Below, piece after piece: positions 1 through 64,000 of a stretch of 64,000 nt of DNA. Made by a program: the position numbers and the translations under genes. The DNA is taken from positions 17,946 to 81,945 of the forward strand of contig JAVBOY010000002.1 in assembly GCA_031550085.1 (NCBI GenBank). Reading direction: 5' to 3'. The notes beneath the pieces are model-generated. The model saw only the letters and a program-made list of their open reading frames with translations, was not told the origin of the DNA and did not search any database. Position 1 is the first letter of the stretch. Each line of letters begins with the position of its first letter. Origin of the DNA: Lentimicrobiaceae bacterium. GTDB lineage: Bacteria > Bacteroidota > Bacteroidia > Bacteroidales > UBA4417.

Positions 1-2
1 AA

Positions 3-1244
3 GAAAAAATCTTGGCAGGGCACGATGTATCGGCCGGAGGGTTGATCACGACCCTGCTCGAAATGTGTTTCAGCCACAACGGATTGGGCTTGCAGGTCGA
101 TCTTTCCTCATTCAACGAAAAAGACCTTATCAAGCTTCTGTTCAGCGAAAAGCCCGCCGTGGTTATCCAGGTGGATGATCTGGATTTTGTAACGGTCTTT
201 TTGAACGAACAGGGAATTGATTTTTCGGTGCTCGGAACCATTATGCCAAACGGCGAACTGAACATCCGGCAAAACGAAAAGGAATTCCGCTTCGATATTG
301 CCCGGCTGCGCGACGACTGGTTCCGCCCCTCCTACTTGCTCGACCGCAAACAAAGCGGCGAACAGAAGGCGAAAGAGCGTTTTGACAATTACGCCAAAGC
401 GGAACGCCGGTTCGATTTCCCTACAACCTTTTCGGGAACCTTTGCCCAATACGGCATCGATCCCAAACGCCGGGAAAAGACAGGCTTGCAAGCGGCTATT
501 ATCCGTGAAAAGGGTTCCAACGGCGACCGCGAAATGGCGTATGCATTATACCTTGCCGGATTCGACGTAAAAGATGTCCACATGACGGATCTGGTATCGG
601 GCAGGGAAACCTTGGACGATGTAAACTTTATTGTTTTCGTGGGTGGATTTTCGAATTCGGATGTATTGGGTTCGGCCAAAGGTTGGGCCGGCGCCTTTTT
701 ATACAACCAACAGGCGAAAGAAACATTGGAACGCTTTTATGCACGCCCCGACACACTTTCGCTGGGCGTTTGCAACGGCTGCCAATTGATGGCGGAACTG
801 GGCCTGATTTATCCCGAACACGAAGAGAAACAGCGCCTGCTCCACAACGACACGGGGAAATATGAAAGCCAATTCTTATGCATAAATATACTAGAAAGTA
901 ATTCAATTTTATTGAAATCGCTGGTCAACTCAACCCTAGGAATCTGGGTGGCACACGGGGAAGGGAAATTTAGTTTTCCTTACGAAGAAAGCCGCTACCA
1001 TATGGCTGCAAAATACACAGCCGGCTATTTCCCGGCCAATCCCAACGGTTCGATGTACAATGCCGCCGCCATCAGCTCCTTCGACGGACGCCATTTGGCC
1101 ATTATGCCGCATTTGGAGCGTTCGCTCCTGCCCTGGCATTGGGCGTATTATCCCGACTCTCGCCGCCAAGACCAGGTTTCACCCTGGATCGAAGCGTTTG
1201 TCAATGCGAGGGAGTGGGTGAATAAAGTGAAGCGTGAACAGTGA
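3..1244 (+). CDS. purL: Phosphoribosylformylglycinamidine synthase (PurL), C-terminal glutamine amidotransferase part; the 5' end lies outside the window
   Basis: The frame is open from the window edge, so the track start at 12 is a TTG artefact. Contains the class-I GATase nucleophile motif LGVCNGCQLM plus AHGEGKF and IMPHLERS, typical of the C-terminus of large single-chain PurL. Confidence 0.9.
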   Translation, partial: EKILAGHDVSAGGLITTLLEMCFSHNGLGLQVDLSSFNEKDLIKLLFSEKPAVVIQVDDLDFVTVFLNEQGIDFSVLGTIMPNGELNIRQNEKEFRFDIARLRDDWFRPSYLLDRKQSGEQKAKERFDNYAKAERRFDFPTTFSGTFAQYGIDPKRREKTGLQAAIIREKGSNGDREMAYALYLAGFDVKDVHMTDLVSGRETLDDVNFIVFVGGFSNSDVLGSAKGWAGAFLYNQQAKETLERFYARPDTLSLGVCNGCQLMAELGLIYPEHEEKQRLLHNDTGKYESQFLCINILESNSILLKSLVNSTLGIWVAHGEGKFSFPYEESRYHMAAKYTAGYFPANPNGSMYNAAAISSFDGRHLAIMPHLERSLLPWHWAYYPDSRRQDQVSPWIEAFVNAREWVNKVKREQ

Positions 1245-1312
1245 AAGGTGAAGGGTACAGGGTTAATGGTAAAGGGCACAAGGTGAAAGGTAGAGGGGAG
1301 AATGAGGTCATA
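1215..1312. repeat. Purine-rich GTGAA/GGTAAA word tract forming the left arm around the four-helix-bundle gene
   Basis: Sequence is gtgaataaagtgaagcgtgaacagtgaaaggtgaagggtacagggttaatggtaaagggcacaaggtgaaaggtagagggg. It starts inside the last ~10 codons of purL. Part of it is an imperfect reverse complement of 1722-1785. Confidence 0.6.
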
Positions 1313-1340
1313 ACAGCTATTAACAAATTAAAATCCATGT

Positions 1341-1721
1341 ATGATGGCAACGGTTAAAACGTTTGAAGATTTAGAAATTTGGAAAGAAGGCATGAGCCTT
1401 GCATGCCAGATTTATGCCATTTTCAAACAGCATAAGGATTTCGGTTTTAAAGATCAAATACAACGTGCCGCAGTTTCTATTCCTTCGAACATTGCGGAAG
1501 GATTCGAAAGAAATACAAGCAAAGAGTTTGTGCAATTTTTGTATTATGCCAAAGGCTCGTGCGGCGAGTTACGAACTCTAATTCATTTAGCCGGTTCATT
1601 AAATTATATTGAAAAACAAGATGGGGACACTTTGATAGAAGCGACAAAAGCATTGTCTTCAAAAATTTATAAATTAATTACCTACCGAAAAAACCTTACA
1701 CAAAAAAAACCGTTACAATAA
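1341..1721 (+). CDS. Four-helix-bundle protein (23S rRNA intervening-sequence protein family)
   Basis: 126-aa ORF with FEDLEIWK, QIQRAAVSIPSNIAEG and EFVQFLYYAKGSCGEL, the pattern I associate with this family. Wedged between two word-repeat arms. Confidence 0.8.
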   Translation: MMATVKTFEDLEIWKEGMSLACQIYAIFKQHKDFGFKDQIQRAAVSIPSNIAEGFERNTSKEFVQFLYYAKGSCGELRTLIHLAGSLNYIEKQDGDTLIEATKALSSKIYKLITYRKNLTQKKPLQ

Positions 1722-1785
1722 CCATTCACCGTGTACTGCTTACGTTAATACCGTTAACCTTGTACCTTTAACCGTTTACCATCCT
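1722..1785. repeat. Pyrimidine-rich word tract forming the right arm around the four-helix-bundle gene
   Basis: Sequence is ccattcaccgtgtactgcttacgttaataccgttaaccttgtacctttaaccgtttaccatcct. It runs from the stop codon at 1721 to the ATG at 1786. Its reverse complement (ggtaaacggttaaaggtacaaggttaacggt...) aligns by eye with ggtaaagggcacaaggtgaaaggt in the left arm. Confidence 0.6.
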
Positions 1786-3444
1786 ATGAAAAGCACATTC
1801 ATCTCCCTTTGGCATCAACTCTATCCGGATGCGGACGAAAATCTGCTGCACAATTTTATTCAAACCATTGAGGTATACCGGCAAAGCGCCCATGCTTCGC
1901 AAAGCCAGCCGGATTGGTACAAAGATGCAGTGGTGTATTCGTTGTACGTGGATTTGTTTAACCACGATTTCGAAGGACTTACCAGGAAATTGCCTTATTT
2001 GCAATCACTGGGCGTGAACTGCCTCTGGCTGTTGCCGATTTTGGATTCGCCCATGCGCGACGCGGGTTTTGATATCAAAGACTTTTTCAATATCCGTCCC
2101 GATTTAACGGGGACGAACGGGCTCGAAATCTTCCGCACTTTTTTGGATAAAGCGCATCAATGCGGTATTTACGTCATTTTTGATGTGGCTATTAACCATT
2201 GCAGCGAAGAACTGCATTGGTTCCGGGAAGCTAAAAAAGGCCGGGAAAACCCGTACCGAAATTATTTTATCTGGAGCGACGATGCTTCGGAATTCAAGGA
2301 AGCCCGCATTATTTTCAAAGGAATCGAGGAAAGCAACTGGGAACGTTGCGGCGATGCGTATTATTTTCACCGCTTTTTTAATTTTCAGCCGGATTTGAAC
2401 TACAAAAATCCGGAAGTGTTGTTTGCCATGTGCCGCACCTTGCTGTATTGGCAAGCAACCGGCGTGGACGGTTTCCGCGCCGACGCCATCCCCTATTTGT
2501 GGAAAGAAGCGGGAACGGATTGCGAAAACCTGCCGCAAACGCATGCGGTGGTGAAGTTTTTCCGCGCCATACTGGATTATGTGAAGCCGGGAACGTTGCT
2601 GTTGGCCGAAGCTTGCCAGCAACCCAAAGAAGTGGTGGCTTACCTGGGAAACGGCGACGAATGCCATGCGGCTTACCATTTCCCGCTGATGCCCCGCATT
2701 TACAAGGCATTGGCTATGCAAAGCGGCAAACCCATCGAAGAAACGCTCGATCCGAATTTTACGCCTCCCATTCCTGCCGGCACGCAATGGTTTACATTTT
2801 TGCGCTGCCACGACGAGTTGAGCCTCGAATTGGTGTACGTCACCGAAGAGGAGCGCAAATACATTCACGAAAACTACTGCCTGGATAAAAAATGGGATTT
2901 CCGTTTGGGCGAAGGAATTGCTGCCCGCCTGTCGGAACTTTTGAGTCGCGATGAACGCAAAATATTGTTGGCGTATTCCATCATGCTTTCCTTACCGGGA
3001 ACTCCTGTGATTTATTACGGCGACGACGTGGCCAAGCTCAACGACGAGTCTTATTATGAAGAGCAAATCAAACTGAACGGCAAAGACGATACGCGTTTCT
3101 TGGTCCGGGGAAAAATGAACTGGCCACAAATTGAAAAGGAATTGACTGATCCGGGTAGTTTAGCCTTTAAAGTCAACAGCGGATTAAAGCAAATGCTGGG
3201 CGCCCGCAACCAGTACAAAGCTTTCGGACGCGGCCGTATTGAATTTTTACAATTATCGGGAAACAAATCGGTTTTAGCGTACCTGCGCGAATACCAAAAC
3301 GAGAAATTGTTATGTGTCCATAATCTCAGCCACGAAGAGGTTTCGATACAGTTACCGGAAAACCTGAAACCCCGGCAAGAGTTGCTAGGAAAGCCGGATG
3401 GGAATACCATAGAAGCATTGGGGTATCGTTGGTTTGTATTGTAA
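1786..3444 (+). CDS. GH13 alpha-amylase-family enzyme, closest in feel to trehalose synthase / maltose alpha-D-glucosyltransferase
   Basis: All four GH13 conserved regions are present: DVAINH, GVDGFRADAI, LLAEACQ and FLRCHDE. The N-terminal WYKDAVVYSLYVDLF...LGVNCLWLLPILDSP resembles TreS-type enzymes. 552 aa with no maltokinase extension. Confidence 0.8.
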   Translation: MKSTFISLWHQLYPDADENLLHNFIQTIEVYRQSAHASQSQPDWYKDAVVYSLYVDLFNHDFEGLTRKLPYLQSLGVNCLWLLPILDSPMRDAGFDIKDFFNIRPDLTGTNGLEIFRTFLDKAHQCGIYVIFDVAINHCSEELHWFREAKKGRENPYRNYFIWSDDASEFKEARIIFKGIEESNWERCGDAYYFHRFFNFQPDLNYKNPEVLFAMCRTLLYWQATGVDGFRADAIPYLWKEAGTDCENLPQTHAVVKFFRAILDYVKPGTLLLAEACQQPKEVVAYLGNGDECHAAYHFPLMPRIYKALAMQSGKPIEETLDPNFTPPIPAGTQWFTFLRCHDELSLELVYVTEEERKYIHENYCLDKKWDFRLGEGIAARLSELLSRDERKILLAYSIMLSLPGTPVIYYGDDVAKLNDESYYEEQIKLNGKDDTRFLVRGKMNWPQIEKELTDPGSLAFKVNSGLKQMLGARNQYKAFGRGRIEFLQLSGNKSVLAYLREYQNEKLLCVHNLSHEEVSIQLPENLKPRQELLGKPDGNTIEALGYRWFVL

Positions 3445-3500
3445 TTCTTGTTAATGCCCTACGGGCAAATGATTGCGGTGGGATATCTTTTTTATGGATA

Positions 3501-4088
3501 TTCTTGTCCCACGGACAAGTGCAGGGTCGGTAATTCCCCGTTATAAAATGTTATATTTCCTTTTCATGTTCTTGTCCCACGAGCACCTGCAGGGTCGATA
3601 ATTCCCCGCTGTAGAAAAGATCTATTTCTCCCATAAACATGTTCCTTGTCCCATGGGAAACTGCAAGATTTATGATTCTCCGTCAGGAGAAAAACATCCA
3701 TAGAATAACAGAAAGAATAAACCGAATTGCCCGTCAGGGCATACACCGAAAATGAATCATTTCATCCATTTACAATTTAAAGCCTTGGTTGGCTGTTAGG
3801 GTCTTGTTAATGTACGGACAACAGCAGAATCGATAATTCCCCGCTATAGAAAAGATCCATTTCTCCCATAAACATGTTCTTGTCCCATGGGAAACTGCAA
3901 GATTTATGATTCTCCGTCAGGAGAAAAACATCCATAGAATAACAGAAAGAATAAACCGAATTGCCCGTCAGGGCATGCATCGAAAATGAATCATTTCATC
4001 CATTTACAATTTAAAGCCTTGGTTGGCTGGAAGGTTCTTGTTAATGTACGGACAACTGCAGGGTTGATAATTCCCCGCTATAGAAAAG
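3501..4088. repeat. Nested tandem repeat: a unit of about 235 bp in about 2.3 copies, built from six copies of a shorter CTTGT..CTGCA..ATAATTCCCCG motif
   Basis: cgataattcc occurs at 3596 and 3831, and tgataattcc at 4065, giving periods of 235 and 234. Copies 3596-3830 and 3831-4064 differ only at a handful of positions by eye. The short motif starts near 3501, 3569, 3641, 3801, 3876 and 4034. Confidence 0.85.
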
Positions 4089-4247
4089 CATTCTCATTAT
4101 CCAAAGGAGCATAGCTGCGAAACGAAAATCTTATTTGTCACACAGATAAAAACATAAAAAGAAGAGACTGTCCAAAAAGTAAAATTAAGTTTCTGAGAAT
4201 TGAATATTTGAAATCAGTCTCAGGTAGAGACCCGAAGAAAAGAACAT

Positions 4248-4282
4248 AAAAAAGGGGGTGTTCCGACTTTTTGGACACCCCC
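4248..4282 (-). terminator. Intrinsic terminator downstream of dnaN
   Basis: The minus strand reads GGGGGTGTCC-aaaaagtc-GGAACACCCCC followed by TTTTTT. It lies 51 nt after the dnaN stop codon. Confidence 0.75.
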
Positions 4283-4332
4283 TTTGTCTTGTATAATCTC
4301 CCGGGTATTTCCGGAATACGTTTTGTAAGATC

Positions 4333-5457
4333 CTAGTTGTTCCCCAACATGACCGGCATCACAAGCATCAGGATGTCTTCGTTTTCATCTTTTCCGTTTA
4401 CGGGAAAGATAATACCGGCTCTTGTAGGCGAAGAAAGATTGAAACAAATTTCTTCGGTTTCCAGATTGCTGACCATATCCAACAAGAACTTCGAGTTGAA
4501 GCCGATTTCCATGTCATCGCCTTCAAAATTGCATTTCAGGTGTTCTACGGCCTCGTTCGAATAGTCGATATCTTCGGCATTCATCATTAATTCTTGTCCC
4601 GAAATACGCATGCGAACCTGATGGGTACTTTGGTTGGCAAAAGGCGAAAGGCGTTTTACGGATGAAATAAAGTCCTGGCGGTGTACCACCAATTTATTGG
4701 GATTGTCTTTGGGAATCACCGCTTCGTATGGGGGAAATTTCCCTTCGATCAAGCGGCAATACAGTTCGATGCCGGGCAGGTTGAACGCAGCATTGGTTTC
4801 ATTGTATTCCACTTTTACCATATCATTGCCCAAAAGCAAGCCTTTCAATACATTCAAGGGTTTTCGGGGAACGATAAAGCTGGTTGATTCGCTCGCCTGG
4901 ATATCGGGACGGCGGTAACGCACCAGTTTATGGGCATCGGTTCCTACAAACGTCAGATAATCCGGAGTAAACTCAAATAACACGCCGGACATCACGGGAC
5001 GCAATTCATCGGTGCCGGTGGCAAAAATCGTTTTGTTAATGGCAGCGGCTAACAGCGTGGAGGGCAATTCGATGGATTTGGTTGCGTCCAAAGCCGGAAC
5101 TTGCGGATAATCATCGGCATTGTGCCCGCTCAGCTTGTATTTCCCGTCGTTGGAAACGATTTCGATGGCGCAGGTTTTCAGGTTCACCGTAAAGGTAAGG
5201 GGCGCATCGGGAAAATTTTTCAGGAACTCCAACAATAGTTTCGCAGGAATGGTAATTTTTCCCGAATCCTCGGACATGGAAGGTTCCAAGGTAGTAATCA
5301 GGGTGGTTTCCAAGTCGGTAGCTGTAATTTTCAAAACATTCTCTTCCAACTCAAAAAGGAAGTCATCCAATATTTGCAACGCATTATTGCTGTTAATTAC
5401 AGTGTTTAACGATTGCAGTTTTCTCAATAAGATTTGACTATTAATAATAAATTTCAT
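4333..5457 (-). CDS. dnaN: DNA polymerase III beta subunit (sliding clamp)
   Basis: MKFIINSQILLRKLQ... with three-domain clamp length. The track start at 5478 is a TTG 7 codons upstream. The ATG at 5457 gives the canonical MKF N-terminus. Confidence 0.9.
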   Translation of the reverse strand: MKFIINSQILLRKLQSLNTVINSNNALQILDDFLFELEENVLKITATDLETTLITTLEPSMSEDSGKITIPAKLLLEFLKNFPDAPLTFTVNLKTCAIEIVSNDGKYKLSGHNADDYPQVPALDATKSIELPSTLLAAAINKTIFATGTDELRPVMSGVLFEFTPDYLTFVGTDAHKLVRYRRPDIQASESTSFIVPRKPLNVLKGLLLGNDMVKVEYNETNAAFNLPGIELYCRLIEGKFPPYEAVIPKDNPNKLVVHRQDFISSVKRLSPFANQSTHQVRMRISGQELMMNAEDIDYSNEAVEHLKCNFEGDDMEIGFNSKFLLDMVSNLETEEICFNLSSPTRAGIIFPVNGKDENEDILMLVMPVMLGNN

Positions 5458-5573
5458 ATCCTGTTTATTTTCAATCAACTATATCAATACTAAATTTTTG
5501 CGTAAAGGTATAAAAAAATGTTTCAAATTAATCCAGGCTTGGAGTATAAAATCTTTACCCGATCAGGCACGGT

Positions 5574-6242
5574 TTATTTTTTCTTAAAAAGATATGTTTT
5601 GGTTTCTTCGTGTTTCAAGAGCCTCCGGATATTTTTATGGTGTGTAATGGGAATAAAAACAGCAATCAAAATGGCGAATACTTGTAAGGAGATGGTAATG
5701 TCGTCTTTAAATAACAGCCAGGTAAAATTTTCGTGTCTCAAGATCCATACCAATACGGGAAACATAAGCGCCGTGATGATGGATGCCAGCGATACGTAAT
5801 GTGTGGTGAGTAAAATCGTGATGAACAGGATAAAAATAACAATCAAAAAAACATAGGGGAACACGGCAATAATCACGCCCACCAGCGAGGCAACGCCTTT
5901 ACCGCCTTTGAAGCGGGTGAAGATCGGGAAAATATGCCCCAATACGGCAACCAAACCCACAGTAATTTGATAAACCGTAAAGGTATTTCCTTCCAGAATG
6001 CCTTCGGCCAAACATTCTCCAATTTGAACGGCACCCCAGGCTTTGGCAACATCCAAAAGCAAAACCGCCAAACCGGCTTTCCCTCCCAATACCCGGAAGG
6101 TGTTGGTTGCCCCGGCATTTTTACTTCCTTCGTTGCGTACATCTACCCCGTAAAACCACTTGCCAATCCAAACCGCCGTGGAAATAGATCCTAATAAATA
6201 TGCAATAATATAACCTGAAATAAGTATTAAAAAATGCTCCAT
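5574..6242 (-). CDS. plsY: Glycerol-3-phosphate acyltransferase PlsY
   Basis: 222-aa polytopic membrane protein with the GSKNAGATN and FKGGKGVA motifs. Confidence 0.9.
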   Translation of the reverse strand: MEHFLILISGYIIAYLLGSISTAVWIGKWFYGVDVRNEGSKNAGATNTFRVLGGKAGLAVLLLDVAKAWGAVQIGECLAEGILEGNTFTVYQITVGLVAVLGHIFPIFTRFKGGKGVASLVGVIIAVFPYVFLIVIFILFITILLTTHYVSLASIITALMFPVLVWILRHENFTWLLFKDDITISLQVFAILIAVFIPITHHKNIRRLLKHEETKTYLFKKK

Positions 6243-6253
6243 CGAAAGGATTT

Positions 6254-8716
6254 TTATTTTACTTTTTTTCCATTTTGCTTTGGTTCCAAAGCCAGATCAA
6301 TAACATCCAACATGTTTGATATGTAAAAAAACTCAAGGCCTTGCGTATATTCTTGCTGAATATCGTTGATGTCCTTTTTGTTGTCGGCTGGCAATACCAA
6401 CCGGGTAATTTTGGCGCGTTTGGCTGCCAGGATTTTTTCCTTAATTCCCCCAACGGGCAAAACTTGCCCCCGGAGCGTAATTTCTCCCGTCATCGCAATG
6501 TTGGGTTTTACCAACCGCTTGGTAAATGCCGAAGCCAAAGCCGTAAACATGGTAATTCCGGCTGAAGGGCCGTCTTTGGGAGTAGCTCCCTGCGGAACGT
6601 GGATGTGGACATTCCATTTTTCAAAAACCGACTCTTCCAATCCCAGCTTTTTTGCATGCGATTTCAAAAATTCATATGCCAAGGTAGCTGATTCTTTCAT
6701 CACATCGCCCAAGTTGCCGGTTAAGGTAAGATGTCCTTTCCCCTGGCTTAGGCTGGCTTCCACAAAAAGGATTTCGCCTCCCACAGCCGTCCAGGCCAAT
6801 CCGGTTACCACGCCGCAGGTATTCGTTATTAAATTTTTATCTTGCTGGAACAAAGGAATTCCCATTATTTTTTCCAGTTCTGCAGCCATTAGTTTGGCCG
6901 GGAGCTTTTCGTTTTTTGCAATATACAACGCCCGGCTGCGAATAATCTTGGCAATGGCTTTTTCCAAATTGCGCACGCCCGACTCGTGGGTATACTTTTC
7001 GATGAGGGTTTCTAAAATCTTGTCACTGAATGTCAAAAACTTTTTATCCACGCCGTGCTCTCGCAACTGTTTAGGGATCAGGTGACGTTTGGCGATTTCA
7101 ATTTTTTCTTCGAGCAAATACCCACTCAGGTCAATAATTTCCATGCGGTCGCGCAGGGCTGGGTGAATGGTGCTCAAAGTGTTGGCCGTAGCAATAAACA
7201 ACACTTTGGAAAGATCGTAATCGATTTCCAGGTAGTTGTCATAAAAAGTTACGTTTTGCTCAGGGTCCAGCACTTCCAGCAAAGCGGCCGAAGGGTCGCC
7301 GTTATGGGTCATTCCCGATATTTTGTCAATTTCGTCCAGGACAAAAACGGGATTGGAAGTTTGGGCTTTCTTGATGCTTTGAATGATCCGTCCGGGTTTA
7401 GCGCCGATATAGGTTCTCCGGTGCCCACGGATCTCCGACTCATCGTGAAGACCTCCCAACGAAATGCGGATGTAGCTGCGATTCAAGGCCCGGGCAATGG
7501 ACTTGCCCAGGGAAGTTTTCCCGACTCCGGGAGGGCCTACCAAACAAAGGATGGGCGATTTCAGGTTATTTTTCAGTTTTAGAACGGCAATGTATTCAAT
7601 GATGCGTTCTTTAATCTTTTCCAAACCGTAATGGTCTTCGTTCAGGACTTTTTGGGCATGGGCTATCGAAAAATCGTCTTCGGAGCATTTGTTCCACGGC
7701 AACTCTACCAGGATTTCCAAATAGTTCATCTGCAAGGAATACTCCATTGCCGCCGGGTTCATGCGTTCCAATTTCCCCAGTTCTTTTTCAAAAACAGCTT
7801 TTACATCTTTTGACCAATCTTGTTCCTTTGCTTTCTCTTTCAGTTCCTTTATTTGCTGTTCGTGCGGATTGGTTCCCAATTCTTCCTGAATAAGCCGCAA
7901 TTGCTGGGTAAGCATGTAGTCCCGTTGTTGTTTGTCCATATCCACCTTTACACGGTTCTGGATTTGGTTTTTCAACTCCAGCATTTGAAGTTCGTTTCCC
8001 AAATGGCCCAGAACAACCTGTGCGCGTTCTTTCACTTCGGGAATAGCAAGGAGTTTTTGTTTTTCATTCAACTCGATGTTTAAGTTGGAAGCCACAAAAT
8101 TGATCAGGAAAACGGGGCTTTCAATATTCTTTATGGCAAAGGCCGCATCGGAAGGGATGTTGGGCGACTGGTTTATGATTTGTATTGCCAGTTCTTTGAT
8201 GGAAGAAATCAGCGCGTCAAAAGCCTTGTCATCTTGAGGCGTAAGTTGATCCGGCTTCATTTCCTGAACTTCGGCAATGAAATAAGGATCTGCCTGCAAG
8301 AGTTTTCCCAGTTCAAAACGTTTTTTCCCTTGCAAAACGGCCATGGTATTGCCGTCTGGCATTTGCAGGATTTTAATGATATAGGCAACCGTCCCGACCC
8401 GGTGCAAATCGGTAAAGGCAGGATCTTCCACTTCGGCGCTTTTTTGGCCGACCACTCCAATGAGGCGTTGTTTTTTATAGTGTTCCTTAATTAATTTTAT
8501 GGATTTATCGCGTCCAACCGTAATAGGAATGACAACGCCCGGGAATAAAACCGTATTGCGCAAAGGCAATATCGGCAACACTTCAGGAACTTCCTCGGCA
8601 TTGATCAACTCCTCGTCTTCACGCGAAAGCAACGGAATGAATTCGGTTTCTTCTTCCAATATGTTTGATAATATCTTTTCAGGATTTTTTGCTCGGTTCA
8701 TGGGATTTCTTTCCAA
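6254..8716 (-). CDS. lon: ATP-dependent Lon protease (endopeptidase La)
   Basis: 820 aa with a Lon N-terminal domain, Walker [10 protein letters not shown] and protease Ser motif PKDGPSAGI. Confidence 0.95.
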
Positions 8717-8855
8717 ATAGTCAAATTGAAGATTAATGATTCCTAAATAGTAAGGAATCCAAAAAGCGGTTTCTCTGAATTGTAAAAAAGGGAAAACGTG
8801 TTTTGTTTATCTTTCAACGAATAGCCTAATTCTTTGTTCTCTTTTATTTTTACTT

Positions 8856-10019
8856 CTATGTAATTTTTTTCACTGCCTCAAATAGTTTTTGGTGCATTGA
8901 GCTGAATTCGATGTTCCGGCGGCCCATCATCCGTTTGGCGGCCGAAACGGCATCGGCCACTTCTATTTCCTCTTTCTCAAAGGTATTTCCTTTTGTAAAA
9001 TTGGGAATAAAATTACGTTGGTACCCCGATCCATAAATGTTGCAGTTGGTTCCGACCACGCTTCCCGAATTAAACATGCAGTTGATCCCGGACACGGAAT
9101 AGTCGCCCATAATCAAGCCGCAAAACTGAAGGCCGGTCGGTACGAATTTTTCTTCGGCATAGCTCCAGCATTTTATTTTCTCATAGTCATTCCTCAAGTT
9201 GGAGGTAATGGTTCCGGCTCCGAAATTACACCATTCGGCAATGACTGATGTTCCAACAAATCCGTCATGAGCTTTGTTCGAATATCCGAAAAATACGGCA
9301 TTATTTACTTCTCCCCCAATTTTGCACCAAGGCCCGATGGTCGTTCCTTCATAAATACGGGCGCCCATTTTCAGGGTCGAATGCTCGCAGATTGCAACAG
9401 GTCCCCGCAAACTGGAACCATCCATCAATTCAACGTCCTTTCCGATATATACAGGACCGTTTTGCGCGTTGATAGAAACGCATTCGGAACGCACACCTGC
9501 TTCAATAAAAATCTCTTCTCCAACCTGCACATTGGATTTTGATAAAGTCGCCGAACGCCTTCCGGCCGTTACAAGTTCAAAATCAAGAATAATTTGTTGC
9601 GCATTCTCGGTAAAAATATCCCAGGTATTTGTAATGGATTTGATTTCGTAAGCATATTCGATTTGGTCAATGGAAAGCCGTTGGGTTAGAAAAGCATGAA
9701 TGTCTTCTTTCGAAACACTCACCGCCAAAACGACATCGTCTTTACACAGGGCTTGGTTGGGTTCCAGCGTTCTGATTTGAGAAACCAGTTTTTTATCGGG
9801 GAAAACACCCCCATTGATGAAAATATTGATATTTCCGATCCGGATCGGGTATTTATCGGCCAGATATTCTTCGGTTAGGGTGGATGTTTTTGTAAGTAAA
9901 AACTTTTCCCATTTTTCCCGAATGGTTAGAATGCCCACCCTGATTTCGGCCACCGGCCTGTAAAAGCAAAGGGGTTGCAAATTGATCCGCCTTTTGTCGT
10001 CAAAAAGGATATAACTCAT
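8856..10019 (-). CDS. GlmU-family putative sugar nucleotidyltransferase with a left-handed beta-helix C-terminal half
   Basis: 387 aa. The N-terminal MSYILFDD...RPVAEIRVGILTI has a nucleotidyltransferase-like fold signature. The C-terminal half has hexapeptide-repeat character. Confidence 0.65.
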   Translation of the reverse strand: MSYILFDDKRRINLQPLCFYRPVAEIRVGILTIREKWEKFLLTKTSTLTEEYLADKYPIRIGNINIFINGGVFPDKKLVSQIRTLEPNQALCKDDVVLAVSVSKEDIHAFLTQRLSIDQIEYAYEIKSITNTWDIFTENAQQIILDFELVTAGRRSATLSKSNVQVGEEIFIEAGVRSECVSINAQNGPVYIGKDVELMDGSSLRGPVAICEHSTLKMGARIYEGTTIGPWCKIGGEVNNAVFFGYSNKAHDGFVGTSVIAEWCNFGAGTITSNLRNDYEKIKCWSYAEEKFVPTGLQFCGLIMGDYSVSGINCMFNSGSVVGTNCNIYGSGYQRNFIPNFTKGNTFEKEEIEVADAVSAAKRMMGRRNIEFSSMHQKLFEAVKKIT

Positions 10020-10170
10020 CTGTTGTGATTTGTTTCGTAAATAAAACCTGTGAAATTACGAAAGAAAATTTACGTAGCGAAAATGATGTTTGAATTATTT
10101 GGTTTTGAAACTGCTTTCAACTTTATTTTCAATGTTTCCAACCAATTTCATGCCGTTGTATTCATTGCAT

Positions 10171-10201
10171 AAAAAAACTGCCCTGTTTAGTAAGAGGGCA
10201 G
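10171..10201 (-). terminator. Intrinsic terminator downstream of rpmE
   Basis: The minus strand reads CTGCCCT-cttactaaac-AGGGCAG followed by TTTTTTT. Confidence 0.7.
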
Positions 10202-10221
10202 CTTTTCATTTATTTTCTTTA

Positions 10222-10494
10222 CTATTTCACTTTATTCCGGTTCTCGAGGTGTTTCTCGTATTTTTGACGGAACTTATCCAAACGGCCAGCCGTATCCACC
10301 AACTTAATTTTACCGGTATAGAACGGGTGCGAGGTGTTTGATATTTCTAATTTTACCAATGGGTACTCTTTACCATCTTCCCACATAATGGTATCCTTGG
10401 TGTTAACCGTTGAACGAGAAAGAAATGCGTAATCGTTTGATATATCTTTAAAAACTACAAAGCGATACTCCTTGGGATGAATGTCTTTTTTCAT
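10222..10494 (-). CDS. rpmE: 50S ribosomal protein L31, type B
   Basis: [17 protein letters not shown]...HPFYTGK. It lacks the CxxC zinc motif, as type B proteins do. The track ORF extends 20 codons upstream from a non-ATG start. Confidence 0.9.
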
Positions 10495-10564
10495 AATTGA
10501 AATCCGTCTTACTTTTTGAGGGTGCAAAGTTATATTTTTTTCGGATACAAACAACAGATCAAAG

Positions 10565-10614
10565 AAAAAAAGTCAAAAATAGTTCGGTTTTTCCCAAGCG
10601 AACTATTTTTGACT
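10565..10614 (-). terminator. Strong intrinsic terminator (16-bp stem) after the DUF1015 / small-ORF pair
   Basis: AGTCAAAAATAGTTCG at 10571-10586 is perfectly complementary to CGAACTATTTTTGACT at 10599-10614. A T-run follows on the minus strand. Confidence 0.75.
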
Positions 10615-10633
10615 TCACCGTGTTTCTAACAGG

Positions 10634-10810
10634 CTATTTCTTTACAGCATAGAAACATCTTTGAGGAGATTCGACTTTGTTTTCAGCCATTAATTTTTTG
10701 ATCGCCTTATCGACTTCTTTTTTATCAATGCCTGATTTTTCAGCTACGTCTCCGGCTTTCATGGGGCCGCCAGTAGCCAAAGTTTTCATAACAGTTTCTA
10801 AAACGTCCAT
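10634..10810 (-). CDS. Small 58-aa protein, possibly winged-helix DNA-binding; below the 60-aa track cutoff
   Basis: Hand translation gives MDVLETVMKTLATGGPMKAGDVAEKSGIDKKEVDKAIKKLMAENKVESPQRCFYAVKK. The ATG is 35 nt after the DUF1015 stop and the strong terminator follows the ORF. Confidence 0.55.
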   Translation of the reverse strand: MDVLETVMKTLATGGPMKAGDVAEKSGIDKKEVDKAIKKLMAENKVESPQRCFYAVKK

Positions 10811-10844
10811 AGTTGTAAGGTTTTAATGGTTAATATTTGTTTAA

Positions 10845-12095
10845 TTAGTCAAGTGTATGGATCACCAAGCCACTGCGCAATTTGGGTTCAAACCAGGTTG
10901 TTTTGGGCGGCATGATGTTTCCAGTATCAGAAATATTGATGAGTTGTTGCATCGAAACGGGATACAAAGCAAAGGCAACTTTCATTTCACCATTGTCAAC
11001 GCGGCGTTTTAACTCGCCCAATCCGCGGATTCCGCCGACAAAGTCAATTCGTTTATCCGTGCGTAAATCTTTAATTCCCAGAATTTGATCTAAAACCAAA
11101 TTCGACAAAATGGTAACGTCCAAAATTCCGATCGGATCATTATCGTCGTAAGTTCCGGGTTTTGCCGTCAAAGAATACCATTTCCCGCCAAGATACATGC
11201 CGAAATTATGCAAAGCATCCGGTGTATAAATGTCCGCACCTTTCAGTTCCAGAGTGAAATTTTGTTGCAATTTTTCGATCAATTGCTCTTCGCTTAATCC
11301 GTTTAGGTCTTTTACAACCCGGTTGTAGTCGATGATTTTTAATTGTTGGTCGGGGAAAATCACCGCCATGAAATAATTGTATTCTTCTTTTCCGGTATGG
11401 TTCGGATTGTTTTTACGTTTTTCCTCTCCAACACGGGCTGCTGCTGCCGTGCGATGGTGTCCGTCGGCTACATATAAACTAGGGACTTCTTTATCGAAAA
11501 GCTCTACGAGGCGGTTGATGGTCGCTTTGTCTTCGATCACCCAGAAGTGGTGGCCAAAACCTTCATCGGCAACAAAATCATAGACGGGAGCTTGATTTTT
11601 TACGATATTTTCTACGATCGCATCGATTTCTTTATGCGCCGGATAGGAAAAGAATACAGGTTCTACATTGGCATTGGTAATGCGCACGTGGATCATGCGA
11701 TCGTCTTCCTTGTCCTTACGGGTCAGCTCATGCTTTTTAATAACATTGTTAAAATAATCGTTGATGTGCGCGCAGCCTACGATTCCGTACTGCGTGCGGC
11801 CATTCATGGTTTGCGCATAGATGTAAAGATGTTCGTCGGCATCTTTTGCAATCCAACCTTCTTTTTGAAATTTTTGGAAATTTTCAACTACCTTGTCGTA
11901 TACTTCCTGGCCATGCTCGTCAATTCCTTGGGGAAGATCGATCTCTGCCTTTGTAACATGAAGCAACGAATAGGGGTTGCCGGCTGCCTCTTTGCGAGCT
12001 TCTTCCGAATTCAAAACATCGTAAGGACGTGAAGCCAATTTGCTTACAATTTCTTTGGGAGGACGTAATCCTTTGAATGATTTTACTATTGCCAT
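10845..12095 (-). CDS. DUF1015 family protein
   Basis: 416 aa. The N-terminal MAIVKSFKGLRPPKE...SRPYDVLNSEEAR and ADGHHR are characteristic of DUF1015. Confidence 0.8.
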   Translation of the reverse strand: MAIVKSFKGLRPPKEIVSKLASRPYDVLNSEEARKEAAGNPYSLLHVTKAEIDLPQGIDEHGQEVYDKVVENFQKFQKEGWIAKDADEHLYIYAQTMNGRTQYGIVGCAHINDYFNNVIKKHELTRKDKEDDRMIHVRITNANVEPVFFSYPAHKEIDAIVENIVKNQAPVYDFVADEGFGHHFWVIEDKATINRLVELFDKEVPSLYVADGHHRTAAAARVGEEKRKNNPNHTGKEEYNYFMAVIFPDQQLKIIDYNRVVKDLNGLSEEQLIEKLQQNFTLELKGADIYTPDALHNFGMYLGGKWYSLTAKPGTYDDNDPIGILDVTILSNLVLDQILGIKDLRTDKRIDFVGGIRGLGELKRRVDNGEMKVAFALYPVSMQQLINISDTGNIMPPKTTWFEPKLRSGLVIHTLD

Positions 12096-12344
12096 AACAA
12101 TTTATTGAATATTAATTAGTTATAAATAATGAAATTTCATGCTTTCAGAGTGCAAAGTAAGCAAAAAACTAACTGTCCTCAAACCGGATTCCGGAAAATA
12201 ATCGATCTTTTTCTTTTTGCAATTGAATGAAGTATGATATGATTTTTCTCAAACTTCACATAGTTCAATGTCAGACCATCCGCCCAACATTTTCAGTACA
12301 AAAATTTCCAACCAAAACCCAATATGAAGTGCGCAGGTGGATAC

Positions 12345-12379
12345 AAAAACGAAAGCCGGTCGAATTTGACCGGCTTTCG
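12345..12379 (-). terminator. Intrinsic terminator downstream of secDF
   Basis: CGAAAGCCGGTC at 12350-12361 pairs with GACCGGCTTTCG at 12368-12379. The minus strand then reads TTTTT. Confidence 0.75.
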
Positions 12380-12413
12380 TAGAAAATTTTATTTCTCTTA
12401 TCTTATTCCATTT

Positions 12414-15400
12414 TTATTTCGCGGCAGGAACCAGAACTTGTTGTTCTTTTTTCTTTGCTGCCCGGCGTTGTTGCCATTTGATCAAATCATAAGCAATCGG
12501 TGTCGCGTTGAAAATGGATGAATAGGTTCCAACAGCAATACCGAATATCAATGCAAAACAGAAGCCTCTAATGACTTCGCCGCCAAAAATAAACATGGAC
12601 AACAATACCATAATCGTGATACCCGAGGTATTAACCGTACGGGTTAACGTACTGTTGATAGCTGCATTCAAATTTTCTTCCAGCGGACGTTTGGGGTATA
12701 TTTTCAAGTACTCCCGCACCCGGTCAAAAATGATTACCGTGTCGTTGATGGAGTAACCGATAATGGTCAGGATGGCTGCAATAAAATGCTGGTCGATATC
12801 CAAACTGAAAGGAAGGATTCCGTAGAATAAGGAAAATACTCCCACAATCAAAAGGCTATCGTGGAAAAGCGAGATAACGCCTGCAAATCCCCATTGCCAT
12901 TTGCGGAAACGGATTGCGATGTATGCAAAGATGATGAGCAACGAGAAGAATACGGCATAGTATGCTTTGACCAATAAACTATAAGCAATGGTAGGCTCTA
13001 CTTTTTGGGAACTCAACTTTCCAAGCTCATTCTTATTGTTGGCATCCAAAAACTCTTCACGAGCCGGAGCTGCTTTATACAAGCCTTTTAGTCCTTCGTA
13101 CAACTTGGCTTCGACAATCGAATCGGAAGCGGTCGTCTTGTCATCGATCATTTCCGAGGTTGTAATTTTCACCTGATTAGACGCTCCGAATATCTTCACT
13201 TCCGGCTCTTTTTCAAACACTTTCCCAAGTGCCGCCCGGACATCGTCTGTCTGGACATTTTGATCAAAACGAACCACATAGCTGCGCCCGCCTTCAAAAT
13301 CGATTCCCTTACTGACTCCACGGACAAAGAAAGAACCTAAACAAATTATAATGGAAGCGATCGAAATCCAATAATAGGTTTTACGGTGCTTTACAAAATC
13401 GTAATGAACATTGGTCATAATGTTTTTTGACCATTTGTGCCAAACGGTAATTTCGCGGTTGGTATCCATCATCCAAACAAAAATAAGTTTTGTGATGAAA
13501 ATGGCGCAGAACATGGAACAAAGGATACCAATGATCAAGGTCGTAGCAAACCCTTGAATTGGGCCAGATCCGAATACATAAAGGACAACCCCGGTCAAAA
13601 ATGTGGTGACGTTCCCGTCAATAATGGATGGCAGAGCATGTTTGTACCCATCGGATATGGCAAGCCGTATCCCCTTTCCCGCTCGAATTTCTTCGCGGAT
13701 CCGCTCGTAAATAATGACGTTCTTATCCACATCCATCCCAATGGTAAGCACAATCCCTGCAATACCGGGCAGTGTCAGAACCGCTCCCAATGAGGCCAAT
13801 ACACCAAATACAAAGAACATGTTGGTAAGCAACGCCACATTCGCAACAACTCCTGCACGGTTGTAGTACAAAATCATGTAAATCAACGTTAATAAAAAAG
13901 CCACGACAAATGACCAAACTCCCGAGTTGATTGCTTCTTGTCCCAAAGTAGGCCCAACAACTGCTTCCTCCACAATTTTTGCAGGCGCCGGTAACTTACC
14001 AGCTTTCAATACGTTTGCCAAATCCTGGCCTTCCTCAATGGAAAAGTTTCCTTGTATGACGGATTGCCCATTGCCGATTTCATTGTTCACGTTGGGAGCC
14101 GAATAAACGAGACCGTCCAAAACGATGGCAATCTGCTTTCCGACATTGGCGCCGGTGAGTTTGCGCCATATTTTAGCACCTTCGGAACTCATTGACATGG
14201 AAACTTCAACTCCTCCATTTTGTCCATAGTCCTGGCGTGCATCGGTAATTACATCACCTCCCATGGCAGCCTCTCCTTCGTGGCCGCTGGTTTTTAATGC
14301 GTATAATTCTAAGAAACCTCTTTCATCCGGTTTTACGCCCCAAGCCAACACCAAATTTTTAGGAAATATTTTGCTTGCCTGTGCCAACATCTTGTTGATA
14401 CGAGCCGTATCCTTCAAACTTGCAAAGCCGACTTGCGAATGTTTCATCACCATTTCTTGAGCTTCCTGGGTTTGCGGATAGCGGTAATATTCCGGAAACA
14501 AGAATGTAAATAACGGATTTTCCTTTGCAGATTCTTCCAGTGTTTTGGCTTTCTTTTCGCCCTTTAAGGTATCGCCTTCTAATTTTTCAGCCAATCCCGA
14601 TTTTTTTACCGTATCCGTAGTTGCAGTAACCTCTTTTTGGTCTTTAGCCCCAGTGGCTGCCACAGCCGTCGTATCTTTTTTGATGGTGTCTTGCTTGGAA
14701 GAGTTCAGTAAAGCTAAATATTTATCAGCATCTTCAAGGTATTTGAATACTTCCGAATAGCGGTATGTTTCCCAAAACTCCAATTGAGCCGTTCCTTGTA
14801 ACAGTTTGCGCACGCGATCCGGCTCCTTGATACCGGGCAATTCAATCAAAATGCGGTCGGTTGTGGTTAATTTTTGGATGTTGGGCTGTGTGACGCCAAA
14901 ACGGTCGATACGATTCCTCAAAATATTGAACGTACGGTCGTAAGCGCTGTTACACTCGCTGCGGATTACTTTTAACACTTCGTCATTGGTAGAACTCGGT
15001 TTTATTTTATCCCGAAGTTCCATGCGGCCAAAAATGGCCGATAGTTGGTCATTGGGAGCAATTTCCTGGAACGATTCGCCGAACAGCGTCACAAAATCCT
15101 TTTGGCTGTGTACCTGTTTTTGATGGGCTATTTCCATAGCCTTTAGGTAGGTCGGATTGGTGCTGTATCCGCTCATAGCGTGAATAACGTCTGCAACCGA
15201 AACTTCCATGATCACGTTCATTCCACCCTTCAAGTCCAATCCAAGATTCAATTCGTGGCCTTTGCACTCTTTGTAGGTGTATTTGCGAACCAGTATGTTG
15301 AATGCCGGCAAATTTGAAACAGAATCGAGATAATACCGCTCCCGTTCCTGTTTCAATGAATCGAGTATTATTATTTCTCTTGCAGCATCTCCCCCCGACA

Positions 15401-15551
15401 ATTCCTTGGCAAGAGCAACCGTTTGCCCGTCATTCGCATACTTTCGTGCTTTTGATTCGGTATAATGCGCAAAAAACGTAAATGAGAGTTGAAAGAGACA
15501 TACCAAAGCAAATGCGATGGCAAAAAAACGAATAGCACCTTTATTTTGCAT
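12414..15551 (-). CDS. secDF: Fused protein-export membrane protein SecD/SecF
   Basis: 1045 aa with two 6-TM modules and a large periplasmic domain. The fused form is typical of Bacteroidota. Confidence 0.9.
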   Translation of the reverse strand: MQNKGAIRFFAIAFALVCLFQLSFTFFAHYTESKARKYANDGQTVALAKELSGGDAAREIIILDSLKQERERYYLDSVSNLPAFNILVRKYTYKECKGHELNLGLDLKGGMNVIMEVSVADVIHAMSGYSTNPTYLKAMEIAHQKQVHSQKDFVTLFGESFQEIAPNDQLSAIFGRMELRDKIKPSSTNDEVLKVIRSECNSAYDRTFNILRNRIDRFGVTQPNIQKLTTTDRILIELPGIKEPDRVRKLLQGTAQLEFWETYRYSEVFKYLEDADKYLALLNSSKQDTIKKDTTAVAATGAKDQKEVTATTDTVKKSGLAEKLEGDTLKGEKKAKTLEESAKENPLFTFLFPEYYRYPQTQEAQEMVMKHSQVGFASLKDTARINKMLAQASKIFPKNLVLAWGVKPDERGFLELYALKTSGHEGEAAMGGDVITDARQDYGQNGGVEVSMSMSSEGAKIWRKLTGANVGKQIAIVLDGLVYSAPNVNNEIGNGQSVIQGNFSIEEGQDLANVLKAGKLPAPAKIVEEAVVGPTLGQEAINSGVWSFVVAFLLTLIYMILYYNRAGVVANVALLTNMFFVFGVLASLGAVLTLPGIAGIVLTIGMDVDKNVIIYERIREEIRAGKGIRLAISDGYKHALPSIIDGNVTTFLTGVVLYVFGSGPIQGFATTLIIGILCSMFCAIFITKLIFVWMMDTNREITVWHKWSKNIMTNVHYDFVKHRKTYYWISIASIIICLGSFFVRGVSKGIDFEGGRSYVVRFDQNVQTDDVRAALGKVFEKEPEVKIFGASNQVKITTSEMIDDKTTASDSIVEAKLYEGLKGLYKAAPAREEFLDANNKNELGKLSSQKVEPTIAYSLLVKAYYAVFFSLLIIFAYIAIRFRKWQWGFAGVISLFHDSLLIVGVFSLFYGILPFSLDIDQHFIAAILTIIGYSINDTVIIFDRVREYLKIYPKRPLEENLNAAINSTLTRTVNTSGITIMVLLSMFIFGGEVIRGFCFALIFGIAVGTYSSIFNATPIAYDLIKWQQRRAAKKKEQQVLVPAAK

Positions 15552-15659
15552 CTGTTTTAATGTTAATAAAAATAATCAATAGTAAATTTTTTAAGCCTGC
15601 AAAGGTAGAAAAATATATCGAATTCCAGCAAACTGCATGAGGCTTTTGTAAAAAAATTA

Positions 15660-16151
15660 TTAAAGCATCTGGTTTGTATCAATCGAATGCATCATGCCCA
15701 CTCCGAGAACTGATATAACAATCAGCATAACAATAAATATGGCTAGCCCCAATATAACCAGGATCCCGCTGATCATGAAAAAGTTTTTTAACCCGCCGAA
15801 TGCACCTACCAGATAGGCTGAATCCTGTTTTCGGATGGCTTTCGGCGCTTTATTCGAAAAACGGTTTAAAAAGAAAGAAGGAATAAAATAGAATATGGAG
15901 CAAAGGAAATAGAAAAACGGCAGTTGCTTCATAAAGGGGTATTTTAGGAATGTTTCGCTATCCGGCATCATGGAAAAGGCTACTTTCACAAAAAAGCCTG
16001 AAATAAGCATCAAGATGGCTGAGATGAAGCCAACGATTGACAAAAATTTTGCCCATTTGGCGGCTGTTTCCAAATGTTTTATTCCTTGTTCCGGTAACTC
16101 CAGGAAATGATCGGGAGTTTGGATGGGTTCTAAGGGAGTATTTTCTTCCAT
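15660..16151 (-). CDS. Hypothetical membrane protein with about 4 TM segments
   Basis: 163-aa ORF with four clear hydrophobic stretches. I recognise no catalytic motif. Confidence 0.55.
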   Translation of the reverse strand: MEENTPLEPIQTPDHFLELPEQGIKHLETAAKWAKFLSIVGFISAILMLISGFFVKVAFSMMPDSETFLKYPFMKQLPFFYFLCSIFYFIPSFFLNRFSNKAPKAIRKQDSAYLVGAFGGLKNFFMISGILVILGLAIFIVMLIVISVLGVGMMHSIDTNQML

Positions 16152-16195
16152 TGTTTTTTGTTTTTAAATTATTAAAAAAAGTTTGTTTGTCATTT

Positions 16196-17167
16196 TTACG
16201 GGATTGATCCTTCCATGGTTGGATGTAACAATTCATCAATGGTTGTTGTTGCCAACCCGACTACCGTATCGGCCGCTCCATAATAAACTTTTACTTCGCT
16301 TTGCGGCAATGCAAAATTTTCGGAATCATATTGTTCCACAATCATTCCACTAGGAAAACAAACATTAGGCACCTGCCCCGTAAGTTCCCAAATTTCGCGC
16401 GGCTCCAGAATATTACAACGGCAACGCCCCAATACTTTTGCCGGATTCTCCAAGTCTAACAACATAACACCGCCTTGATAAATATTGGACGAACCAAAAT
16501 GTCCTGCCACGCCATGGTAAATGTGCAACCAGCCTTTTCGCGTTTTCACCGGGGGCGGCCCGCTGCCGATAAACTCATCCCAATAATGAAATCGTCCTTC
16601 TATCAGTGGGGCAACCGGCTTCCAATCCAACAAATTATCGCTTTCACTCAAAAAAATAGTGCTTCCGGACGTAGTTCCGTTTGAATGCCGGGCTTTATTC
16701 GGACGGTCCATACGCATGTACTTCCCGTTGATTTTTTCCGGAAAAAGGACTCCGTTGCGAATGTCTTCGTGCGAAACCATACCCAGGAAATGAAATTTCT
16801 CAAAATTATCGGTTACGCCCAATCCCAGCTGGCATCCGGAATCCATATCCATGGCAAACAAGATGTAATAACGGCCTTCGAGCCGGGTGATCCGGGCGTC
16901 GTAAATATGATAAATTTTTTCCTTTACGGATTCGATTCCTTCAAAATGCACAATCCTGTTTTCCACCCGGAAATCGACCCCATCGGCACTTTCGGCCATC
17001 ACCAAAAATGTTTCACGCGAACGACTCTGTACCCGCAAGATCAAACGGTATGTATCCCCGTCTTTTACGGCTCCCGGATTGAAAACGCTGCTTGCATCCA
17101 CCAATCCGGGATAAATGTCAGGAATATGGGAACGGGTCAGGATGGGATTTTGCGGATGTTTTTTCAT
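16196..17167 (-). CDS. GH130-family glycoside phosphorylase/hydrolase (DUF377-type beta-propeller)
   Basis: MKKHPQNPILTRSHIP...SVFNPGAVKDGDTYRLILRVQ and the length (323 aa) match GH130. Confidence 0.75.
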   Translation of the reverse strand: MKKHPQNPILTRSHIPDIYPGLVDASSVFNPGAVKDGDTYRLILRVQSRSRETFLVMAESADGVDFRVENRIVHFEGIESVKEKIYHIYDARITRLEGRYYILFAMDMDSGCQLGLGVTDNFEKFHFLGMVSHEDIRNGVLFPEKINGKYMRMDRPNKARHSNGTTSGSTIFLSESDNLLDWKPVAPLIEGRFHYWDEFIGSGPPPVKTRKGWLHIYHGVAGHFGSSNIYQGGVMLLDLENPAKVLGRCRCNILEPREIWELTGQVPNVCFPSGMIVEQYDSENFALPQSEVKVYYGAADTVVGLATTTIDELLHPTMEGSIP

Positions 17168-17668
17168 GAAACAGATTTTGATGCAAAAATAGGTAAAACT
17201 TTCAGGAAAGGTTGTATGAAATGCAAAGGAACCACCATTGCTCCCTGATGGATCGGACGTATTGTATTGGGTATTGCTTAAAAAGGTTTGTTAACAATGG
17301 GTAAAAAAAGTTTAACAAATAATTCACACGGCTTCGTAAAAACTCGCTTTACCTTTGCCTGGTTTTCAGGAAAAAGAAAACATCCACGTATCTGACACTT
17401 TTTTTGCTTGAGTGATGGACAATCGATGCGTCAAAAAGCATGGGTAATATAAACTGGCAAAGAGGTTTATTTGTTTAACGGACACGGCAAAAGTGTTATT
17501 TTTTTCCTAAAAAAACAAACAGTGGTTTTATTGGTATAATATTTGCTAGGTGAACTTATTCAAAAAATTACTGTTTCTAAACAAGCTAGAATTTTTTTTT
17601 AACCAACAGTTGTGATTAAATTTCCAACTAAAAAGTAACTAAATTATCCATACAAATTTTTTACAAAA

Positions 17669-18145
17669 ATGAAAAAAGTTTTCCTTTTTCTAGGTATTTG
17701 CTTATTTGCTGCTAGTGCAATTAATGCTCAAACGAATCAGCCTGCTCCATCCACCCCGGTTGTTGCTGATAATCCCAATGCTCCAGAAATTACTTTTGAT
17801 AAGGTTGTTCACGATTACGGTACTATTATTCAAGGAGGAGATGCCACTTGTGAATTTGCATTTAAGAACACAGGCAATGAGCCCCTGGTGCTCCAAAATG
17901 TACAATCATCTTGTGGATGTACGGTTCCTGAATGGCCGCGTGAACCTTTTATGAAAGGAAAATCCGGTGTTATCAAGGTTCGTTACGACAGCAATCGAAT
18001 TGGCCCCATCAATAAAGTAGTCACGGTTACTTCAAATGGAAAAACCAGTTCCGTTCGCTTGACCATAAAAGGTACGGTAGTTCCCAAATCGGAAAGTTCT
18101 CCCATGCCTGAAAAAGAACAAGCCGGAGCTCCCGCAACAAAATAA
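17669..18145 (+). CDS. Secreted DUF1573 domain protein
   Basis: Signal peptide MKKVFLFLGICLFAASAINAQ. The FDKVVHDYGTI...FKNTGNEPLVL..VQSSCGCTVPEWP motif is typical of DUF1573. Confidence 0.8.
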   Translation: MKKVFLFLGICLFAASAINAQTNQPAPSTPVVADNPNAPEITFDKVVHDYGTIIQGGDATCEFAFKNTGNEPLVLQNVQSSCGCTVPEWPREPFMKGKSGVIKVRYDSNRIGPINKVVTVTSNGKTSSVRLTIKGTVVPKSESSPMPEKEQAGAPATK

Positions 18146-18175
18146 AAGCAACGTTCCATAGATATGTTGATAAAA

Positions 18176-18205
18176 AGTCCGGCAAAACATGCCCGGGCTT
18201 TTTTT
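18176..18205 (+). terminator. Probable intrinsic terminator after the DUF1573 gene
   Basis: AGTCCGGC-aaaacat-GCCCGGGCT (imperfect stem with one bulge) followed by TTTTTTT. It lies inside the 5' extension of the track ORF 18164, which argues for the downstream ATG. Confidence 0.55.
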
Positions 18206-18256
18206 ATTTCGACAAATCTCCTACATTTGCGCTTCACAAAAAAAACAATATTTGAT

Positions 18257-19456
18257 ATGCCGACAATTTCACAACGTGGACAACAGCTTCCTGCATCAGC
18301 CATACGTAAGTTAGTTCCTTTTGCCGATGTAGCAAAGAAAAAAGGTATCAAAGTGTATCACTTGAACATTGGCCAGCCCGACATCCGGACTCCCGAAGTG
18401 GCGCTCCATGCAATCCGCAATTACAATGAAAAGGTGATTGAATACAGTCACTCGGCCGGAAATGAGAGTTACCGCAGAGCCTTAGCCGAATCGTACCAAA
18501 AAATCGGAATTCCGGTTGATTACACCGAAGTTTTGATCACGACCGGCGGATCCGAAGCCATTTCAATTGCCTTGAAATGTTGTTTGAATCCGGGTGAAGA
18601 AATTATCATCCCCGAACCATTTTACACCAACTACAATACGTTTGCTTTGGAGTCGGGCGTTAGCGTAAAATCCATCACGGCCTCCATTGATAACGGATTT
18701 GCACTTCCTCCGATCAGCGAATTTGAAAAAGCCATCGGACCGAAAACCAAAGCCATTATGGTTTGCAATCCGAACAATCCGACCGGATATCTCTATTCGA
18801 AGGAAGAGTTGCTTCAACTGCGTGAAATTGCGCTGAAATACGATTTGTATTTGTTTGCAGATGAAGTATACCGAGAGTTTTGTTACGACGGGGAAAAACA
18901 TTTTTCGGTAATGCAACTCGAAGGGCTGGAAAACCACGTCGTGATGGTAGATTCTGTTTCAAAACGTTACAGTGAATGCGGCGTTCGGATTGGTTGCCTG
19001 GTTACAAAAAACAAAGAAGTTCTCAAAGCGGCGTTGAAATATGCACAAGCCCGTTTAAGCCCTCCCGCATTGGGACAGGTTGTCGGGGAAGCTTCGTTGC
19101 AAACACCCAAAGAATATTTTGCCGAAGTGTATGATGAATACATTGCCCGCCGCAATTACTTTATCAATGCGTTGAATAAAATTCCGGGCGTATACGCTCC
19201 CATGCCCAAAGGCGCTTTTTATTCGATTATCCGCCTGCCGATCGACAATTGCGATAAGTTCTGCCAATGGTTGTTGGAAGAATTCAGCTATGAAAATCAA
19301 ACGGTGATGATGGCGCCGGCCACCGGATTCTATGCTACGCCAGGTTTGGGTATCAACGAAGCACGCGTCGCATATGTGTTGAAAATCGACGATTTGAAAA
19401 AAGCCGTCAAATGTCTGGAAGAAGCCTTGAAGGTATACCCGGGCAGAACCAACTAA
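18257..19456 (+). CDS. Class I/II pyridoxal-phosphate-dependent aminotransferase (AspC-like)
   Basis: MPTISQRGQQLPASAIRKL...NIGQPD, NPNNPTG and PLP-lysine motif SVSKRYSECGVRIG. The start is taken at the first ATG after the terminator. Confidence 0.85.
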   Translation: MPTISQRGQQLPASAIRKLVPFADVAKKKGIKVYHLNIGQPDIRTPEVALHAIRNYNEKVIEYSHSAGNESYRRALAESYQKIGIPVDYTEVLITTGGSEAISIALKCCLNPGEEIIIPEPFYTNYNTFALESGVSVKSITASIDNGFALPPISEFEKAIGPKTKAIMVCNPNNPTGYLYSKEELLQLREIALKYDLYLFADEVYREFCYDGEKHFSVMQLEGLENHVVMVDSVSKRYSECGVRIGCLVTKNKEVLKAALKYAQARLSPPALGQVVGEASLQTPKEYFAEVYDEYIARRNYFINALNKIPGVYAPMPKGAFYSIIRLPIDNCDKFCQWLLEEFSYENQTVMMAPATGFYATPGLGINEARVAYVLKIDDLKKAVKCLEEALKVYPGRTN

Positions 19457-19493
19457 GCAAACTTTCTCATCCATACAAAATAGCTGAAGTGAC

Positions 19494-20165
19494 TCAACGT
19501 AGTGCTTCGGCTATTTTTATATCCACCGGATTCGTGATTTTGATATTTTGCGGTTCGCCTTCCACCAAGGTTATACTTTGCCTATATGCTTCCACCACCG
19601 AAGCATCATCGGTAAATTCCGGCCGGTAGACCAAGCGATAAGCGGATTTCAATATTTCCGTTTCGAAAACCTGCGGGGTTTGAATCAACCGCAAATTGGA
19701 ACGATCGACGGGCCGGGAATTTCCGTTTTGAACGCTCCGGACGCTTTCGGAAACCGAAATGGCCGGAATGGCTGCGCCCGATTGGGCGGCGGCTTCAAAT
19801 AACCGTTGAATCAACTCCGGAGAAATTAACGGGCGAGCAGCGTCGTGAACAGCAGTGAAAACCTCATTTCCAATCAAATCAAGCGCATTTTTCACCGAAT
19901 GGAAGCGGGTTTTTCCACCCGGAACGATTTGATGCGGAAGGGAAAAAGCATATTTCCGGCAAAGCTCTTTCCAATAATCTGTGTAATCGGTATGCATGGC
20001 CACGATGACGGTAATTTCAGGATCATATGCTTTGAATTTTTCAAGGGAATGCATCAAAACCGGTTTCCCTGCAAGCAGTAGAAACTGCTTGGGAATATCC
20101 GCCTGCATCCGGCTGCCAACACCGCCTGCTACAATAATTACAGCTTTTGAGGGGTTTGGGGTCAT
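19494..20165 (-). CDS. ispD: 2-C-methyl-D-erythritol 4-phosphate cytidylyltransferase
   Basis: IIVAGGVGSRMQADIPKQFLLLAGKPVLMHSLEKF and VHDAARP motifs; 223 aa. Confidence 0.9.
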   Translation of the reverse strand: MTPNPSKAVIIVAGGVGSRMQADIPKQFLLLAGKPVLMHSLEKFKAYDPEITVIVAMHTDYTDYWKELCRKYAFSLPHQIVPGGKTRFHSVKNALDLIGNEVFTAVHDAARPLISPELIQRLFEAAAQSGAAIPAISVSESVRSVQNGNSRPVDRSNLRLIQTPQVFETEILKSAYRLVYRPEFTDDASVVEAYRQSITLVEGEPQNIKITNPVDIKIAEALR

Positions 20166-20265
20166 GGATTATTTTATTCCGGATTTCATTATTGATATTT
20201 AAGTCCTACGGACTATTTTTTTGCTATCAAAAATCGCTTCGATTCCTAGACTTTCGCATCAGATA

Positions 20266-21396
20266 CTAGCCAAAAACAGCTTCAATCAGCCTTTTTGCAT
20301 TGGTTTTGTCCGAAAACTGTGTTTTCAGCAAGTGTTGCCGCTCCACCAAAGTATATTGTTCGAATCGTTGGGAAAACAGGTAAATCAACGAAGCTTTCAA
20401 TTTGGCAGACGTATCGGCAATATGGCAAAGGTTGTGCAATTCGACGCCGGCAACCATCTCCGGATTGACCAATACAAAACGCCCATTGTAAAGCGTATTT
20501 AACAGTTTCAATTTCAATCCTGTCGGCTGAAAGGTAACCATTACGTGAACGTGCGCATTGCTCACCAATTCATCCATGCGCTCCTGCGAAGGATTGGCGA
20601 TCAGCGAGATGTTGTCATATTTATCAACGATTTTTTTCAATTTTTCCGGCGGCTTCATACCGGCAATTTTGAACGGAATATCCAAATCGTTAAAGACCTT
20701 TTTGATCAGGTACTCCGCTGCTTTATAATTTTCGGCAACCGATAGATTGCCATGGTACAAAGCGTAAGTTCCCGTTCCGGTTTTTGTTTTGACTTCTTCA
20801 TTCCCGTGAAAGCTGGGTAAATAAACGACTTTGTTGTGTTTGAATTTTTTACTCAGGTAAGCATAATCGGCTTCGGAAACGACGAGCATTTTAGTGGCAT
20901 GCTTCAATATGGATTGGTAAAAACGTAGTTTTGTCCCGGCAAACAGGAAATAGATTTTTGCAAAAGGGTTTCGTTCCGCTTTGAATAGGTGGTAATAATA
21001 GTGGTGTTCGATATTGCTTTCTCGATAAACACGTGTTCGGCCGGCCAGTTTGGGGTGATTCAAATAATAGCAGGAATGCAGCCCTTCAAACAGAATGGGA
21101 TAATCGTCTTGCAAAAGATTTTCCAACAATTTCTTCGATTTCCGGCTGGCAACAATGTACGGTTTGGTTGAGAAAAAAGAAGAGATTCCGGTCCGGCGCG
21201 GATAATAATTTACAGTTTCACAAATTTCATTCAATTCCGGCGCTTGTTCGCGGTCGTACTGAAAACAATGCAAATGAATTTTAATACCAGCCTTGTGCAG
21301 GGCAACCAATTTGTAGTACACGTCGATCACGCCGCCGTAATTGGCAGGGTAAGGAATAGTAAAAGAAACAATATGCAAATGGCGTTCTTCAGGCAT
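20266..21396 (-). CDS. GT-B fold glycosyltransferase (GT4/GT1-like)
   Basis: 376 aa with an N-terminal PYPANYGGVID motif and a C-terminal GT1-type domain. Overlaps the upstream glycosyltransferase gene by 8 nt. Confidence 0.7.
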   Translation of the reverse strand: MPEERHLHIVSFTIPYPANYGGVIDVYYKLVALHKAGIKIHLHCFQYDREQAPELNEICETVNYYPRRTGISSFFSTKPYIVASRKSKKLLENLLQDDYPILFEGLHSCYYLNHPKLAGRTRVYRESNIEHHYYYHLFKAERNPFAKIYFLFAGTKLRFYQSILKHATKMLVVSEADYAYLSKKFKHNKVVYLPSFHGNEEVKTKTGTGTYALYHGNLSVAENYKAAEYLIKKVFNDLDIPFKIAGMKPPEKLKKIVDKYDNISLIANPSQERMDELVSNAHVHVMVTFQPTGLKLKLLNTLYNGRFVLVNPEMVAGVELHNLCHIADTSAKLKASLIYLFSQRFEQYTLVERQHLLKTQFSDKTNAKRLIEAVFG

Positions 21397-22510
21397 ATTT
21401 TGAAAAAATTTCTACCAACACTTGCTTTTCTTTTTCCCAGGTTAATTCTTGCTTGGCCTTTGTCAATCCTGCTTCCCAGATTTTCCGTTTCGTTTCGTTT
21501 TCCAACATCCCGGTAATCTTTTCGGCGATATGTTGGGGCGAATGGTTCTCAATGCAATCGCCGATCTGATACTCCTCCACGATCCGTTTTACTTCGACCA
21601 AAGGCGATACCAATACCGGAATCCCCGCATGGATATAGTCAAATAATTTATTGGGCAACGAAAAACGGTAGTTCAGGTTGGTGTCTTTGTCCAACGAAAG
21701 TCCCAGATCGGCGTTGGCCGTGTAAGCAAACAATTTCTCCGGCGTTTGCTTGGGGATAAATAGCACTTGATCGTTCAGTTTCAACTGGTTTACTCTTGTT
21801 TTCAACAGCAGAACCACATCCCCATTGCCTACAATCAGCAATAAAGCATCCGTTACAAATTGCATGGCTTCCACGGCTTCTTCGGCTCCACGCTGAATGT
21901 TGATTCCGGCCCCTTGTAAAATCACGATTTTTTTATCTTCGGGTAACCCCAATTCCTTTCGTGACGGCAAATACGAGATGGTACGGGTCGGTGGAATATT
22001 CCGCACCACTTTGAAATCAACCCCATATTCTTGTTTGAACAAATGAGCAATGGAACGGTTCACCGTAATGCAATCACGCAAATGGGGCACAATCCACTTT
22101 TCAATGTGTTTCCAGGTGCTTTTCACAAAAGGCCGGTGTATGACTTCGGGCGTTTCGGTAAAATACTCGTGGCTGTCAAAAACAAGCTTGGCCGATTTCA
22201 ATCCCCCTGCCAAAAAATTGGGTAACAGAGTATCCAAATCGTTGCTGAGCAGCAAGTCTGTTCTTGAGCCCAACAAATAAAAGAACAAGCGGAGGTTGTA
22301 TTCGGCATAAAACAGAAATCCTTTTTCAAAAATCAACCGCATCCGGTGCATTTCGTAATTGCGTTCCGGCAAAGGGATGCTGTCGCGCTTTTCGCGCCCG
22401 ACCAAGGTCACTTCAAAGCCCAAATCGACCAATACCCGAGCCGACTTGTCGACCCGTTGGTCGGTTACCAAATCGTTGATGACCGAAATAATTGCTCTTT
22501 TCTTGGGCAT
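21389..22510 (-). CDS. GT-B fold glycosyltransferase (GT4-like)
   Basis: 373 aa. The C-terminal half has a PNKLFDYIHAGIPVL-type EX7E-like region. Shares an operon with 20266-21396. Confidence 0.7.
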   Translation of the reverse strand: MPKKRAIISVINDLVTDQRVDKSARVLVDLGFEVTLVGREKRDSIPLPERNYEMHRMRLIFEKGFLFYAEYNLRLFFYLLGSRTDLLLSNDLDTLLPNFLAGGLKSAKLVFDSHEYFTETPEVIHRPFVKSTWKHIEKWIVPHLRDCITVNRSIAHLFKQEYGVDFKVVRNIPPTRTISYLPSRKELGLPEDKKIVILQGAGINIQRGAEEAVEAMQFVTDALLLIVGNGDVVLLLKTRVNQLKLNDQVLFIPKQTPEKLFAYTANADLGLSLDKDTNLNYRFSLPNKLFDYIHAGIPVLVSPLVEVKRIVEEYQIGDCIENHSPQHIAEKITGMLENETKRKIWEAGLTKAKQELTWEKEKQVLVEIFSKYA

Positions 22511-22566
22511 ATCTGTTTTTAATCATGCGAAATTAGCGAATTTTGCACACTAAAATTTTTGTTTTG

Positions 22567-23586
22567 ATGATTTCTTTGCTCGAAAACATTTCGCTAAAAC
22601 CTTTCAATACCTTTGGAATTGATGCATCGGCACGTTATTTTGTCGAAATCCATTCGGATGCTGACTTGCAGGAATTAATCGCCGACGGTTTCTTGAAAAA
22701 CCGTTTGCATTTGATTTTGGGAGGCGGAAGCAATGTCTTGTTTACCTCCGATTTCCAAGGAATTGTATTGAAAACCGTACAAAAAGGCATTGCGATCTTG
22801 GAAGAGACGGCGGAATATGTTTGGGTGGAAGCGGCTGCAGGCGAAGTGTGGCAGGATTTTGTGCTTTGGGCGGTAGAACGGAATTACGGCGGCATCGAAA
22901 ATTTATCGCTGATTCCCGGCTGTGTCGGCGCCTCTCCGATTCAAAACATCGGAGCTTACGGCGTGGAAGCCAAAGATACCATCCGCCGGGTGAACGCCTT
23001 GGAATTGCGGACCGGGAAAAAGCATGTTTTCGAAAACAGGGAATGTCGTTTCGGTTACCGGGACAGCATTTTCAAAAAAGAATTAAAGGGAGAATTGATG
23101 ATCGATTCGGTGGTGTTCGAACTTTCTAAAAATCCGGTAATAAACACCGACTATGGCGCCATCCGAAACGAATTGGAAAAGAAAGGAATTAAAAATCCTT
23201 CCATCAAAGACATCAGCGAGCTTATTTGTGAAATCCGTACTGCAAAATTGCCCGATCCGGCCGCCATCGGCAATGCCGGGAGTTTTTTTAAAAACCCGCT
23301 GGTCAACGCCCAAAAAGTGGATGAGCTGAAACAAACCTATCCCAATCTGGTAACCTATCCCCAACCGGACGGAACGGTAAAGCTGGCTGCCGGCTGGCTG
23401 ATCGAGCAATGCAACTGGAAAGGTTATAAAAACAACCAGGTAGGCGTTCATCCCAAACAAGCCCTGATACTGGTGAATTACCAAAATGCTTCGGGCCTGG
23501 AAGTCATTTCGCTGGCCGGGGAAATTCAGCAGTCGGTACGCGAAAAATTTGCGATCGACCTGGAAATGGAAGTAAATGTGTACTAA
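22567..23586 (+). CDS. murB: UDP-N-acetylenolpyruvoylglucosamine reductase
   Basis: Colinear with E. coli-type MurB: SLKPFNTFGI, GGGSNVLF, IPGCVGASPIQNIGAYGVE, CRFGYRDSIFK, NAGSFFKNP, AAGWLIEQC. The ATG at 22567 is preferred to the TTG at 22543. Confidence 0.92.
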   Translation: MISLLENISLKPFNTFGIDASARYFVEIHSDADLQELIADGFLKNRLHLILGGGSNVLFTSDFQGIVLKTVQKGIAILEETAEYVWVEAAAGEVWQDFVLWAVERNYGGIENLSLIPGCVGASPIQNIGAYGVEAKDTIRRVNALELRTGKKHVFENRECRFGYRDSIFKKELKGELMIDSVVFELSKNPVINTDYGAIRNELEKKGIKNPSIKDISELICEIRTAKLPDPAAIGNAGSFFKNPLVNAQKVDELKQTYPNLVTYPQPDGTVKLAAGWLIEQCNWKGYKNNQVGVHPKQALILVNYQNASGLEVISLAGEIQQSVREKFAIDLEMEVNVY

Positions 23587-24674
23587 ACGAAATTTTCTCC
23601 TTTTTCCGCACGTACGGTTTCCACAAACGTTTTGATCCGTTGTTCGTCCGACTTACGGCAAATCAGCAAGGTTCCCGCATCTTCCACCACGATGTAATCA
23701 TTCAACCCCTGAATAATGGCCACCTTTCCGTCGGGAAGGTTGATGATGCTGTTTTCCGTATCGAAGGTGAACACGCTGTCGCCGATCAGGGCGTTCCGGT
23801 GTTCGTTCTTTTCGCTGTTATCATATAAAGAGCCCCAGGTTCCCAAATCGCTCCAACCGAAATCGGCGGGAATCACATATACATTATCCGATTTTTCCAT
23901 AATGCCGTAATCGATCGAAATGCTTTGGCATTGCGAGTAAACGGTGCTGATGGCGGCGGCTTCGTTCGGGGTGTAAAATTCGTTTTTAATTTCGGAAAAT
24001 AAGGCGTTGACATCGGGCAAATGCCGGTCGAAGGCTTTCAAAATGCTTTGCAGCGACCAGATAAAAATTCCGGAATTCCACAGGAAATCGCCGCTTTGAA
24101 CGAATGAAACAGCCAGATCGTATTGCGGTTTTTCGGTGAAAGTGACCACCTTACGGGCGCAATTTTCAAATCCGAAAAGTTCGTTTTCCTTGAATTGAAT
24201 GTATCCATAACCTGTTTCGGGACGGCTGGGCTTGATGCCCAAAGTCAGCAGGCAATCGCTTATGGAAGAGGTTTCCAGTGCGGCCGTAAGTACTTGTGTG
24301 AAAACATCTTCTTTTAAAATGATGTGATCGGACGGAGCCACCACAATTTTTGCATCGGGATTAAGTTTTGCGATTTTGTGGCAGGCATACGCAATGCAAG
24401 GCGCCGTGTTGCGGCGCATGGGTTCGCAAAGCACATGGTCGGCCTTCATTTGCGGCAGTTGTTCCAGTACTTGGTCCTTGTACATTTCGTGGGTAACCAC
24501 AAAAATATTTTCAGGAGGACAAACGGTGGTCAAACGGCGGAAAGTTTGCTGGATCAATGTTTCGCCGGCACCAAAAATATCAATAAATTGCTTGGGGCGT
24601 GAAATGCGGCTCAAGGGCCAAAAGCGGGCGCCCACGCCACCGGCCATAATAATGCTATAGTGATTTTTATTCAT
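23583..24674 (-). CDS. manC: Mannose-1-phosphate guanylyltransferase (nucleotidyltransferase domain only)
   Basis: IIMAGGVGARFWPLSRISRPKQF; 363 aa with no C-terminal isomerase/cupin domain. Confidence 0.8.
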   Translation of the reverse strand: MNKNHYSIIMAGGVGARFWPLSRISRPKQFIDIFGAGETLIQQTFRRLTTVCPPENIFVVTHEMYKDQVLEQLPQMKADHVLCEPMRRNTAPCIAYACHKIAKLNPDAKIVVAPSDHIILKEDVFTQVLTAALETSSISDCLLTLGIKPSRPETGYGYIQFKENELFGFENCARKVVTFTEKPQYDLAVSFVQSGDFLWNSGIFIWSLQSILKAFDRHLPDVNALFSEIKNEFYTPNEAAAISTVYSQCQSISIDYGIMEKSDNVYVIPADFGWSDLGTWGSLYDNSEKNEHRNALIGDSVFTFDTENSIINLPDGKVAIIQGLNDYIVVEDAGTLLICRKSDEQRIKTFVETVRAEKGENFV

Positions 24675-24857
24675 GTAAAAAGTCTATAAAAAAGGATAAT
24701 ATGTTTTTGGATTCCATTCCGGCACAAAAATAGGAAAACAAAATCAATGTGCAAATGAATGCGGAAAGCACGGGGAAAGAAAGCGCGAACGTAGAAGGAT
24801 GTGTAGTCTTTTACAAATAAAAGATATTTTTTATTCGGATGATCTTTTCGTTTTTAT

Positions 24858-24865
24858 TATATTTG
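24858..24865 (+). promoter_or_regulatory. Candidate Bacteroidota -7 promoter box (TATATTTG)
   Basis: Exact match to TAnnTTTG. No convincing coding sequence lies downstream for about 580 nt. Confidence 0.3.
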
Positions 24866-25451
24866 CGACTTAAGAATAAGTGGTTTATACAATGAACCGT
24901 TATTTGCTACATACCGACTTTAGTACCTTTGCAACACAAAACTGCAACAAAGGTCATGTCATGCAAGATCCTATCATGGCTTGTTTTTTTCTATCCCCTC
25001 TCTACACCCAACCAGTTTTACTTTCATCTCTTTTTTTGATTAAAACAAGCATACTTGGCTTGTCTTCCTATATTAGCACATTTGACAAACATTTTTTACT
25101 GAGGAAAAACAATTTTGAACTGAAAAGCTCTGGGTGGCAATCGTTAACGAGTAGAATAGTAAACAATTCTGCACCCAGTGGCAAAAAATATTTTTGATGT
25201 ACCGAGCCTCGCAAGCTTGTGCACATAAAAAAAGCCTTCCTTGCAGGCTATAAATGCAAGGTAAAATAGTAGACGCTATACAAACCGGATTTACAAACCC
25301 AAATACAAGAAAGGCGTAGCAAAGGTACAAGAAATTGCCGGAAAAAGCAGTTTGCCTTGAAACGGCACGTGGTGATTGCATCCGTTGGTGCAGTTTTTAA
25401 GCAGTCCATGTAAATAAACGCGTATTTTTTTTACTTAAAAATCATTTTATT

Positions 25452-25667
25452 ATGAAAAAGATTAATAAAAAGCTGCAATTAAATAAGGAAACGATTGCAA
25501 GACTGGAAAATCCAGATAAGATTAAGGGTGGAGTAGAATTCACTAAAACCTGCACCGATACGAAAAGCAATGCTTCATATTGTTGTCCTGCTTCACAAGA
25601 ATGTTCCTTTGGAGCGACTCAGTGTAATCCGCTTACTTTTCAAGAGTATTGCTTCACAGATAATTAA
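25452..25667 (+). CDS. RiPP precursor peptide with a double-glycine leader and a Cys/Ser/Thr-rich (lanthipeptide-like) core
   Basis: Leader is MKKINKKLQLNKETIARLENPDKIKGG. The 44-aa core VEFTKTCTDTKSNASYCCPASQECSFGATQCNPLTFQEYCFTDN has 6 Cys and 11 Ser/Thr. The leader shape (MKK, KLxLNKETIxxL, GG) is the Bacteroidota natural-product precursor type. Confidence 0.75.
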   Translation: MKKINKKLQLNKETIARLENPDKIKGGVEFTKTCTDTKSNASYCCPASQECSFGATQCNPLTFQEYCFTDN

Positions 25668-25671
25668 TAAA

Positions 25672-25713
25672 AAGGGTTTCCCAATGGCACGATGCCATTG
25701 GGAAACCCTTTTT
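25672..25713 (+). terminator. Strong intrinsic terminator immediately after the precursor gene
   Basis: AAGGGTTTCCCAATGGCA at 25672-25689 pairs with TGCCATTGGGAAACCCTT at 25693-25710 (18-bp perfect stem, 3-nt loop), running into TTTTT. Confidence 0.85.
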
Positions 25714-25738
25714 CGAAACCATATAACAAATCCATATT

Positions 25739-27076
25739 ATGTCAAGTATCGGCTGCAAACTGTCACTTTTCGTTGTTTTAATAATATCCGCAAGTTTTGT
25801 CTACTCGCAGGGATTTGTCCAAGTTACAGGCTGTACGCTATTTTACGACTATCCTGTTGAAGGTGTAAATATTGCGATTGACGGACAGCCAGCTTTCGCA
25901 AAAACCGATTCGAAAGGATTTTTCAGCGTTCAGATTCCCAACAAGCCGCTTACGCTTGTGTTTTCGCATGTGAGCGGCAAAACCAAAAAAGTGAAAATAA
26001 CGGCTTCGATGTTGAGAAAACAAAACGCAGAAAATATTCTTAATTTGGGAAATATCGAAATTGAACTAAAGATTAACGAATTGGAAACCGTCCAAGTAGT
26101 TTCATCCCGAATTGAAAAAGCATACAACAAACCCGAAGCTTGGATATTGGATTACGAAATTGTAAATGGCAACTTGGCTTTGTTGCTTCTCGAAGACAAA
26201 AAACGGCTGATTCGTGCGGTAAATCTCAAAGACAGTACGCTTTTTGAAATACGCACCAAGAAAAAATACCGCAGTTTGTACAAAGATTTTGCAGGAAATT
26301 TACATGCTTTGGCAAGCGATTCGATTTTCCAGTTATTTCCTGATTTTTCGGATTGCTATGCTTATCCTATTTCACGTTACCACGAGCAATTGAAACATTG
26401 TGTCATTAATACGGACAATAGTATGTACCTGCAACTTTTTGGAGATTTCAACCAACAGGTAAACTATTTTAAAGTGGACAAAAAAAGTGGCAAACGCACT
26501 GTTTTAGCAACAGCTTTCGATGAACAGCAAGCCATCTACAATCAAGGGTTTTTATATTATGAAATTCTGGGAAAAAAACCAAAAACGAGCTATTCAAAAG
26601 GATTTATTTTTGACCCCGACCAAATTGACGAACTTTTGGATGCAAATAGGAGTTGGAAAATCCAATATTTTTCAAAAATACTCTGCCGCCCCACCTACCA
26701 GCCTCTAAAACGTATTGGTGATAATCTATATTTATTCAATCATTTGGAAAACAAAATTATCCGCTTTGATTTGGATGGAAACGAACTGGCTGAAATACCT
26801 GCCAATTACGCAAAAGTCGATAAATCGTGGGCAAACGAAATTATTGTAAACGAAGAAGAAACCCGTTGTTTTGCCAAATTCATAAACACCGGTATTGTTA
26901 CACTTAAAGAAATTGACTTGGAAACCGGAAGAATCAAAAATACATTCAAAATCGAACAACATATTTTTCCTGAAAAAATCCGGATTCAAAATAACGAAGT
27001 GTATTATCTCTACCGGGATTATAAAAAGCAAGACCGCAACGAACGCTGCTATTTGTGGAAACAAAAAATGGAATAA
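25739..27076 (+). CDS. Secreted hypothetical protein with a carboxypeptidase-regulatory-like (TonB-receptor-N-terminus-like) domain and an unknown C-terminal region of about 310 aa
   Basis: Signal peptide MSSIGCKLSLFVVLIISASFVYSQ. VTGCTLFYDYPVEGVNIAIDGQPAFAKTDSKGFFSVQIP resembles CarboxypepD_reg. I recognise nothing in the remainder. Confidence 0.6.
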   Translation: MSSIGCKLSLFVVLIISASFVYSQGFVQVTGCTLFYDYPVEGVNIAIDGQPAFAKTDSKGFFSVQIPNKPLTLVFSHVSGKTKKVKITASMLRKQNAENILNLGNIEIELKINELETVQVVSSRIEKAYNKPEAWILDYEIVNGNLALLLLEDKKRLIRAVNLKDSTLFEIRTKKKYRSLYKDFAGNLHALASDSIFQLFPDFSDCYAYPISRYHEQLKHCVINTDNSMYLQLFGDFNQQVNYFKVDKKSGKRTVLATAFDEQQAIYNQGFLYYEILGKKPKTSYSKGFIFDPDQIDELLDANRSWKIQYFSKILCRPTYQPLKRIGDNLYLFNHLENKIIRFDLDGNELAEIPANYAKVDKSWANEIIVNEEETRCFAKFINTGIVTLKEIDLETGRIKNTFKIEQHIFPEKIRIQNNEVYYLYRDYKKQDRNERCYLWKQKME

Positions 27077-27084
27077 ATGAATGA

Positions 27085-27336
27085 TGTTGCAGCATACCAA
27101 ACCAAGCTGGGTACAATCGCCGCTTACCTGAGTTCAGACAGGTTGCCGACTATTGGTTTTCCGAAACTCTGAAAATGGCACGGTTTGACGATGGGTTGGC
27201 CGGGTATAAGGCCTTGCATACCGAGATGGAAAACGAATACGGCATCTTGGAAGGTGTTGCAGGAATCGGTTTGGCTCTGCTATCCTATGTTACTGAAACG
27301 GAGCCCACGTGGGATGAGTGCTTATTGCTAAGCTAA
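27085..27336 (+). pseudogene. Remnant of a LanC-like lanthionine cyclase gene (C-terminal ~83 codons only)
   Basis: The open frame has no start and reads ...RQVADYWFSETLKMARFDDGLAGYKALHTEMENEYGILEGVAGIGLALLSYVTETEPTWDECLLLS*. The G-hydrophobic-x-G-x-AGIGLALL...W...LLL ending is the usual LanC C-terminus. The frame is closed by TGA at 27082-27084 just after the preceding gene. Confidence 0.55.
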
Positions 27337-27468
27337 AAAAGCAGAAAACGACATGACTGAAACAGAACGAACTCCGCAAAAACGACAAACTACAAGCCTT
27401 TCGGCTCCTTTGTGTTTCGTACCATGCACTTCTTTTGCGGAGTTTGCAAAGAATAGCGACGACTTAAT

Positions 27469-28128
27469 TTATCCCTGTCCTGTTTCCGGAATTATTTCCA
27501 TTTGCCCTGAAACCAAGTAAAGCCGTCCGGTTTCAACGCATTGGCATTTGAAACGTGTGCGCTGTTTTTCCAATTTCAAAAATTGCCTTCCCGACAAGTT
27601 TTTAAAAACAGCGTTTTCGGCTATATCTGCAACCACATAGCGTGCGCCTTTGCCATCGAGTTTGTGCAATATCGTTAGAAGTTTTGGATGACGGTGCGAA
27701 GCGCTAACAGCAGCCGATAAGTTATTTTGCAAAAATGAATTTAATTCCGGTGGCAAAATCTGTTTTTCAACAATGGCATGCAACATGCCGCTGAATATTT
27801 CTTTCCACTCGGATCCGTGTGGTTTTACAGCGTTTTTGTAATTGTTCCAAACCAACAAATGAGCCAGCTCGTGCATAAACACAAGAAAAAAAGTATATTT
27901 ACCCAAATCGCCATTCATGACGATTTTGTGTGGCAGCTTTGTATTTCTAATGTTGGGAATAAAAGTCCCTAACTGCACTTTGCGCGGATTGCCGATGTGC
28001 AAACGGAAAAATGATTTTCGAAAGCAAGAAACCACTATTTCGATAGTTTCCAAAGGAAAATATTTTTCGAGGATTTTTATATCGGAGTCTGTCATCCTTT
28101 TCAACAGTTTTTTACACAATAAACCCAT
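27469..28128 (-). CDS. SprT-like zinc metalloprotease domain protein
   Basis: Contains the HExxH motif in FLVFMHELAHLLVW and a C-terminal Cys-containing tail (FKCQCVETG). The start is uncertain: ATG at 28128 or 28095, and the track TTG at 28134. Confidence 0.65.
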   Translation of the reverse strand: MGLLCKKLLKRMTDSDIKILEKYFPLETIEIVVSCFRKSFFRLHIGNPRKVQLGTFIPNIRNTKLPHKIVMNGDLGKYTFFLVFMHELAHLLVWNNYKNAVKPHGSEWKEIFSGMLHAIVEKQILPPELNSFLQNNLSAAVSASHRHPKLLTILHKLDGKGARYVVADIAENAVFKNLSGRQFLKLEKQRTRFKCQCVETGRLYLVSGQMEIIPETGQG

Positions 28129-28330
28129 TTGCAAACGGCAAAGGTATTTTTATTTACTTTATGTTTTTTAATGCCTCAAAATGAAATTATATGCCATAAA
28201 AAAGTCTTCTATTCTCAAAAGAATCAAGGAGTTTTGTCAAACTTGTCCTTAAAAAAACTAGTTGCGCGAAGCAATCAAAATTTCGAGCATTTTGATAACG
28301 CAATTTTCACATTGCCAAGATTTTTTTTAA

Positions 28331-28359
28331 TTTGCATATCAAATTTGTTTTTATATTTG
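28331..28359 (+). promoter_or_regulatory. Candidate Bacteroidota promoter for the ABC pair (-33 TTTG, -7 TATATTTG)
   Basis: TTTG lies at 28331-28334 and TATATTTG at 28352-28359, with a 17-nt spacer. It sits about 100 nt upstream of the ATG at 28459. Confidence 0.4.
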
Positions 28360-28458
28360 GCCGTGCAATTCAGATAAAATCATAAACAAAGAAGCGATTA
28401 CACGTTTTTGGAGCACATAAAATAGGAATAAAATTCCTTAATTAACATAATAGTTATT

Positions 28459-29391
28459 ATGAATGATGCTTGGCAGATAGAAACAAAAAACCTGAGTTTC
28501 CAATACAATCGTAGAATAGTTGTTGATAGCATCAACCTATGTGTTCCAAAGGGAAGTATTTACGGATACCTTGGAAAAAACGGCGCTGGAAAAACCACTA
28601 CTCTTAAATTGCTGTTGGGCTTGTTACCAAGCAATCCGGATACTATTTTTTTTAATGGAAAAAATTTCGCAAAAGAATCCGTAAAAACACATTATAGTAT
28701 TGGGAGTTTGGTAGAATCTCCTGCTTTATATGCCCATTTGACAGCTTTTGAGCAACTAAAATATGTTGATTATTTCTTCAAAAAAGGAAAGCAACGTATT
28801 TTGGAAGTGCTTGATTGGGTTGGGTTGCAAAATGATAAAAATAAGAAAATCAACCACTTTTCAACAGGAATGAAACAGCGTTTGGCGCTTGCTGTAGCTT
28901 TATTCCACGATCCAGAGATGCTCATTCTCGATGAACCGATAAATGGGCTTGACCCAAACGGAATTTACGAAATACGTGAACTTCTTCTGCGCATCAACAA
29001 ACAACAAAATAGAACCATTTTGTTTTCAAGCCATATTTTAAGCGAAGTTGAAAAAATATGCACACATATTGGCATTTTGGATCATGGGAAATTATTGTTT
29101 CAAGGAGACATTAAGAACTTGCCTTCTTCCACGCTTCGCCGGAAGGTCTGTGTGCGTACAAACAAAGCTGAATACGCTGTAGAAGTGTGTGTGGCTAACA
29201 GCATTCATGCAATCTTGGAAAATAGCAATGAATTTTATTTTTTCCCTGCAAACGATTTAGATTTCCATAAAACGATTTGCCTATTAACGAGCAACTCCGT
29301 GGAAATATACAGCACAAATACGCTTTCTGATAGTTTAGAATCCATATACATTGATCTTGTTAGCAAAAAAGAACATGGTACAGCAAACTAA
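28459..29391 (+). CDS. ABC transporter ATP-binding protein, ABC-2 / lantibiotic-protection type
   Basis: Walker A GKNGAGKTT, signature FSTGMKQRL and Walker B MLILDEP. Overlaps the permease gene that follows. Confidence 0.85.
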   Translation: MNDAWQIETKNLSFQYNRRIVVDSINLCVPKGSIYGYLGKNGAGKTTTLKLLLGLLPSNPDTIFFNGKNFAKESVKTHYSIGSLVESPALYAHLTAFEQLKYVDYFFKKGKQRILEVLDWVGLQNDKNKKINHFSTGMKQRLALAVALFHDPEMLILDEPINGLDPNGIYEIRELLLRINKQQNRTILFSSHILSEVEKICTHIGILDHGKLLFQGDIKNLPSSTLRRKVCVRTNKAEYAVEVCVANSIHAILENSNEFYFFPANDLDFHKTICLLTSNSVEIYSTNTLSDSLESIYIDLVSKKEHGTAN

Positions 29392-30136
29392 TTTTTGGGA
29401 TACTTTTTGTGCAGAATTCTACAAATCAAGGAAAAATTTGGGATTTTATATTTTAATAATTTTTCCGGTATTTACGACCTCGATAGTTTTTTTGTACTAC
29501 TGCCACCATGTAAATAATTTTGACCCCGAATTAAATCATTGGATGAATTTTACGCGGTACCTATTTTTATTTTACATGTTTATTTATCCTATGGCTGTTT
29601 CGTTTTCGGCATATTCTGTTATGCACATTGAGTATAAAAATAATGCTATCAAACATTTGTTTACATTGCCGGTTCCAAAACCAATATTTTACTTGTCAAA
29701 AATTGCCCTACTCTTTGCCGTCATTATTTTTTCTTTACTGCTTTGCTACGGTTTATTGATTCTATCCGGAAATCTGTTGAACTATTTTTACCCCCAATTA
29801 TTATTTCACAGTTATGATATACGGCTGGTTCTTAGTGTACTATTTGTTAAGAGCTTATTTTCATTGTTGTGCGTTGCTCTTGTGCAGTTGCTTTTGTGCA
29901 TGTTGTTTCGCAGTTTTGTTGTTTCATTGAGTTTTGCTTTGTTTTTTACCATTTTTGGATTTGTTGCCAGCAAATGGGAATACGCATTTCTAAACCCTTA
30001 TAGCGGAGTCTTGTCAGCCTTTTTATCTTTTTTCAAACAAAATTCGCTTATTTTTCAAAAAGATACCATTTTTGCGATATGTACCACAATTATTACCTTG
30101 GTACTAGGATATTTCATTTTCAGAAAATTGAAATAA
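29375..30136 (+). CDS. ABC-2 type permease (6 TM), immunity-type partner of the preceding ATPase
   Basis: Highly hydrophobic, about 253 aa. The ATG at 29375 overlaps the ATPase stop by 17 nt. The track start at 29351 is a TTG. Confidence 0.7.
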   Translation: MVQQTNFWDTFCAEFYKSRKNLGFYILIIFPVFTTSIVFLYYCHHVNNFDPELNHWMNFTRYLFLFYMFIYPMAVSFSAYSVMHIEYKNNAIKHLFTLPVPKPIFYLSKIALLFAVIIFSLLLCYGLLILSGNLLNYFYPQLLFHSYDIRLVLSVLFVKSLFSLLCVALVQLLLCMLFRSFVVSLSFALFFTIFGFVASKWEYAFLNPYSGVLSAFLSFFKQNSLIFQKDTIFAICTTIITLVLGYFIFRKLK

Positions 30137-30270
30137 GGAATTACTAAAAAGTATAGATAATAATTTCGTACTCTTCTGATTATAAGTATAATTCAAAATG
30201 ATCTCTGCCAAAATTTACCAATTCCTATCGGAGAAATTCTAGTTTTCCCATTACAAAAAAGTAAAGAATC

Positions 30271-31509
30271 ATGAAAAACAATTTAATTTTAATTTCATTG
30301 CTTATTCTGTTTCTTGCCGCAGTACCCGTTCAAGATAATAACAATAAACCAATTTTTTCGGAAAGCGAGGAATATTTTATCCCTTTTCAAATAATTGATA
30401 GCCATTTGTATGTAACAGTCAAAATCAATAACAAAGTAACTGCTTTGCTTTCTGTTGATAATGGTTGTCCCGATCTCCATTTAACTGAATCGTTTGCAAA
30501 AAAACATGCAGAAGCGTTAGGACTCACATTTTATCCTGATATGAAATCTGTAAGCTATTTCCCTGGTAGTCCAAATCAAAAATGCTATATTGCACAAGGA
30601 AACTTGTTTTTCCAAGTAAAAGATTCTATTTTCGAGAATCAAACAGAATCTTTATATTATTCAAATCATGACATTATAAAAAATCATTGTTCTATTCTGT
30701 CTTCCGGAGACATTCTACAATTTTTACCTGCTGAAGCTGCCGGAATTATTCCATTAAAGTGTTTGGTAAAGAACAATTTAATTCGAATCAATTTTCGAGA
30801 CAATCGCATAGAATTTCCCTCCCGAATTGATTCTACGCTGAAAAAAGAATATAACGAATATGATTACAAAACTGTGAACCGACTTCAGGTAGTTCAATAC
30901 CCCATAACTTTTTCGGATACCAAAGGAATGCAAAAAACATTTTCATTCAAAACTGTTTTTGATTTAGGTTTCGGAGGAAATTTTAGTTTTCTTAATACAA
31001 AGATTGTCTCGCTGGCAAAACAATTTGAAAGCAAAAACTATGAATCTTCATTCCGTTTTTTTGACGAAATAATAGCCGGAAAAGATAAACTAAAATTGAA
31101 CTACATAAATATTGTTTCATCCAATACAAATATGCCTTTTGACATGCTTGTTGGAATAAAAATTTTGTCCAACTACGATATTTATTTTGATTATAAAAAT
31201 TCGAAAATTTACACCAAAGCCTTATCGAAAGATAAGTTTTCACTATCCCCTTCATCAGCTCCGGGCTTTTTTACTGTAACAAAAAAGAGAGATAATGCTT
31301 ATATTCAATGTCATATTACAGCCATAAACCCGGCTACAAGTAAATTTTCATATAAACTGTACGACGAGATTTTAGCAGTTGATAATGTGTACTTACAAAT
31401 GCTGTCTTTGGATAGTGCAAAAAGATTGCTGGTAAATAGAGATGAGATTCAGATCCTGTTAATAAAAAGAAATCAAGATACGCTATTATTAAAGCGTGAC
31501 CGAGAATAA
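30271..31509 (+). CDS. Secreted protein with two retropepsin-like (clan AA aspartyl protease) half-domains and a C-terminal PDZ-like domain
   Basis: Has a signal peptide. HLYVTVKINNKVTALLSVDNGCPDLHLTESFAKKH and KTFSFKTVFDLGFGGNFSFL match the retropepsin active-site-loop pattern, with DTG replaced by DNG and DLG. The C-terminal ITAINPATSKFSYKLYDEILAVDNV...ILLIKRNQDTLLL is PDZ-like. Confidence 0.55.
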   Translation: MKNNLILISLLILFLAAVPVQDNNNKPIFSESEEYFIPFQIIDSHLYVTVKINNKVTALLSVDNGCPDLHLTESFAKKHAEALGLTFYPDMKSVSYFPGSPNQKCYIAQGNLFFQVKDSIFENQTESLYYSNHDIIKNHCSILSSGDILQFLPAEAAGIIPLKCLVKNNLIRINFRDNRIEFPSRIDSTLKKEYNEYDYKTVNRLQVVQYPITFSDTKGMQKTFSFKTVFDLGFGGNFSFLNTKIVSLAKQFESKNYESSFRFFDEIIAGKDKLKLNYINIVSSNTNMPFDMLVGIKILSNYDIYFDYKNSKIYTKALSKDKFSLSPSSAPGFFTVTKKRDNAYIQCHITAINPATSKFSYKLYDEILAVDNVYLQMLSLDSAKRLLVNRDEIQILLIKRNQDTLLLKRDRE

Positions 31510-31619
31510 AAAGCTGCACTTGTCCGTTAGAATTCAGGATAGATAAACTTTTTGAACTTAATTTTGATTGACTTGGAATCACGTAAGTAATTTATTTATA
31601 GTAATTTTAGTTTTCTTAT

Positions 31620-32120
31620 TAGTTTAGATGGCAACCGCGAGTACCACTCGCACCGTGTAATAAAAAACATCCGCCTGCTCAAAGACCGGCATCCCGATTA
31701 TTTCGAAAAGCGTGTAAACTTTAATGCCGTGCTCACAACCGCAGCACTTATGAGGATGTATACCACTTTATCAAAGATGAATTTGGTAAAATCGCCAATA
31801 TCACTGCGCTAAACGATATCGGCATTCGCGATGATAAGAAGGAGTTGTTTATGGCAACCTACCGCAACCCCAACCAAAGCCTGATGCAATCGGAACATTA
31901 CGATGAAATAGAAAAGGAAATGTTTATCAAATCGGGCAAAAAAACCAAAACATCACCGCCGGAGAAACTTTGCTGACCATTGTTCCCAACGATTCGGCAA
32001 CAGTTGGACTTATCACAAGAAATGCAAGGCTCAGCCGAAATTATTACCCATGACTTGCGCCTACTCGATCGCTTCCTAAACCCTATAAAATCGGTATTGA
32101 AAAGGCAAAAGCGTAGTTAG
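31620..32120 (+). pseudogene. Frame-broken gene remnants; the last part resembles the C-terminus of a HlyD-family (bacteriocin-export accessory) protein
   Basis: Hand translation in shifting frames gives ...ITAGETLLTIVPNDSATVGLIT... then, in another frame, EMQGSAEIITHDLRLLDRFLNPIKSVLKRQKRS*. No ORF of 60 aa or more occurs here. Confidence 0.45.
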
Positions 32121-32185
32121 TGAAAAGTTGACAATGGACAATAAGTTTTTGCAGAAAGCAGAAGGCAAAAGCAGTTGATTTAAGC

Positions 32186-32227
32186 AAAAAATCCTTCGAA
32201 TACCGAAACCGGCATTCGAAGGATTTT
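32186..32227 (-). terminator. Intrinsic terminator downstream of mutB
   Basis: AAAATCCTTCGAAT at 32187-32201 pairs with ATTCGAAGGATTTT at 32214-32227. A U-run follows on the minus strand. Confidence 0.75.
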
Positions 32228-32246
32228 CAATCTTAAAAAGAAAAAA

Positions 32247-34385
32247 CTATTTCCGCGATTCAATTAAAATTTCCAACATTTTAATCGCGCAATCGGGAAT
32301 TTTAGTTCCGGGACCAAATACGGCTACCGCTCCCGAATCATACAGGAATTGGTAATCCTGTGCCGGAATTACGCCTCCCACAATGACCATAATGTCCTCG
32401 CGGCCCAGTTTTTTTAATTCTTCAATGACTTGCGGCACCAACGTTTTGTGTCCGGCAGCCAAACTGGAAACGCCTAGAATATGAACGTCGTTTTCCACCG
32501 CCTGGCGTGCGGCTTCAGCCGGTGTTTGGAACAAGGGACCGATGTCCACGTCGAAGCCGATATCGGCATAGCCGGTTGCAACTACTTTGGCGCCTCGGTC
32601 GTGCCCGTCCTGCCCCATCTTGGCAATCATGATGCGCGGGCGGCGGCCTTCCAATTCGGCAAACTGATCGGCCATTTGGCAGGCTTTCTTAAAGTCGTCG
32701 TCGTTTGCCGACTCGCCTGAATAAACTCCTGATATGGATCGTATCACAGCTTTATACCTTCCGTAAACTTTTTCTAATGCAGAACTGATTTCTCCCAACG
32801 AAGCGCGTTTGCGGGCCGCGTCAATGGCTAATTCCAGAAGATTTCCTTCGTTGGTTTCGGCGCAACGGGTCAATGCGGCCAAAACAGCATCGACGTCGGC
32901 CTGGTTGCGGTTGGCGCGCAATTGTTTCAAGCGTTCGAGCTGCGCCAAACGAACGGCCGTATTGTCCACTTCCAAAATTTCGAGCGGATCTTCTTTTTCC
33001 AGGCGATATTTGTTCACGCCCACAATGGTTTCCTTGCCTGCATCAATGCGTGCCTGTTTGCGGGCAGCCGCTTCTTCGATGCGCATTTTGGGAATTCCGG
33101 TTTCGATGGCTTTGGCCATACCGCCCAATTCTTCCACTTCCTGAATCAAGGCCCAGGCTTTGTGCGCAATTTCGTGGGTCAGACTTTCCACATAATAGGA
33201 ACCGGCCCACGGATCGACCACACGGCAGATGTTGGTTTCTTCCTGTAAATAAATTTGCGTGTTCCGGGCAATACGGGCCGAAAAATCGGTAGGTAATGCA
33301 ATGGCTTCGTCCAATGCATTGGTATGCAACGATTGGGTGTGTCCCAATGCAGCGCCCAGGGCTTCGATACAAGTGCGGGTGACGTTGTTGAACGGGTCTT
33401 GTTCCGTCAAGCTCCAGCCCGAAGTTTGCGAGTGGGTACGCAACGCCATGCTCTTGGGATCTTTGGGATTGAACTGGCGGACAATTTTAGCCCAAAGCAA
33501 ACGGGCGGCACGCATTTTGGCGATTTCCATAAAATGGTTCATGCCGATGGCCCAGAAAAACGACAAGCGCGGCGCAAACGAATCGATCGGAATGCCGGCT
33601 TCAATGCCTTTGCGAAGGTATTCCAATCCGTCGGCCAACGTGTAGGCCAATTCGATGTCGGCGGTAGCTCCGGCTTCTTGCATGTGGTAGCCCGAAATGG
33701 AAATGGAATTGAATTTCTTCATGTTTTTGGAAGTAAATTCAAAAATGTCGGCAATGATTTTCATGGAAGGAATGGGCGGATAGATGTAGGTGTTCCGCAC
33801 CATAAATTCCTTCAAAATATCGTTTTGGATGGTTCCGCTCAATTTATCCATGGACACGCCTTGTTCTTCGGCGGCTACAATGTAAAAGGCCAAAATCGGC
33901 AACACGGCGCCGTTCATGGTCATGGAAACCGACATTTTGTCCAACGGAATCTGGTCGAACAAAATTTTCATATCCAGAATAGAATCAATCGCCACACCGG
34001 CTTTTCCTACGTCGCCAACCACACGTTCGTGGTCGGAATCGTATCCTCGGTGGGTTGCCAGGTCAAACGCAACGGAAAGCCCCATTTGGCCGGCGGCCAA
34101 GTTGCGACGGTAAAAAGCGTTCGATTCCTCGGCAGTGGAAAATCCTGCATATTGGCGGATTGTCCAGGGTTTCATAACATACATGGTGCTGTACGGTCCG
34201 CGTAAAAACGGGGTAATTCCGGCAGCGTATTGCAAGTGTTCCATGTTTTTAAGGTCGTCGGCCGTGTAAACGGCTTTTACCTCTATTTGCTCGTTGGTCA
34301 TCCAGTTTGCACCATCACCGTTGGCTTGCGAGCCTTCGGACTGTACCGGAGCTTTGTAATCCAGATGTTTAAAATCGGGTCGCAT
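32247..34385 (-). CDS. mutB: Methylmalonyl-CoA mutase large (alpha) subunit
   Basis: 712 aa with a TIM-barrel substrate domain and a C-terminal B12-binding domain carrying [10 protein letters not shown] (DxHxxG). Confidence 0.93.
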
Positions 34386-34431
34386 GGTACTTAATATTTT
34401 TAATTATTTGATTACTACTAAATCTATAAAA

Positions 34432-36339
34432 CTAAAAGATCCCCAGCTTATCCTGGAATGCCGTCAAACTTTCTACCAGATTGCAGCGAACATGGATGAA
34501 ATCGTCGACTCCGGCGGTTTTCAACGCATCGATCATTTCTTTCGGGAATCCGGCAACCATAACTTGTAAACCAGGATTCTCAGCCTTGAGTTTTTGGGCT
34601 ATTTCCGGAGCGAGATCGGCATATTCTTCATCGCTGGAACAAATGGTGATAATTTCGGCTTTGGATTCCAAGGCAGCTTTTACGCCTTCGTCAATGGAAG
34701 CGAATCCGGAATTATCCAATACTTCGAATCCGGCGCAACCAAAGAAATTGGTGGCAAACATGGCGCGGGCTTTGCGCATGGCCAGGTTTCCCACGTTGAA
34801 CAGGAATACGGACGGGCGTTTGTTGCCGTCTTCGACAAACAGTTCGGTGGCGATGCGCATTTCGTCGAACACATCGGTGGCGCGCGTCAATTGAAGTTTC
34901 TTATAGGTGGAGGGTTTATCTTCCAAAATTTCTTCGTCGTCAATGGCTTCTTCCTCTTCGTCGTCGATATCTTCGAATTTTTCCAGCATGGTTTCGCTGA
35001 GGTTGGGGTACTGGTTGGTTCCCAAGAAAATCATTTTACGGGTCGCCACATCTTTTTCACGCTCGGCAGCCATTTTTTCAATTTCATCTTGAATAAAGTT
35101 GGCTTTGACGGCTTCGACCATACCGCCTTTTTCTTCGACCAGTTGGAACAATTTCCAGGCGGCTTGGGCAAAGCTGTCGGTCAAGCTTTCGATATAATAC
35201 GAGCCGGCGCCCGGATCGACCACTTTATCCAAATAAGATTCTTCTTTCAGGATGATTTGCTGGTTGCGGGCAATGCGCAACGAAAATTCATCCGGATTCT
35301 TGTAATACAAATCAAACGGCATAATGGTCAACGAGCCGGTTCCGCCCAACACGGCGCTCATGGCTTCGGTGGTGGTGCGCAAAATATTGACATACGGATC
35401 GTAAAGCGATTTGTTCCACTGGCTGGTGGAGCAATGCATACGCATCATCGAGGTTTCTTTGTGCCCGGGTTGATATTGCTCTACAATGTGTGCCCACAAC
35501 ATGCGTGCGGCACGGAGTTTGGCAATCTCCATAAAATAGTTGGAACCTACGGCAAACGTAAATTGAATGCGGGGGGCTATGTCATCAACCTTCAGGCCGG
35601 CATCGACTCCCGCAGCCAAATACTCATTGGCCGAAGCCAATGCAAAGGCCAATTCCTGAACCAAGGTCGCTCCGGAATTGTGGAAATACTGGGCATTTAC
35701 ATTGATGACCTTGAACTTGGGCAGGGTTTCCATTCCCAATTTCAGCAACTTCACCACCTCGTTAAGGTCGTTTTCCTGGTTGTCCCAAAAATCGCCGTTC
35801 ATCAGCAAATAGCTAATGGGATCGCAGTCGAAAGAGCCTTTTAATTGCGCAACATCGGCTTTCTGATGTTTGCAATATTCAGCCAGTAATTTGGCCAATT
35901 GGAGGTAAGAAGGAGCTGCAAAAAAATGAATCCCGGTATTTTTGAGATCAATATTATTCAAAAGGATATTCAGGTTATCGGCTGATTCGATCAGGGAAGC
36001 ATCGAAACCGATGCCGGTTGCTCCGCGTTTCAATGCGTCAACGGCAATGCGGTTTGCTTCTTCCGGATCGTCCAGTTCGACTTCCTGGCGGATTTCCCAG
36101 GCATTGTTTTTCGGGCAGTTGCCACGAACAAAGGGATACTCTCCCGGCTGGGTATGGGTATCAATTCCCTCTAAAGCTTCGGATCGATAGTATGGTTTTA
36201 CGGAAATGCCTTCGTTGGTTTTCCAAATGAGCTTTTTTTCGTAATCGGCGCCTTTGAGGTCTTCCACAATTTTGGCTTCCCAATCGGCTGTGGGCACCGG
36301 CGGAAATTCATTAAATAGTTTGTCGTTGAGCGGGTCCAT
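34432..36339 (-). CDS. mutA: Methylmalonyl-CoA mutase small (beta) subunit
   Basis: 635 aa, a paralogue of the large subunit, located immediately upstream of it. Confidence 0.88.
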   Translation of the reverse strand: MDPLNDKLFNEFPPVPTADWEAKIVEDLKGADYEKKLIWKTNEGISVKPYYRSEALEGIDTHTQPGEYPFVRGNCPKNNAWEIRQEVELDDPEEANRIAVDALKRGATGIGFDASLIESADNLNILLNNIDLKNTGIHFFAAPSYLQLAKLLAEYCKHQKADVAQLKGSFDCDPISYLLMNGDFWDNQENDLNEVVKLLKLGMETLPKFKVINVNAQYFHNSGATLVQELAFALASANEYLAAGVDAGLKVDDIAPRIQFTFAVGSNYFMEIAKLRAARMLWAHIVEQYQPGHKETSMMRMHCSTSQWNKSLYDPYVNILRTTTEAMSAVLGGTGSLTIMPFDLYYKNPDEFSLRIARNQQIILKEESYLDKVVDPGAGSYYIESLTDSFAQAAWKLFQLVEEKGGMVEAVKANFIQDEIEKMAAEREKDVATRKMIFLGTNQYPNLSETMLEKFEDIDDEEEEAIDDEEILEDKPSTYKKLQLTRATDVFDEMRIATELFVEDGNKRPSVFLFNVGNLAMRKARAMFATNFFGCAGFEVLDNSGFASIDEGVKAALESKAEIITICSSDEEYADLAPEIAQKLKAENPGLQVMVAGFPKEMIDALKTAGVDDFIHVRCNLVESLTAFQDKLGIF

Positions 36340-36432
36340 TGCAAAACGTTTAAGTTTATATTCAATCTAACTCGGTTAAATCAACGGCAAAGGTAGGAAT
36401 TTGTCGGATATTTTTTTGTTTTTGGTTAAATT

Positions 36433-36995
36433 GATGGGGAAACTGGGGAAATTGGGGAAGTCGGGGAAATTGGGGCCGGAATTACGAATGAGTTTTTAGT
36501 AAACAAGTTGACGGGTAAACGAGGTTTAGTTGCAGAAAGAAGAAAGCAGCAGGCAGAAAGGATTTCATTAATTGAAAATGGAAAATTGAGAGTTGAAAAT
36601 GAATGTTTTTCAATAAACAATTCAACAACTCAACGATTCAACCAATAATGATGAATTCCGCGTCATTTCGACTGGAGCGAAATGGAGAAATCCCTTTCCT
36701 CCCATTAAATTAAGAATGAAGAATTAAAAGTGAAAATTTGAATTTTATCAATAAACAATTCTACAAACTACCCACGCTTCACAAATAAACAATTAAACAG
36801 TTCAACAATTAAACAATTAAACTGACATTTCACCCTATGCGATTAAAACAGTTTATTATTAGATTGATTTATCGTATTCAATAAAAATAAAATACCAACC
36901 ATTTCCCCGGCTTTCCCATTTTCCCCGGTTTTACCCAATTCACAACAAACAGTTCAACACTTCAACAATTAAACAGTTCAACAAATGCCCATTTC
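36433..36995 (-). repeat. Mosaic intergenic word-repeat element (copy A), in opposite orientation to copies B-D
   Basis: Shares modules with 56303-57041 as reverse complement. These are 36568-36643 (M1), 36660-36694 (M2), 36829-36865 (M4) and 36490-36567 (M5), plus GGGGAAA and GTTGAAC word tracts. Confidence 0.8.
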
Positions 36996-37000
36996 ATCGT

Positions 37001-37759
37001 TTACCCTTTATTTGAAGGTTTCAGGCGGCGGGTTAATCCGGTACCGAATATAAAATCGCTCAGTTCGGTGTTGTCGGTATGGAGAACGTTGTGCTGGTCG
37101 CCTTCCCACCAGATTTTGCCGTTGTAAAGGAAGTATATTTTCTCGCCGATTTCCAGCACGGAATTCATATCGTGGGTTACTACCACCGTAGTCATGTTAA
37201 ACTCGTGGGTCAACTCGTGGATGAGGGCGTCGATTAAGGCCGAGGTCAGCGGATCCAGACCGGAGTTGGGTTCGTCGCAGAACAGGTATTTGGGATTCAT
37301 GGCAATGGCGCGGGCAATGGCGACGCGTTTTTTCATGCCGCCGCTCAATTCGGAGGGATAGAGTTTGTTTGCGTTCTCGAGGTTGACACGTTGCAGGCAC
37401 CAGTTGGCTCGGTCGCGCTTTTCGGCCGGGCTCATTTTTGAAAACATGGTGAGGGGAAATTCCACGTTTTCTTCAGCCGTCATGCTGTCGAACAAAGCGC
37501 CTCCCTGAAACAGCATGCCGAGTTCCTGGCGGATGACTTTCGTTTCTTCGTACGACATTTTCGAGAATTGCCGGCCATCGTAAAGCACCTGTCCGTTATC
37601 GGGTTCCAATAGGCCTACCAGGCATTTGAGCAATACGGTTTTCCCCATGCCACTTTGCCCGATGATAAGATTGGTTTTTCCTTTGTCCAGTTGAATGCTG
37701 ATGTCATCCAACACCAGCCGGTCGCCAAATTTTTTGGTAATATGTCTTGTTTCGATCAT
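37001..37759 (-). CDS. mlaF: MlaF-like ABC transporter ATP-binding protein
   Basis: Walker A GQSGMGKT, signature LSGGMKKRVAIARA and Walker B LFCDEPNSGLD. Overlaps the MlaE-like permease gene by 4 nt. Confidence 0.8.
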   Translation of the reverse strand: MIETRHITKKFGDRLVLDDISIQLDKGKTNLIIGQSGMGKTVLLKCLVGLLEPDNGQVLYDGRQFSKMSYEETKVIRQELGMLFQGGALFDSMTAEENVEFPLTMFSKMSPAEKRDRANWCLQRVNLENANKLYPSELSGGMKKRVAIARAIAMNPKYLFCDEPNSGLDPLTSALIDALIHELTHEFNMTTVVVTHDMNSVLEIGEKIYFLYNGKIWWEGDQHNVLHTDNTELSDFIFGTGLTRRLKPSNKG

Positions 37760-38496
37760 GCCAACAAAATTTGGGTAAGAATCAGGTTTGAAAAGATGAC
37801 CGCAATACTACTCCAAACAACGCCTTTGGTGCTGGCCTCGCCGACTTCCAATGCGCCGCCGCTGGTGTAAAATCCGTGGTAAGCGGATACGGATGTGACG
37901 ATAAACGCAAAGACCACGGTTTTAATGAGGGCATACCAGATGTCGTACATTTTGAAAAAGGCTTGCACGCCATATACAAACACTTCGGAAGATACCGTAT
38001 GGGTGGCCGTTCCGGCAAACCATCCTCCGCCAATGCCCAATACCATGCTCATCATGATTAAAAAAGGAAAAATCAGGATGGCGGCTACAATTTTAGGTAG
38101 AATCAAGTAAGAGGCGGGATTGATTCCCATGATTTCCAGGGCATCCACTTGCTCGGTCACGCGCATGGTGCCGAGTTCGGAGGCGATTCGGGAACCGACT
38201 TTCCCGCAAAGGATGAGGCTGATGATGGTGGGCGAAAATTCGAGGACGATGGATTGGCGTGTGGCAAATCCCACAGTATACAGGGGAATCAACGGACCAT
38301 CGATTTGAAACGCAGTTTGGATACAAACCACGGCGCCCATAAAAACCGAAATAATCGCCACAATGGCGATGGATTGCATGCCGATGTGATCGATTTCAAG
38401 CAATATTTGCCTGCGATAGATTGATTTTTTTTCAGGTTGTTTAAATACCTGCTTCATCAAAATCAAATATCGGCCAATATGGTAGAAAATCTTCAT
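37756..38496 (-). CDS. mlaE: MlaE-family ABC transporter permease
   Basis: Polytopic protein with the MlaE-like ELGTMRVTEQVDALEIMGINP motif. The ATG at 38496 is preferred to the track TTG at 38517. Confidence 0.8.
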   Translation of the reverse strand: MKIFYHIGRYLILMKQVFKQPEKKSIYRRQILLEIDHIGMQSIAIVAIISVFMGAVVCIQTAFQIDGPLIPLYTVGFATRQSIVLEFSPTIISLILCGKVGSRIASELGTMRVTEQVDALEIMGINPASYLILPKIVAAILIFPFLIMMSMVLGIGGGWFAGTATHTVSSEVFVYGVQAFFKMYDIWYALIKTVVFAFIVTSVSAYHGFYTSGGALEVGEASTKGVVWSSIAVIFSNLILTQILLA

Positions 38497-38565
38497 CGGT
38501 AACAATAATTCTTGCAAATTTGCGTATTTTTTTAACTCCGTGATCCTAAAATTGTTTTCTTTTTT

Positions 38566-38757
38566 ATGGGCGACTTTCTTATAAATAGATTAAAACATTG
38601 GTTTTCAATAAAAAACGCTTTTGTTCTCCTTTTATTATTTTCCCTGGTGTTGGGAGGGTGTATTTCATCGAATAAAAGCAAGGGGATCCAACACAAAAAA
38701 CCTTTGAATTCGAGCAGCAACCACCGTAAAATCAATAGAGACTGCGGTTGCAGTTAA
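38566..38757 (+). CDS. Possible small lipoprotein (63 aa)
   Basis: Hydrophobic h-region followed by lipobox LGGC (FSLVLGGCISSN). A small ACCGG-cataa-CCGGT hairpin with a T-run lies at about 38850-38870. Confidence 0.4.
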   Translation: MGDFLINRLKHWFSIKNAFVLLLLFSLVLGGCISSNKSKGIQHKKPLNSSSNHRKINRDCGCS

Positions 38758-38895
38758 TTTCGGCGTATCTTCCTTTCCATCCGGGCGAAATTACTTGCAT
38801 TACTTGAGGTCGTGCCTGATGTTTTAGCGATAGCCTCGTTATTATATTTACCGGCATAAACCGGTTTTTCCAATTATAAAATGTACTTGCCACCC

Positions 38896-38930
38896 AAAAA
38901 CAAAGAGGCTCCCGCTCCGGAAGCCTCTTT
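38896..38930 (-). terminator. Intrinsic terminator downstream of floA
   Basis: AAAGAGGCT at 38902-38910 pairs with AGCCTCTTT at 38922-38930. The minus strand then reads TGTTTTT. Confidence 0.7.
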
Positions 38931-38959
38931 TGCTTGTGCAAGAGATTTTAACCACTTGC

Positions 38960-39961
38960 TTAATGGGATGTCAAATCCGTTCCTTTGGGATTTTGTTGTT
39001 TCGGATGCGGATCGGCAATGGATTCGCGCATTTTGGTATCGGCCTGGATGTTTTGGAATTTGTAGTAATCCATCACACCCAAATTTCCGTTGCGGAATGC
39101 ATCAGCCAGTGCCTTAGGAATTTCAGCTTCAGCCAAAATAACCTGGGCGCGGGCTTCCTGCGCTTTGGCCTTCATTTCTTGTTCTACAGCTATCGCCATG
39201 GCGCGGCGTTCTTCCGCTTTGGCCTGGGCAATGTTCTTATCGGCATTGGCCTGATCTATTTGCAAATAAGCGCCGATGTTTTTACCCACATCGATATCGG
39301 CAATGTCAATGGAAAGCAACTCGAAAGCGGTCCCGTTATCCAATCCTTTGGATAACACCAACTTCGAAATCGAATCCGGATTTTCCAACACCGCTTTATG
39401 CGAATTTGCCGAACCGATCGAGGAAACGATGCCTTCGCCGACCCGTGCCAGAATGGTTTCTTCACCGGCTCCCCCTACCAACTGCTTGATGTTGGCGCGA
39501 ACCGTAACACGGGCTTTCGCAATCAACTGGATCCCGTCTTTTGCAACAGCAGCAACCGGCGGTGTATCAATGACTTTGGGATTTACTGACATCTGTACGG
39601 CTTGAAATACATCGCGACCGGCCAAATCAATAGCTGTGGCAGCTTTAAAATCAAGCGAAATATTTGCCTTATCGGCTGATATCAAGGCATTCACAACCGA
39701 TTTCACATGGCCGCCTGCCAGATAATGCGCTTCCAATTGATCGCGCGAAAGCGAAATTCCTGCTTTGGTGGCATTGATCATGGCCGTAACGATGACCGAA
39801 GGCGGAACTTTACGCCAACGCATAAAAATAAGTTGAACAAGCGACACGCGAACGCCCGACAACAAAGCCGTAAACCAAAGGCCTACGGGAACAAAATAAA
39901 GAATAATCCACAGCGCAATAAGTGAAACTACTCCAATAATAATAAATCCGGCTGGTTGCAT
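38960..39961 (-). CDS. floA: Flotillin-like protein FloA (UPF0365/YqfA family)
   Basis: N-terminal TM then ...[14 protein letters not shown]...[20 protein letters not shown]...; 333 aa. Paired with an NfeD gene. Confidence 0.88.
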
Positions 39962-39965
39962 AAAT

Positions 39966-40433
39966 TTATGATTTTAGTTTTACAAATATTTTATGGTCTG
40001 AAATTTCAATAATCTCGATTTCACGTTGCTGGTCGATAAAGTCGCCATAGGTTTGTACTTCCACCATTTCATCTTCGAATTGAGCCTTGCCTGCGGGAGC
40101 CAAACGTGAAATACTTAATCCGGTATCACCGACTTTCAACTTGTCGGTATCAATCACATTTACTTTGCCGTCGAGCACGGTTTTTACCGACATACGTTTC
40201 CAGGTGCCGGACCGGAAAGCCAGCCAAACGGTCAATACGGCTAAAACAATCGTTGACCCGAGCACTATGTGACCGGCTGTGGATCCGTAAACCGAATATG
40301 CTTGCCAGATAGCCACTCCCAATGCCGAAAAGCCCAAAATACCGACTACCGTGGAACCGGGAATTACCAACACTTCCAGCAGCAAACATAGCAAACCGAC
40401 CAGAATCAACAATATTATTAAAGTCAATGACAT
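39966..40433 (-). CDS. NfeD-family membrane protein
   Basis: 155 aa with three N-terminal TM segments and a C-terminal OB-like domain ([20 protein letters not shown]). Located immediately upstream of floA. Confidence 0.8.
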
Positions 40434-40574
40434 CGTAAAAAGATATTTTAAAGTGCTAAAGTAGTACTTTTTTCAAGCAACTCACTTTTTTTGACTTCAA
40501 AAAAATTAACTTTGGCGCCTATTTTCTGTTTATATCACAATTAGAGATATTCACTATTTTTCTATTTCAACCGT

Positions 40575-41855
40575 ATGGAACTCTGGATCGTTTTGGTTTT
40601 CGTTTTAGGCTACGCTGCTATTGCCTTCGAACATTGGATAAAAATAAACAAAGCTGCTTCGGCATTGATTGCCGCCATTTTTTGCTGGGCCATTTATATT
40701 TTATCCGTCCCGCAAAGCAATACAAGTATTGACGGTGTGTTGGGACAGCTGATCGCCCATCTGGGCGATATCTCCAGTATCCTGGTTTTCTTGCTTGGCG
40801 CCATGACCATTGTGGAATTGGTCGACCTGCATAATGGCTTCCAGATCGTTACTTCCAAAATAAAGGCTACCAGCAAACGAAGGCTGTTGTGGATCGTCAG
40901 TATCCTCACGTTTCTGCTTTCGTCGGTATTGGACAACTTGACGACCACCATCGTGCTGATTTCGTTGCTGCGGAAATTGGTTTCAGACAAAAACGACCGC
41001 CTATTATTTGCGAGCATGGTAGTTATTGCAGCGAATGCGGGAGGAGCCTGGACGGTGATCGGCGATGTAACCACCACCATGCTTTGGATCGGCAAACAAA
41101 TTTCGACCGTAAACATCATGCTGCATATGTTTATTCCGTCTGTGATCTGTTTGGTCGTTCCGCTCACAGCCGTTTCGTTCACGTTGAAAGGAAATGTTGC
41201 AACGCCAGAAAAAGCTTTGGTTCCGGATAGCCGGAAAATTTCCACCCGGCGGAGCAATACGGTGTTCTTTATCGGAATCGGAGCATTACTCTTTGTACCT
41301 ATTTTCAAAAGCATTACCCATCTGCATCCGTTTATGGGAATTTTACTGGGGATGAGCCTTTTGTGGATTTACACGGAATTAAGCTACCGCAACGAATCGC
41401 AGGATTTCCGGGAACATTTTGGAATCACCCATGCATTGCGCCGTGTGGAATTGTCGAGTATTTTATTCTTTTTAGGAATTCTGCTTTGCATTGCCTGTTT
41501 GGAAAGCACTGAAATTTTAAGGCATACCGCCGAATGGCTGGACAAAACCGTTCACAATCAAAATATGATCGTGATGACTATTGGGCTGGCATCGGCTATT
41601 ATCGATAACGTGCCGTTGGTTGCCGCAGCGCAAGGCATGTATTCTTTCCCGATGGACCATTATTTCTGGCTGTTTTTGGCTTATTGCGCCGGAACAGGCG
41701 GTTCCATCCTGATTATCGGGTCGGCAGCCGGAGTTGCCGCCATGGGTATGGAGAAAATCAATTTTATGTGGTATTTGAAAAAAATCAGCTTTTACGCCCT
41801 GCTGGGCTATTTTGCCGGCGCTTTTGCCTATATCGGGCTTTCGATGTTGTTTTAG
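40575..41855 (+). CDS. nhaD: NhaD-family Na+/H+ antiporter
   Basis: 426-aa polytopic protein. Has the SSVLDNLTTT and AIIDNVPLVAA motifs of the NhaD / ArsB-type ion transporter superfamily. Confidence 0.8.
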   Translation: MELWIVLVFVLGYAAIAFEHWIKINKAASALIAAIFCWAIYILSVPQSNTSIDGVLGQLIAHLGDISSILVFLLGAMTIVELVDLHNGFQIVTSKIKATSKRRLLWIVSILTFLLSSVLDNLTTTIVLISLLRKLVSDKNDRLLFASMVVIAANAGGAWTVIGDVTTTMLWIGKQISTVNIMLHMFIPSVICLVVPLTAVSFTLKGNVATPEKALVPDSRKISTRRSNTVFFIGIGALLFVPIFKSITHLHPFMGILLGMSLLWIYTELSYRNESQDFREHFGITHALRRVELSSILFFLGILLCIACLESTEILRHTAEWLDKTVHNQNMIVMTIGLASAIIDNVPLVAAAQGMYSFPMDHYFWLFLAYCAGTGGSILIIGSAAGVAAMGMEKINFMWYLKKISFYALLGYFAGAFAYIGLSMLF

Positions 41856-41900
41856 CGGAAATAAAAAAGCACTTACTTTTGCCTTACAAAAAATAGATTT

Positions 41901-42752
41901 ATGAACTTTTTGGTTACCGGTAGCCAGGGCCAGTTAGGCCGCGAATTGCAGAGATTGGCGCCCCGATTTCCGCAACATTCGTTTGTATTTACCGATGTGA
42001 GCGAGTTGGACATCACCTGCGAAGCAGACGTTCAGGCTTTTTTTTCGGAACAAACATTCGACGTCCTTCTCAACTGTGCGGCCTATACTGCTGTTGACAA
42101 GGCCGAAACCGAACGGGAAGCGGCTTTTAAAATCAATGTCGTGGGTGTCCGGAACCTGGCCCAGGCGGCAGCACAACACAACTGCCTGCTGATTCACATC
42201 TCAACAGATTATGTATTCGATGGAGCTCATTCTAAACCCTATACCGAATCGGACCTTACCCATCCCATGGGCTATTACGGATTGACCAAGCTGGAAGGGG
42301 AAAAAGCCGTGCTTGAACAGGGGCCGTGCGCAGTGATTCTCCGTACTTCGTGGTTGTATTCTTCGTTCGGGAGTAATTTTGTAAAAACCATCACCCAAAA
42401 CGCCCGGGAACGGGGTGTATTGAAGGTCGTTTTCGATCAAATCGGATGCCCCACTTATGCAGGCGATTTGGCGGAAGTAATTTTGCATATTGCTCAAAAC
42501 TACAACCGGAATGCCTGTGAAATCTACCATTATACCAATGAAGGCGTGGCTTCGTGGTACGATTTTGCGTTTGAAATCGTTTCGTTGCAAAACATTCCCT
42601 GTACACTGACACCCGTTACCACCGGGGAATACCCGACACCTGCCGAGCGGCCGCATTACAGCGTTTTCGACAAATCGAAAATCAAAACCGACTTTGGAAT
42701 CCGGATTCCGCATTGGCGCGAAAGCCTAAAGAAATGCCTTTCTGGAGAATAA
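41901..42752 (+). CDS. rfbD: dTDP-4-dehydrorhamnose reductase
   Basis: MNFLVTGSQGQLGREL, STDYVFDG and YGLTKLEGE (YxxxK) motifs; 283 aa. Confidence 0.9.
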   Translation: MNFLVTGSQGQLGRELQRLAPRFPQHSFVFTDVSELDITCEADVQAFFSEQTFDVLLNCAAYTAVDKAETEREAAFKINVVGVRNLAQAAAQHNCLLIHISTDYVFDGAHSKPYTESDLTHPMGYYGLTKLEGEKAVLEQGPCAVILRTSWLYSSFGSNFVKTITQNARERGVLKVVFDQIGCPTYAGDLAEVILHIAQNYNRNACEIYHYTNEGVASWYDFAFEIVSLQNIPCTLTPVTTGEYPTPAERPHYSVFDKSKIKTDFGIRIPHWRESLKKCLSGE

Positions 42753-42840
42753 TCCCGGACAAACGTGGAAAAGCGGCAAGGCGCCTCCCCGAAATAAAAA
42801 AACAGGGCTGCGTGTTCCAAATCGCACAGAATGTGTAATT

Positions 42841-43914
42841 TTGTGCACTATTTTGATTGACCAATTCGTTTACCCATTGAACCTGAACCCTACCTCTATT
42901 ACCCGGCTGAAACAATTGTGGGAAGAATCTTCCGACACATTGATTGTAACGCATTACAATCCCGACGGGGATGCGATCGGTTCGGCGCTGGCCCTGTTTC
43001 ATTTATTGACCAACATGGGAAAATCGGCAAAAGTGATGATCCCCAATGAATTACCGGACTTTTTAAAATGGTTGCCCGGAAGCGAACAGGTATTTGTTTA
43101 TCAGCAAGATCCCAATCAGGGGGATGTGTTGCTGGAAAATGCCGAGGTGATTGTTTGCCTGGATTTCAATACGTTTTCACGGGTAAAACTTTTCACTGAA
43201 AAACTGGCCTCGGCAAAAGGAAAACGGGTGTTGATCGATCACCACACCCAACCGGACCGGGATTTTGAAGTGATTTTTTCGGAAATAGAGGTTTCATCTA
43301 CTTCCGAATTGCTGTATGATCTTATTAAAAAGGCGGATTTATTGTCCTTTACCGATCAAAACTTTGCTTATTGTATTTACGTGGGCGTAATGACCGATAC
43401 GGGGTCTTACAGTTTTTCGTGCAACCGCCCTGACACTTATCATATTACAGCAGAACTGCTTCATTTGGGAGTGGATGCGGAAAAAGCGCACCGCCTGGTT
43501 TACGATACGTATACCGAGCAACGCATGCGGCTGCTGGGCTTTTGCCTGAGCGAACGCCTCAAAGTGTTTCCCGAATACAGTACGGCTTACATTTGGCTGA
43601 CGAAGGAGGATCTGAATAAATTCAATTACCAGCAAGGGGACACGGAAGGCATTGTAAATTACGCCCTGAGTATCCAGAATATTACCATGGGAGCTTTGTT
43701 CACCGAACGGGACGACCGCATCCGGATTTCCCTGCGCTCGAAAGGAGAGTTTTCGGTCAATGAGCTGGCACGCATTCATTTCCAAGGAGGCGGCCATAAA
43801 AATGCGGCCGGAGCGGATTCCAATCTGACCATGCATGAAACCTTGCAAAAATTTGAGGGGTTATTGGAGGGGTATCAGTCGGACTTAGAAAAAAATCGAA
43901 TAAATACGTTATGA
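42841..43914 (+). CDS. nrnA: DHH/DHHA1 phosphoesterase, NrnA-like (oligoribonuclease / pAp phosphatase)
   Basis: HYNPDGDAIGS, LIDHHTQPD and GGGHKNAAG motifs. The start codon is uncertain (TTG at 42841; there is no early in-frame ATG). Confidence 0.8.
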   Translation: MCTILIDQFVYPLNLNPTSITRLKQLWEESSDTLIVTHYNPDGDAIGSALALFHLLTNMGKSAKVMIPNELPDFLKWLPGSEQVFVYQQDPNQGDVLLENAEVIVCLDFNTFSRVKLFTEKLASAKGKRVLIDHHTQPDRDFEVIFSEIEVSSTSELLYDLIKKADLLSFTDQNFAYCIYVGVMTDTGSYSFSCNRPDTYHITAELLHLGVDAEKAHRLVYDTYTEQRMRLLGFCLSERLKVFPEYSTAYIWLTKEDLNKFNYQQGDTEGIVNYALSIQNITMGALFTERDDRIRISLRSKGEFSVNELARIHFQGGGHKNAAGADSNLTMHETLQKFEGLLEGYQSDLEKNRINTL

Positions 43915-44441
43915 GGTTCAACGGTTGTTGGTTGGTTCTTCCGGTATTTGTTTTATTGCTTTCCTGCAACGAGACCCAACCGCCTTCTGCCCCGCCGGAA
44001 ATGCCGATGCAAGAGGTAGAAAAATCGTTGGAAACGACGAACAAAAAGGCGGTTCAAACGGAAGACCAACGCATCGACGATTTTATTCAACGGTACAAGT
44101 GGCCGGTTACAAAAACGCCGACGGGTTTGCGCTATTGGATTTACAAACAGGGAACCGGCGAAGCGGCAACATTCGGAAAAACGGTTACGTTGAATTATGA
44201 AACGCGTCTGTTGACGAATGCGTTGATTTATTCATCGAAAGAAGACGGGCCGAAAGAGTTCAAAGTCGGTTCTGGAGGCGTTGAAGCGGGTTTGGAAGAG
44301 GTGATCCTGCTGTTACGGGTGGGTGATAAGGCGAAATTGGTGCTTCCCTCCTATCTGGCGTTCGGGAATACGGGCGACAACGACCGGATCACAGCAAAGG
44401 TCAGTTTGGTTTACGATATTGAATTAATAAAAGTGCAATAA
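43911..44441 (+). CDS. FKBP-type peptidyl-prolyl isomerase lipoprotein
   Basis: Lipobox LLLSC and one FKBP domain. The ATGA overlap with the nrnA-like stop indicates an operon. Confidence 0.85.
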   Translation: MRFNGCWLVLPVFVLLLSCNETQPPSAPPEMPMQEVEKSLETTNKKAVQTEDQRIDDFIQRYKWPVTKTPTGLRYWIYKQGTGEAATFGKTVTLNYETRLLTNALIYSSKEDGPKEFKVGSGGVEAGLEEVILLLRVGDKAKLVLPSYLAFGNTGDNDRITAKVSLVYDIELIKVQ

Positions 44442-44475
44442 TCCATTAATAATTATTTTTTTTAGAACCTGATTT

Positions 44476-45819
44476 ATGAATAAAAAAATCTTTATCCTTT
44501 TCGCGGTTGCTGCTTTTGCAATCGCGTCGTTTACTTCCTGCGGAAAATATCCGGGGTATAAGAAAACCGACGACGGGGTTTATTACAAATTCCACCACAA
44601 AAGCGGCGACACCTTGATGCCACGCGAAAAAAGCCTGCTGACCCTCAATATAAAATACCACACGAAGATCAAAGGTGTTGACTCGTTGATTTTCAATTCG
44701 GCACACAACCCCACGCCTTTCGTGATCGGGTTTCATAAAACCGATGTAAAAGGGGATATTTTCTCTGCATTGGCCCTGATGCACAAAGGAGATAGCGCCA
44801 CATTTTTGTTGAATGCAGGGACTTTCTTTACAAAAACTGTGGGACAACCCACGCCTCCGGATATCGACAGCAACGGGATGATTTATTTCGACATAAAAAT
44901 GCTGGATATCCAAACGCCGGAAATGTTGCAAAAGAAAGCGGACGAAGCCCGTGCGCATGAATCTGTCATTATTTCGGATTATGTAAAAGCAAACAACTTC
45001 ACTTCCCAACCCGATACCAACGGAATTTACATCGTTGTAGAAAAAGAAGGAACAGGTGCAAAATTGCAAAACGGGATGATCGGTTTTGTACATTTGACGA
45101 TTTCGCTTGCCAATGGCAAAGAATTGTTTTCTACGATCGAACAGCAACGCGACCCGATTCCGTTCGAATACGGAAAGCCTTTCGATACCAGAGGTTTTGG
45201 GATCATTACAACCGATATGAAAATCGGAACCAAATTGAAAGCGTTGATTCCTTCAGCCTTTGCATTTGGCGACGAAGGCCGCAGGGATATGATGAACAAC
45301 GAAGTCGTTCCTGCTTTTTCACCCATCGTGTATGAAATCGAGTTGATGAGTGCAAAGACAAAAGCTGCCTACGATAAGGAATTGGCCGATAAGAAGAGCA
45401 AAGCGGAAGAAGATGCAAAAAAGGCAAAAACCGACGAGGCCGCAAAAATCAGCCAATATGTAAAAAGCAATAATATTTCGGTGACACCGACAGCCAGCGG
45501 TTTGTATTATATTGAAACCCAAAAAGGAAGCGGCGCCAAAGCTGAAAAAGGGAAAAAAGTACAAGTCAATTACAAAGGATATTTATTTGACGGTCAAGTT
45601 TTTGACCAATCCAAAGGAAAGCCGATCGAATTTATGTTGGGCCAAGGTAGCGTCATTCGGGGTTGGGATGAAGCCATTTCCATGATGTCCGAAGGCGGAA
45701 AGGCCAAATTGATTATTCCTTCTGCATTGGCTTATGGCCCTGATGGTTCCCCGGGATCGCTCATTACACCCTACTGTCCGCTGGTTTTTGAAGTGGAACT
45801 GGTTAAGGTTGTACAATAA
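44476..45819 (+). CDS. Multi-domain FKBP-type peptidyl-prolyl isomerase lipoprotein
   Basis: Lipobox FTSC and a Lys/Ala/Glu-rich linker. The C-terminal canonical FKBP domain reads GSVIRGWDEAISMMSEGGKAKLIIPSALAYG. Confidence 0.85.
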   Translation: MNKKIFILFAVAAFAIASFTSCGKYPGYKKTDDGVYYKFHHKSGDTLMPREKSLLTLNIKYHTKIKGVDSLIFNSAHNPTPFVIGFHKTDVKGDIFSALALMHKGDSATFLLNAGTFFTKTVGQPTPPDIDSNGMIYFDIKMLDIQTPEMLQKKADEARAHESVIISDYVKANNFTSQPDTNGIYIVVEKEGTGAKLQNGMIGFVHLTISLANGKELFSTIEQQRDPIPFEYGKPFDTRGFGIITTDMKIGTKLKALIPSAFAFGDEGRRDMMNNEVVPAFSPIVYEIELMSAKTKAAYDKELADKKSKAEEDAKKAKTDEAAKISQYVKSNNISVTPTASGLYYIETQKGSGAKAEKGKKVQVNYKGYLFDGQVFDQSKGKPIEFMLGQGSVIRGWDEAISMMSEGGKAKLIIPSALAYGPDGSPGSLITPYCPLVFEVELVKVVQ

Positions 45820-45877
45820 TTAAGACGTTCTAAAAAATTAGGTCCGGAAAGGATCGCTATTTTTACCTTGTATTTTT

Positions 45878-45916
45878 CGGCGGGATTCGATTAAAACGAA
45901 TCCCGCCGATTTTTTT
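45878..45916 (+). terminator. Intrinsic terminator after the FKBP operon
   Basis: CGGCGGGATTCG at 45878-45889 pairs with CGAATCCCGCCG at 45897-45908, followed by aTTTTTTT. Confidence 0.8.
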
Positions 45917-46179
45917 CCAGCCTATCCCCTGTTCATTTAAATGGACTTAAGAATTTGTACGCACCAAGCCCAACAAGCTCCTGCTTCTTTGCACTTACTT
46001 ATTCTGGAAGCTTGTTTACGGTCGATATTTTGTGCTGCATTCCCCAGAATGACAATCAACGTATTCTGCAAACACCACGTTGGACGAAATCCGGAAATTC
46101 CAAAGAAGCGCTAAGGAGGCTTGGGCTTTTTTGTCTCCTTTTCAAACAGGGCAAAGACGGATTGGGGGTGTATCGACAT

Positions 46180-46364
46180 CCTCCCGGAAAAGCACCTTTT
46201 CACTTCCCGGATAAAGACCTTTTACCTTCCCGGATAAAGATCTTTTACTTTCCCGGATAAAGACCTTTTATCTTCCCGGATAAAGACCCTTTATCTTCCC
46301 GGATAAAGACCTTTTATCTTACCGGATAAAGAGCTTTTATCTTACCGGGTAAAAAGTTCTTCCT
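46180..46364. repeat. 23-bp tandem direct repeat, 8 units (consensus about CTTCCCGGATAAAGACCTTTTAT)
   Basis: TCCCGG or its variant TACCGG recurs at 46182, 46205, 46228, 46251, 46274, 46297, 46320 and 46343, an exact 23-nt period. The outer units are degenerate. Confidence 0.9.
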
Positions 46365-46500
46365 CACAACTCAGCCCTTAGGCCCGAAGTTTCAGGCAAA
46401 ACAAGAGGCTGCTCTTTTTAAACAACGCTTTTTGTCGTATGCAAGATTATTTTTTCACATGCAAAGTATTATGCATAATTTTTTCATCCGGGACTAAAAA

Positions 46501-46525
46501 CAAAAAGCCGCCCCAAAGGAGCAGC
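46501..46525 (-). terminator. Probable intrinsic terminator downstream of the giant T9SS gene
   Basis: The minus-strand RNA reads GCUGCUCC-UUU-GGGGCGGC (8 pairs including 2 G-U) followed by UUUUUG. It lies 27 nt after the stop codon. Confidence 0.55.
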
Positions 46526-46551
46526 TTTTTGCTGAAAAAAACGAATTACAC

Positions 46552-49500
46552 TTATTGTTTTATCACCTTTGCTATTTTTCCGTCTACTTTTAAAATATAC
46601 GAACCTTTCGCAAGCGATGATAGATCTAAAGTCGCTTTGGTTTCTCCCACATTTGTCCGCTCAATCAACAACCTTCCGATTACATCGTAAACTTGAATGG
46701 TGTTGATTTTCGACTTTTCATTGTCGATGGTGATGCGGCCGGTTGTAGGATTCGGGTAAACTTGCAGTTTCGCCAAACGTGCCTCGTCGACACCATCGAT
46801 GATGAACATGGCTTGTATCACATGGTTTGTGATTACATTGTCAAACGTATACGTCGAAACCGCGCCTACGCTCGTACCGTCAACCATGACTCTGTCGATC
46901 TGGTAAAGCGGGCTGGGCGTAATGGTAAATGTTTTGCTTTCGCCCGAATTTACCGTAATGGTTCCAACAGGGGAAATGGTTCCTCCGATACCGGCGGATG
47001 CCACAATGGTATATACGCCTGCAACAAATTCGGCTTCAATGGTATGATTGGCTTGTACATTGGTAAATGTATAGGTGCCGCTCAAAACGGAACCCGGAAC
47101 ATTCACACCGTCAACCAGTATCGATTTAATCACATAACCCGGATCCGCCGTAATGGTGAAAATCTTGTCGTTTCCTTCCGGTACCGTTACATCACCCGAT
47201 GGGGTAATGGTTCCATTGGGACCTGCCGTTGCTGTGATGATGTAGGAAGTACCTTCTTCAAATACGGCAACATACTCTGCTTCTTCGGTTACAGGGAAAA
47301 TATACGGGTTTGAGGTAGAAACGGCTACGCCGGCTTTTTGCCATTCTTTCAAACGGTACCCGGGTACGGGAGTCGCCTTCAGGATTGCATTATCATTCGG
47401 ATTGAACAGGCCTCCCCCGACAACATATCCCATATCGGAATTATCGCTTCTTACGGTAACCGAGAAAGTCTTATTTTGTAAAGATCTTGTGTCAAAGTTA
47501 AAATGCTGAGCTGCGGACACATAAGTTGTTCCTAGACCATAAGCCTGAATCCAGTTCATGAAAATTCCATAGTCATTGGATCTAAAGGAATAGGATTTAG
47601 TATCATAGCATTCATTAGCATAACGTACCGAAGCAACTAGCGAATTAAATTCTTTATCAAACAGGAGAATATCCAGGTTCTCGGTTATATATGAACTACC
47701 GCCGGAATACGAATCAAACATCAAATACAAAGTATCGCTGTGATATATCAGCCCTTTGGTCGATATCAATGTTTGGTACGACGGTTCTACCAAATCTTTC
47801 CCCTCGTCCCCCCATTTCAGACTCCCGTCTTTGCTTATAACTTGTCCCTTCAAGAAATAGTAAACAGAACCACCGGCTACAGTCGCAGCAGTAGCAAAAG
47901 CCAAGGTATTTTCGTCGGAATTTTCGTTACGGACAACAGCCGGCCATCCGTACAAGCGAGGACGTTGCGGGTCGTTGGATACCGCTACTCCGGTGGATCC
48001 GATTTGAGGCTCTAAATTATCATCCAGATATTGCACATAATAAGTTCCCCTGAAAAGCAAACTGGAATAGCAAACCCATAAACCGGATTGCAGAGAGTTT
48101 TCCGTATCAAACAATAATATAGAAGCTCCATCCATTCCCGATTCCGTCACCGTTACCGGGCTCGACAAGGTAGGCGTAAGATCTGAATCGAACACTTGCA
48201 AATACAGTGAACCATTCGCTCCTCCGTAAGTCACAAACAAACGATCTTGCTTATCAAATTCCATCGTAGAAACGTTTTGGTTGACGGTTTTGATAATCTG
48301 GCCGGTAGCCTTGTTTATTTTGTGAATTTTGCCCGTATTTGTGGCCATATAAATATTGTTGCGACTGTCTGTCCTGAGAAATGTGGCGACTACCAAGCCG
48401 ATTGCTCCCGGAGAAATCACAACGCCTTCATTACCAAATAATTGTTGGCCTGTTGGAGATGTTTTCCAGATACGTAATTCTCCGAGAGTCTGTTGGCTGG
48501 CATTCCGGTACATATTCGTATACCCCACGATGAGGTTTCCTTCCTTATCGGCTTCAGAGGTATTTACGATAGCAAATGTCAAGCGGTTGTCGGAGATTTG
48601 GATTCCTTCACTTGCAAACTGTTGATGTCCGGCTTGATTCAAATATTGGGCAAACTCATTGAAGTTCCCACCTTTGTTTTGAGAGAAAGCAACAAACAAA
48701 TTACCGTCTTTGGTCAAACTGGCTCTTCCGCCTCCGACGTTGGTCAGACCATCGGAAGCTAGTACCGGGTAATCCACATTGCCGTATCCCGGCCGAATGA
48801 TCATGTAGGCAGTGTCGTTGCCATGGTTCATGTCCTCGCCCAAAGAGGTATAGGCCTTCAAATAATGATCGCCGGGAGCCGACAGATCAAGCGTGTGCGT
48901 GAACGTGTGGCGGTATACGGAATCTGGCCGTAGCGGCGTAGAGAAAGTAACCATGTCTGAAAGAAGGTTCATGCCGTCTGCCAAACAGGAAACTTGGGCT
49001 CCATCGAGCGGATTTGCCCCATAATTCCTAATATCAACAATAACGGTTGTTGTGGAGGTACATTGCAGACTCATTACCGGAGACACGATGCGCACCACAC
49101 CCAAGTCTTTATTAATAAATGTGACACTCTTCGTCACCATATTGTTTGCAGGAACTTCATCTCCCGGGTAAGAAGCGGTAACCGATAATACATAGGTTTT
49201 TACCTGCGACATATCAATCGTGTTGGGGAAGGTATAAATAACCGTGCCTTTGATCGGCAGGTTAACCGCTCCTCTCAGCAGTTCTACCCCATCAACTTTG
49301 CAAGACAGAGGCACTGTCAACGGGATGGAGGTGTTGTTTCGCAGCGAAACCGTTACACTTTCCGTCCCTGTTAACGGACCTGTTTCCGGCGCAATAATGG
49401 CAATCATTTCAACATCCAATGTTTCGTTGGTCGTGTAAACAGTTGTCGTTAACGTATCATTTAAACGGTTTACATCTCCGGCACAAGTCACATAGGTTTT

Positions 49501-52500
49501 GAAGTTATACTGGCCCGGAACCAACATATTTGCTTTTTGCGCAAATGTGTACATATAGGTTACATTTGGAGCGACAGAAGCAGTTATTGTTTCTGTAACC
49601 GTTGTTCCATTTATTTTGTAGGCAATCGGGAAATTTGAAAGCGTAGTATTTCCTAAGTTTTCGATCGAAACCGTCACATCGAGCGCTGCATTTATTTTAC
49701 CGGAAATCGGCGCAATAAAGCTAGCCATCTTCATATCGGTTTTCGGCAAACAAGTTACCGTAACACGGGCCGTGTCATTGGCCCGGTTTGCGTCAAATGT
49801 CACATCCGTATAAAATTCGATATTATAAGTTTGCGGAGTATACAAATCAACTTCTTCCAAAACGAAATGGTACGTTTGATTCACGCCGATGTGAACTTGG
49901 TAGACAGAATCACGAAGCATGGCTCCGTTTAATTTGCATTTAATCGGTAATTCAAAGATGTCATCTTGTCCGACATTCGTAATGTTTACGACAATCGAAT
50001 CGGAGGCCGAAAATACGGCATTCGCGGTCGGATAAACTAACTGAACGGCGGCATTCGGCAATCCTGTCACTTCGCTTACGGAAAATGAATTGGCAATATT
50101 CGCAATGTTGGTTACCCCATTCACCCGGAACGCAAACACATAATTGTCCGTTTGCGGAATGGTGACGTAAGCGATAAAGGGTTGGTCCTCAGAAACACGC
50201 TTGGTATTGGTATAGGATTTTATCAACGAAAGGTTTTCCACCTGGTTTCCTTTGCCGTACATCAAATCAATATTGAACGGCTTGTTGTAAGCGGATGCCA
50301 AAGCTTCAAACGAAATACGGTAGGTTTTTCCGCTTTGCAACGCCATTTGTTTGGTCATCAAATAATCGTTGGCAGCATTTGTGGAATTGTAGGCAAATCC
50401 GTTGATCGTTCCTGTTACTTTTTGCCACAAAACGGCATCCTTGTTTTGATCGAATGTCAACCAATCGTTTACGGTTGTGAAATCAATAATTTCATACGGC
50501 ACTGTGGCCCTGGGCACATTTTGAACAACCGATGTCAACGTATCGTCCAGACGGTTGTCATCGCTTCCCGGGTGTGAAACCCACACTTTTACATTTTCAT
50601 TTCCGGTTCCGGCAAATACGGCTTTGGCCGGGAAATAGAAAATATTTTGAGCGCCGGCAGCCAAGGTTCCAAAATTAGCCGTTACGGTAGTCCCATTGTT
50701 TATCTTATAATTGATCGAATAGGAGGTTACCGGGTTTTTTCCCAAATTTTTAACAATCGTGCCCAGGGGTAGGCTGTCCAAACCGGCTACTTGCGTTCCC
50801 GGTAGAATAACCTTTGTCAATGCCATATTATCATCATAGACTTGGTAAAAATTGGGGTTTTTGAAAAGAACATTACATTTCAATCCTCCTGAAATGGCGG
50901 GGACATAAAAAGCAAAATAATAATCCCCGTCTGCAGTCGGTATAAATGTATCCGTATAGGTCGTCAATGCGTTATTTGCCGTCGTAATACTGATATTCCG
51001 GATGTTGTCCTGTACCAAGGTGAATGTATTTCCCGATTTGGTATAAACTTTCACCACTAAATTAGCCGTTTGTGCTGCCGAACGCCCTACCTGGTAGGTG
51101 AACTCACACATCTGACCGGCCTTAATGTTGATGGGTCTTGAATAAAGTGTTGCGTCAAGAAGAGATGGATTGAATGTACTTCCCGTGTACTGCCAACGGG
51201 CATCCGCCGCTAAAACATTGACCGTCCAGCGGTCGGTTTCCCAAAAACGGTCCTCTTTCGTATAGGTTGCAGTACCTGTCCCTAATGTAGCATTGTAAGG
51301 CAAGGTGGTCACTTTGGGTGTCAGGGTGGATATAATGGTATCGTTGACTGCGATGTTGTCTCCAGCCAGTGATACCCATGTTTTCAAATTGTACGTTTTC
51401 AGCGCGGACATATCAGCGGCAGCCGTGAACGTATAATCGATGGATTCACCCACATTCAATGCGGCTGAAACCGTTTCTTGAACAACCGTGCCTCCGTCGA
51501 GCTGGTAGAAAGCTTTGACGCTATTGGCCTCAATGGGAGTAGCCAATCCTGCGTTAGCTACTTTTAATTTAATGGCTTCCGTCACGCTGTAACGGGGAGT
51601 CAAATCTACCGGAGAAACCAAAGAAGCTGCCGATGCATCTAGGTCGGACACTTCGCGAACCGAAGCGCTCAGTAAATCGAATTCCAGACTTCTTGCTTTC
51701 GATAAATACCGGAATACAAAGTAGTAAGACGTATCCTGGATAGGAGTTACGTACACTTTTTGGTTCCTACAATTGCTATTGTTGATGTCGTTTTTGTAAA
51801 ATACCGGAAGCCCTTCACGGCTCAAGGTATCAAAACGAGTCGCCAAATAAATTTGCATGGCATTTACATCGGCCGCGTTGGTACTGTTGGTCAACGCGTC
51901 AAATGCCAATTCGTATTTTTTGCCTGCTTTCAAATGGATGGGACGCGAAAACAAGGGTACATCTGCATCAAATGTTTTTGAAGCTCCGTTAATCGAAAGG
52001 GCTGAGGGGTAAAGAGTCGTTCCAACCACCCAATAAGGATAGGTGGCTCTGGCACCCATTTCAATTTGTTGCCAGGCGTCAAAGTCTTGTCCGGTGCTAA
52101 CCCAGGCGGCCGTATAAGGTGTGCCCGCCATTTTGTTGGCAATGGTATAGGTAAGCTTGTCGTTGCTCACATTCTGGTCTCCTGCCAGTACCGTTTGCAC
52201 CTGCAGGGTATAATTCGTGCGGTAACCGTCCGTATTGGCCAGTGTACTAAATGTATATTCAGCCGTTGCATTGGGAGCCAACGGTTGGGGCGGTGTAAAC
52301 GTTTCGGTAACAAGTTGGCTGCCGGGAGTCAACGTATATTTTAAATTGATGGAACTTACCGGGGTACTGCCCAAATTGGTAAAGTTAATCGTCACGGGCG
52401 TTTTGAAGTAAGCGCCGTCGTTGGTAGCAGTACCGCCCGAAAGGTCTTTTACAAAGTTCAGTTTCACATCTTTAGACCAACGTTTGGATGCAAAAACTCC

Positions 52501-53139
52501 GTCAATCGTAAGTTCTGCATTTGAAGACCTTATATTCGGCGAATTGACGTAAAAGCGCAATTTAAAACTCTTATTATCGTAAGTAGATGGTAAATAAACC
52601 TGAATAGCATACCAATCAAGGGTCATGCTTCCTACTCCGTTCAATGAGGTTTGTGTGTATGCAAATCCTGTCGGTTGCCCGTCGCTACGCCAAAGCTCGT
52701 CCCAAGTTTCACCGCCATCGGCAGATGCCTGAAAAGCAAAATATCCGAATCCGGTTGGAAAAGGGACTACCGACGGGTTAAACACCGAAAACCCAACACA
52801 CACATTGGTTTTCACATTCACGATATCCGGAGATGTAATGGTTCCGACATACCCCATATTGGATGTAAATGGGAGCGCCAGGGAATACGTACTTGTCGGA
52901 TCCGCATTTGTGAAATTTTTCCCTGCAGGAGCATACGTATTTGTCGTTTTCCACAGACTCGTCGTCGGAGTTTGTGTACCGCCCGACGCATAAGTATTTC
53001 CCGTTTGGGTCCAGTTGGTAGCCGCAATCGTTGCTACATCAAAACCCTGCTTGTAAAAAGGGGTTCCGAGGTAGGGAACTTGCGCCCAAATGTTTGCAGC
53101 GCAAAAAAGTAAGATTAAAGAAAGTAATCTGTTCTTCAT
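46552..53139 (-). CDS. Giant secreted surface protein (~2195 aa) with a T9SS C-terminal sorting domain
   Basis: Signal peptide MKNRLLSLILLFCAANIWAQ starts at the ATG at 53139 (the track TTG at 53223 is less likely). There are seven CARDB-like Ig modules, each ending xND[TK], and three InlB-B-repeat-like modules (ATAGPNGTITPSGDVTVPEGNDKIFTITADPGYVIKSILVDG). The C-terminal LQVYPNPTTGRITI...GSYILKVDGKIAKVIKQ is a Por/T9SS CTD. Confidence 0.88.
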   Translation of the reverse strand: MKNRLLSLILLFCAANIWAQVPYLGTPFYKQGFDVATIAATNWTQTGNTYASGGTQTPTTSLWKTTNTYAPAGKNFTNADPTSTYSLALPFTSNMGYVGTITSPDIVNVKTNVCVGFSVFNPSVVPFPTGFGYFAFQASADGGETWDELWRSDGQPTGFAYTQTSLNGVGSMTLDWYAIQVYLPSTYDNKSFKLRFYVNSPNIRSSNAELTIDGVFASKRWSKDVKLNFVKDLSGGTATNDGAYFKTPVTINFTNLGSTPVSSINLKYTLTPGSQLVTETFTPPQPLAPNATAEYTFSTLANTDGYRTNYTLQVQTVLAGDQNVSNDKLTYTIANKMAGTPYTAAWVSTGQDFDAWQQIEMGARATYPYWVVGTTLYPSALSINGASKTFDADVPLFSRPIHLKAGKKYELAFDALTNSTNAADVNAMQIYLATRFDTLSREGLPVFYKNDINNSNCRNQKVYVTPIQDTSYYFVFRYLSKARSLEFDLLSASVREVSDLDASAASLVSPVDLTPRYSVTEAIKLKVANAGLATPIEANSVKAFYQLDGGTVVQETVSAALNVGESIDYTFTAAADMSALKTYNLKTWVSLAGDNIAVNDTIISTLTPKVTTLPYNATLGTGTATYTKEDRFWETDRWTVNVLAADARWQYTGSTFNPSLLDATLYSRPINIKAGQMCEFTYQVGRSAAQTANLVVKVYTKSGNTFTLVQDNIRNISITTANNALTTYTDTFIPTADGDYYFAFYVPAISGGLKCNVLFKNPNFYQVYDDNMALTKVILPGTQVAGLDSLPLGTIVKNLGKNPVTSYSINYKINNGTTVTANFGTLAAGAQNIFYFPAKAVFAGTGNENVKVWVSHPGSDDNRLDDTLTSVVQNVPRATVPYEIIDFTTVNDWLTFDQNKDAVLWQKVTGTINGFAYNSTNAANDYLMTKQMALQSGKTYRISFEALASAYNKPFNIDLMYGKGNQVENLSLIKSYTNTKRVSEDQPFIAYVTIPQTDNYVFAFRVNGVTNIANIANSFSVSEVTGLPNAAVQLVYPTANAVFSASDSIVVNITNVGQDDIFELPIKCKLNGAMLRDSVYQVHIGVNQTYHFVLEEVDLYTPQTYNIEFYTDVTFDANRANDTARVTVTCLPKTDMKMASFIAPISGKINAALDVTVSIENLGNTTLSNFPIAYKINGTTVTETITASVAPNVTYMYTFAQKANMLVPGQYNFKTYVTCAGDVNRLNDTLTTTVYTTNETLDVEMIAIIAPETGPLTGTESVTVSLRNNTSIPLTVPLSCKVDGVELLRGAVNLPIKGTVIYTFPNTIDMSQVKTYVLSVTASYPGDEVPANNMVTKSVTFINKDLGVVRIVSPVMSLQCTSTTTVIVDIRNYGANPLDGAQVSCLADGMNLLSDMVTFSTPLRPDSVYRHTFTHTLDLSAPGDHYLKAYTSLGEDMNHGNDTAYMIIRPGYGNVDYPVLASDGLTNVGGGRASLTKDGNLFVAFSQNKGGNFNEFAQYLNQAGHQQFASEGIQISDNRLTFAIVNTSEADKEGNLIVGYTNMYRNASQQTLGELRIWKTSPTGQQLFGNEGVVISPGAIGLVVATFLRTDSRNNIYMATNTGKIHKINKATGQIIKTVNQNVSTMEFDKQDRLFVTYGGANGSLYLQVFDSDLTPTLSSPVTVTESGMDGASILLFDTENSLQSGLWVCYSSLLFRGTYYVQYLDDNLEPQIGSTGVAVSNDPQRPRLYGWPAVVRNENSDENTLAFATAATVAGGSVYYFLKGQVISKDGSLKWGDEGKDLVEPSYQTLISTKGLIYHSDTLYLMFDSYSGGSSYITENLDILLFDKEFNSLVASVRYANECYDTKSYSFRSNDYGIFMNWIQAYGLGTTYVSAAQHFNFDTRSLQNKTFSVTVRSDNSDMGYVVGGGLFNPNDNAILKATPVPGYRLKEWQKAGVAVSTSNPYIFPVTEEAEYVAVFEEGTSYIITATAGPNGTITPSGDVTVPEGNDKIFTITADPGYVIKSILVDGVNVPGSVLSGTYTFTNVQANHTIEAEFVAGVYTIVASAGIGGTISPVGTITVNSGESKTFTITPSPLYQIDRVMVDGTSVGAVSTYTFDNVITNHVIQAMFIIDGVDEARLAKLQVYPNPTTGRITIDNEKSKINTIQVYDVIGRLLIERTNVGETKATLDLSSLAKGSYILKVDGKIAKVIKQ

Positions 53140-53604
53140 AAAAGTGTAATTTATTTTTCGAAAATTAATTTTCAGTAAAAAAATGAGGGTACGAAGGTAA
53201 CTACATTTGGTATACCGGTGCAAATAATGCCTATATATAAAGTGTCACAAAAAAAAATACACACAACTGGTAACCAATTGCTTATTTATTTAATTTTGTT
53301 TCTTTGGAAATTTGCTCAACTGAAAAAGAAATTTTAACTTTGAAATTGCAAGATTTACCTTAAAAACGATCTCAATTCAAAATTCGAACAACGTATATTC
53401 AGAAAGTATACCCTAAAAATCAGTTTTTTTTTACTATACAGTTTAAACAAGTTCTACTTAAAAAAGTTGACTGGAATTTCGAAAAATATTTAATTAATTA
53501 AAAAAAATGTAATGACTTAAAATTTAATTTTTTATTGTTTTTCGTTTCTTAATTTTGGCATTTCAACTTATGTGTATGACTTTTTGTCCGTTTGTTTTGC
53601 AGTT

Positions 53605-55314
53605 ATGAAAAGGTTTTTAATTTTCACCTTATTTATTCTAACAATTTTTCACTCCTCCGCTCAAGCTGCTGAAAAAACAAAAACGTTTGAGCAGATCGAA
53701 CAGCAAATTGATCAGATCAACTATATACACGGGACCCAGGCATCCCTTCTGGTTCAAAAGCTCTATGACCTGTCCAATGTTTCGCCCGACAGCGTTACCT
53801 TGTTCACCCGCGCCCTCTACTGGGATGCGGTGGTAAATTATGCACAAGGAACCGGCAGCCCGAACCTGGTTCCCATGCTCGAAAAACAACTAAATACGGG
53901 CCCATCCCTCCCTTTCTCATCGGATAAAGCGCTGATATCCTATTCGTTGTCCTTAAGTTATTCGATATTGGGCGATTACGGCAAAGCGTTCAACCATGCA
54001 CTGCAAGCCCTGGAATTTTACAAAAAAGAAAACAACCACCCGTTTGTTGTGAAAACCTTGGTTGTTCTTGGAAATATCTGCGGATACATTAAAAACTACC
54101 AAATGTCCGAAGATTATTACAACGAAGCAGCGGAACTTGTTACCCCGTCCCAAAGGGAATTTTACCAGGTTCATTTAAACCTGTACAAGTTGTTTTTTAT
54201 TTCAAACCATGTGGAAAAAGCCATTGATTCGTCGCTGCACATCATCCCGGCTGTAAAAAACTTCCGTGATACCGGATTGATCATTGTCGCTTACTTGAAT
54301 CTCGGGGCTTGTTATTCTTCTACCGGCCAATACGAAAAAGCGCATGCCTATTACGATACCTTGTCTCATTTAACGGAATACGTGGACAATAAAAAAGTTG
54401 AAATCGCGCTTTACCAAAATATTGCGGTGTACCGGTACTTAACAGGGTCTTATCAATTAGCCTATTCGACCTTAAGCAAAGTAGACAAGATTGCACGGCA
54501 AACCAACAACCTGGAACAACGTTCGCAAATTCTAAACAACCTGTCATTGATTTTCGAACGGCTCGGAAACCTCGACAGCGCTTATTTTTACTTGAAAGAG
54601 TACGTGGGTATCTCAAAACAACTGGTCAACAATTCGAAAGCGATTGATGCGTATCAGGCATATGTATCCACCTTTCTCGAATCGTCGGAGAATAAATTGA
54701 CCATTGCCGAACAAAAAATACGGCTGAAAAACAACAGCATCATCATTATCATCAGCATTTCCCTTGCGGCCATCTTGGCGGCGGGCTTGCTTCTTCTGTA
54801 CTCGCGCCAACAAAAGCGAAACAAAGAATCCGAAAACAAAGACCTGGAAGAACGCTTGCAACAGGAAAAGGAAATCCAGCAATTGCAGGACGATAAAATG
54901 AAGGCCCAGGTACGGGAACTCTCCTCCTATTCCATGCTCCTTTCCAGTAAAAACAACATTCTGCAGCAAATTTCTTCGCTGACCGAAACTTTGCATTCGG
55001 ATCAAAAAGAACTTACCGAAATCAAAAAAATCATCAAAAGCAACCTGAACACGGATAGCGATTGGAAAATGTCCATGATGCACTTTGAAAAAGTACACCC
55101 CGATTTTTTCCATAAATTGAAAATTCAATGCAGCGACCTCACCAAGAATGATTTGCGGTTGTGTGCTTATATGCAAATCGGTATCGATTCGAAGCAAATT
55201 GCGCAAATATTGAATGTTTCCCACGGCTCTGTGCGCATGCACCGTTACCGCGTAAAAAAGAAACTCGGGCTGCACGAAGATGCAAACCTCGACGATTTCC
55301 TGCGGACTGTTTAA
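53605..55314 (+). CDS. Transmembrane one-component regulator: periplasmic TPR-like sensor region, one TM, coiled coil, C-terminal LuxR-type HTH
   Basis: Signal/anchor MKRFLIFTLFILTIFHSSAQA is followed by TPR-like repeats and a TM segment (IIIIISISLAAILAAGLLLLY). The HTH reads LTKNDLRLCAYMQIGIDSKQIAQILNVSHGSVRMHRYRVKKKLG. The ATG at 53605 is preferred to the GTG at 53572. Confidence 0.75.
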   Translation: MKRFLIFTLFILTIFHSSAQAAEKTKTFEQIEQQIDQINYIHGTQASLLVQKLYDLSNVSPDSVTLFTRALYWDAVVNYAQGTGSPNLVPMLEKQLNTGPSLPFSSDKALISYSLSLSYSILGDYGKAFNHALQALEFYKKENNHPFVVKTLVVLGNICGYIKNYQMSEDYYNEAAELVTPSQREFYQVHLNLYKLFFISNHVEKAIDSSLHIIPAVKNFRDTGLIIVAYLNLGACYSSTGQYEKAHAYYDTLSHLTEYVDNKKVEIALYQNIAVYRYLTGSYQLAYSTLSKVDKIARQTNNLEQRSQILNNLSLIFERLGNLDSAYFYLKEYVGISKQLVNNSKAIDAYQAYVSTFLESSENKLTIAEQKIRLKNNSIIIIISISLAAILAAGLLLLYSRQQKRNKESENKDLEERLQQEKEIQQLQDDKMKAQVRELSSYSMLLSSKNNILQQISSLTETLHSDQKELTEIKKIIKSNLNTDSDWKMSMMHFEKVHPDFFHKLKIQCSDLTKNDLRLCAYMQIGIDSKQIAQILNVSHGSVRMHRYRVKKKLGLHEDANLDDFLRTV

Positions 55315-55425
55315 GGGGCAATAAAACCGGTTTCAAACAAAAATTCCCAGACTGTTTTTTTACAGATTCTTTTTTTAGATATTACGGATCCATTCTTTTT
55401 TGCCAAGTAAAAACCGAAACTCCAA

Positions 55426-55460
55426 CAAGTTGTCCATGAAACTTCGGACAGCTTGTTTTT
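55426..55460 (+). terminator. Intrinsic terminator after the TPR-LuxR regulator gene
   Basis: CAAGTTGTCC at 55426-55435 pairs with GGACAGCTTG at 55446-55455 (one G-U pair), followed by TTTTT. Confidence 0.65.
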
Positions 55461-55621
55461 ATCTATTTAAACCGTCGTCTTTACAAGGGAACCGTATCTT
55501 AGAATATAATTTTAAATGAATCCCCCCGCCGCAAGCGGTCGGGGTATCAATAATGTATAAATTTATCAATGGTTCATATTCAATAGTTATATCGTTTTTT
55601 TTATTTCTTCACACATAGTAA

Positions 55622-56302
55622 CTACATAAACTCCTGCACACTGTTTACAATCTGTCCGTCGAACAAATCCACAATGCGGTGGGCATACGAAGCGTCGTGC
55701 TTGGAGTGGGTGACCATCACCACCGTTGTGCCTTCCCGGTTGAGTTCGGTGAGCAGGTTCATCACTTCAGCCCCGTTTTTCGAATCCAGATTACCGGTCG
55801 GTTCGTCGGCAAGGATCAGCTTGGGATTGGCCACCACGGCACGGGCAATGGCCACACGCTGTTGTTGCCCCCCCGAAAGTTGTTGCGGAAAATGGTTGGC
55901 GCGGTGGTTGATCGCCATCCGTTTCAACATTTCATTGACCCTATTTTTCCGTTCCGAAGTTTTAATTTTCAGGTAAATCAACGGAAGTTCCACATTTTCA
56001 AACACATTGAGTTCGTCGATGAGGTTGAAACTTTGGAATACAAACCCGATGTTGCCCTTGCGGAACAGGGTGCGGTCTTTTTCGCGGAGCGAGCCCACTT
56101 CTTTTTCCAACAGGTAATACTTGCCCGAAGTGGGATTGTCCAACAAGCCGATAATATTCAGCAAGGTGGATTTGCCACAGCCCGAAGGGCCCATCACTGC
56201 GACAAACTCGCCTTGTTTGATTTCGAGTGAAACCTGTTGAAGAGCAATGGTTTCGATTTCGTCGGTACGGAAGTGCTTGCTTAGGTTTTCAATTTTTAGC
56301 AT
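55622..56302 (-). CDS. MacB/LolD-type ABC transporter ATP-binding protein
   Basis: Walker A GPSGCGKST, signature LSGGQQQRVAIARA and Walker B ILADEPTGNLD; 226 aa. Confidence 0.9.
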   Translation of the reverse strand: MLKIENLSKHFRTDEIETIALQQVSLEIKQGEFVAVMGPSGCGKSTLLNIIGLLDNPTSGKYYLLEKEVGSLREKDRTLFRKGNIGFVFQSFNLIDELNVFENVELPLIYLKIKTSERKNRVNEMLKRMAINHRANHFPQQLSGGQQQRVAIARAVVANPKLILADEPTGNLDSKNGAEVMNLLTELNREGTTVVMVTHSKHDASYAHRIVDLFDGQIVNSVQEFM

Positions 56303-57041
56303 GATATTTTTATTTTATTGTTGAACTGTTGAGTTGTTGAATCGTTGAATTGTTATTTGTTATGTGTTTTTTGTTGGTTTGATGATTTGCTTGTTTGTGC
56401 AGGGTGAATGCCTGTTGAATTGTTGAACTGTTGAGTTGTTGTTTGTTGTTCGCTTTTTTGTTGTTTGTTTCCTCGTCACCCGTCACCTATTACCCGTCAC
56501 CCGTTACCCGTCACTCGTTAAATGCTTGGTTTTATCGAACAGGATAATTTAATCTAATAATATTCTATTTTAATCGCATAGAGGTGAAGTCGTTGTTGAA
56601 CTGTTGAATTGTTTATTGAAAAACATTCATTTTCAACACTCAATTTTCCATTTTCAATTAAAAAAACCGTTTACCCGCCATTAAAAAGTTCACTTTCAAT
56701 TTTATTCGGCTTCGCCTCATGAGATCGCTTCGCTAAGTTCAATTAACAAGCAGATTTCTCCATTTCGCTTCGCTCCATTCGAAATGACCTGTAGTTCATC
56801 GTTCATATCTCATCATTTATCGTTAAAAATCATTTTCAATTCTCCATTTTCAATTAAAACGTGTTTACTTGTTTACTGCTCCACACCCCCGCCCTTACGG
56901 GCACCCCCGCAAGCGGGGGACAGCTTTCTGCCTGCTGCTTTAAAACTCGTTAACTTGTATCTTGTCTACTCGTCAACTTGTTAACTAAAAAGCTTATTCG
57001 TAATTCGTAATTTTTAATTTTTAATTCGCAATTAAAGTCCC
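56303..57041 (+). repeat. Mosaic intergenic word-repeat element (copy B, the most complete)
   Basis: Contains GTTGAAC word tracts, a CCCGTCAC word tract (56470-56515) and modules M4 56551-56588, M1 56592-56661, M2 56740-56789 and M3 56794-56857. Also GC hairpins at 56891-56919, M5 at 56923-56990 and TTCGTAAT words at 56996-57030. It fills the whole 739-bp gap between two cistrons. Confidence 0.85.
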
Positions 57042-59354
57042 CTATTGCCGCAACGCTAAAATGGGATTGGCCCGGGTGGCTTTGTAACTTTGCCAGAACA
57101 CCGCAATCAGCGCAAACAAAAAGGCAACGCCTCCTGCCAAAGCAAAAATGCTCCAATGCAGCGAAACATGATAGGCATATCCTTTGAGCCATTCGCTCAT
57201 GGCATACCAGATAATGGGAACCGCAACCACAAATGCAACGGCCACCATTTTCAGGAAACTGAAAATCAACTTTTGTAACATTTCGCGGTTGGTGGAACCG
57301 AACACCTTGCGGACGGCAATTTCCGAAGCCCGCTGGCGCATGTAATAGGTTGCCATTGCCAGCATGCCCAAAGCCGATATCAAAATGGCAATCAGTGAAA
57401 AAGAGCCGATAATTTTATAAGTACGCTCCTGATCGTTGTACCAGCTGTTAAGTTCTTCATCGATAAAGCCGCTGCCAAACGGGATACCGCCGCTAGATTC
57501 CAAATAAGTCTCTTTTATGTTGCGGAAGGTTTCCGCCTGGTTTGCCCCGGAAATTTTCACCAGAATGGTCCAAACGCCGGTCTGCCAAACTCCTTGTTTT
57601 CCAATCAGTAAGGGGCCGATCTGTTGCGACAAATCGCGGAAATGGAAATCTTTGATCATTCCGGCAATGGATACCGGAAAATTATCTCCAAAATTAAAGC
57701 GCGTAGCCGTATCGGGCAGTCCCAGTTCCTTAACAGCCGCCTCGTTCAGCCAAAGCGCCCTTTTCTCTTTAATGCCTGTTTCATGCAGTGTTTGGATGTG
57801 AAACATTTTAAAGAATACGGAATCGACCACAAACATTTGAAAGCTGATGGGAGCACGGTCTTTGTAGCTAACCGTTTGATTATTTCCCCCGTCAATGGGC
57901 GTGCCGGCGGTAAACGAAACCATTTCTACTCCTTTCACCCGCATTAGTTGATCGCGAAAAGCGCTAAGCGTCGAGCTTTTGTAAATCACATTATCCAGGT
58001 AAACGATGTTCTCTTTATCGAAACCCAAATTCGTGGTCCGCATAAAATGCGTCTGGTAGATAATGGTCAGGGTGCAGCCCAGCAAAACAATGGTGATGCA
58101 GTATTGAAATGCAATAAGGATGCGGCTGTAAACCATTTTGGTTTTCCGGGTAAATTCGCCGCGCACCACTTCCACCGGCTTGTGCCGCGAAATCACAGTG
58201 GCGGGCAAAAGTCCCGAAACAATGCCCAACAGCAGGACAAAAAGTGCCGCCAATGCCAGGTTGATTGCCGTCAGATTTTCCGCCACACTGCCGGACGAAC
58301 CGAGCAAGCGGTTGAAAAGCGGTTCGGCCATCGCCGCCAACGCCACAGCAATAACAAAAGTGCCGGCGCAAAACAGCACGGATTCGGAAATAAAGCCGGC
58401 AAACAACCCGCCCCGCGAACTGCCCAGCAAGCGGCGGGTAGCAGCCTCCTTGGCACGAAAACCCGATTGCGCCACCGAAAGGTTCACATAGTTGATCACC
58501 GCAAAAAGCAGGATGACCCACATGGAACCCATCAAAATCCAAATAAACCGGTGGCTGTTCGAGCGGAGAAAATCCGGCGTATGATCTGTTAAGAAATAAC
58601 AATCCTGTATGGGTACCAAGCCAATGCTCGTAGCTGCACCAGTTTGGTAAAGCCAAAAGTAGGTTTTGAAATGGGTAAGCAAATCAGGCATTTTCGCTTG
58701 AAAATTGCTGCCTTTGGCAGTACGCAGGTAAATCAGGAAATTACAGGATCCATATTCATTCAAATACCAGGGGCCTACATACTCGAACCGGACAATGAGG
58801 TCGGGATTTTTAAAATGGGTGTTTTTAAAATCTTCCACCACGCCGGTTACGGTACAGGCTACGGTGTCGATCATTACGGTTTTTCCCAAAGCCGGTTGGC
58901 TGCCGAACAACTTGACGGCAAACGATTTTGTCAACACCACCTCTTGTACGGTTTGCAGTTGCTGCCTGGGATTTCCTTCTACAAAAGGAAACGAAAAAAT
59001 ATCGAAAAACGTGGAATCCACGGCCAGCGATTGCGCTTTGATTTTTTCTTCGCCCTGTTTGATTACCAGCGAAGGCGCTCCGGCCCGGGTGATGGCTTCC
59101 ACTTCGGGATAGCGATTTTTAACATCCGCAGCAATGGGAGCTGAAAAGCGGCCGCCGCTACGCGAATGGCTTGTCAATCGGAATACACGTTCCTTGTCTT
59201 TGTGGAAACCGTCGACACTTCGTTCGTTTTTGACGTAGATGCCCAACAGGATGACCACCATCAGCGAAACGGAAAATCCGAACAAATTGATTGCGGTGTA
59301 AAGCTTGTTTCGTCCCAGAAATGTGAAATACGATTTTAATTTAAAGCTGTTCAT
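57042..59354 (-). CDS. FtsX/MacB-type ABC transporter permease with large periplasmic domains (duplicated 4-TM architecture)
   Basis: 770 aa with two FtsX-like TM bundles separated by MacB_PCD-like extracytoplasmic regions. Confidence 0.85.
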   Translation of the reverse strand: MNSFKLKSYFTFLGRNKLYTAINLFGFSVSLMVVILLGIYVKNERSVDGFHKDKERVFRLTSHSRSGGRFSAPIAADVKNRYPEVEAITRAGAPSLVIKQGEEKIKAQSLAVDSTFFDIFSFPFVEGNPRQQLQTVQEVVLTKSFAVKLFGSQPALGKTVMIDTVACTVTGVVEDFKNTHFKNPDLIVRFEYVGPWYLNEYGSCNFLIYLRTAKGSNFQAKMPDLLTHFKTYFWLYQTGAATSIGLVPIQDCYFLTDHTPDFLRSNSHRFIWILMGSMWVILLFAVINYVNLSVAQSGFRAKEAATRRLLGSSRGGLFAGFISESVLFCAGTFVIAVALAAMAEPLFNRLLGSSGSVAENLTAINLALAALFVLLLGIVSGLLPATVISRHKPVEVVRGEFTRKTKMVYSRILIAFQYCITIVLLGCTLTIIYQTHFMRTTNLGFDKENIVYLDNVIYKSSTLSAFRDQLMRVKGVEMVSFTAGTPIDGGNNQTVSYKDRAPISFQMFVVDSVFFKMFHIQTLHETGIKEKRALWLNEAAVKELGLPDTATRFNFGDNFPVSIAGMIKDFHFRDLSQQIGPLLIGKQGVWQTGVWTILVKISGANQAETFRNIKETYLESSGGIPFGSGFIDEELNSWYNDQERTYKIIGSFSLIAILISALGMLAMATYYMRQRASEIAVRKVFGSTNREMLQKLIFSFLKMVAVAFVVAVPIIWYAMSEWLKGYAYHVSLHWSIFALAGGVAFLFALIAVFWQSYKATRANPILALRQ

Positions 59355-59676
59355 GTTTAGTTGAGGTGTTGAGTTGTTGAGTTGTTGAATCGTTGAACTG
59401 TTTAATTAGTGAAGCGTGAATGCCTGTTTAATTGTTTAACTGTTTAATTGTTGAGTTGTTGAATTAGTGAAGTGTGAACGGTGAGTTGTTTGTTGAACTG
59501 TTGAATCGTTGAGTTGTTGAATTGTTTATTGAAAAACATTCATTTTCAACGCTCAATTTTCAATTAACAAGCAGATTTCTCCATTTCGCTTCGCTCCAGT
59601 CGAAATGACCCGGAATTCATCCTTCATCATTATTTGTAATTTTTAATTCTTCATTTTTAATTCGTAATTTTTAATA
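59355..59676 (+). repeat. Mosaic intergenic word-repeat element (copy C)
   Basis: Contains GTTGAGTTGTTGAA and GTGAAGCGTGAATGCCTG word tracts, M1 at 59500-59567, M2 at 59561-59610 and TTCGTAATTTTTAAT words. It fills the whole 322-bp gap. Confidence 0.85.
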
Positions 59677-62019
59677 CTATTCTGCTTTCAAGCTTTTCAC
59701 CGGGTTTTCGTTTGCCATGCGGCGGGTTTTCAGGAAAACCACGGCAAAAACAATCGCCAGCACGGCCAATCCGCCGCACACGAAAATCCAAAGGCTCAGG
59801 GAAATTTTATACGCAAATTGCGAAAGCCAATGTTCGCCCATAAAGTAAGCCAGCGTACTTCCGATAACTACTGCCAGCAAAGCAATAACCTGAATATCTG
59901 TTGAAATTATTTTTAAAACATCCCATTTCCCGGCGCCATTTACTTTACGGATGGCGATTTCGCGGCGGCGGCGGCCGATTTCATAGCCCAGATAACCGAT
60001 CAGGCCCGAAAGCGAGATCACCAGAATAACAAGGGAAATAATAAGCACCGCATTACGCATCATTTTTTCGGATTCATAATTCAACATAAGCGTTTCCTTG
60101 TAACTGCTCACGGTCACATCGTTTTCAGGAATCAACTTGGCAAGTTTGGTATTTATTTTTGTGATAATTTCGGGCGAAATATCCGTTGTTTTGATCAAAA
60201 ATTTCAGATAATAATACATATTATCCGAATCTCCCGCAATTGGATGGATAACAATAGGCTCCAGTTCTTTGTGCAAAGATGTGAGCATAAAATTTTTAAC
60301 AACTCCCACAATTCTTATCGGTTTTCCTCCTTGTGAAGGATCTGTCAAAATCAGCTTCCCTACAGAATTATCCTTCCAGTGCATGAGTTCTACGTACTCT
60401 TGGTTGACAATGGCGCAGTCCCAACCCATATCAGGCGCAAAATTGCTTCCCTCCGCCATTTGCATTTCGAGCAAGGGAATGCAGCGGCTGTCCATTTGGG
60501 TTGTCCGGCAAACAAAAAGTACTTCTTTGGTTTCTAAATCGTAAGCAGGATTTCCGCTCAAGCCGTAAGTATATAAATCGCTCACAATTGATACATCTTT
60601 TACTTCGGGCAATGTGAGTAGTTCCTGAACTAAGGCTTTACAATCCTTTTTATTTTCGAAACGTGTTTGAAAATAAAGAACATTCTCATAGCTGTAGCCA
60701 ATATTTTTGGTTATAAACATATGATACTGGAGACCAAAAATTATTAGAATTACCACCACAAACGTAACCGCCACAAATTGAAAAAACAGCATGGTACGCT
60801 TCCACCAGCGCCTGTTGCTTGCCGATGTCCGAAATGCTGCTGTAACCGGAACCATAGCAAATATACGTGCCGGAATCATGGCGGCAACAATGAAAAATGC
60901 GGATATAACCAAAATCAAAAAGGTAAGTCGTTGTGGAGTGAAAAGCGTAAGTAGCGATTCATTGGTAAACTGTTCGATTTGCTTTGAAAAAGCCAGTAAC
61001 CAGCCCAAAGACAGCAGCAGCGAAATAAAAATATATACAGCAGTTTCGGTCAGCAGCATCCCGAAAATTGCTTTTTGCCCGGCTCCGTTGCATTTGTGAA
61101 CGCCAATAATTTTTGCCCTTTCGGAAAGCGACGACAAGGTGATCAAAATAAAATTGACAGCCGTAATAAACAAAATGATTGACGCCAATACACCCAAAAT
61201 CGTATTTACCAGTTTTGTCTCTGTATCTCCTAAATGTATTTGGGTTAAAGGAACAAAAAAGTATTCCAATTTATACATTTCCAAAATGGATTCGGCTTTG
61301 TGGTTTTTAAAAAGTTGTGGGATTTGTGCAATAACAGAATCAGGATTTATGCCCTCTTTGAGCTTAGCGTATGTATAAAACGAATCGCCACCATTCCAGC
61401 TATCACCCAAGTTGAATTCGCTGATATACGAAAACGGCAGCACCATATCGATTCGGAAATCCGAATTGCGCGGAACTTCGCGAAATACACCTGTAATTAC
61501 CAATGGAAATGTTTTATTGTAAAAAAGTATTTTTCCAATGGGATCCTGCTCTTTAAAAATACGCCTGGCAAAAGCGTTGGAAATAAAAACGCCGTTTTTT
61601 CCGCTTAACCCTGTTTTGGGATCGCCTCTCAAAACACCAAAATCCAACACATCGAAAAGTACAGAATCTCCCACAATCGCCCGGAGTTTAAAAAGATTAT
61701 CTTCATAATAACAATCTAAATTTCCATGATCGAAATAGCGCGTAGCTTTCTCCACCCCGGGTATTTCATTCATCATTGCCGGAGCAATGGGTCCCAGCAT
61801 CATTTGCCCTTCATGCGGTTTTTTATCCATGTAATCAATGCAACGCAGCTGGTAAATCCGTTCCTTGTTGGGAATGAAATTATTATACGAAAGATGAAAG
61901 GTGACCATGGCAAAAATGATCAATCCAAAAGCCAACCCCAAACTCAACGAGACAATTTTTACAAAGTTGTTCCACCGGAGTTTAAATACATTGCGGAAAG
62001 CGTACGAGAGGGATTTCAT
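59677..62019 (-). CDS. FtsX/MacB-type ABC transporter permease, paralogue of 57042-59354
   Basis: 780 aa with the same architecture as the downstream permease. Confidence 0.85.
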   Translation of the reverse strand: MKSLSYAFRNVFKLRWNNFVKIVSLSLGLAFGLIIFAMVTFHLSYNNFIPNKERIYQLRCIDYMDKKPHEGQMMLGPIAPAMMNEIPGVEKATRYFDHGNLDCYYEDNLFKLRAIVGDSVLFDVLDFGVLRGDPKTGLSGKNGVFISNAFARRIFKEQDPIGKILFYNKTFPLVITGVFREVPRNSDFRIDMVLPFSYISEFNLGDSWNGGDSFYTYAKLKEGINPDSVIAQIPQLFKNHKAESILEMYKLEYFFVPLTQIHLGDTETKLVNTILGVLASIILFITAVNFILITLSSLSERAKIIGVHKCNGAGQKAIFGMLLTETAVYIFISLLLSLGWLLAFSKQIEQFTNESLLTLFTPQRLTFLILVISAFFIVAAMIPARIFAMVPVTAAFRTSASNRRWWKRTMLFFQFVAVTFVVVILIIFGLQYHMFITKNIGYSYENVLYFQTRFENKKDCKALVQELLTLPEVKDVSIVSDLYTYGLSGNPAYDLETKEVLFVCRTTQMDSRCIPLLEMQMAEGSNFAPDMGWDCAIVNQEYVELMHWKDNSVGKLILTDPSQGGKPIRIVGVVKNFMLTSLHKELEPIVIHPIAGDSDNMYYYLKFLIKTTDISPEIITKINTKLAKLIPENDVTVSSYKETLMLNYESEKMMRNAVLIISLVILVISLSGLIGYLGYEIGRRRREIAIRKVNGAGKWDVLKIISTDIQVIALLAVVIGSTLAYFMGEHWLSQFAYKISLSLWIFVCGGLAVLAIVFAVVFLKTRRMANENPVKSLKAE

Positions 62020-62264
62020 GTTAGTGTTGAATCGTTGAACTGTTGAATTGTATGTTTGTGAAGGGTGAACCGTGAAGCGTGAAAGGGTTTGGGGTGAAAT
62101 GCCTGTTTAATTGTTTATTTGTGAAGCGTGAGTAGTTTGTTGAATTGTTTATTGGAAAAAGCCCTTTTTCAATTCTCAACTTTCCATTTTCAATTAAAAA
62201 GTTCATCGTTCATATCTCATCATTTATCGTTAAAAAATCATTTTCAATTTTCCATTTTCAACTT
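62020..62264 (+). repeat. Mosaic intergenic word-repeat element (copy D)
   Basis: Contains GTTGAA words, GTGAAGGGTGAACCGTGAAGCGTGAAAGGG words, a diverged M1 at 62135-62197 and M3 at 62201-62262. It fills the whole 245-bp gap. Confidence 0.85.
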
Positions 62265-63518
62265 TCAATTCTTTAAAATCAACGTCTCATTCTCTCCAAA
62301 CGTTTCGTAGCTGGAGGTAACCACTTTTTCGCCGGGATTCAGGCCTTCCAGCACTTCATAGTATTGCGGATTCTGACGTCCGATGGTAATTTTCCGTTTG
62401 TGGGCACGCGTTCCGTCTTCCGAGACTACAAAAATCCAACTGCCTCCGGTAGCTTGATAAAAGGCCCCGCGTGGAATCAGCAGCGCGTCGGTCGGTTGTC
62501 CCAATTCCAGATTGATGTAATAGGTTTGCCCGATGCGGATGTTGTCGGGACGTTTTCCGGTAAACACAAAGTCTGTTTTGAAATTTCCATCCCTTACTTC
62601 GGGATATACTTTGCGCACCAGCAAACCGAAGTTTTGCCCCTGCCGCTCAAACGTGGCGTTCAACCCCGTACGCACCCGGTCGATGTAATGCTCGTCGATG
62701 GACGTTTGAATTTTAAAACCGGATAAATCGCTGATTTGCCCGATCGATTGTCCCATCGCCACCGATTGCCCCAGCACCACATTTAGCAGCCCCAGTTCCC
62801 CGTCGATGGGCGATTTTACACTTAAATTCTCGACCCGTTCCCGGATCAGTACCATGTTGCGCTTCATATTGTCCAGGCTTTCTTCCATTTGCGTTACCTG
62901 AATACTGCGGTAAATGGAATCCTGTTTTTGGCGTTCGGCGACCAGTTTGCGTTTGCGGTCGGCAAGTTCCCAATCTTCTTTCGATTGCAAATAATCTTCC
63001 TGGGTAATGTGGCGCTCCTTATATAATTCCTCGTTTTGGCGGAACTTCCGTTCTTTGCGGGTGACGTCCAAATCCAGTTGCAGACGTTCCTGACGCAGGT
63101 TCAGACGCTCCTGCTCCATGGTAACCAGGGTATTGCGCAAGAAATTTTGCTTTTCGGCCAATTGGGCTTCACTTTCGAGAATGGAAAGGTTCAGCGAGGG
63201 ATTGCTGAGCATCACGATGATATCGCCCTTTTTGACGGTAGAACCTTCTTCCACGACGAGTTTTTCCACAATGCCGCCTTCGAGCGGGCTGAGCTGAACG
63301 GTCGAAATGGGTTGAACCTGGCCATTGACCCGGGCGTAATCGTTAAATTGTCCTTTGGTAACTTCACTGATCATGATCGAGCGGCCATCGGCTCGGTAAC
63401 TGGACGAATGGTCGCCCAAGAGCCGCCACAAGACGACAGCAAGCAATAAAGCCCCCCCAATAAGGTAGGGAATGTGTTTGCGTTTCAATCCTTTTTTCTT
63501 TTCAAGAGCAATGTCCAT
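62265..63518 (-). CDS. Efflux transporter periplasmic adaptor (HlyD/MFP family)
   Basis: 417 aa with an N-terminal TM, a lipoyl-like GGIVEKLVVEEGSTVKKGDIIV, a long coiled coil and a beta-barrel C-terminal region. Confidence 0.88.
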   Translation of the reverse strand: MDIALEKKKGLKRKHIPYLIGGALLLAVVLWRLLGDHSSSYRADGRSIMISEVTKGQFNDYARVNGQVQPISTVQLSPLEGGIVEKLVVEEGSTVKKGDIIVMLSNPSLNLSILESEAQLAEKQNFLRNTLVTMEQERLNLRQERLQLDLDVTRKERKFRQNEELYKERHITQEDYLQSKEDWELADRKRKLVAERQKQDSIYRSIQVTQMEESLDNMKRNMVLIRERVENLSVKSPIDGELGLLNVVLGQSVAMGQSIGQISDLSGFKIQTSIDEHYIDRVRTGLNATFERQGQNFGLLVRKVYPEVRDGNFKTDFVFTGKRPDNIRIGQTYYINLELGQPTDALLIPRGAFYQATGGSWIFVVSEDGTRAHKRKITIGRQNPQYYEVLEGLNPGEKVVTSSYETFGENETLILKN

Positions 63519-63773
63519 GGTTCACATTGATTATTGGTAAAATCCTGTTTCAGGAACCTCAGACACCCGGCGTTTTTTAGGCAGGCTTTTGACATGATGA
63601 AACAAATAGGCTTAAACGCCGGGCTCTCCTGAGATTTTTTACTGCACAAAAAGATATTCTAACTTTTCTGTACCAAAATTACGTTTGAGCGTCCCGGAAT
63701 GATACAAGTTTTATTGAATTTGCTTATCTTCAATCGATTACAAAATTATCCGGTTGTCTATTTTTTTGACACA

Positions 63774-63804
63774 TTTGGGCTTTGCCCAAATCATTGTACT
63801 TTTG
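63774..63804 (+). promoter_or_regulatory. Candidate Bacteroidota promoter (-33 TTTG, -7 TACTTTTG) for the response-regulator gene
   Basis: TTTG lies at 63774-63777 and TACTTTTG at 63797-63804, with a 19-nt spacer. The ATG is only 7 nt downstream, so the transcript would be nearly leaderless, which lowers confidence. Confidence 0.3.
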
Positions 63805-63810
63805 TTTCCG

Positions 63811-64000
63811 ATGAGTACAAAACGCGGAACCATCCTGGTCATTGACGACAACCGCAGCATCCTGACAGCTTTGGAATTGCTGCTGAACCGTTATTTTGCC
63901 AAAGTGATTCCCCTTCCTTCGCCCAACCGGCTGGCGGCTACCTTGGAAAATGAAGCCGTGGACGTGGTGTTGCTCGACATGAATTTTTCGGCTGGCGTAA
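63811..64000 (+). CDS. Response regulator receiver domain (probably NtrC/sigma-54-type); 3' end lies outside the window
   Basis: Hand translation gives MSTKRGTILVIDDNRSILTALELLLNRYFAKVIPLPSPNRLAATLENEAVDVVLLDMNFSAGV, with REC acidic residues (IDD) and the phospho-acceptor context VVLLDMNF. Absent from the track because no stop codon is reached. Confidence 0.7.
   Translation, partial: MSTKRGTILVIDDNRSILTALELLLNRYFAKVIPLPSPNRLAATLENEAVDVVLLDMNFSAGV

Follow-up and report, generated by a model that had tools for sequence, protein, structure and literature searches.

Remains of two RiPP loci on either side of a native sprT-like gene in a Lentimicrobiaceae bacterium, and a putative immunity role of the surviving genes

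Class I lanthipeptide clusters of Bacteroidetes (pinensin type) comprise a LanA precursor with an LxLxKx5L...GG leader, LanB or a split LanB, LanC and PCAT (PMC7268733). A second system, the GG-Bacteroidales radical-SAM cassette, includes a HlyD-type adaptor in some cases (PMC4573289), and in B. fragilis cassettes a lipoprotein or 'signaling protein' was noted without identification directly after each TIGR04149 peptide (PMC4573289, PMC10352776). The closest systems for protection are the LanFE(G)-type immunity ABC transporters (TIGR03740/TIGR03733; ABC2_membrane_4) and orphan bacteriocin immunity genes, in which resistance outlasts production. The locus analyzed here lies in a 64-kb window, which is the whole stretch of DNA analyzed. 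Starting after manC, its gene order is precursor, 445-aa ORF, LanC piece, SprT-like gene (opposite strand), ABC ATPase and ABC-2 permease, 412-aa ORF, debris and mutB, as listed below.

24675..25451, AT-rich non-coding stretch from manC to the precursor, GC 0.355, left end of insertion A
25452..25667, + strand, intact 71-aa precursor with leader MKKINKKLQLNKETIARLENPDKIKGG and a core of 44 aa, 6 Cys and 11 Ser/Thr
25669..25713, perfect 21-bp hairpin resembling an intrinsic terminator, right 3′ of the precursor (repeat I1, 100% complementary)
25739..27076, + strand, exported protein of 445 aa, CarboxypepD_reg-like domain at the N-terminus (PF13715, 34.6 bits), GC3 0.374
27127..27336, + strand, LanC cyclase remnant, the last ∼65–70 codons (PF05147 positions 314–350 of 350)
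27469..28134, − strand, SprT-like metalloprotease gene (PF10263, 26.3 bits)
28352..28359, + strand, possible promoter, TAnnTTTG (−7-like), ∼100 nt upstream of the ABC ATPase; a consensus match only, of a motif that is not enriched
28459..29391, + strand, intact ABC ATPase of 310 aa (PF00005, 104 bits)
29351..30136, + strand, intact ABC-2 permease of 261 aa (PF12730 ABC2_membrane_4, 56.9 bits, cut-off 27), overlapping the ATPase gene
30271..31509, + strand, intact 412-aa exported protein with two aspartic-protease-like lobes (D63-N-G, D231-L-G) and a C-terminal PDZ
31594..31934, + strand, remnant of a TIGR04148 radical-SAM peptide maturase, residues ∼132–256 of 414 in two frames, GC 0.405
31946..32120, + strand, tail of a HlyD-type adaptor, ∼55 C-terminal codons with a frame shift
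32188..32227, 18-bp hairpin at the right border, just 3′ of the mutB stop (repeat I4, 94% complementary)

The initial annotation had described a composition unlike that of the flanks, and the windowed calculation agrees. The GC content of 24675–32246 is 0.356, the lowest among all 7.57-kb windows of the 64 kb (mean 0.429), and the GC3 of genes in the AT-rich stretch is 0.27–0.37 against 0.517±0.063 for 34 other genes. The hand counts of 20, 21 and 30 G+C per 60 nt were exact on recount, and the first description was also right about the order of the genes and about which are intact and which decayed. The 1-kb windows over 25001–32000 had a GC of 0.305–0.378, with the exception of 27001–28000 (0.432), and the flanks had 0.43–0.50. 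In a finer profile the middle (27050–27650) and the debris (31700–32150) reached 0.42–0.45; therefore the AT-rich signal consists of two blocks and not one. Neither integrase, tRNA nor obvious border repeats had been seen at first, and the searches gave the same outcome: no tRNA gene in the 64-kb window, no integrase match among the 19 scanned ORFs and no convincing repeat at the borders. The non-coding stretch at the left end gave no convincing ORF in six-frame translation and no match in Rfam. It carries Bacteroidetes −7-like motifs on the + strand at 24858, 24924 and 25189, a motif found 77 times in the window when 66±8 were expected, i.e. without enrichment.

The SprT-like gene has intermediate values of GC (0.396) and GC3 (0.423). 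Among 80 distant Bacteroidota loci, none of which had a ManC relative better than 61% identity, a sprT homologue was located directly upstream of manC and co-directional in 18, and at ≤1.5 kb in 3 more, the sprT identity being only 26–37%. The layout mlaF-mlaE | sprT-manC is conserved among these distant relatives, and compared with it mlaEF is inverted and mutAB interposed at this locus. Judged from this conserved adjacency, the SprT-like gene belongs to the native core and is not island cargo. The single island between manC and mutB that had been proposed is thus replaced by two insertions, A (24675–27468) and B (28135–32246).

In block A, the precursor leader scored 28.1 bits against NF038153 lant_leader_L1a (cut-off 22) and just 6.9 bits against TIGR04149 (cut-off 25). 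It contains the LxLxKx5L...GG motif known from class I LanAs of Bacteroidetes (PMC7268733) and is alignable to class I lanthipeptides annotated by PGAP on a Spirosoma plasmid. These sequence matches place it among the class I lanthipeptide leaders, in line with the first view of it as RiPP-related. No relative of the precursor core was found in 5.8 billion clusters. The LanC piece aligns to residues 321–379 of 380 and 324–393 of 394 of the LanC proteins of Chondrinema and Spirosoma class I clusters, and the region around it (27068–27336) has a GC of 0.476. No LanB, intact LanC or C39 exporter/PCAT was found within the 64-kb window, which bears out their reported absence. Block A shares with the pinensin-type clusters the NF038153 leader and a LanC C-terminus downstream on the same strand (PMC7268733). 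Unlike them, it is without LanB and PCAT, only ∼17% of the length of LanC is left, and the 445-aa gene stands in the enzyme position. Block A would thus be the residue of a class I lanthipeptide cluster, consisting of the precursor, its terminator and the last ∼70 LanC codons, with an unrelated 445-aa gene apparently occupying the place expected for LanB and most of LanC. The initial claim of a decayed, RiPP-related locus is thus upheld, though not as a single island.

The 445-aa protein has 32 homologues, and no relative in the PDB was found by sequence. Its family lies elsewhere beside era/deoC, dnaJ/grpE, an AAA_14 ATPase or a two-component system, and no RiPP linkage was seen in the homologue neighbourhoods. 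The protein was rejected as a maturation enzyme on account of these unrelated contexts, and for it the suggestion that the secreted proteins form a separate maturation route does not hold.

The frame-broken debris of block B ends in a HlyD-like C-terminus, as the initial annotation stated, and before it lies a maturase fragment which had been overlooked. This fragment matched TIGR04148 with an E-value of 4.8e-24 over positions 161–257 of 411, has a frame shift near 31734 and an 11-codon deletion, and is 52–54% identical to the intact TIGR04148 enzymes of loci L090 and L091. The adaptor tail gave no match in the HMM search, and its segment 32016–32099 has 57% identity to residues 414–441 of 444 of a HlyD adaptor on an Aureibacter plasmid, annotated as a PCAT partner and encoded after a peptidase-domain ABC transporter. 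No remnants of LanB, PCAT or pseudo-rSAM were found in the AT-rich stretch or in the 19 scanned ORFs. The TIGR04148 fragment points to a second RiPP system, not of the lanthipeptide type, as the source of block B; an origin of this block from a lanthipeptide cluster was rejected in favour of a TIGR04148/04149/04150 radical-SAM cassette.

Like the GG-Bacteroidales cassette, block B has a 412-aa gene followed by TIGR04148 sequence, in the order of loci L087, L090 and L091, a HlyD tail at the distal end and an AT-rich composition, as cassettes with 412-aa homologues have relative to their neighbours in other hosts too. Unlike it, block B is without a TIGR04149 precursor, pseudo-rSAM and PCAT, its maturase is a frame-shifted fragment, and the ABC-2 pair stands in place of the TIGR04149 precursor. 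The full cassette would run TIGR04149 peptide, 412-aa-family protein, TIGR04148 maturase, TIGR04150 pseudo-rSAM, PCAT and HlyD-type adaptor; the adaptor, which was seen in none of the fetched cassettes, is placed there by inference. Block B would accordingly retain of such a Bacteroidales cassette the intact 412-aa protein, the middle third of the maturase and the tail of the adaptor, with an intact ABC-2 exporter pair upstream.

The family of the 412-aa protein is rare, with 18 matches besides the protein itself (E≤0.001) among 1.84 billion representatives. An AF2 model from the family alignment (pLDDT 82.6) matched pepsin-like proteases in Foldseek (E 2.5e-11), with identities to solved proteases of 9–15%. 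The family profile matched PDZ in the PDB (E 4e-4), with Ctp among the PDB matches, and 4 of 14 members have a Pfam PDZ, while the Pfam search of the window's own protein gave no match. The model thus predicts a bilobal aspartic-protease fold with PDZ. The protein shares the bilobal fold, one conserved Asp per lobe and the C-terminal PDZ with the pepsin-like (A1), retropepsin-like (A2, DDI1) and Ctp proteases, and differs from the A1/A2 proteases in its DNG and DLG motifs, its lack of a Pfam match and its low identity. It keeps all invariant family residues, both Asp being conserved across the family. The lipobox Cys of most members is missing from it, and its motifs depart from the canonical D-T/S-G, so its location and catalysis are uncertain.

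A TIGR04149-type precursor was found upstream of the 412-aa family gene in each of the five relatives whose context could be read (truncated in L089), and a radical-SAM maturase 3′ of it in all three contigs long enough. The maturases of L090 and L091 scored 541–559 bits against TIGR04148, and that of L087 is a CxxxCxxC N-terminus only. TIGR04150 came next in L090 and L091 (338–389 bits), followed by PCAT in L091, where the cassette adjoins an integrase/primase element. The family is therefore linked to the TIGR04149/TIGR04148 radical-SAM cassette, a partnership with RiPP precursors that is a genomic role not described for A1/A2/Ctp-type families. The 412-aa protein had been called secreted and retropepsin-like with PDZ, and had been considered for a maturation route of the precursor; it is RiPP-linked, but its partners are the radical-SAM cassette and a precursor family of its own, not the window's precursor. 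In L090, three precursors are each followed by their own 412-aa paralogue, a layout typical of bacteriocin-immunity pairs.

The ABC pair shares with LanFE(G) the two-gene module of ATPase and ABC-2 permease. Among NCBIfam families, the ATPase scored highest against TIGR03740 (lantibiotic protection ABC ATPase; 231 bits, under the cut-off of 309.75), with 196 bits against GldA; the permease matches PF12730 and reaches just 20.7 bits against TIGR03733 MutG (cut-off 117). Unlike LanFE(G), both scores are thus under the NCBIfam cut-offs, and neither a second permease nor LanI is present. The nearest relative, an ABC module of two genes carried by a Spirosoma plasmid (46% identity for the ATPase, 27% over 211 aa for the permease), adjoins transposases and a LytTR two-component system; the metagenome scan gave no close relative of the permease. 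The pair described at first as intact and of immunity type is intact, and its closest resemblance is to lantibiotic-protection ABC transporters, consistent with a putative immunity role. It lies 135 bp upstream of the 412-aa gene in the same orientation with no predicted terminator between. The pair was not seen in other radical-SAM cassettes, so only its position ties it to either RiPP system.

What each gene is and where it is truncated, the composition, sprT as a core gene and the tie between the 412-aa family and its cassette are established. On this basis, we consider it probable that two decayed RiPP loci flank the native sprT and that the surviving genes serve immunity. Of the three readings offered at first, the best fit is decay of the locus with retention for immunity, but with two RiPP systems and not one. 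Blocks A and B would be separately organised, horizontally acquired AT-rich RiPP genes that both lost their biosynthetic enzymes, and the lanthipeptide-type precursor would be an orphan leftover. Its intact ORF and perfect terminator hairpin could also mean continued use, with maturation in trans by LanB/LanC (or a split LanB) and PCAT export encoded elsewhere and the local ABC pair giving immunity. A leader above the family cut-off, an intact LanFE-like pair and the several LanA genes often present in Bacteroidetes clusters are consistent with this, but the 64 kb contain no maturation gene, relatives of the core are missing from the clusters searched, and a LanC pseudogene 60 bp past the next gene, the 445-aa gene, indicates that local machinery once existed and was lost. 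We regard maturation in trans as quite improbable.

The two other surviving components may be read otherwise. Both the 445-aa protein and the ABC-2 pair might be unrelated to RiPPs, the spot being a recombination-prone one that collects AT-rich accessory genes and RiPP debris. The contexts of the 445-aa family, the transposases beside the Spirosoma module, the ATPase score under its cut-off and the rearrangement of mlaEF and mutAB would all suit such a spot; yet the top ATPase family is still that of lantibiotic protection, the permease is ABC2_membrane_4, and the pair is co-oriented with the 412-aa gene at short distance with no predicted terminator between, which makes this account somewhat doubtful. 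The 412-aa protein, in turn, might be a maturation or processing protease of radical-SAM peptides, for example one that, following export, trims the core's long C-terminal portion, and the last undecayed gene of its cassette. Substrates are commonly delivered to proteases by PDZ domains, as with the C-terminal protease Ctp, and the fold with its two conserved Asp, the PDZ with Ctp among the family's profile matches and the fixed place between precursor and maturase argue for such a protease. Its motifs are not D-T/S-G, however; one paralogue per precursor in L090 agrees better with specificity pairing, as in immunity; the gene is full-length with its invariant residues kept while its neighbours are shattered; and leader removal is already explained by the GG leader and PCAT (PMC10352776). 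A processing role is accordingly unlikely.

In the favoured reading of retention for immunity, we infer that the intact genes survived through cell protection. The ABC-2 pair would act as a pump that expels a membrane-active peptide, and the exported protein with its aspartic-protease fold and PDZ would bind or cut a cognate peptide outside the cytoplasm. As in orphan bacteriocin immunity, intact putative protection genes lie beside inactivated biosynthesis genes; unlike there, the remains of two RiPP classes are found side by side, and immunity is the presumed function. The locus itself is ordinary, and what is noteworthy is a by-product, the association of the 412-aa family with a RiPP cassette. 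If the immunity reading is true, the strain would resist its neighbours' peptides without the cost of production.

The initial annotation had described a single AT-rich island at 24675-32185, between manC and mutB, with a decaying bacteriocin locus as one of three readings. Windowed GC and GC3 both bore out an AT-rich block distinct from its flanks. GC in 1-kb windows fell from 0.43-0.47 upstream to 0.305-0.378 across 25001-32000 (0.432 in 27001-28000) and rose to 0.48-0.50 in mutB. For 24675-32246 it was 0.356, lower than in any other 7.57-kb window of the 64 kb (mean 0.429), and GC3 of the island genes was 0.27-0.37 versus 0.517 ± 0.063 for 34 other genes. A finer profile placed 27050-27650 and 31700-32150 both at 0.42-0.45. 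The hand counts of 20, 21 and 30 G+C per 60 nt were all exact on recount, and the gene order read by eye was correct: precursor, 445-aa ORF, LanC piece, SprT-like gene, ABC ATPase/permease, 412-aa ORF, broken frames and mutB.

Features of the region and of the mla genes beyond it (window positions)
24675-27468, block A: precursor, 445-aa gene and LanC tail
25452-25667, 71-aa precursor, followed by a perfect 21-bp hairpin
27127-27333, LanC tail
27469-28134 (-), SprT-like gene
28135-32246, block B: ABC pair, 412-aa gene and debris
28459-29391 (+), ABC ATPase
29351-30136 (+), ABC permease
30271-31509 (+), 412-aa protein
32016-32099, HlyD-like tail
37001-37759, ABC ATPase
37756-38517, MlaE

Neither integrase, tRNA nor border repeats had been noticed by eye, and the scans agreed: there was no tRNA gene across the window, no meaningful border repeat and no integrase domain among the window ORFs scanned. 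Classical mobile-element borders were rejected because border repeats and a tRNA gene were absent; the region has the deviant composition of a genomic island but not the integrase, tRNA target and flanking direct repeats. Rfam gave no match in 23000-33000, and counts of sigma-70-type promoters and terminators were at chance level, the precursor hairpin excepted. The 780-bp AT-rich stretch between manC and the precursor (24675-25451) is an unusually long intergenic region for this window, with no credible ORF and no Rfam match. Elsewhere in the window, 46552-53223 encodes a 2223-aa protein with a C-terminal sorting domain for type IX secretion as well as CARDB and InlB B-repeat-like domains, and 57042-62019 (-) encodes two adjacent tandem MacB-like permeases of ~775 aa (MacB_PCD + FtsX).

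Synteny with distant relatives divided this island in two. The ManC protein was scanned against the GTDB collection, one genome per species, and the window proteins were run by tblastn against the 80 best loci. All of these were distant: no relative closer than 61% identity in ManC, in which an empty site or an intact ancestral cluster might be seen, was found in the GTDB scan. In 18 of the 80 loci a co-directional SprT-like gene immediately preceded manC, ~55-290 bp away, and in 3 further loci it lay within 1.5 kb. Beyond sprT there was usually an mlaE-mlaF pair in divergent orientation. Since relatives share this arrangement, the ancestral layout is mlaF-mlaE | sprT-manC; it occurs in distant Bacteroidota such as loci L007, L011, L019, L021 and others. 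In the window, manC and sprT are 2.8 kb apart, a distance that is block A, and sprT is separated from mlaEF by the 4.1-kb block B plus mutB-mutA. The mlaEF pair is inverted relative to that of the relatives, and its inversion and displacement indicate a local rearrangement on top of the insertions. An adjacency of mutAB to this locus in relatives was rejected, being seen in none of the tblastn-compared loci. By this comparison the SprT-like gene, whose GC3 is intermediate (0.423), is native and not cargo. The island is two blocks flanking this gene, and the description of it as single did not hold.

Block A is a class I lanthipeptide remnant. The precursor leader (MKKINKKLQLNKETIARLENPDKIKGG) scored 28-31 bits against the 'class I lanthipeptide' leader NF038153 (cut-off 22) and aligned well with six PGAP-annotated class I lanthipeptides on a Spirosoma plasmid (KLSLDKETISRL...GG). 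Its LxLxKx5L...GG pattern is that described for class I LanAs of Bacteroidetes (PMC7268733). The core has 44 residues with 6 Cys and 11 Ser/Thr; a word-indexed search of 5.8 billion protein clusters found no relative of it (self-match only), and no match to the precursor was found in plasmids. A short ORF matched the LanC Pfam model over its final 37 positions and aligned to the C-terminal 65-70 residues of LanC in intact clusters of Chondrinema and Spirosoma. Thus LanC is not intact: only the equivalent of residues ~321-380 is left and the zinc-ligand region is gone. Both reference clusters carry LanB, and the Spirosoma one also carries PCAT (a C39-peptidase ABC exporter). The window gave no trace of LanB by tblastn in 24500-32400, and none of the 19 ORFs scanned had a LanB domain; for PCAT there was generic ATPase similarity only, with no C39 or transmembrane part. 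Unlike a class I lanthipeptide cluster, therefore, the window has a precursor with a class I leader but no LanB, intact LanC or PCAT.

The position expected for the lanthipeptide enzymes is occupied by the 445-aa gene, whose product has a CarboxypepD_reg-like N-terminus. Its family has 32 members, which elsewhere lie between era and deoC, beside dnaJ/grpE and an AAA_14 ATPase, or near a two-component system; no RiPP enzyme adjoined a member in the contexts examined. From these neighbourhoods, the protein is treated here as an unrelated exported protein. A relationship to the outer-membrane barrel protein beside LanC in Spirosoma was rejected, as no similarity was found, and exact-protein look-ups of the 445-aa protein and of proteins P0001 and P0002 returned nothing on record. 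In a Bacteroidales MAG (L003, 1-4124) an AAA_14/DUF4143 ATPase gene lies between two paralogues of the family, and weak homologues occur within ~9.5 kb of manC in loci L006 and L046.

Block B is different. Between the 412-aa gene and mutB are ~740 bp of broken frames. Six-frame reading of 31510-32250 gave two adjoining frames. Joined, they matched positions 161-257 of 411 in TIGR04148 (E 4.8e-24; 85 bits, cut-off 300), the 'radical SAM peptide maturase' belonging to the GG-Bacteroidales system. In alignments to intact enzymes this fragment spans residues ~132-256 of 414 and is 52-54% identical; it contains a frameshift near 31734 plus an 11-codon deletion, and it has neither the N-terminal Fe-S motif (CxxxCxxC) nor the SPASM part. 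There was no trace of the pseudo-radical-SAM protein TIGR04150, and tblastn detected no cassette precursor in the vicinity of the 412-aa gene. The precursor of block A was rejected as the missing TIGR04149 (radical-SAM target) peptide of block B, since it scored only 6.9 bits against that family (cut-off 25). No HMM recognised the HlyD-like tail; the earlier call of a HlyD-like C-terminus stands nevertheless, because the tail shares 57% identity with residues 414-441 of a 444-residue HlyD adaptor on an Aureibacter plasmid, where the adaptor comes after a peptidase-domain ABC transporter. The Aureibacter plasmid pAT1 carries at 2661-9096 of locus L092 a bacteriocin-export cluster made of a VKOR-family protein, two small hypothetical peptides, PCAT and a HlyD adaptor. 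VKOR domains recur beside such exporters and in locus L091 one is also fused to the pseudo-radical-SAM protein.

The 412-aa protein matched no Pfam or NCBIfam family, and the word-indexed search of 5.8 billion found only itself. Of 1.84 billion representatives searched exhaustively with HMMER, 19 reached E ≤ 0.001, including the window's own, and a metagenome scan with a two-sequence family alignment found no relatives. Five contexts of family members were available and are listed below.

Loci in other genomes with members of the 412-aa family, in gene order
L087, 76-aa Cys-rich GG-leader peptide, P0035 (family member), radical-SAM N-terminus (CNLRCKYC)
L088, TIGR04149 peptide (33 bits), P0036 (family member)
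L089, peptide of that kind in truncated form, P0037 (family member)
L090, three precursor-like peptides, each with a paralogue of its own behind it; TIGR04148 (559 bits) and TIGR04150 (338 bits) come after them
L091, integrase/primase element, peptide, P0040 (family member), TIGR04148 (541 bits), TIGR04150-VKOR fusion, PCAT

Two of the three L090 precursors scanned as TIGR04149 at ~46 bits, and the three paralogues are P0043, P0044 and a PDZ-less 279-aa form (hhalign E 8e-5). On the basis of these five contexts, the 412-aa family is therefore a regular, unnamed member of the radical-SAM cassette (TIGR04149 peptide, TIGR04148 maturase, TIGR04150 and PCAT). The window protein is 31-39% identical to the cassette copies over its full length, and the order '412-aa gene, then TIGR04148' is preserved. 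In B. fragilis cassettes, each TIGR04149 peptide has been reported to be followed immediately by an unidentified 'lipoprotein' or 'signaling protein' (PMC4573289, PMC10352776). Cassette GC in the other hosts was 0.27-0.34 versus 0.39-0.45 for neighbouring genes, and in each locus the 412-aa homologue was at or near the lowest among cassette genes; the AT-richness of the cassette in these hosts therefore accounts for the composition pattern in the window. TIGR04148/04149/04150 cassettes are common in gut Bacteroides, and we found no experimental characterisation of them in the searchable literature. Further observations concern single loci. In L090 (9663-18566) a LytTR gene lies between the first two peptide/paralogue pairs, and a single TIGR04148/TIGR04150 pair follows. 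In L091 (653-5743 and 7103-13185) the intact cassette directly adjoins a tyrosine integrase, HTH_17 genes and a DUF3987 primase, and looks like cargo of an integrative element. In L089 (27-92), upstream of P0037, the precursor stops right after its leader (MKLNKINSQRLTEKEMNNIKV, then a stop codon), another decayed cassette precursor.

A single-sequence AF2 model of the 412-aa protein was of no use (pLDDT 33). The model built on a 14-sequence alignment (pLDDT 82.6) has a predicted bilobal beta-barrel fold with a central cleft. Foldseek matched it to pepsin-like aspartic proteases over ~350 columns (E down to 2.5e-11, TM (target) ~0.5-0.57), with cathepsin D, cardosin and renin at the top, and also to retropepsin-like viral proteins. 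A PDZ domain makes up the C-terminal ~80 residues (profile versus PDB E 4e-4; Pfam PDZ_2 in 4 of 14 members). The initial guess of a 'retropepsin-like/PDZ' protein was thus right. A lipoprotein-type Cys follows the signal peptide in most members but not in the window copy.

The overlapping ABC genes are both intact. The ATPase scored best against TIGR03740, the lantibiotic-protection ABC ATPase family (231 bits, followed by GldA at 196 bits). The permease matched PF12730 ABC2_membrane_4 at 56.9 bits (cut-off 27) and TIGR03733 MutG faintly at 20.7 bits. Unlike lantibiotic-protection ABC transporters, the pair scored below both curated cut-offs (309.75 for TIGR03740 and 117 for TIGR03733). Its nearest reachable relative, at 46% and 27% identity, is a Spirosoma plasmid module of two genes that adjoins a histidine kinase/LytTR pair and transposases. 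A metagenome scan with the permease found no relatives. On these family scores 'immunity-type' seems a reasonable label for the pair. Block B as a whole is a radical-SAM cassette remnant plus this ABC pair; compared with a TIGR04148/04149/04150 cassette, it keeps the 412-aa member and lacks the TIGR04149 precursor, an intact TIGR04148 and TIGR04150.

The remains of two different RiPP systems thus flank a native gene, and no maturation or export gene has escaped deletion or breakage. What survives intact is the precursor, the unrelated exported protein, the ABC-2 pump and the cassette's exported protease-fold/PDZ protein. The pump and the 412-aa protein have probably been retained as protection against peptides made by neighbouring strains. 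Bacteriocin-immunity pairs have a layout like the one-paralogue-per-precursor arrangement of L090, and the 412-aa gene retains every invariant family residue beside shattered neighbours.

Three rival explanations are less likely. The precursor may be matured in trans by enzymes encoded elsewhere; it is intact and has its hairpin, and the enzyme remnants beside it are those of a broken LanC. The 412-aa protein may have a processing role: each lobe has a conserved Asp (D231 in all members, D63 in at least 90%), and the motifs around them read DNG and DLG versus the catalytic D-T/S-G. The region may also be a plain accumulation of unrelated accessory genes. The ABC pair was not seen in the other radical-SAM cassettes (L090, L091) and the 445-aa family has other neighbours elsewhere; the 412-aa gene and the maturase fragment keep their cassette order. 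Returning to protective retention, we tentatively propose, and consider rather unlikely, that the 412-aa family is an undescribed dedicated partner of Bacteroidales TIGR04149 radical-SAM peptides, exported, of aspartic-protease-fold/PDZ type and one per precursor. It would act as cognate immunity factor (or extracytoplasmic processing enzyme), and the window copy would be an orphan protection gene left after maturase loss.

Decayed bacteriocin clusters with surviving immunity-like genes are already known, and the window locus is an ordinary example from an uncultured Bacteroidales genome. Genome mining would flag the window precursor, and its product is not to be expected. For island calling there is a caution: one AT-rich 'island' may be two insertions flanking a native gene, a structure revealed here only by synteny with distant relatives. 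The newer element is a rare family, of predicted aspartic-protease-fold/PDZ type, tied to TIGR04149 peptides and found directly after each precursor in at least some cassettes. If it is an immunity or processing factor, the 412-aa family would offer a handle on the function of TIGR04149 peptides.

Follow-up and report, generated by a model that had tools for sequence, protein, structure and literature searches.

A class I lanthipeptide precursor gene, probably stranded in a gutted biosynthetic cluster of a Lentimicrobiaceae bacterium

A leader with the motif LxLxKx5L followed by a double glycine has been described for the class I lanthipeptide precursors (LanA) of Bacteroidetes, in whose clusters a C39 protease gene is frequently present (Walker et al. 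2020, PMC7268733). A survey of Bacteroidales published in 2023 found no LanB at all (PMC10352776). The stretch of DNA analysed here (64,000 nucleotides of contig JAVBOY010000002.1 from a Lentimicrobiaceae bacterium of the order Bacteroidales; referred to as the window) carries a short open reading frame that looks like such a precursor and stands among what appeared to be degraded enzyme genes. Is it indeed a lanthipeptide precursor gene, and is there anything left in its neighbourhood that could turn its product into a lanthipeptide?

Results

Leader and core of the precursor

The open reading frame, the position of which is given together with all other features in Table 1, codes for the leader MKKINKKLQLNKETIARLENPDKIKGG and the core VEFTKTCTDTKSNASYCCPASQECSFGATQCNPLTFQEYCFTDN. 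Its stop codon, TAA at 25665-25667, is directly followed in frame by a second TAA, and the glycines at the end of the leader are residues 26-27 (G26-G27). The core has 6 Cys and 11 Ser/Thr among its 44 residues, and both the Cys acceptors and the Ser/Thr donors that are expected of a class I LanA are therefore present. A 71-aa ORF with this cleavage site and this core composition had been reported in a preliminary description of the locus and was confirmed from the sequence. The description had also pointed out that a Ser or Thr is found 2-5 residues upstream of every Cys and had read this as the spacing of lanthionine rings. The pattern is there for each of the six Cys, but 8.4% of core shuffles that preserve the composition have it as well. 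The Ser/Thr-Cys spacing alone is within chance and not diagnostic, and it was rejected as evidence for a lanthionine topology.

The search of the leader against RiPP models that had been proposed gave a clear answer. Residues 1-19 matched NCBIfam NF038153 (lant_leader_L1a, "class I lanthipeptide") with 28.1 bits (E = 1.7e-6), the curated cutoff being 22 bits; Pfam gave no match for the precursor peptide. The motif LxLxKx5L is made up of L8, L10, K12 and L18 and is then followed by G26-G27. Pinensins and the PedA peptides of Pedobacter lusitanus are Bacteroidota class I precursors of the same LxLxKx5L...GG group. The match to NF038153, the motif and the synteny of the enzyme remnants described below bear out the earlier assignment of a natural-product leader and of a RiPP precursor of the lanthipeptide kind, and by these sequence features the ORF is a true lanA of the Bacteroidota type, the precursor gene of a class I lanthipeptide.

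When 1.84 billion (1.84e9) representative proteins were scanned in full with HMMER, the peptide itself came up together with nine others that had E values from 5e-5 to 7e-4, and these nine all matched in the leader region. Six of the nine, all of them short, combine this leader (MKK..KKLQLNKETIA.L...DKI.GG) with cores that are Cys-rich and unrelated, and to the leaders of peptides that adjoin LanBC clusters the identity is 57-70%. Among these relatives the leaders are highly conserved whereas the cores are hypervariable. The core of the precursor had no homologue among the 1.84 billion representatives. With the whole peptide as query, a word-indexed search returned nothing but the peptide itself from 5.8 billion proteins. 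Among assembled contigs the sole match was a Logan contig of 1.7 kb that does not differ from the window, and the same sequence is present in sequencing run SRR23967709. Thus, the search for homologues that had been suggested turned up relatives of the leader but no orthologue of the core. Because the database relatives match at the level of the leader only, the leader is, at the level of sequence, a conserved family signature and the core is unique.

Table 1 Features of the precursor locus in the window
Feature	Position	Strand	Description
lanA-type precursor gene	25452..25667	+	71 aa, ATG start, tandem TAA TAA stops
Leader of precursor	25452-25532		residues 1-27, GG at the end
Core of precursor	25533-25664		44 aa
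Hairpin	25669..25713	+	perfect 21-bp stem, 3-nt loop; terminator- or attenuator-like, directly after the precursor
Secreted protein, 445 aa	25739..27076	+	signal peptide, CarboxypepD_reg-like (PF13715), beta-propeller; in the slot between precursor and lanC
lanC remnant	27085..27336	+	last ~78 codons and native stop; homology 27112-27333
lanB 5' stub	27361..27453	+	match to the LanB N-terminus, KTTNYKPFGSFVFRT, at 27379-27423
SprT-like zinc metalloprotease	27469..28134	-	PF10263 26.3 bits (GA 25.6), NF003421 partial; in the expected place of lanB
ABC ATPase	28459..29391	+	PF00005; TIGR03740 231 bits (cutoff 309.75)
ABC-2 permease	29351..30136	+	PF12730 ABC2_membrane_4 56.9 bits; partner of the ATPase, candidate immunity/efflux permease
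412-aa ORFan	30271..31509	+	N-terminal signal-like segment, GC 0.31
HlyD remnant	31907..32117	+	two C-terminal fragments, not in the same frame, with a gap of ~65 residues

Intact clusters in relatives

For comparison, 29 related loci (numbered with an L) were collected, 12 from genomes by a scan with the leader alignment and 17 from metagenomes by a scan with the LanC fragment of the window. The genome loci are mostly titled Bacteroidales, Bacteroidetes, Pedobacter, Mucilaginibacter, Gynurincola or Chryseosolibacter. The ORF maps revealed a recurring order of precursor(s) - (secreted protein) - LanC - LanB - PCAT - HlyD, and Pfam confirmed LanC (PF05147), LanB (PF04738 and PF14028), PCAT (PF03412, PF00664 and PF00005) and HlyD. 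LanB is either full-length or split into one protein with PF04738 and another with PF14028. The loci are not uniform: in L022 a module with LanC only directly precedes a full cluster on the same contig, and in L007 and L028 a precursor and a LanC are found with neither LanB nor PCAT within 10 kb.

The hairpin behind the precursor

A hairpin begins 2 nt past the precursor stop, with its arms at 25669-25689 and 25693-25713. It consists of A5 on the 5' side, a G/C-rich core of 16 nt and T5 at the 3' end. The preliminary description had given it a stem of 18 bp that starts 5 nt after the stop; the structure is real, but three A-T pairs had not been counted and the stem has 21 bp. RNA folding gave -34.4 kcal/mol compared to -10.9 +/- 2.5 kcal/mol for dinucleotide shuffles (z = -9.3), and none of 200 shuffles was as stable. 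There is no other perfect hairpin of at least 12 bp in the 64-kb window. A repeated or mobile element was considered and rejected, the sequence of the hairpin being found only once in the window. In a search of the whole window Rfam gave nothing at the gathering threshold, and the matches around the ORF were chance-level, miRNA-like and on the hairpin; a scan with generic sigma-70 and terminator consensus sequences stayed at background level in the precursor region.

Comparable long stems were found when the 90 nt after the precursors of the relatives were folded. Their length is 19 bp in L002, 16-18 bp in L006, 30 bp or more in L008, 14 bp in L010, 13 bp in L019 and 15 bp in L029, and stems are also present in L007, L009, L012 and L016. 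They are mostly perfect and have no sequence in common, and as a rule another 30-170 nt separate them from the start of the following gene. A perfect stem of at least 12 bp within 100 nt downstream was seen for 7 of 23 precursors, but only for 5 of 286 control ORFs, which are the other ORFs of the same DNA (Mann-Whitney p = 4.7e-5). Because stems are enriched behind the precursors of relatives, the hairpin belongs to the conserved make-up of the precursor module.

A stable, G/C-rich stem-loop with a T-run lies 3' of the structural gene at a position that is conserved in related operons, which is what is expected of an intrinsic terminator. Inverted repeats between the structural gene and the next gene are found in nisA-nisB and epiA-epiB. 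In addition, a terminator lies behind sagA inside a RiPP operon with a single promoter, and a terminator controls the expression of the bacteriocin LsbB (PMC4786598). The hairpin of the window resembles these in its strong G/C-rich stem and T-run immediately 3' of the precursor and in the close next gene of the operon; it differs in that the downstream enzyme genes are gone from the window, and a role as terminator is assigned here by analogy. By the same analogy, the hairpin may attenuate transcription or stabilise the short mRNA of the precursor. The hairpin had earlier been taken for an arrangement that sets a high ratio of precursor to enzyme transcripts. It does exist and does recur in relatives, but in the window there are no enzyme genes left on which it could act.

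Remnants of the enzyme and exporter genes

To map what is left of the cluster, all ORFs of the relatives were compared with the whole window by tblastn, and profile HMMs of the relatives were run against six-frame fragments. The best-preserved piece is the end of lanC. It is 62% identical to residues 315-391 and 319-396 of LanC from L010 and L008, respectively (E 1e-27, tblastn), and 70% identical to LanC of L018 and L019. The fragment of 83 residues matched PF05147 (LANC_like) with 25 bits (GA 23.2) at profile positions 313-350 of 350, and it ends at the native stop after ...EPTWDECLLLS. Compared with the full-length LanC of L019, the GLCHG motif and everything N-terminal of it are deleted, and the zinc ligands are missing. 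The breakpoint adjoins the stop of the 445-aa gene.

The stub of lanB is found 43 nt past the stop of lanC, in the syntenic position, and does not share its frame with the closest ATG (27353). The homology to the N-termini of LanB from L008 (KETSYNPFEIFVFRT) and L019 (IAYQPFNTFVFRT) ends after about 15 codons, at FVFRT. With an HMM of the LanB N-termini of 16 relatives the stub was the top six-frame match of the window (E 3.5e-4), the next one having an E value of 0.57. An HlyD HMM built from five cluster relatives matched 31977-32117 with E 6.7e-14 (HMM positions 396-431) and 31907-32050 with E 4.8e-5 (HMM positions 307-329). Since the pieces lie in different frames and match separated HMM positions, the HlyD remnant, as judged from this alignment, is frameshifted and has lost an internal part. 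The remnants of LanC, LanB and HlyD are colinear with the canonical order of the relatives, and the earlier statement that the cluster enzymes nearby are degraded is thereby borne out. PCAT or a Peptidase_C39 was not found in the 64-kb window, nor was any other LanB or LanC. Altogether, none of the parts that make up a functional class I cluster, that is LanB, LanC with its Cys...Cys-His zinc ligands and PCAT with HlyD, is preserved locally.

Genes in the gaps and setting of the locus

The slot behind the precursor is occupied by the gene of a secreted 445-aa protein that starts 26 nt after the hairpin. The structural model (pLDDT 84.8) gave matches to generic propellers only in the PDB. The family has 32 proteins; its members in L003-L005 stand among housekeeping genes in unrelated contexts, and no homologue is present in the 29 lanthipeptide loci. 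The family is not lanthipeptide-specific. A new modifying enzyme was also considered for the 445-aa protein and rejected: it is secreted, a generic propeller, and has homologues in unrelated contexts. The gene in the expected place of lanB, coding for the SprT-like protease, has a GC content of 0.43 and is thus like the host genome and unlike the island described below.

The two genes that follow code for an ATPase and a permease of the ABC-2 type. The best NCBIfam match of the ATPase is the lantibiotic-protection (LanF-like) subfamily TIGR03740, below the cutoff, and the permease reached 20.7 bits with TIGR03733 (MutG; cutoff 117, more exactly 117.2). Since both cutoffs were missed and only PF00005 and PF12730 were passed, the pair does not qualify as a LanFEG immunity transporter, although it may function in the manner of LanFE. 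The likeness to LanFEG-type transporters (TIGR03740 / TIGR03733) consists in an ATPase and an ABC-2 permease in a lanthipeptide island and in the top-scoring family of the ATPase; the differences are the scores below cutoff and the single permease gene, and a role in immunity is putative. In L009 an ATPase that is 47% identical to that of the window and an ABC-2 permease that is 27% identical lie between precursor and LanC. Because of this in-cluster pair, sequence comparison suggests that an ABC-2 transporter can be a legitimate accessory of such clusters, plausibly for immunity. The pair of the window may have had this role too, to judge from the sub-threshold family matches and the one syntenic example, L009.

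The 412-aa protein further downstream found only itself in the homologue search and had no match in Pfam or NCBIfam; the PDB matches were PDZ-like and insignificant, and the single-sequence model had a pLDDT of 33. With the exception of the kilobase of the SprT-like gene, the GC content is 0.30-0.38 at 25-32 kb compared to 0.44-0.49 in the flanks, where a manC-like gene and methylmalonyl-CoA mutase genes border the low-GC island; the interval between manC and mutB is 24674-32247. The low-GC stretch fits an acquired island that decayed later. The 777-bp non-coding region upstream of the precursor (24675-25451) holds no remnant of an XRE-type regulator or of other upstream genes of the relatives, the promoter motif TAnnTTTG is absent within 250 nt of the precursor, and no tRNAs were found.

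Discussion

In its leader motif, its GG site and its core rich in Cys, Ser and Thr the peptide resembles the class I precursors of Bacteroidota, and the ancestral synteny of the window is that of their clusters, with LanC, a split or full LanB, a C39-peptidase ABC exporter and HlyD. In contrast to these clusters, the genes for LanB, LanC, PCAT and HlyD are deleted or truncated in the window, the core has no detectable relative and no locally formed product can be predicted. The closest intact counterparts are L019 (metagenome contig Ga0099364_10000034) and L010 and L008 (Bacteroidales MAGs), which have the same type of leader, the same gene order and a hairpin after the precursor. Like the window, they have a gene for a secreted protein in the slot after the precursor, although theirs codes for a Peptidase_S41 protein and that of the window for a CarboxypepD_reg/beta-propeller protein. 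In these loci LanC is complete, and LanB with both its N and its C part, PCAT and HlyD are still present; in the window, which has lost them, the SprT-like, ABC-2 and ORFan genes replace the lanB-PCAT part.

These comparisons make it likely that the precursor is a stranded relic of a gutted class I cluster, in which the ABC-2 pair was possibly kept for protection. The ancestral operon would have had the precursor at its head, followed by the hairpin, a gene for a secreted protein in some cases, lanC, lanB, PCAT and hlyD. In the Bacteroidota type the leader would be recognised by LanB and LanC and removed by the C39-peptidase ABC transporter during export. Ancestrally, LanB would thus have dehydrated Ser and Thr of the core, LanC would have used the six Cys to form thioethers, and PCAT would have cut after G27 during export. 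The hairpin in such operons most likely ended or stabilised most transcripts, and a limited read-through would have fed the enzyme genes, as suggested by analogy. Deletions and replacements then removed most of lanC, lanB and hlyD and all of the exporter/peptidase. Because LanB, LanC, the exporter and HlyD are deleted or truncated, nothing encoded nearby should be able to dehydrate, cyclise, cleave or export the precursor, which would be a relic that has so far escaped a disabling mutation. The intact ABC-2 pair was plausibly retained as an immunity of the lantibiotic-protection type, and the strain would be an immune non-producer. The deletions look recent relative to decay by point mutation, because the lanC fragment has no stop and has retained an identity of 62-70% to its intact relatives.

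A point against a relic is that purifying selection, too, would result in a perfect ORF with its start codon, tandem stops and hairpin. The ORF had indeed been described as showing no sign of decay, and it is intact. However, its intactness does not demonstrate selection: the 72-codon ORF stands close to a lanC fragment of 83 codons that is non-functional and stop-free as well. This bears directly on the alternative that the precursor is still functional and is matured and exported in trans by LanB, LanC and PCAT encoded elsewhere in the genome, the redundant local enzymes having decayed. The flawless ORF, leader motif, GG site and hairpin speak for such an arrangement, and conserved leaders in front of hypervariable cores could allow one enzyme set to recognise many precursors. 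The LanC-only module that adjoins the full cluster of L022 makes shared enzymes conceivable, and the precursor-LanC pairs of L007 and L028 suggest distributed arrangements. Against this stand the absence of a second cluster within 64 kb and the similarly long stop-free lanC remnant, which means that intactness needs no selection, and maturation in trans is, in our view, rather unlikely.

Much less can be said for a peptide that works without lanthionines, for instance as a secreted, disulfide-rich bacteriocin or signal that is handled by the ABC-2 transporter and/or the 445-aa and 412-aa proteins. The six Cys of the core would fit, the low-GC island also holds an ABC transporter that is intact and the genes of two secreted proteins, and the 445-aa gene, so close behind the hairpin, could rely on transcripts that start at the precursor promoter and read through. 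But the ABC-2 pair has no C39 peptidase domain and is thus unable to remove a GG leader. Members of the 445-aa family are encoded in unrelated contexts, and in none of the loci examined next to a precursor of this kind; the 412-aa protein, for its part, is an ORFan. Moreover, both proteins are apparently exported and could not act on a cytoplasmic precursor. We regard this alternative as very improbable. A chance open reading frame next to an unrelated terminator would be in line with a core that has no homologues and with a Ser/Thr-Cys spacing that is not significant. It is effectively refuted by the curated leader model NF038153, the cutoff of which was passed, by the leader relatives next to LanBC clusters and by the position of the ORF exactly upstream of colinear lanC, lanB and hlyD remnants in canonical order.

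Orphan precursors and immunity genes that outlive the biosynthetic genes are a familiar phenomenon. The kind is known, a class I LanA of Bacteroidota the leader of which ends in GG, and this member is probably defunct; what is new is a core of unique sequence in a decayed cluster. The locus is a clean, mappable case of the decay of a lanthipeptide cluster, in which the precursor, the hairpin and an immunity-like ABC transporter outlast the large genes. Genome mining by precursor or leader only would over-count RiPP producers at such loci, and PGAP would name the ORF "class I lanthipeptide". As the locus stands, its practical value is modest. If the precursor were matured in trans, the resulting lanthipeptide would have a core that bears no relation to the known ones and would thus offer a new core scaffold. 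The wider consequence would be that uncultured Bacteroidales make class I lanthipeptides in a distributed way, one trans-acting enzyme set serving many hypervariable cores behind one conserved leader, but we consider this quite unlikely. Independent of this, the window adds to the evidence for true LanB/LanC clusters, present or past, in uncultured Bacteroidales, in disagreement with what surveys of cultured genomes have reported.

Genes and elements accompanying the precursors

The nearest relatives of the precursor leader carry the motif NPDxI[YF]GG and belong to two compact modules at the comparison loci L007 and L028, in which the precursor is followed by a lipoprotein with Big_2 and FGE-sulfatase domains, the latter formylglycine-generating-enzyme-like, and then by LanC. 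Both modules are flanked on either side by housekeeping genes, and neither LanB nor PCAT (C39-peptidase ABC exporter) was found within 10 kb of them. At L022, a full cluster is directly preceded upstream by a module of the order FGE-like – LanC – B12-radical-SAM. The FGE-like/LanC modules could represent a separate type of RiPP architecture with LanC that has not been described before, or else another form of decay.

The precursors of L002, L007 and L028 are directly preceded by a conserved non-coding element of about 130 nt with hairpin-like segments, ending in ...GGCAAAGTGGAAATA, for which Rfam gave no match. This element is not clearly shared by the region upstream of the window precursor. 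There, the stretch separating the manC-like gene from the precursor is devoid of a credible ORF, Rfam match or recognisable gene remnant and includes a small terminator-like hairpin (25249-25233, minus strand).

In several intact clusters (L019, L010, L006), the hairpin behind the precursor is immediately followed by a gene for a Peptidase_S41 protein (tail-specific protease family) that is either secreted or a lipoprotein; such genes recur in these Bacteroidota lanthipeptide clusters as an uncharacterised accessory.

The 412-aa ORF of the window matched only itself among 5.8 billion proteins, and a PDZ-like similarity at residues ~314-403 was faint and insignificant. The MacAB-like efflux set is unrelated to the lanthipeptide remnants. 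The protein with the T9SS sorting domain supports a Bacteroidota origin of the window.

Coordinates of features in the window and at comparison loci
Feature	Locus	Position	Strand
Precursor/lipoprotein/LanC module, compact	L007	9998-12724	
Precursor/lipoprotein/LanC module, compact	L028	7155-10240	
Related FGE-like module	L022	35-4448	
Non-coding element upstream of precursor	L002	360-510	
Non-coding element upstream of precursor	L007	9846-9997	
Non-coding element upstream of precursor	L028	7003-7154	
Secreted/lipoprotein Peptidase_S41 gene	L019	6869-9040	
Secreted/lipoprotein Peptidase_S41 gene	L010	10333-11340	
Secreted/lipoprotein Peptidase_S41 gene	L006	1197-3884	
Non-coding stretch (777 bp), manC to precursor	window	24675-25451	
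412-aa ORF, signal-like N-terminus, GC 0.31	window	30271-31509	
2,223-aa protein, CARDB and InlB B-repeat-like domains, T9SS C-terminal sorting domain	window	46552-53223	
MacAB-like efflux set	window	55622-63518	minus
ABC ATPase of set	window	55622-56302	minus
First MacB_PCD/FtsX permease of set	window	57042-59354	minus
Second MacB_PCD/FtsX permease of set	window	59677-62019	minus
HlyD-family protein of set, intact	window	62265-63518	minus

A search of 1,136 Bacteroidales genomes with BAGEL4 is reported to have turned up no LanB (PMC10352776). L008 and L010, both from metagenome-assembled genomes of Bacteroidales bacterium, each have a complete cluster of LanC, LanB, PCAT and HlyD, and uncultured Bacteroidales appear to differ from the surveyed genomes.

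What the first reader, a model, noticed from the sequence alone, without database searches (positions are those of the whole stretch)
56303..57041. 739-bp mosaic word-repeat element filling the gap between two cistrons of an efflux operon
The spacer between the permease stop (57042) and the ATPase start (56302) has no plausible ORF. It is built from tracts of reiterated short words: GTTGAACTGTTGAGTTGTTGAATCGTTGAATTG, CACCCGTCACCTATTACCCGTCACCCGTTACCCGTCAC and TTCGTAATTCGTAATTTTTAATTTTTAATTCG. These are interleaved with unique conserved modules (M1-M5) that recur in the other three spacers: 59355-59676, 62020-62264 and 36340-37000 (inverted). The copies are mosaics: the same modules appear in different combinations and orders. 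I recognise the general flavour, and spurious ORFs reading ..SPFRFAPFEMT.. are common in Bacteroidota annotations. I cannot name a described family or function. Candidate roles are decayed non-autonomous mobile elements, RNA processing or stability elements that set differential expression within the operon, or empty flanks of four-helix-bundle gene cassettes.
Basis: partly seen in the sequence, partly recalled or inferred. Interest (0 to 1): 0.6.

Follow-up and report, generated by a model that had tools for sequence, protein, structure and literature searches.

The report
Polar mosaic repeat filling operon spacer
The 739-base gap inside this transporter operon is non-coding filler made of short repeats that also fill at least 120 other gene gaps in this genome, nearly always pointing the way the genes are read; it is a lineage-specific variant of known bacterial intergenic repeats, and no function has been shown for it.

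Summary
Window 56303-57041 has no credible gene. It is built from tandem 7-8-nt word arrays plus short unique modules, and these recur in the three other spacers named. Every 20-nt bin of it matches 12-156 other places in this 3.19-Mb genome.

It is one copy of a genome-wide family. About 200 intergenic regions (10%) carry at least 60 nt of repeat-masked sequence (some from unrelated repeats), and 119-141 carry this family by stricter criteria. The family has a fixed polarity:
- C-poor AATTGAA-type arrays start just after the upstream stop codon.
- Hairpin or box modules sit in the middle.
- G-poor TTCAACAN/TTCACNN arrays run up to the next start codon.

Between co-oriented genes, 76 of 94 copies point with transcription (p=1e-9), independent of GC skew. 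The elements carry no Bacteroidota -7 promoter motif, no terminator and no stable global fold. The tail makes the downstream initiation region unusually unstructured.

The same word families form the inverted arms around all six four-helix-bundle (PF05635) genes of this genome. This spacer, however, has no such gene, no gene remnant and no inverted arms. Relatives' equivalent operons have 0-134-nt spacers, and 44 congeners lack these words.

Best reading: co-transcribed, largely selfish or neutral mosaic filler, filtered for compatibility with operon expression. It is a new variant of BIME/STRR-like repeats. RNA data could not be obtained.

The parts
56303..57041 (-). Whole intercistronic spacer, from the permease stop (TAG at 57044-57042) to the ATPase start (ATG at 56302). 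It consists of two polar units read on the minus (sense) strand: unit A about 57033-56516 and unit B 56515-56303.
   Evidence: Named arrays and modules cover 666 of the 739 nt.
56996..57033 (-). Head array wK: AATTAMR heptamers, starting about 8 nt after the permease stop codon.
   Evidence: ATTCGTA x5.4. The same words follow the stop codon in spacer 59632-59675.
56923..56991 (-). Modules Ma (GTTRACRA words, 56946-56991) and Mb (AGCAGCAGGCAGAAAG, 56923-56945).
   Evidence: Ma has 16 genomic copies. Ma and Mb are shared with 36479-36560 on the opposite strand.
56878..56922 (-). Module Mc: two adjacent G+C-rich hairpins (CCCCCGC-TT-GCGGGGG and GCCC-GTAA-GGGC).
   Evidence: 20 near-identical genomic copies. 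(both stems paired in 87-100% of copies, no covariation). The folds show the hairpins.
56794..56859 (-). Head array wG1 (AATTGAA-type heptamers, 56830-56855) and module Md (ACGATAAATGATGAG..., 56794-56829).
   Evidence: The segment is 97% identical to 62200-62261.
56738..56791 (-). Module Me: GTCATTTCGA-loop-CGAAATGGAGAAATC hairpin box. Its antisense translation gives ISPFRFAPFEMT.
   Evidence: 41 copies. (30 copies at <=3 mismatches here, 28 in one genome of another family, 0 in 149 others)..
56688..56736 (-). Module Mf: TTAGCGAAGCGATCTCATGAGGCGAAGCCGAAT core (two GCGAAGC motifs around the palindrome CTCATGAG).
   Evidence: 24 copies. (20 copies here, 1-3 in 8 of 44 congeners). (in relatives the core sits in a hairpin whose stem changes compensate).
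56591..56665 (-). Junction of head array wG2 (56624-56659), the A+T hairpin Mg (56602-56637) and the first octamer tail array w8a (56591-56611).
   Evidence: 98% identical to 36568-36627 and to 59515-59561. A local hairpin appears in the folds.
56516..56586 (-). Module Mh: A+T-rich box with core TGCGATTAAAATAG.ATATTATTAGATTAAATTATC.
   Evidence: 115 genomic copies. (no consensus structure). (core columns >=90% conserved, mean pairwise identity 76%). (no exact match in JGI metagenome contigs).
56471..56515 (-). Array wD: GTRACGG heptamers, a C-poor head-type array that opens unit B.
   Evidence: CGTCACC x6.4 on the plus strand. It is rare in the genome (2 arrays).
56303..56470 (-). G-poor tail (A 55%, C 26%, G 5%, T 14%). 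It holds A/C-rich runs, octamer arrays w8b (56411-56435) and w8c (56318-56352), and box Mi (56389-56422). It ends 15 nt before the ATPase ATG.
   Evidence: It is predicted unpaired. An independent short-read contig reproduces its last 45 nt.
59355..59676 (-). Second spacer of the operon, with the same family and polarity: wK, Me, wG, Mg, then w8/wC arrays running to the ATG.
62020..62270 (-). Third spacer of the operon: wG, Md, wG, an Mg variant, then w8/wC arrays. The adaptor gene's TGA stop (62267-62265) lies inside the first heptamer array.
   Evidence: (array 62240-62270).
36340..37000 (+). Fourth copy, antisense to its two minus-strand flanking genes. It also has GGGGAAANN arrays as 87%-complementary inverted arms (36440-36470 and 36901-36931) with no gene between them.
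   Evidence: (I1).
1224..1785 (+). Four-helix-bundle (PF05635) gene at 1341-1721. It is flanked by GTGAAGN-type words upstream and by TTCACC/TTTACC/TTAACC words downstream (the word family of the tail arrays). This is the gene-bearing counterpart of the family.
   Evidence: E=2e-34.

Best explanation
The 739-nt spacer is non-coding intercistronic DNA that is most likely transcribed as part of the adaptor-permease-permease-ATPase mRNA. It arose by accretion of lineage-specific small repeats. It is one copy (two tandem units) of a genome-wide, transcription-polar mosaic family.

Each unit has three parts:
- a C-poor 'head' of AATTGAA/AATTACG/GTTRACRA/GTRACGG word arrays placed just after the upstream stop codon
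- a middle of REP-like hairpin or box modules (Mc, Md, Me, Mf, Mh)
- a G-poor 'tail' of TTCAACAN and TTCACNN arrays that runs up to the next start codon

The word arrays are of the same kind, and have the same 5'/3' polarity, as the inverted arms that enclose the genome's six four-helix-bundle (23S-rRNA-IVS-protein family) genes. They probably share an origin or a generating process with those cassettes. Here, however, they occur as unpaired, gene-less stacks.

The element is best seen as selfish or near-neutral filler that survives only in a form compatible with operon expression:
- It brings no promoter and no terminator.
- It forms no stable long hairpin.
- Its tail gives the downstream cistron an extremely unstructured, A/C-rich initiation region. 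Shine-Dalgarno-independent Bacteroidota ribosomes favour such regions.

Its practical effect is to uncouple translation of the ATPase from the permease while still allowing, and perhaps favouring, independent initiation.

Shown: the anatomy, copy number, polarity, orientation bias, absence of promoter/terminator/fold signals, low-structure initiation regions, the link of the words to the four-helix-bundle gene arms, and lineage specificity.
Inferred: co-transcription, the selective filter, the translational effect, and the common origin with the cassettes.
For: Copy number:
- The spacer gave 726 HSPs against its own genome.
- 15-mers repeated at least 5 times cover 2.4% of the genome, about 90% of that outside my called genes.
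- About 200 intergenic regions (IGRs) carry at least 60 nt of this repeat-masked sequence, which also includes unrelated repeat families. 141 carry at least 150 nt. Their median length is 467 nt, against 81 nt for IGRs without repeats.

Fixed order and strand purity:
- All 119 IGRs with a majority orientation among at least 2 arrays are strand-pure; 7 further IGRs were ties.
- Head arrays sit at median relative position 0.16; tail arrays at 0.72-0.74.
- The first head array starts a median 9 nt after the stop codon.
- The last tail array ends within 20 nt of the start codon in 31 of 89 cases.

Orientation:
- 76 sense versus 18 antisense between co-oriented genes, p=1.2e-9. The ratio is the same on both GC-skew strands (39/46 and 37/48).
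- Unique modules give 80:18.

No promoter or terminator:
- The Bacteroidota -7 motif TAnnTTTG occurs at 0.61/kb in repeat IGRs, 4.85/kb in divergent promoter regions and 0.39/kb in coding sequence.
- The three operon spacers have none in the sense direction; two lie upstream of the adaptor gene.
- Sigma-70-like and terminator-like sites are at shuffle level, and none of the terminator-like sites lies in a spacer.

No global structure: z = -0.61, -1.56 and +1.0 for the three sense spacers, with the tail predicted unpaired.

Tail effect:
- The -40..+30 initiation regions of 41 tail-adjacent genes fold at a median -2.2 kcal/mol, against -5.7 for 1524 other genes (p=1.5e-13).
- The last 168 nt of this spacer are 5% G.
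- Bacteroidota initiation is tuned by mRNA structure and upstream A residues rather than by Shine-Dalgarno pairing (PMC6847099).

Link to the cassettes:
- 6 of 6 PF05635 genes are flanked by inverted arms made of word arrays, including the w8, w9 and wG families and words like wC, Md and Ma. The C-poor arm is upstream and the G-poor arm downstream in 6 of 6.
- 5 of 6 are sense-oriented between co-oriented genes.
- Arm 11-mers of the w8 and wG cassettes occur 34-79 times in the genome (median), against 1.5 expected.
- 11 of 11 PF05635 genes sampled from 11 congeners also have inverted word-array arms.

Lineage specificity and insertion:
- Equivalent operons in three relatives have 0-134-nt spacers.
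- The octamer pattern has 223 hits here, at most 7 in each of 44 congeners, and is rare across 200 genomes of the order. Other genomes carry other words.
Against: - No transcript data.
- The low folding energy of tail-adjacent initiation regions follows almost automatically from G depletion. It shows compatibility, not benefit.
- 'Neutral filler plus filter' does not by itself explain why head-type and tail-type families never appear in the opposite form within a sense copy (100% strand purity). It also does not explain why box Mh keeps a core that is at least 90% conserved over 115 copies. Both could indicate a sequence-specific function or a directional generating mechanism.
- Antisense copies are not significantly enriched for a downstream promoter motif (6/18 versus 14/76, p=0.20), so the proposed selective filter is not demonstrated.
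- My gene map is a crude ORF/codon-usage caller, so IGR counts are approximate.
- The internal order of the 739 nt rests on one draft assembly.
Confidence: 0.6

Rival explanations
1. Emptied cassette(s). The spacer is what remains of one or more four-helix-bundle (PF05635) gene cassettes of the rRNA-intervening-sequence type that once sat between the permease and ATPase genes. The gene and one arm of each were later lost, leaving stacked 5'-type and 3'-type arms.
For: - The word families and the C-poor-upstream / G-poor-downstream polarity are those of the six cassettes.
- Cassettes occupy the same kind of site, between co-oriented genes and filling the gap from stop to start. They show the same sense bias (5/6 against 76/94).
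- Two gene-less loci do keep inverted arms: window 36440-36470/36901-36931 and C28:8436-8763.
- Gene-plus-arms is general in the genus (11/11).
Against: - No PF05635 remnant exists anywhere outside the six intact genes, even at tblastn E<=10.
- No inverted repeat of at least 14 nt lies in 56250-57100.
- Only about 2-3 of at least 120 gene-less copies have paired arms.
- In sense copies the AATTGAA family occurs only as the head form and the TTCAAC family only as the tail form. Random decay of complete hairpins would not leave that pattern.
- Six genes against at least 120 orphan loci is a large imbalance.
Confidence: 0.15
2. Functional RNA element. The transcribed spacer is a processing or stability platform. 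Hairpins Mc, Me and Mg would act as RNase or exonuclease barriers, and the C-rich, G-poor tail as a Rho loading or 30S standby site. Together they would set different expression levels for the adaptor, the permeases and the ATPase.
For: - Strong co-orientation with transcription that is independent of GC skew.
- Hairpin modules whose sequence is conserved.
- The G+C-rich hairpin Mc lies near the 5' end of unit A of this spacer (56878-56922), about 120 nt after the upstream stop. REP hairpins that stabilise upstream mRNA in E. coli sit in a comparable place (background: PMC3479197, PMC3184786).
- The tail is unstructured and has C far above G.
- In the Me variant of another family, a G-U-compatible change keeps the stem.
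Against: - No fold is more stable than shuffles, and box Mh has no consensus structure.
- No covariation is seen; the copies are too alike.
- The words are absent from 44 congeners and the equivalent operons work with 0-134-nt spacers. Any function is therefore recent and dispensable.
- The same elements sit in convergent and divergent gaps (15 and 10 IGRs).
Confidence: 0.15
3. Classical non-autonomous transposon (MITE) or REP/RAYT system. On this reading the modules are ends or palindromes moved by a transposase encoded elsewhere in the genome.
For: - Module Me has a patchy distribution: 30 copies here, 28 in one genome of a different family and none in 149 others. In that other genome it occurs as inverted doublets with GTCATTTCGA...TCGAAATGAC termini, like a REPIN or MITE.
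- Seven Y1-transposase (PF01797) hits exist in the genome.
- Copies of Mc, Me and Mf are nearly identical.
Against: - The spacer has no terminal inverted repeats.
- The Y1 transposase genes are flanked by other, unrelated palindromes. Only one merely adjoins a mosaic copy, on one side.
- There is no reverse transcriptase and no match to plasmids or phages.
- Whole elements are not shared between loci; only modules of 17-115 nt are.
- Orientation follows genes, not GC skew, which is unlike lagging-strand-targeting HUH elements.
Confidence: 0.05
4. Degraded protein-coding gene, or an assembly artefact.
For: - A 99-aa stop-free frame exists on the antisense strand.
- The genome is a draft, and short-read contigs break in the repeat.
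Against: - None of the ten open frames from the spacer that were scanned has a Pfam match.
- The 99-aa frame has no homologue.
- The frame is made of repeat modules found at more than 20 other loci.
- The tail-ATPase junction is reproduced in an independent assembly.
- More than 100 loci share the same ordered architecture, which misassembly would not produce.
Confidence: 0.04

Closest known systems
Bacterial interspersed mosaic elements (BIMEs) and REP sequences of enterobacteria and pseudomonads (PMC3116915, PMC3184786, PMC3479197)
   Same: - Extragenic, often intra-operon.
- High copy number.
- Built as mosaics of a few short motifs, including small G+C-rich hairpins.
- Transcribed with the flanking genes.
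- Lineage-specific.
   Different: - There are no alternating inverted palindromes. Most of the mass is tandem 7-8-nt word arrays, not palindromes.
- The whole element is strictly polar and strand-pure.
- No link to a RAYT-type Y1 transposase was found.
- Copies span the entire gap from stop codon to start codon.
STRR heptanucleotide repeats of heterocystous cyanobacteria and the TAACTGA direct repeats of Beggiatoaceae, Cyanobacteria and a few Bacteroidetes (PMC4679880)
   Same: - Short tandem arrays of 7-nt units in intergenic regions.
- Sporadic phylogenetic distribution.
- Many arrays lie in forward orientation within a few nucleotides of a start codon, which prompted a proposal of translational or post-transcriptional action.
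   Different: - Here several word families (7, 8 and 9 nt) are combined in a fixed head-to-tail order with unique modules.
- The dominant unit is an octamer.
- The words are not TAACTGA.
- About 10% of all gene gaps are affected.
ORF-bearing intervening sequences of 23S rRNA (Coxiella burnetii, Leptospira) that carry an S23p/PF05635 gene in a long stem cut by RNase III (PMC4990558)
   Same: - In this genome and 11 congeners, genes of the same protein family lie between inverted arms made of tandem short words.
- Those word families are the ones that build the spacer.
   Different: - The spacer has no PF05635 gene, no complementary arms and no stable stem.
- It lies in an mRNA, not in rRNA.
- RNase III cutting is untested.
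Modular BOX elements of Streptococcus pneumoniae and other small modular repeats (reviewed in PMC2229807)
   Same: Modular composition (boxA-boxB(n)-boxC) with a variable number of internal units, located between genes.
   Different: - BOX elements fold into stable structures and have defined ends.
- There is no sequence similarity and a different phylum.
- This comparison rests on my own knowledge of BOX plus the cited review and was not tested here.

Membership tests
REP/BIME (RAYT-associated palindromes) | Short imperfect palindromes in high copy number, often as inverted pairs | tested here: inconclusive
   Mc, Me and Mg are small hairpins present in 20-41 copies. They occur singly and in one orientation, not as inverted pairs.
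REP/BIME (RAYT-associated palindromes) | A cognate Y1 (RAYT) transposase gene flanked by the same palindromes | tested here: not met
   There are seven PF01797 hits. Their flanks carry other repeats, and only one merely adjoins a mosaic copy on one side.
MITE | Terminal inverted repeats and target-site duplication bounding a unit of defined length | tested here: not met
   No inverted repeat of at least 14 nt lies in 56250-57100. Copies share only modules of 17-115 nt, not whole units. Target duplications could not be assessed without empty sites.
STRR / dispersed short tandem word arrays | Tandem arrays of 7-nt (here 7-9-nt) units, intergenic and dispersed over the genome | tested here: met
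   (arrays in all four spacers). (212 + 158 + 158 arrays, 2-6% of them inside genes). (223 pattern hits against 0 for the reversed control).
TAACTGA-type start-codon-proximal repeats (PMC4679880) | Forward-oriented arrays ending within a few nucleotides of the start codon | tested here: met
   Array w8c ends 15 nt before the ATPase ATG. Genome-wide, 31 of 89 last tail arrays end within 20 nt of a start codon. The unit sequence differs from TAACTGA.
IVS-type four-helix-bundle cassette | A PF05635 ORF inside the element | tested here: not met
   The spacer has no Pfam hit in any frame. tblastn with the six paralogues finds no remnant.
IVS-type four-helix-bundle cassette | Complementary inverted arms forming a long stem | tested here: not met
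   Searches find no arms. The fold z-score is -0.61. The feature is met at 36440-36470/36901-36931 (87% complementary), but with no gene inside.
IVS-type four-helix-bundle cassette | Arms composed of tandem short words shared with the element | tested here: met
Known structured RNA (Rfam) | A match at the family gathering score | tested here: not met
   No match in the whole window. Only chance-level matches (E>=1) appear in 55500-63600.
Internal promoter or intrinsic terminator | A Bacteroidota -7 TAnnTTTG motif, or a G+C hairpin followed by a T-run | tested here: not met

The most novel reading that the evidence does not exclude
The word arrays may not be debris. They could be an address code read by the four-helix-bundle (PF05635, Avd-like) proteins. 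Each of the six paralogues is enclosed by arms of a different word family. Those same families, stacked in a fixed polarity, occupy at least 120 (by the loosest count about 200) transcribed gene junctions. The pentameric proteins would bind their cognate arrays, as RNA or as single-stranded DNA, and so maintain, spread or post-transcriptionally regulate these junctions. On this reading the 739-nt spacer is a multi-site regulatory platform inside an efflux operon. It would also give a function to a protein family that has had none for 30 years.
Probability: 0.07. Interest if true: 0.85.

Novelty: new variant of a known kind. Interest (0 to 1): 0.5.

Why it matters
If the reading is right, the case shows three things:
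- A Bacteroidota genome can tolerate hundreds of bases of repeat insertion inside working operons, at roughly one gene junction in fifteen to one in ten. The inserts must be promoter-less, terminator-less and unstructured, and must present a G-poor leader to the next cistron.
- That gives a natural data set for what Shine-Dalgarno-independent ribosomes need upstream of a start codon.
- It ties unexplained short tandem 'word' repeats to the arms of four-helix-bundle gene cassettes, a possible common origin for heptamer-type repeats in several phyla.

Practical consequences: these elements break short-read assemblies, and their antisense strands contain long stop-free frames that could be miscalled as ORFs.

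Tried and rejected
- Rfam at gathering score (whole window) and at E-value threshold (55500-63600): nothing relevant.
- Degraded gene: Pfam on ORFs and stop-to-stop frames, tblastn with the six PF05635 paralogues, and a 5.8-billion-protein search with the 99-aa frame were all negative.
- RAYT/REP link: the Y1 transposase genes carry other palindromes.
- Retro-mobilisation: the genome has no RVT_1.
- A group II intron next to an Mf copy in one relative did not generalise: 1 of 12 loci.
- Long hairpin or IVS-like stem: fold z-scores are not significant, and inverted arms are rare among gene-less copies. A first attempt with database-wide blastn missed known arms, and an earlier one timed out.
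- Replication-strand explanation of the orientation bias: no relation to local GC skew. Skew is itself a weak proxy in a 60-contig draft.
- Internal promoters or terminators: none.
- Test that antisense copies sit at operon boundaries: the trend points the expected way but is not significant.
- Orthologous operons in close relatives:
  - The best permease match in GTDB species representatives is 40% identical.
  - No relative was found in JGI metagenome contigs, and box Mh had no exact match there.
  - The exact-protein lookup found only two contigs, which end in the repeat.
- Plasmid and phage collections: no match.
Full report
**What is there**

The minus strand of window 55622-63518 carries four genes:
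- a HlyD-type adaptor (62265-63518)
- two FtsX/MacB-type permeases (59677-62019 and 57042-59354)
- an ABC ATPase (55622-56302)

The gaps between them are 245, 322 and 739 nt.

Tandem Repeats Finder reports period-8 and period-7 arrays there and in the other spacers. No frame in it matches Pfam. The longest stop-free frame is 99 aa, antisense, and includes ISPFRFAPFEMT. It has no homologue in the large protein collection. Segments of 17-69 nt are shared at 85-98% identity with 59355-59676 and 62020-62264 on the same strand, and with 36340-37000 on the opposite strand.

**It is one copy of a genome-wide family**

The window is C28:17946-81945 of a 3.19-Mb, 60-contig draft with 43% G+C.
- blastn of the spacer against this genome gave 726 HSPs. 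Every 20-nt bin was hit 12-156 times.
- 15-mers present at least 5 times cover 77.7 kb (2.4%), about 90% of it outside my called genes.
- I built a crude gene map of 2304 genes. With it, about 200 intergenic regions, roughly 10% in each orientation class, hold at least 60 nt of this repeat-masked sequence. That mask also includes unrelated repeat families, so it is an upper bound for the mosaic family. 141 regions hold at least 150 nt, and 119 plus 7 ties hold at least two word arrays.
- Regions with repeats have a median length of 467 nt, against 81 nt without.
- nhmmer finds 115 copies of box Mh, 41 of Me, 24 of Mf, 20 of Mc and 16 of Ma.

**The mosaic is ordered and polar**

I annotated the 60 most repeat-rich gaps among the 141 with at least 150 repeat-masked nt. 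In all those with recognisable modules, the modules lie on one strand and in a recurring order:
1. [AATTACG words]
2. AATTGAA-type heptamers
3. the middle modules Ma, Mb, Mc, Md, Me and Mf
4. AATTGAA heptamers again
5. an A+T hairpin
6. TTCAACAN octamers and TTCACNN heptamers, with box Mh among them

Supporting counts:
- All 119 gaps with a majority orientation among at least two arrays are 100% strand-pure. Seven further gaps were ties.
- In sense-oriented gaps the head arrays sit at median relative position 0.16 and the tail arrays at 0.72-0.74.
- The first head array starts a median 9 nt after the stop codon.
- The last tail array ends a median 37 nt before the start codon, and within 20 nt in 31 of 89 cases.
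- In the adaptor gene the TGA stop itself lies inside the first heptamer array.

The 739-nt spacer reads as two such units: A (about 57033-56516) and B (56515-56303). Named parts cover 666 of its 739 nt.

**Orientation follows transcription**

Between co-oriented genes, 76 gaps are sense and 18 antisense (binomial p=1.2e-9). The ratio is the same whether the genes lie on the G-rich or the C-rich strand (39/46 and 37/48). Element strand agrees with local GC skew in only 66 of 119 cases. Counting unique modules gives 80:18. Counting arrays gives 133:29, 80:29 and 94:21. The copy at 36340-37000 is one of the 18 antisense cases.

**What the element does not contain**

- Promoters. The Bacteroidota -7 promoter motif TAnnTTTG occurs at 4.85/kb upstream of divergent genes. 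It occurs at only 0.61/kb on the gene-sense strand of repeat gaps, close to the coding background of 0.39/kb. The three operon spacers have none in the sense direction, while two lie upstream of the adaptor gene.
- Terminators. Sigma-70-like and terminator-like sites are at shuffle expectation, and none of the terminator-like sites falls in a spacer.
- Structure. Whole-spacer RNA folds are no more stable than dinucleotide shuffles: z = -0.61 (sense) and +0.72 (antisense) for the 739-nt spacer, and -1.56 and +1.0 for the other two. The tail is predicted unpaired.
- Covariation. Within-genome alignments give no consensus structure for Mh and invariant small hairpins for Mc, Me and Mf.
- Known families. 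Rfam has no match, and there is no similarity to plasmids or phages.

**What the tail does to the next gene**

The last 168 nt before the ATPase ATG are A 55%, C 26%, G 5% and T 14%. The last 120 nt of the other two spacers have 5-7% G.

Across the genome, the -40..+30 regions of 41 genes with a tail array within 25 nt fold at a median -2.2 kcal/mol. The figure for 1524 other genes is -5.7 (Mann-Whitney p=1.5e-13).

Bacteroidota ribosomes ignore Shine-Dalgarno sequences, and initiation is tuned by mRNA structure and upstream A residues (PMC6847099). The tail is therefore at least compatible with, and may favour, independent initiation on a long untranslated spacer. This is an inference. The low energy follows largely from G depletion.

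**Link to four-helix-bundle gene cassettes**

The genome has six PF05635 (23S-rRNA intervening-sequence protein) genes. One lies in the window at 1341-1721.
- Each is flanked by inverted arms built from tandem words: TGTTGAAN/NTTCAACA, AATTGAA and its complement, GGGGAAANN and its complement, GTGAAGN with TTCACC/TTTACC, ACGATGA-type words, and GTAAACTAG-type words.
- In all six the C-poor arm is upstream and the G-poor arm downstream of the gene.
- Five of six lie in sense between co-oriented genes and fill the gap.
- Arm 11-mers of the octamer and AATTGAA cassettes occur 34-79 times in the genome (median), against 1.5 expected.
- In 11 of 11 PF05635 genes sampled from 11 congeners, the flanks again hold inverted word arrays of other sequence, scoring above 30 shuffles each.
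- All 45 genomes of the genus have 4-19 such genes.

This architecture resembles the S23p-bearing intervening sequence of Coxiella 23S rRNA, which RNase III excises (PMC4990558). Earlier notes of this scan describe the same gene-plus-arms layout in many phyla. I treated them as leads and re-tested the layout only for this genus.

The spacer itself has no PF05635 remnant and no inverted arms. Only two or three gene-less loci in the genome keep paired arms.

**Other mobility candidates**

- Seven Y1-transposase hits are flanked by different palindromes.
- There is no reverse transcriptase.
- Module Me has a patchy distribution: 30 copies here, 28 in one 2.1-Mb genome of another family and none in 149 others. 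In that other genome it forms inverted doublets with GTCATTTCGA...TCGAAATGAC termini.
- The Mf core has 20 copies here and 1-3 in 8 of 44 congeners. In relatives it lies in a hairpin whose stem varies by compensating changes.

The middle modules thus look like captured pieces of REP- or MITE-like elements with their own histories.

**Lineage specificity**

- Equivalent adaptor/ATPase/permease operons in three relatives have spacers of 0-134 nt. One of these holds unrelated small palindromes.
- The octamer-array pattern has 223 hits here. It has at most 7 in each of 44 congeners and more than 10 in only about six of 200 genomes across the order. Some other genomes are rich in arrays of other words, seen as hits to the reversed control pattern.
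- No closer relative of the permease was found in GTDB representatives or JGI metagenome contigs. Box Mh has no exact match in the metagenome contigs.
- Two short-read contigs that encode the identical ATPase end 45 nt upstream of the ATG, inside the tail array, and match the window there.

**Interpretation**

The best-supported reading (0.6) is that the spacer is co-transcribed, non-coding, lineage-specific repeat accretion. It is a polar mosaic related in its word arrays to four-helix-bundle cassette arms and in its middle modules to REP-like elements. It persists because, in this orientation and composition, it does not interrupt operon expression.

Rivals:
- emptied cassettes (0.15)
- a functional processing, stability or Rho platform (0.15)
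- MITE/REP-RAYT (0.05)
- degraded gene or misassembly (0.04)

What remains unexplained:
- the absolute strand purity of head-type and tail-type families
- the conserved core of box Mh over 115 copies
- the mechanism that spreads or homogenises the modules

**Limits**

- No transcript or read data were available.
- The gene map is crude.
- GC skew is a weak replication proxy in a fragmented draft.
- The test that antisense copies sit at transcription-unit boundaries was not significant (6/18 against 14/76, p=0.20).

Noticed in passing
window 1224-1785: A four-helix-bundle (PF05635) gene at 1341-1721 is wedged between two plus-strand genes. GTGAAGN-type words lie upstream and TTCACC/TTTACC/TTAACC words downstream, forming imperfect inverted arms.
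   Followed up: yes
window 36440-36470 and 36901-36931: GGGGAAANN arrays form 31-nt, 87%-complementary inverted arms 430 nt apart. There is no gene between them, only other mosaic modules. This is one of the few gene-less hairpin-armed copies in the genome.
   Followed up: partly
window 62265-62270: The TGA stop codon of the HlyD-type adaptor gene lies inside the first AATTGAA heptamer array. The repeat therefore supplies, or has overwritten, the end of the gene.
   Followed up: partly
window 3595-4088: A 234-nt unit is repeated 2.1 times at 95% identity in a gene-free gap. It also scores as repeated 15-mers (3454-3976). It is unrelated in sequence to the mosaic family.
   Followed up: no
window 46178-46353: A 23-nt unit (ATCTTCCCGGATAAAGACCTTTT) is repeated 7.7 times at 88% identity. 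It lies in the convergent gap just downstream of the 2196-aa Por_Secre_tail (T9SS-type) gene.
   Followed up: no
own genome C60:21747-22208 and C51:2961-3425 (outside the window): Y1-transposase (RAYT-like) genes are flanked by their own palindromic repeat families. One family is a 46-nt unit repeated in tandem at least six times. These families are distinct from the mosaic family.
   Followed up: partly
L015, L017, L019, L023 (congeners), around position 1500: The Mf core (CTTAGCGAAGCGATCTCATGAGGCGAAGCCGAAT) sits in the loop of a hairpin. The 5-6-bp stem differs between species by compensating changes: CTGATT/AATCAG, CGGATT/AATCCG and CCGGTT/AACCGG. Rfam has no match for it.
   Followed up: partly
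L016 = L052 (G033:C163), 1195-1540: One Mf copy lies about 130 nt downstream of the end of the group II intron D1-D4 match (Rfam RF02001, 124 bits; the match ends at 1367-1370 and Mf starts at 1501). None of the other 11 Mf loci examined has an intron.
   Followed up: yes
L043 and L045 (G160, another family of the order): Module Me occurs 28 times in this 2.1-Mb genome, as the left end of about 100-130-nt inverted-repeat elements (GTCATTTCGA...TCGAAATGAC). It is absent from 149 other sampled genomes. The pattern suggests horizontal spread.
   Followed up: partly
L026 and L027 (Logan contigs), position 1: Independent short-read assemblies that carry the identical ATPase gene stop 45 nt upstream of its start, inside the octamer array. 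The repeat family breaks short-read assemblies.
   Followed up: yes
L029 (G020:C61), permease-permease spacers: A relative's equivalent permease array carries its own small palindromes in 60-134-nt spacers (CCGTAAGGGCGACCCTTGTGGTCGTC and AGACGATGTGCACATCGTCTCT). Intercistronic repeat insertion in these operons is therefore not unique to this genome.
   Followed up: no
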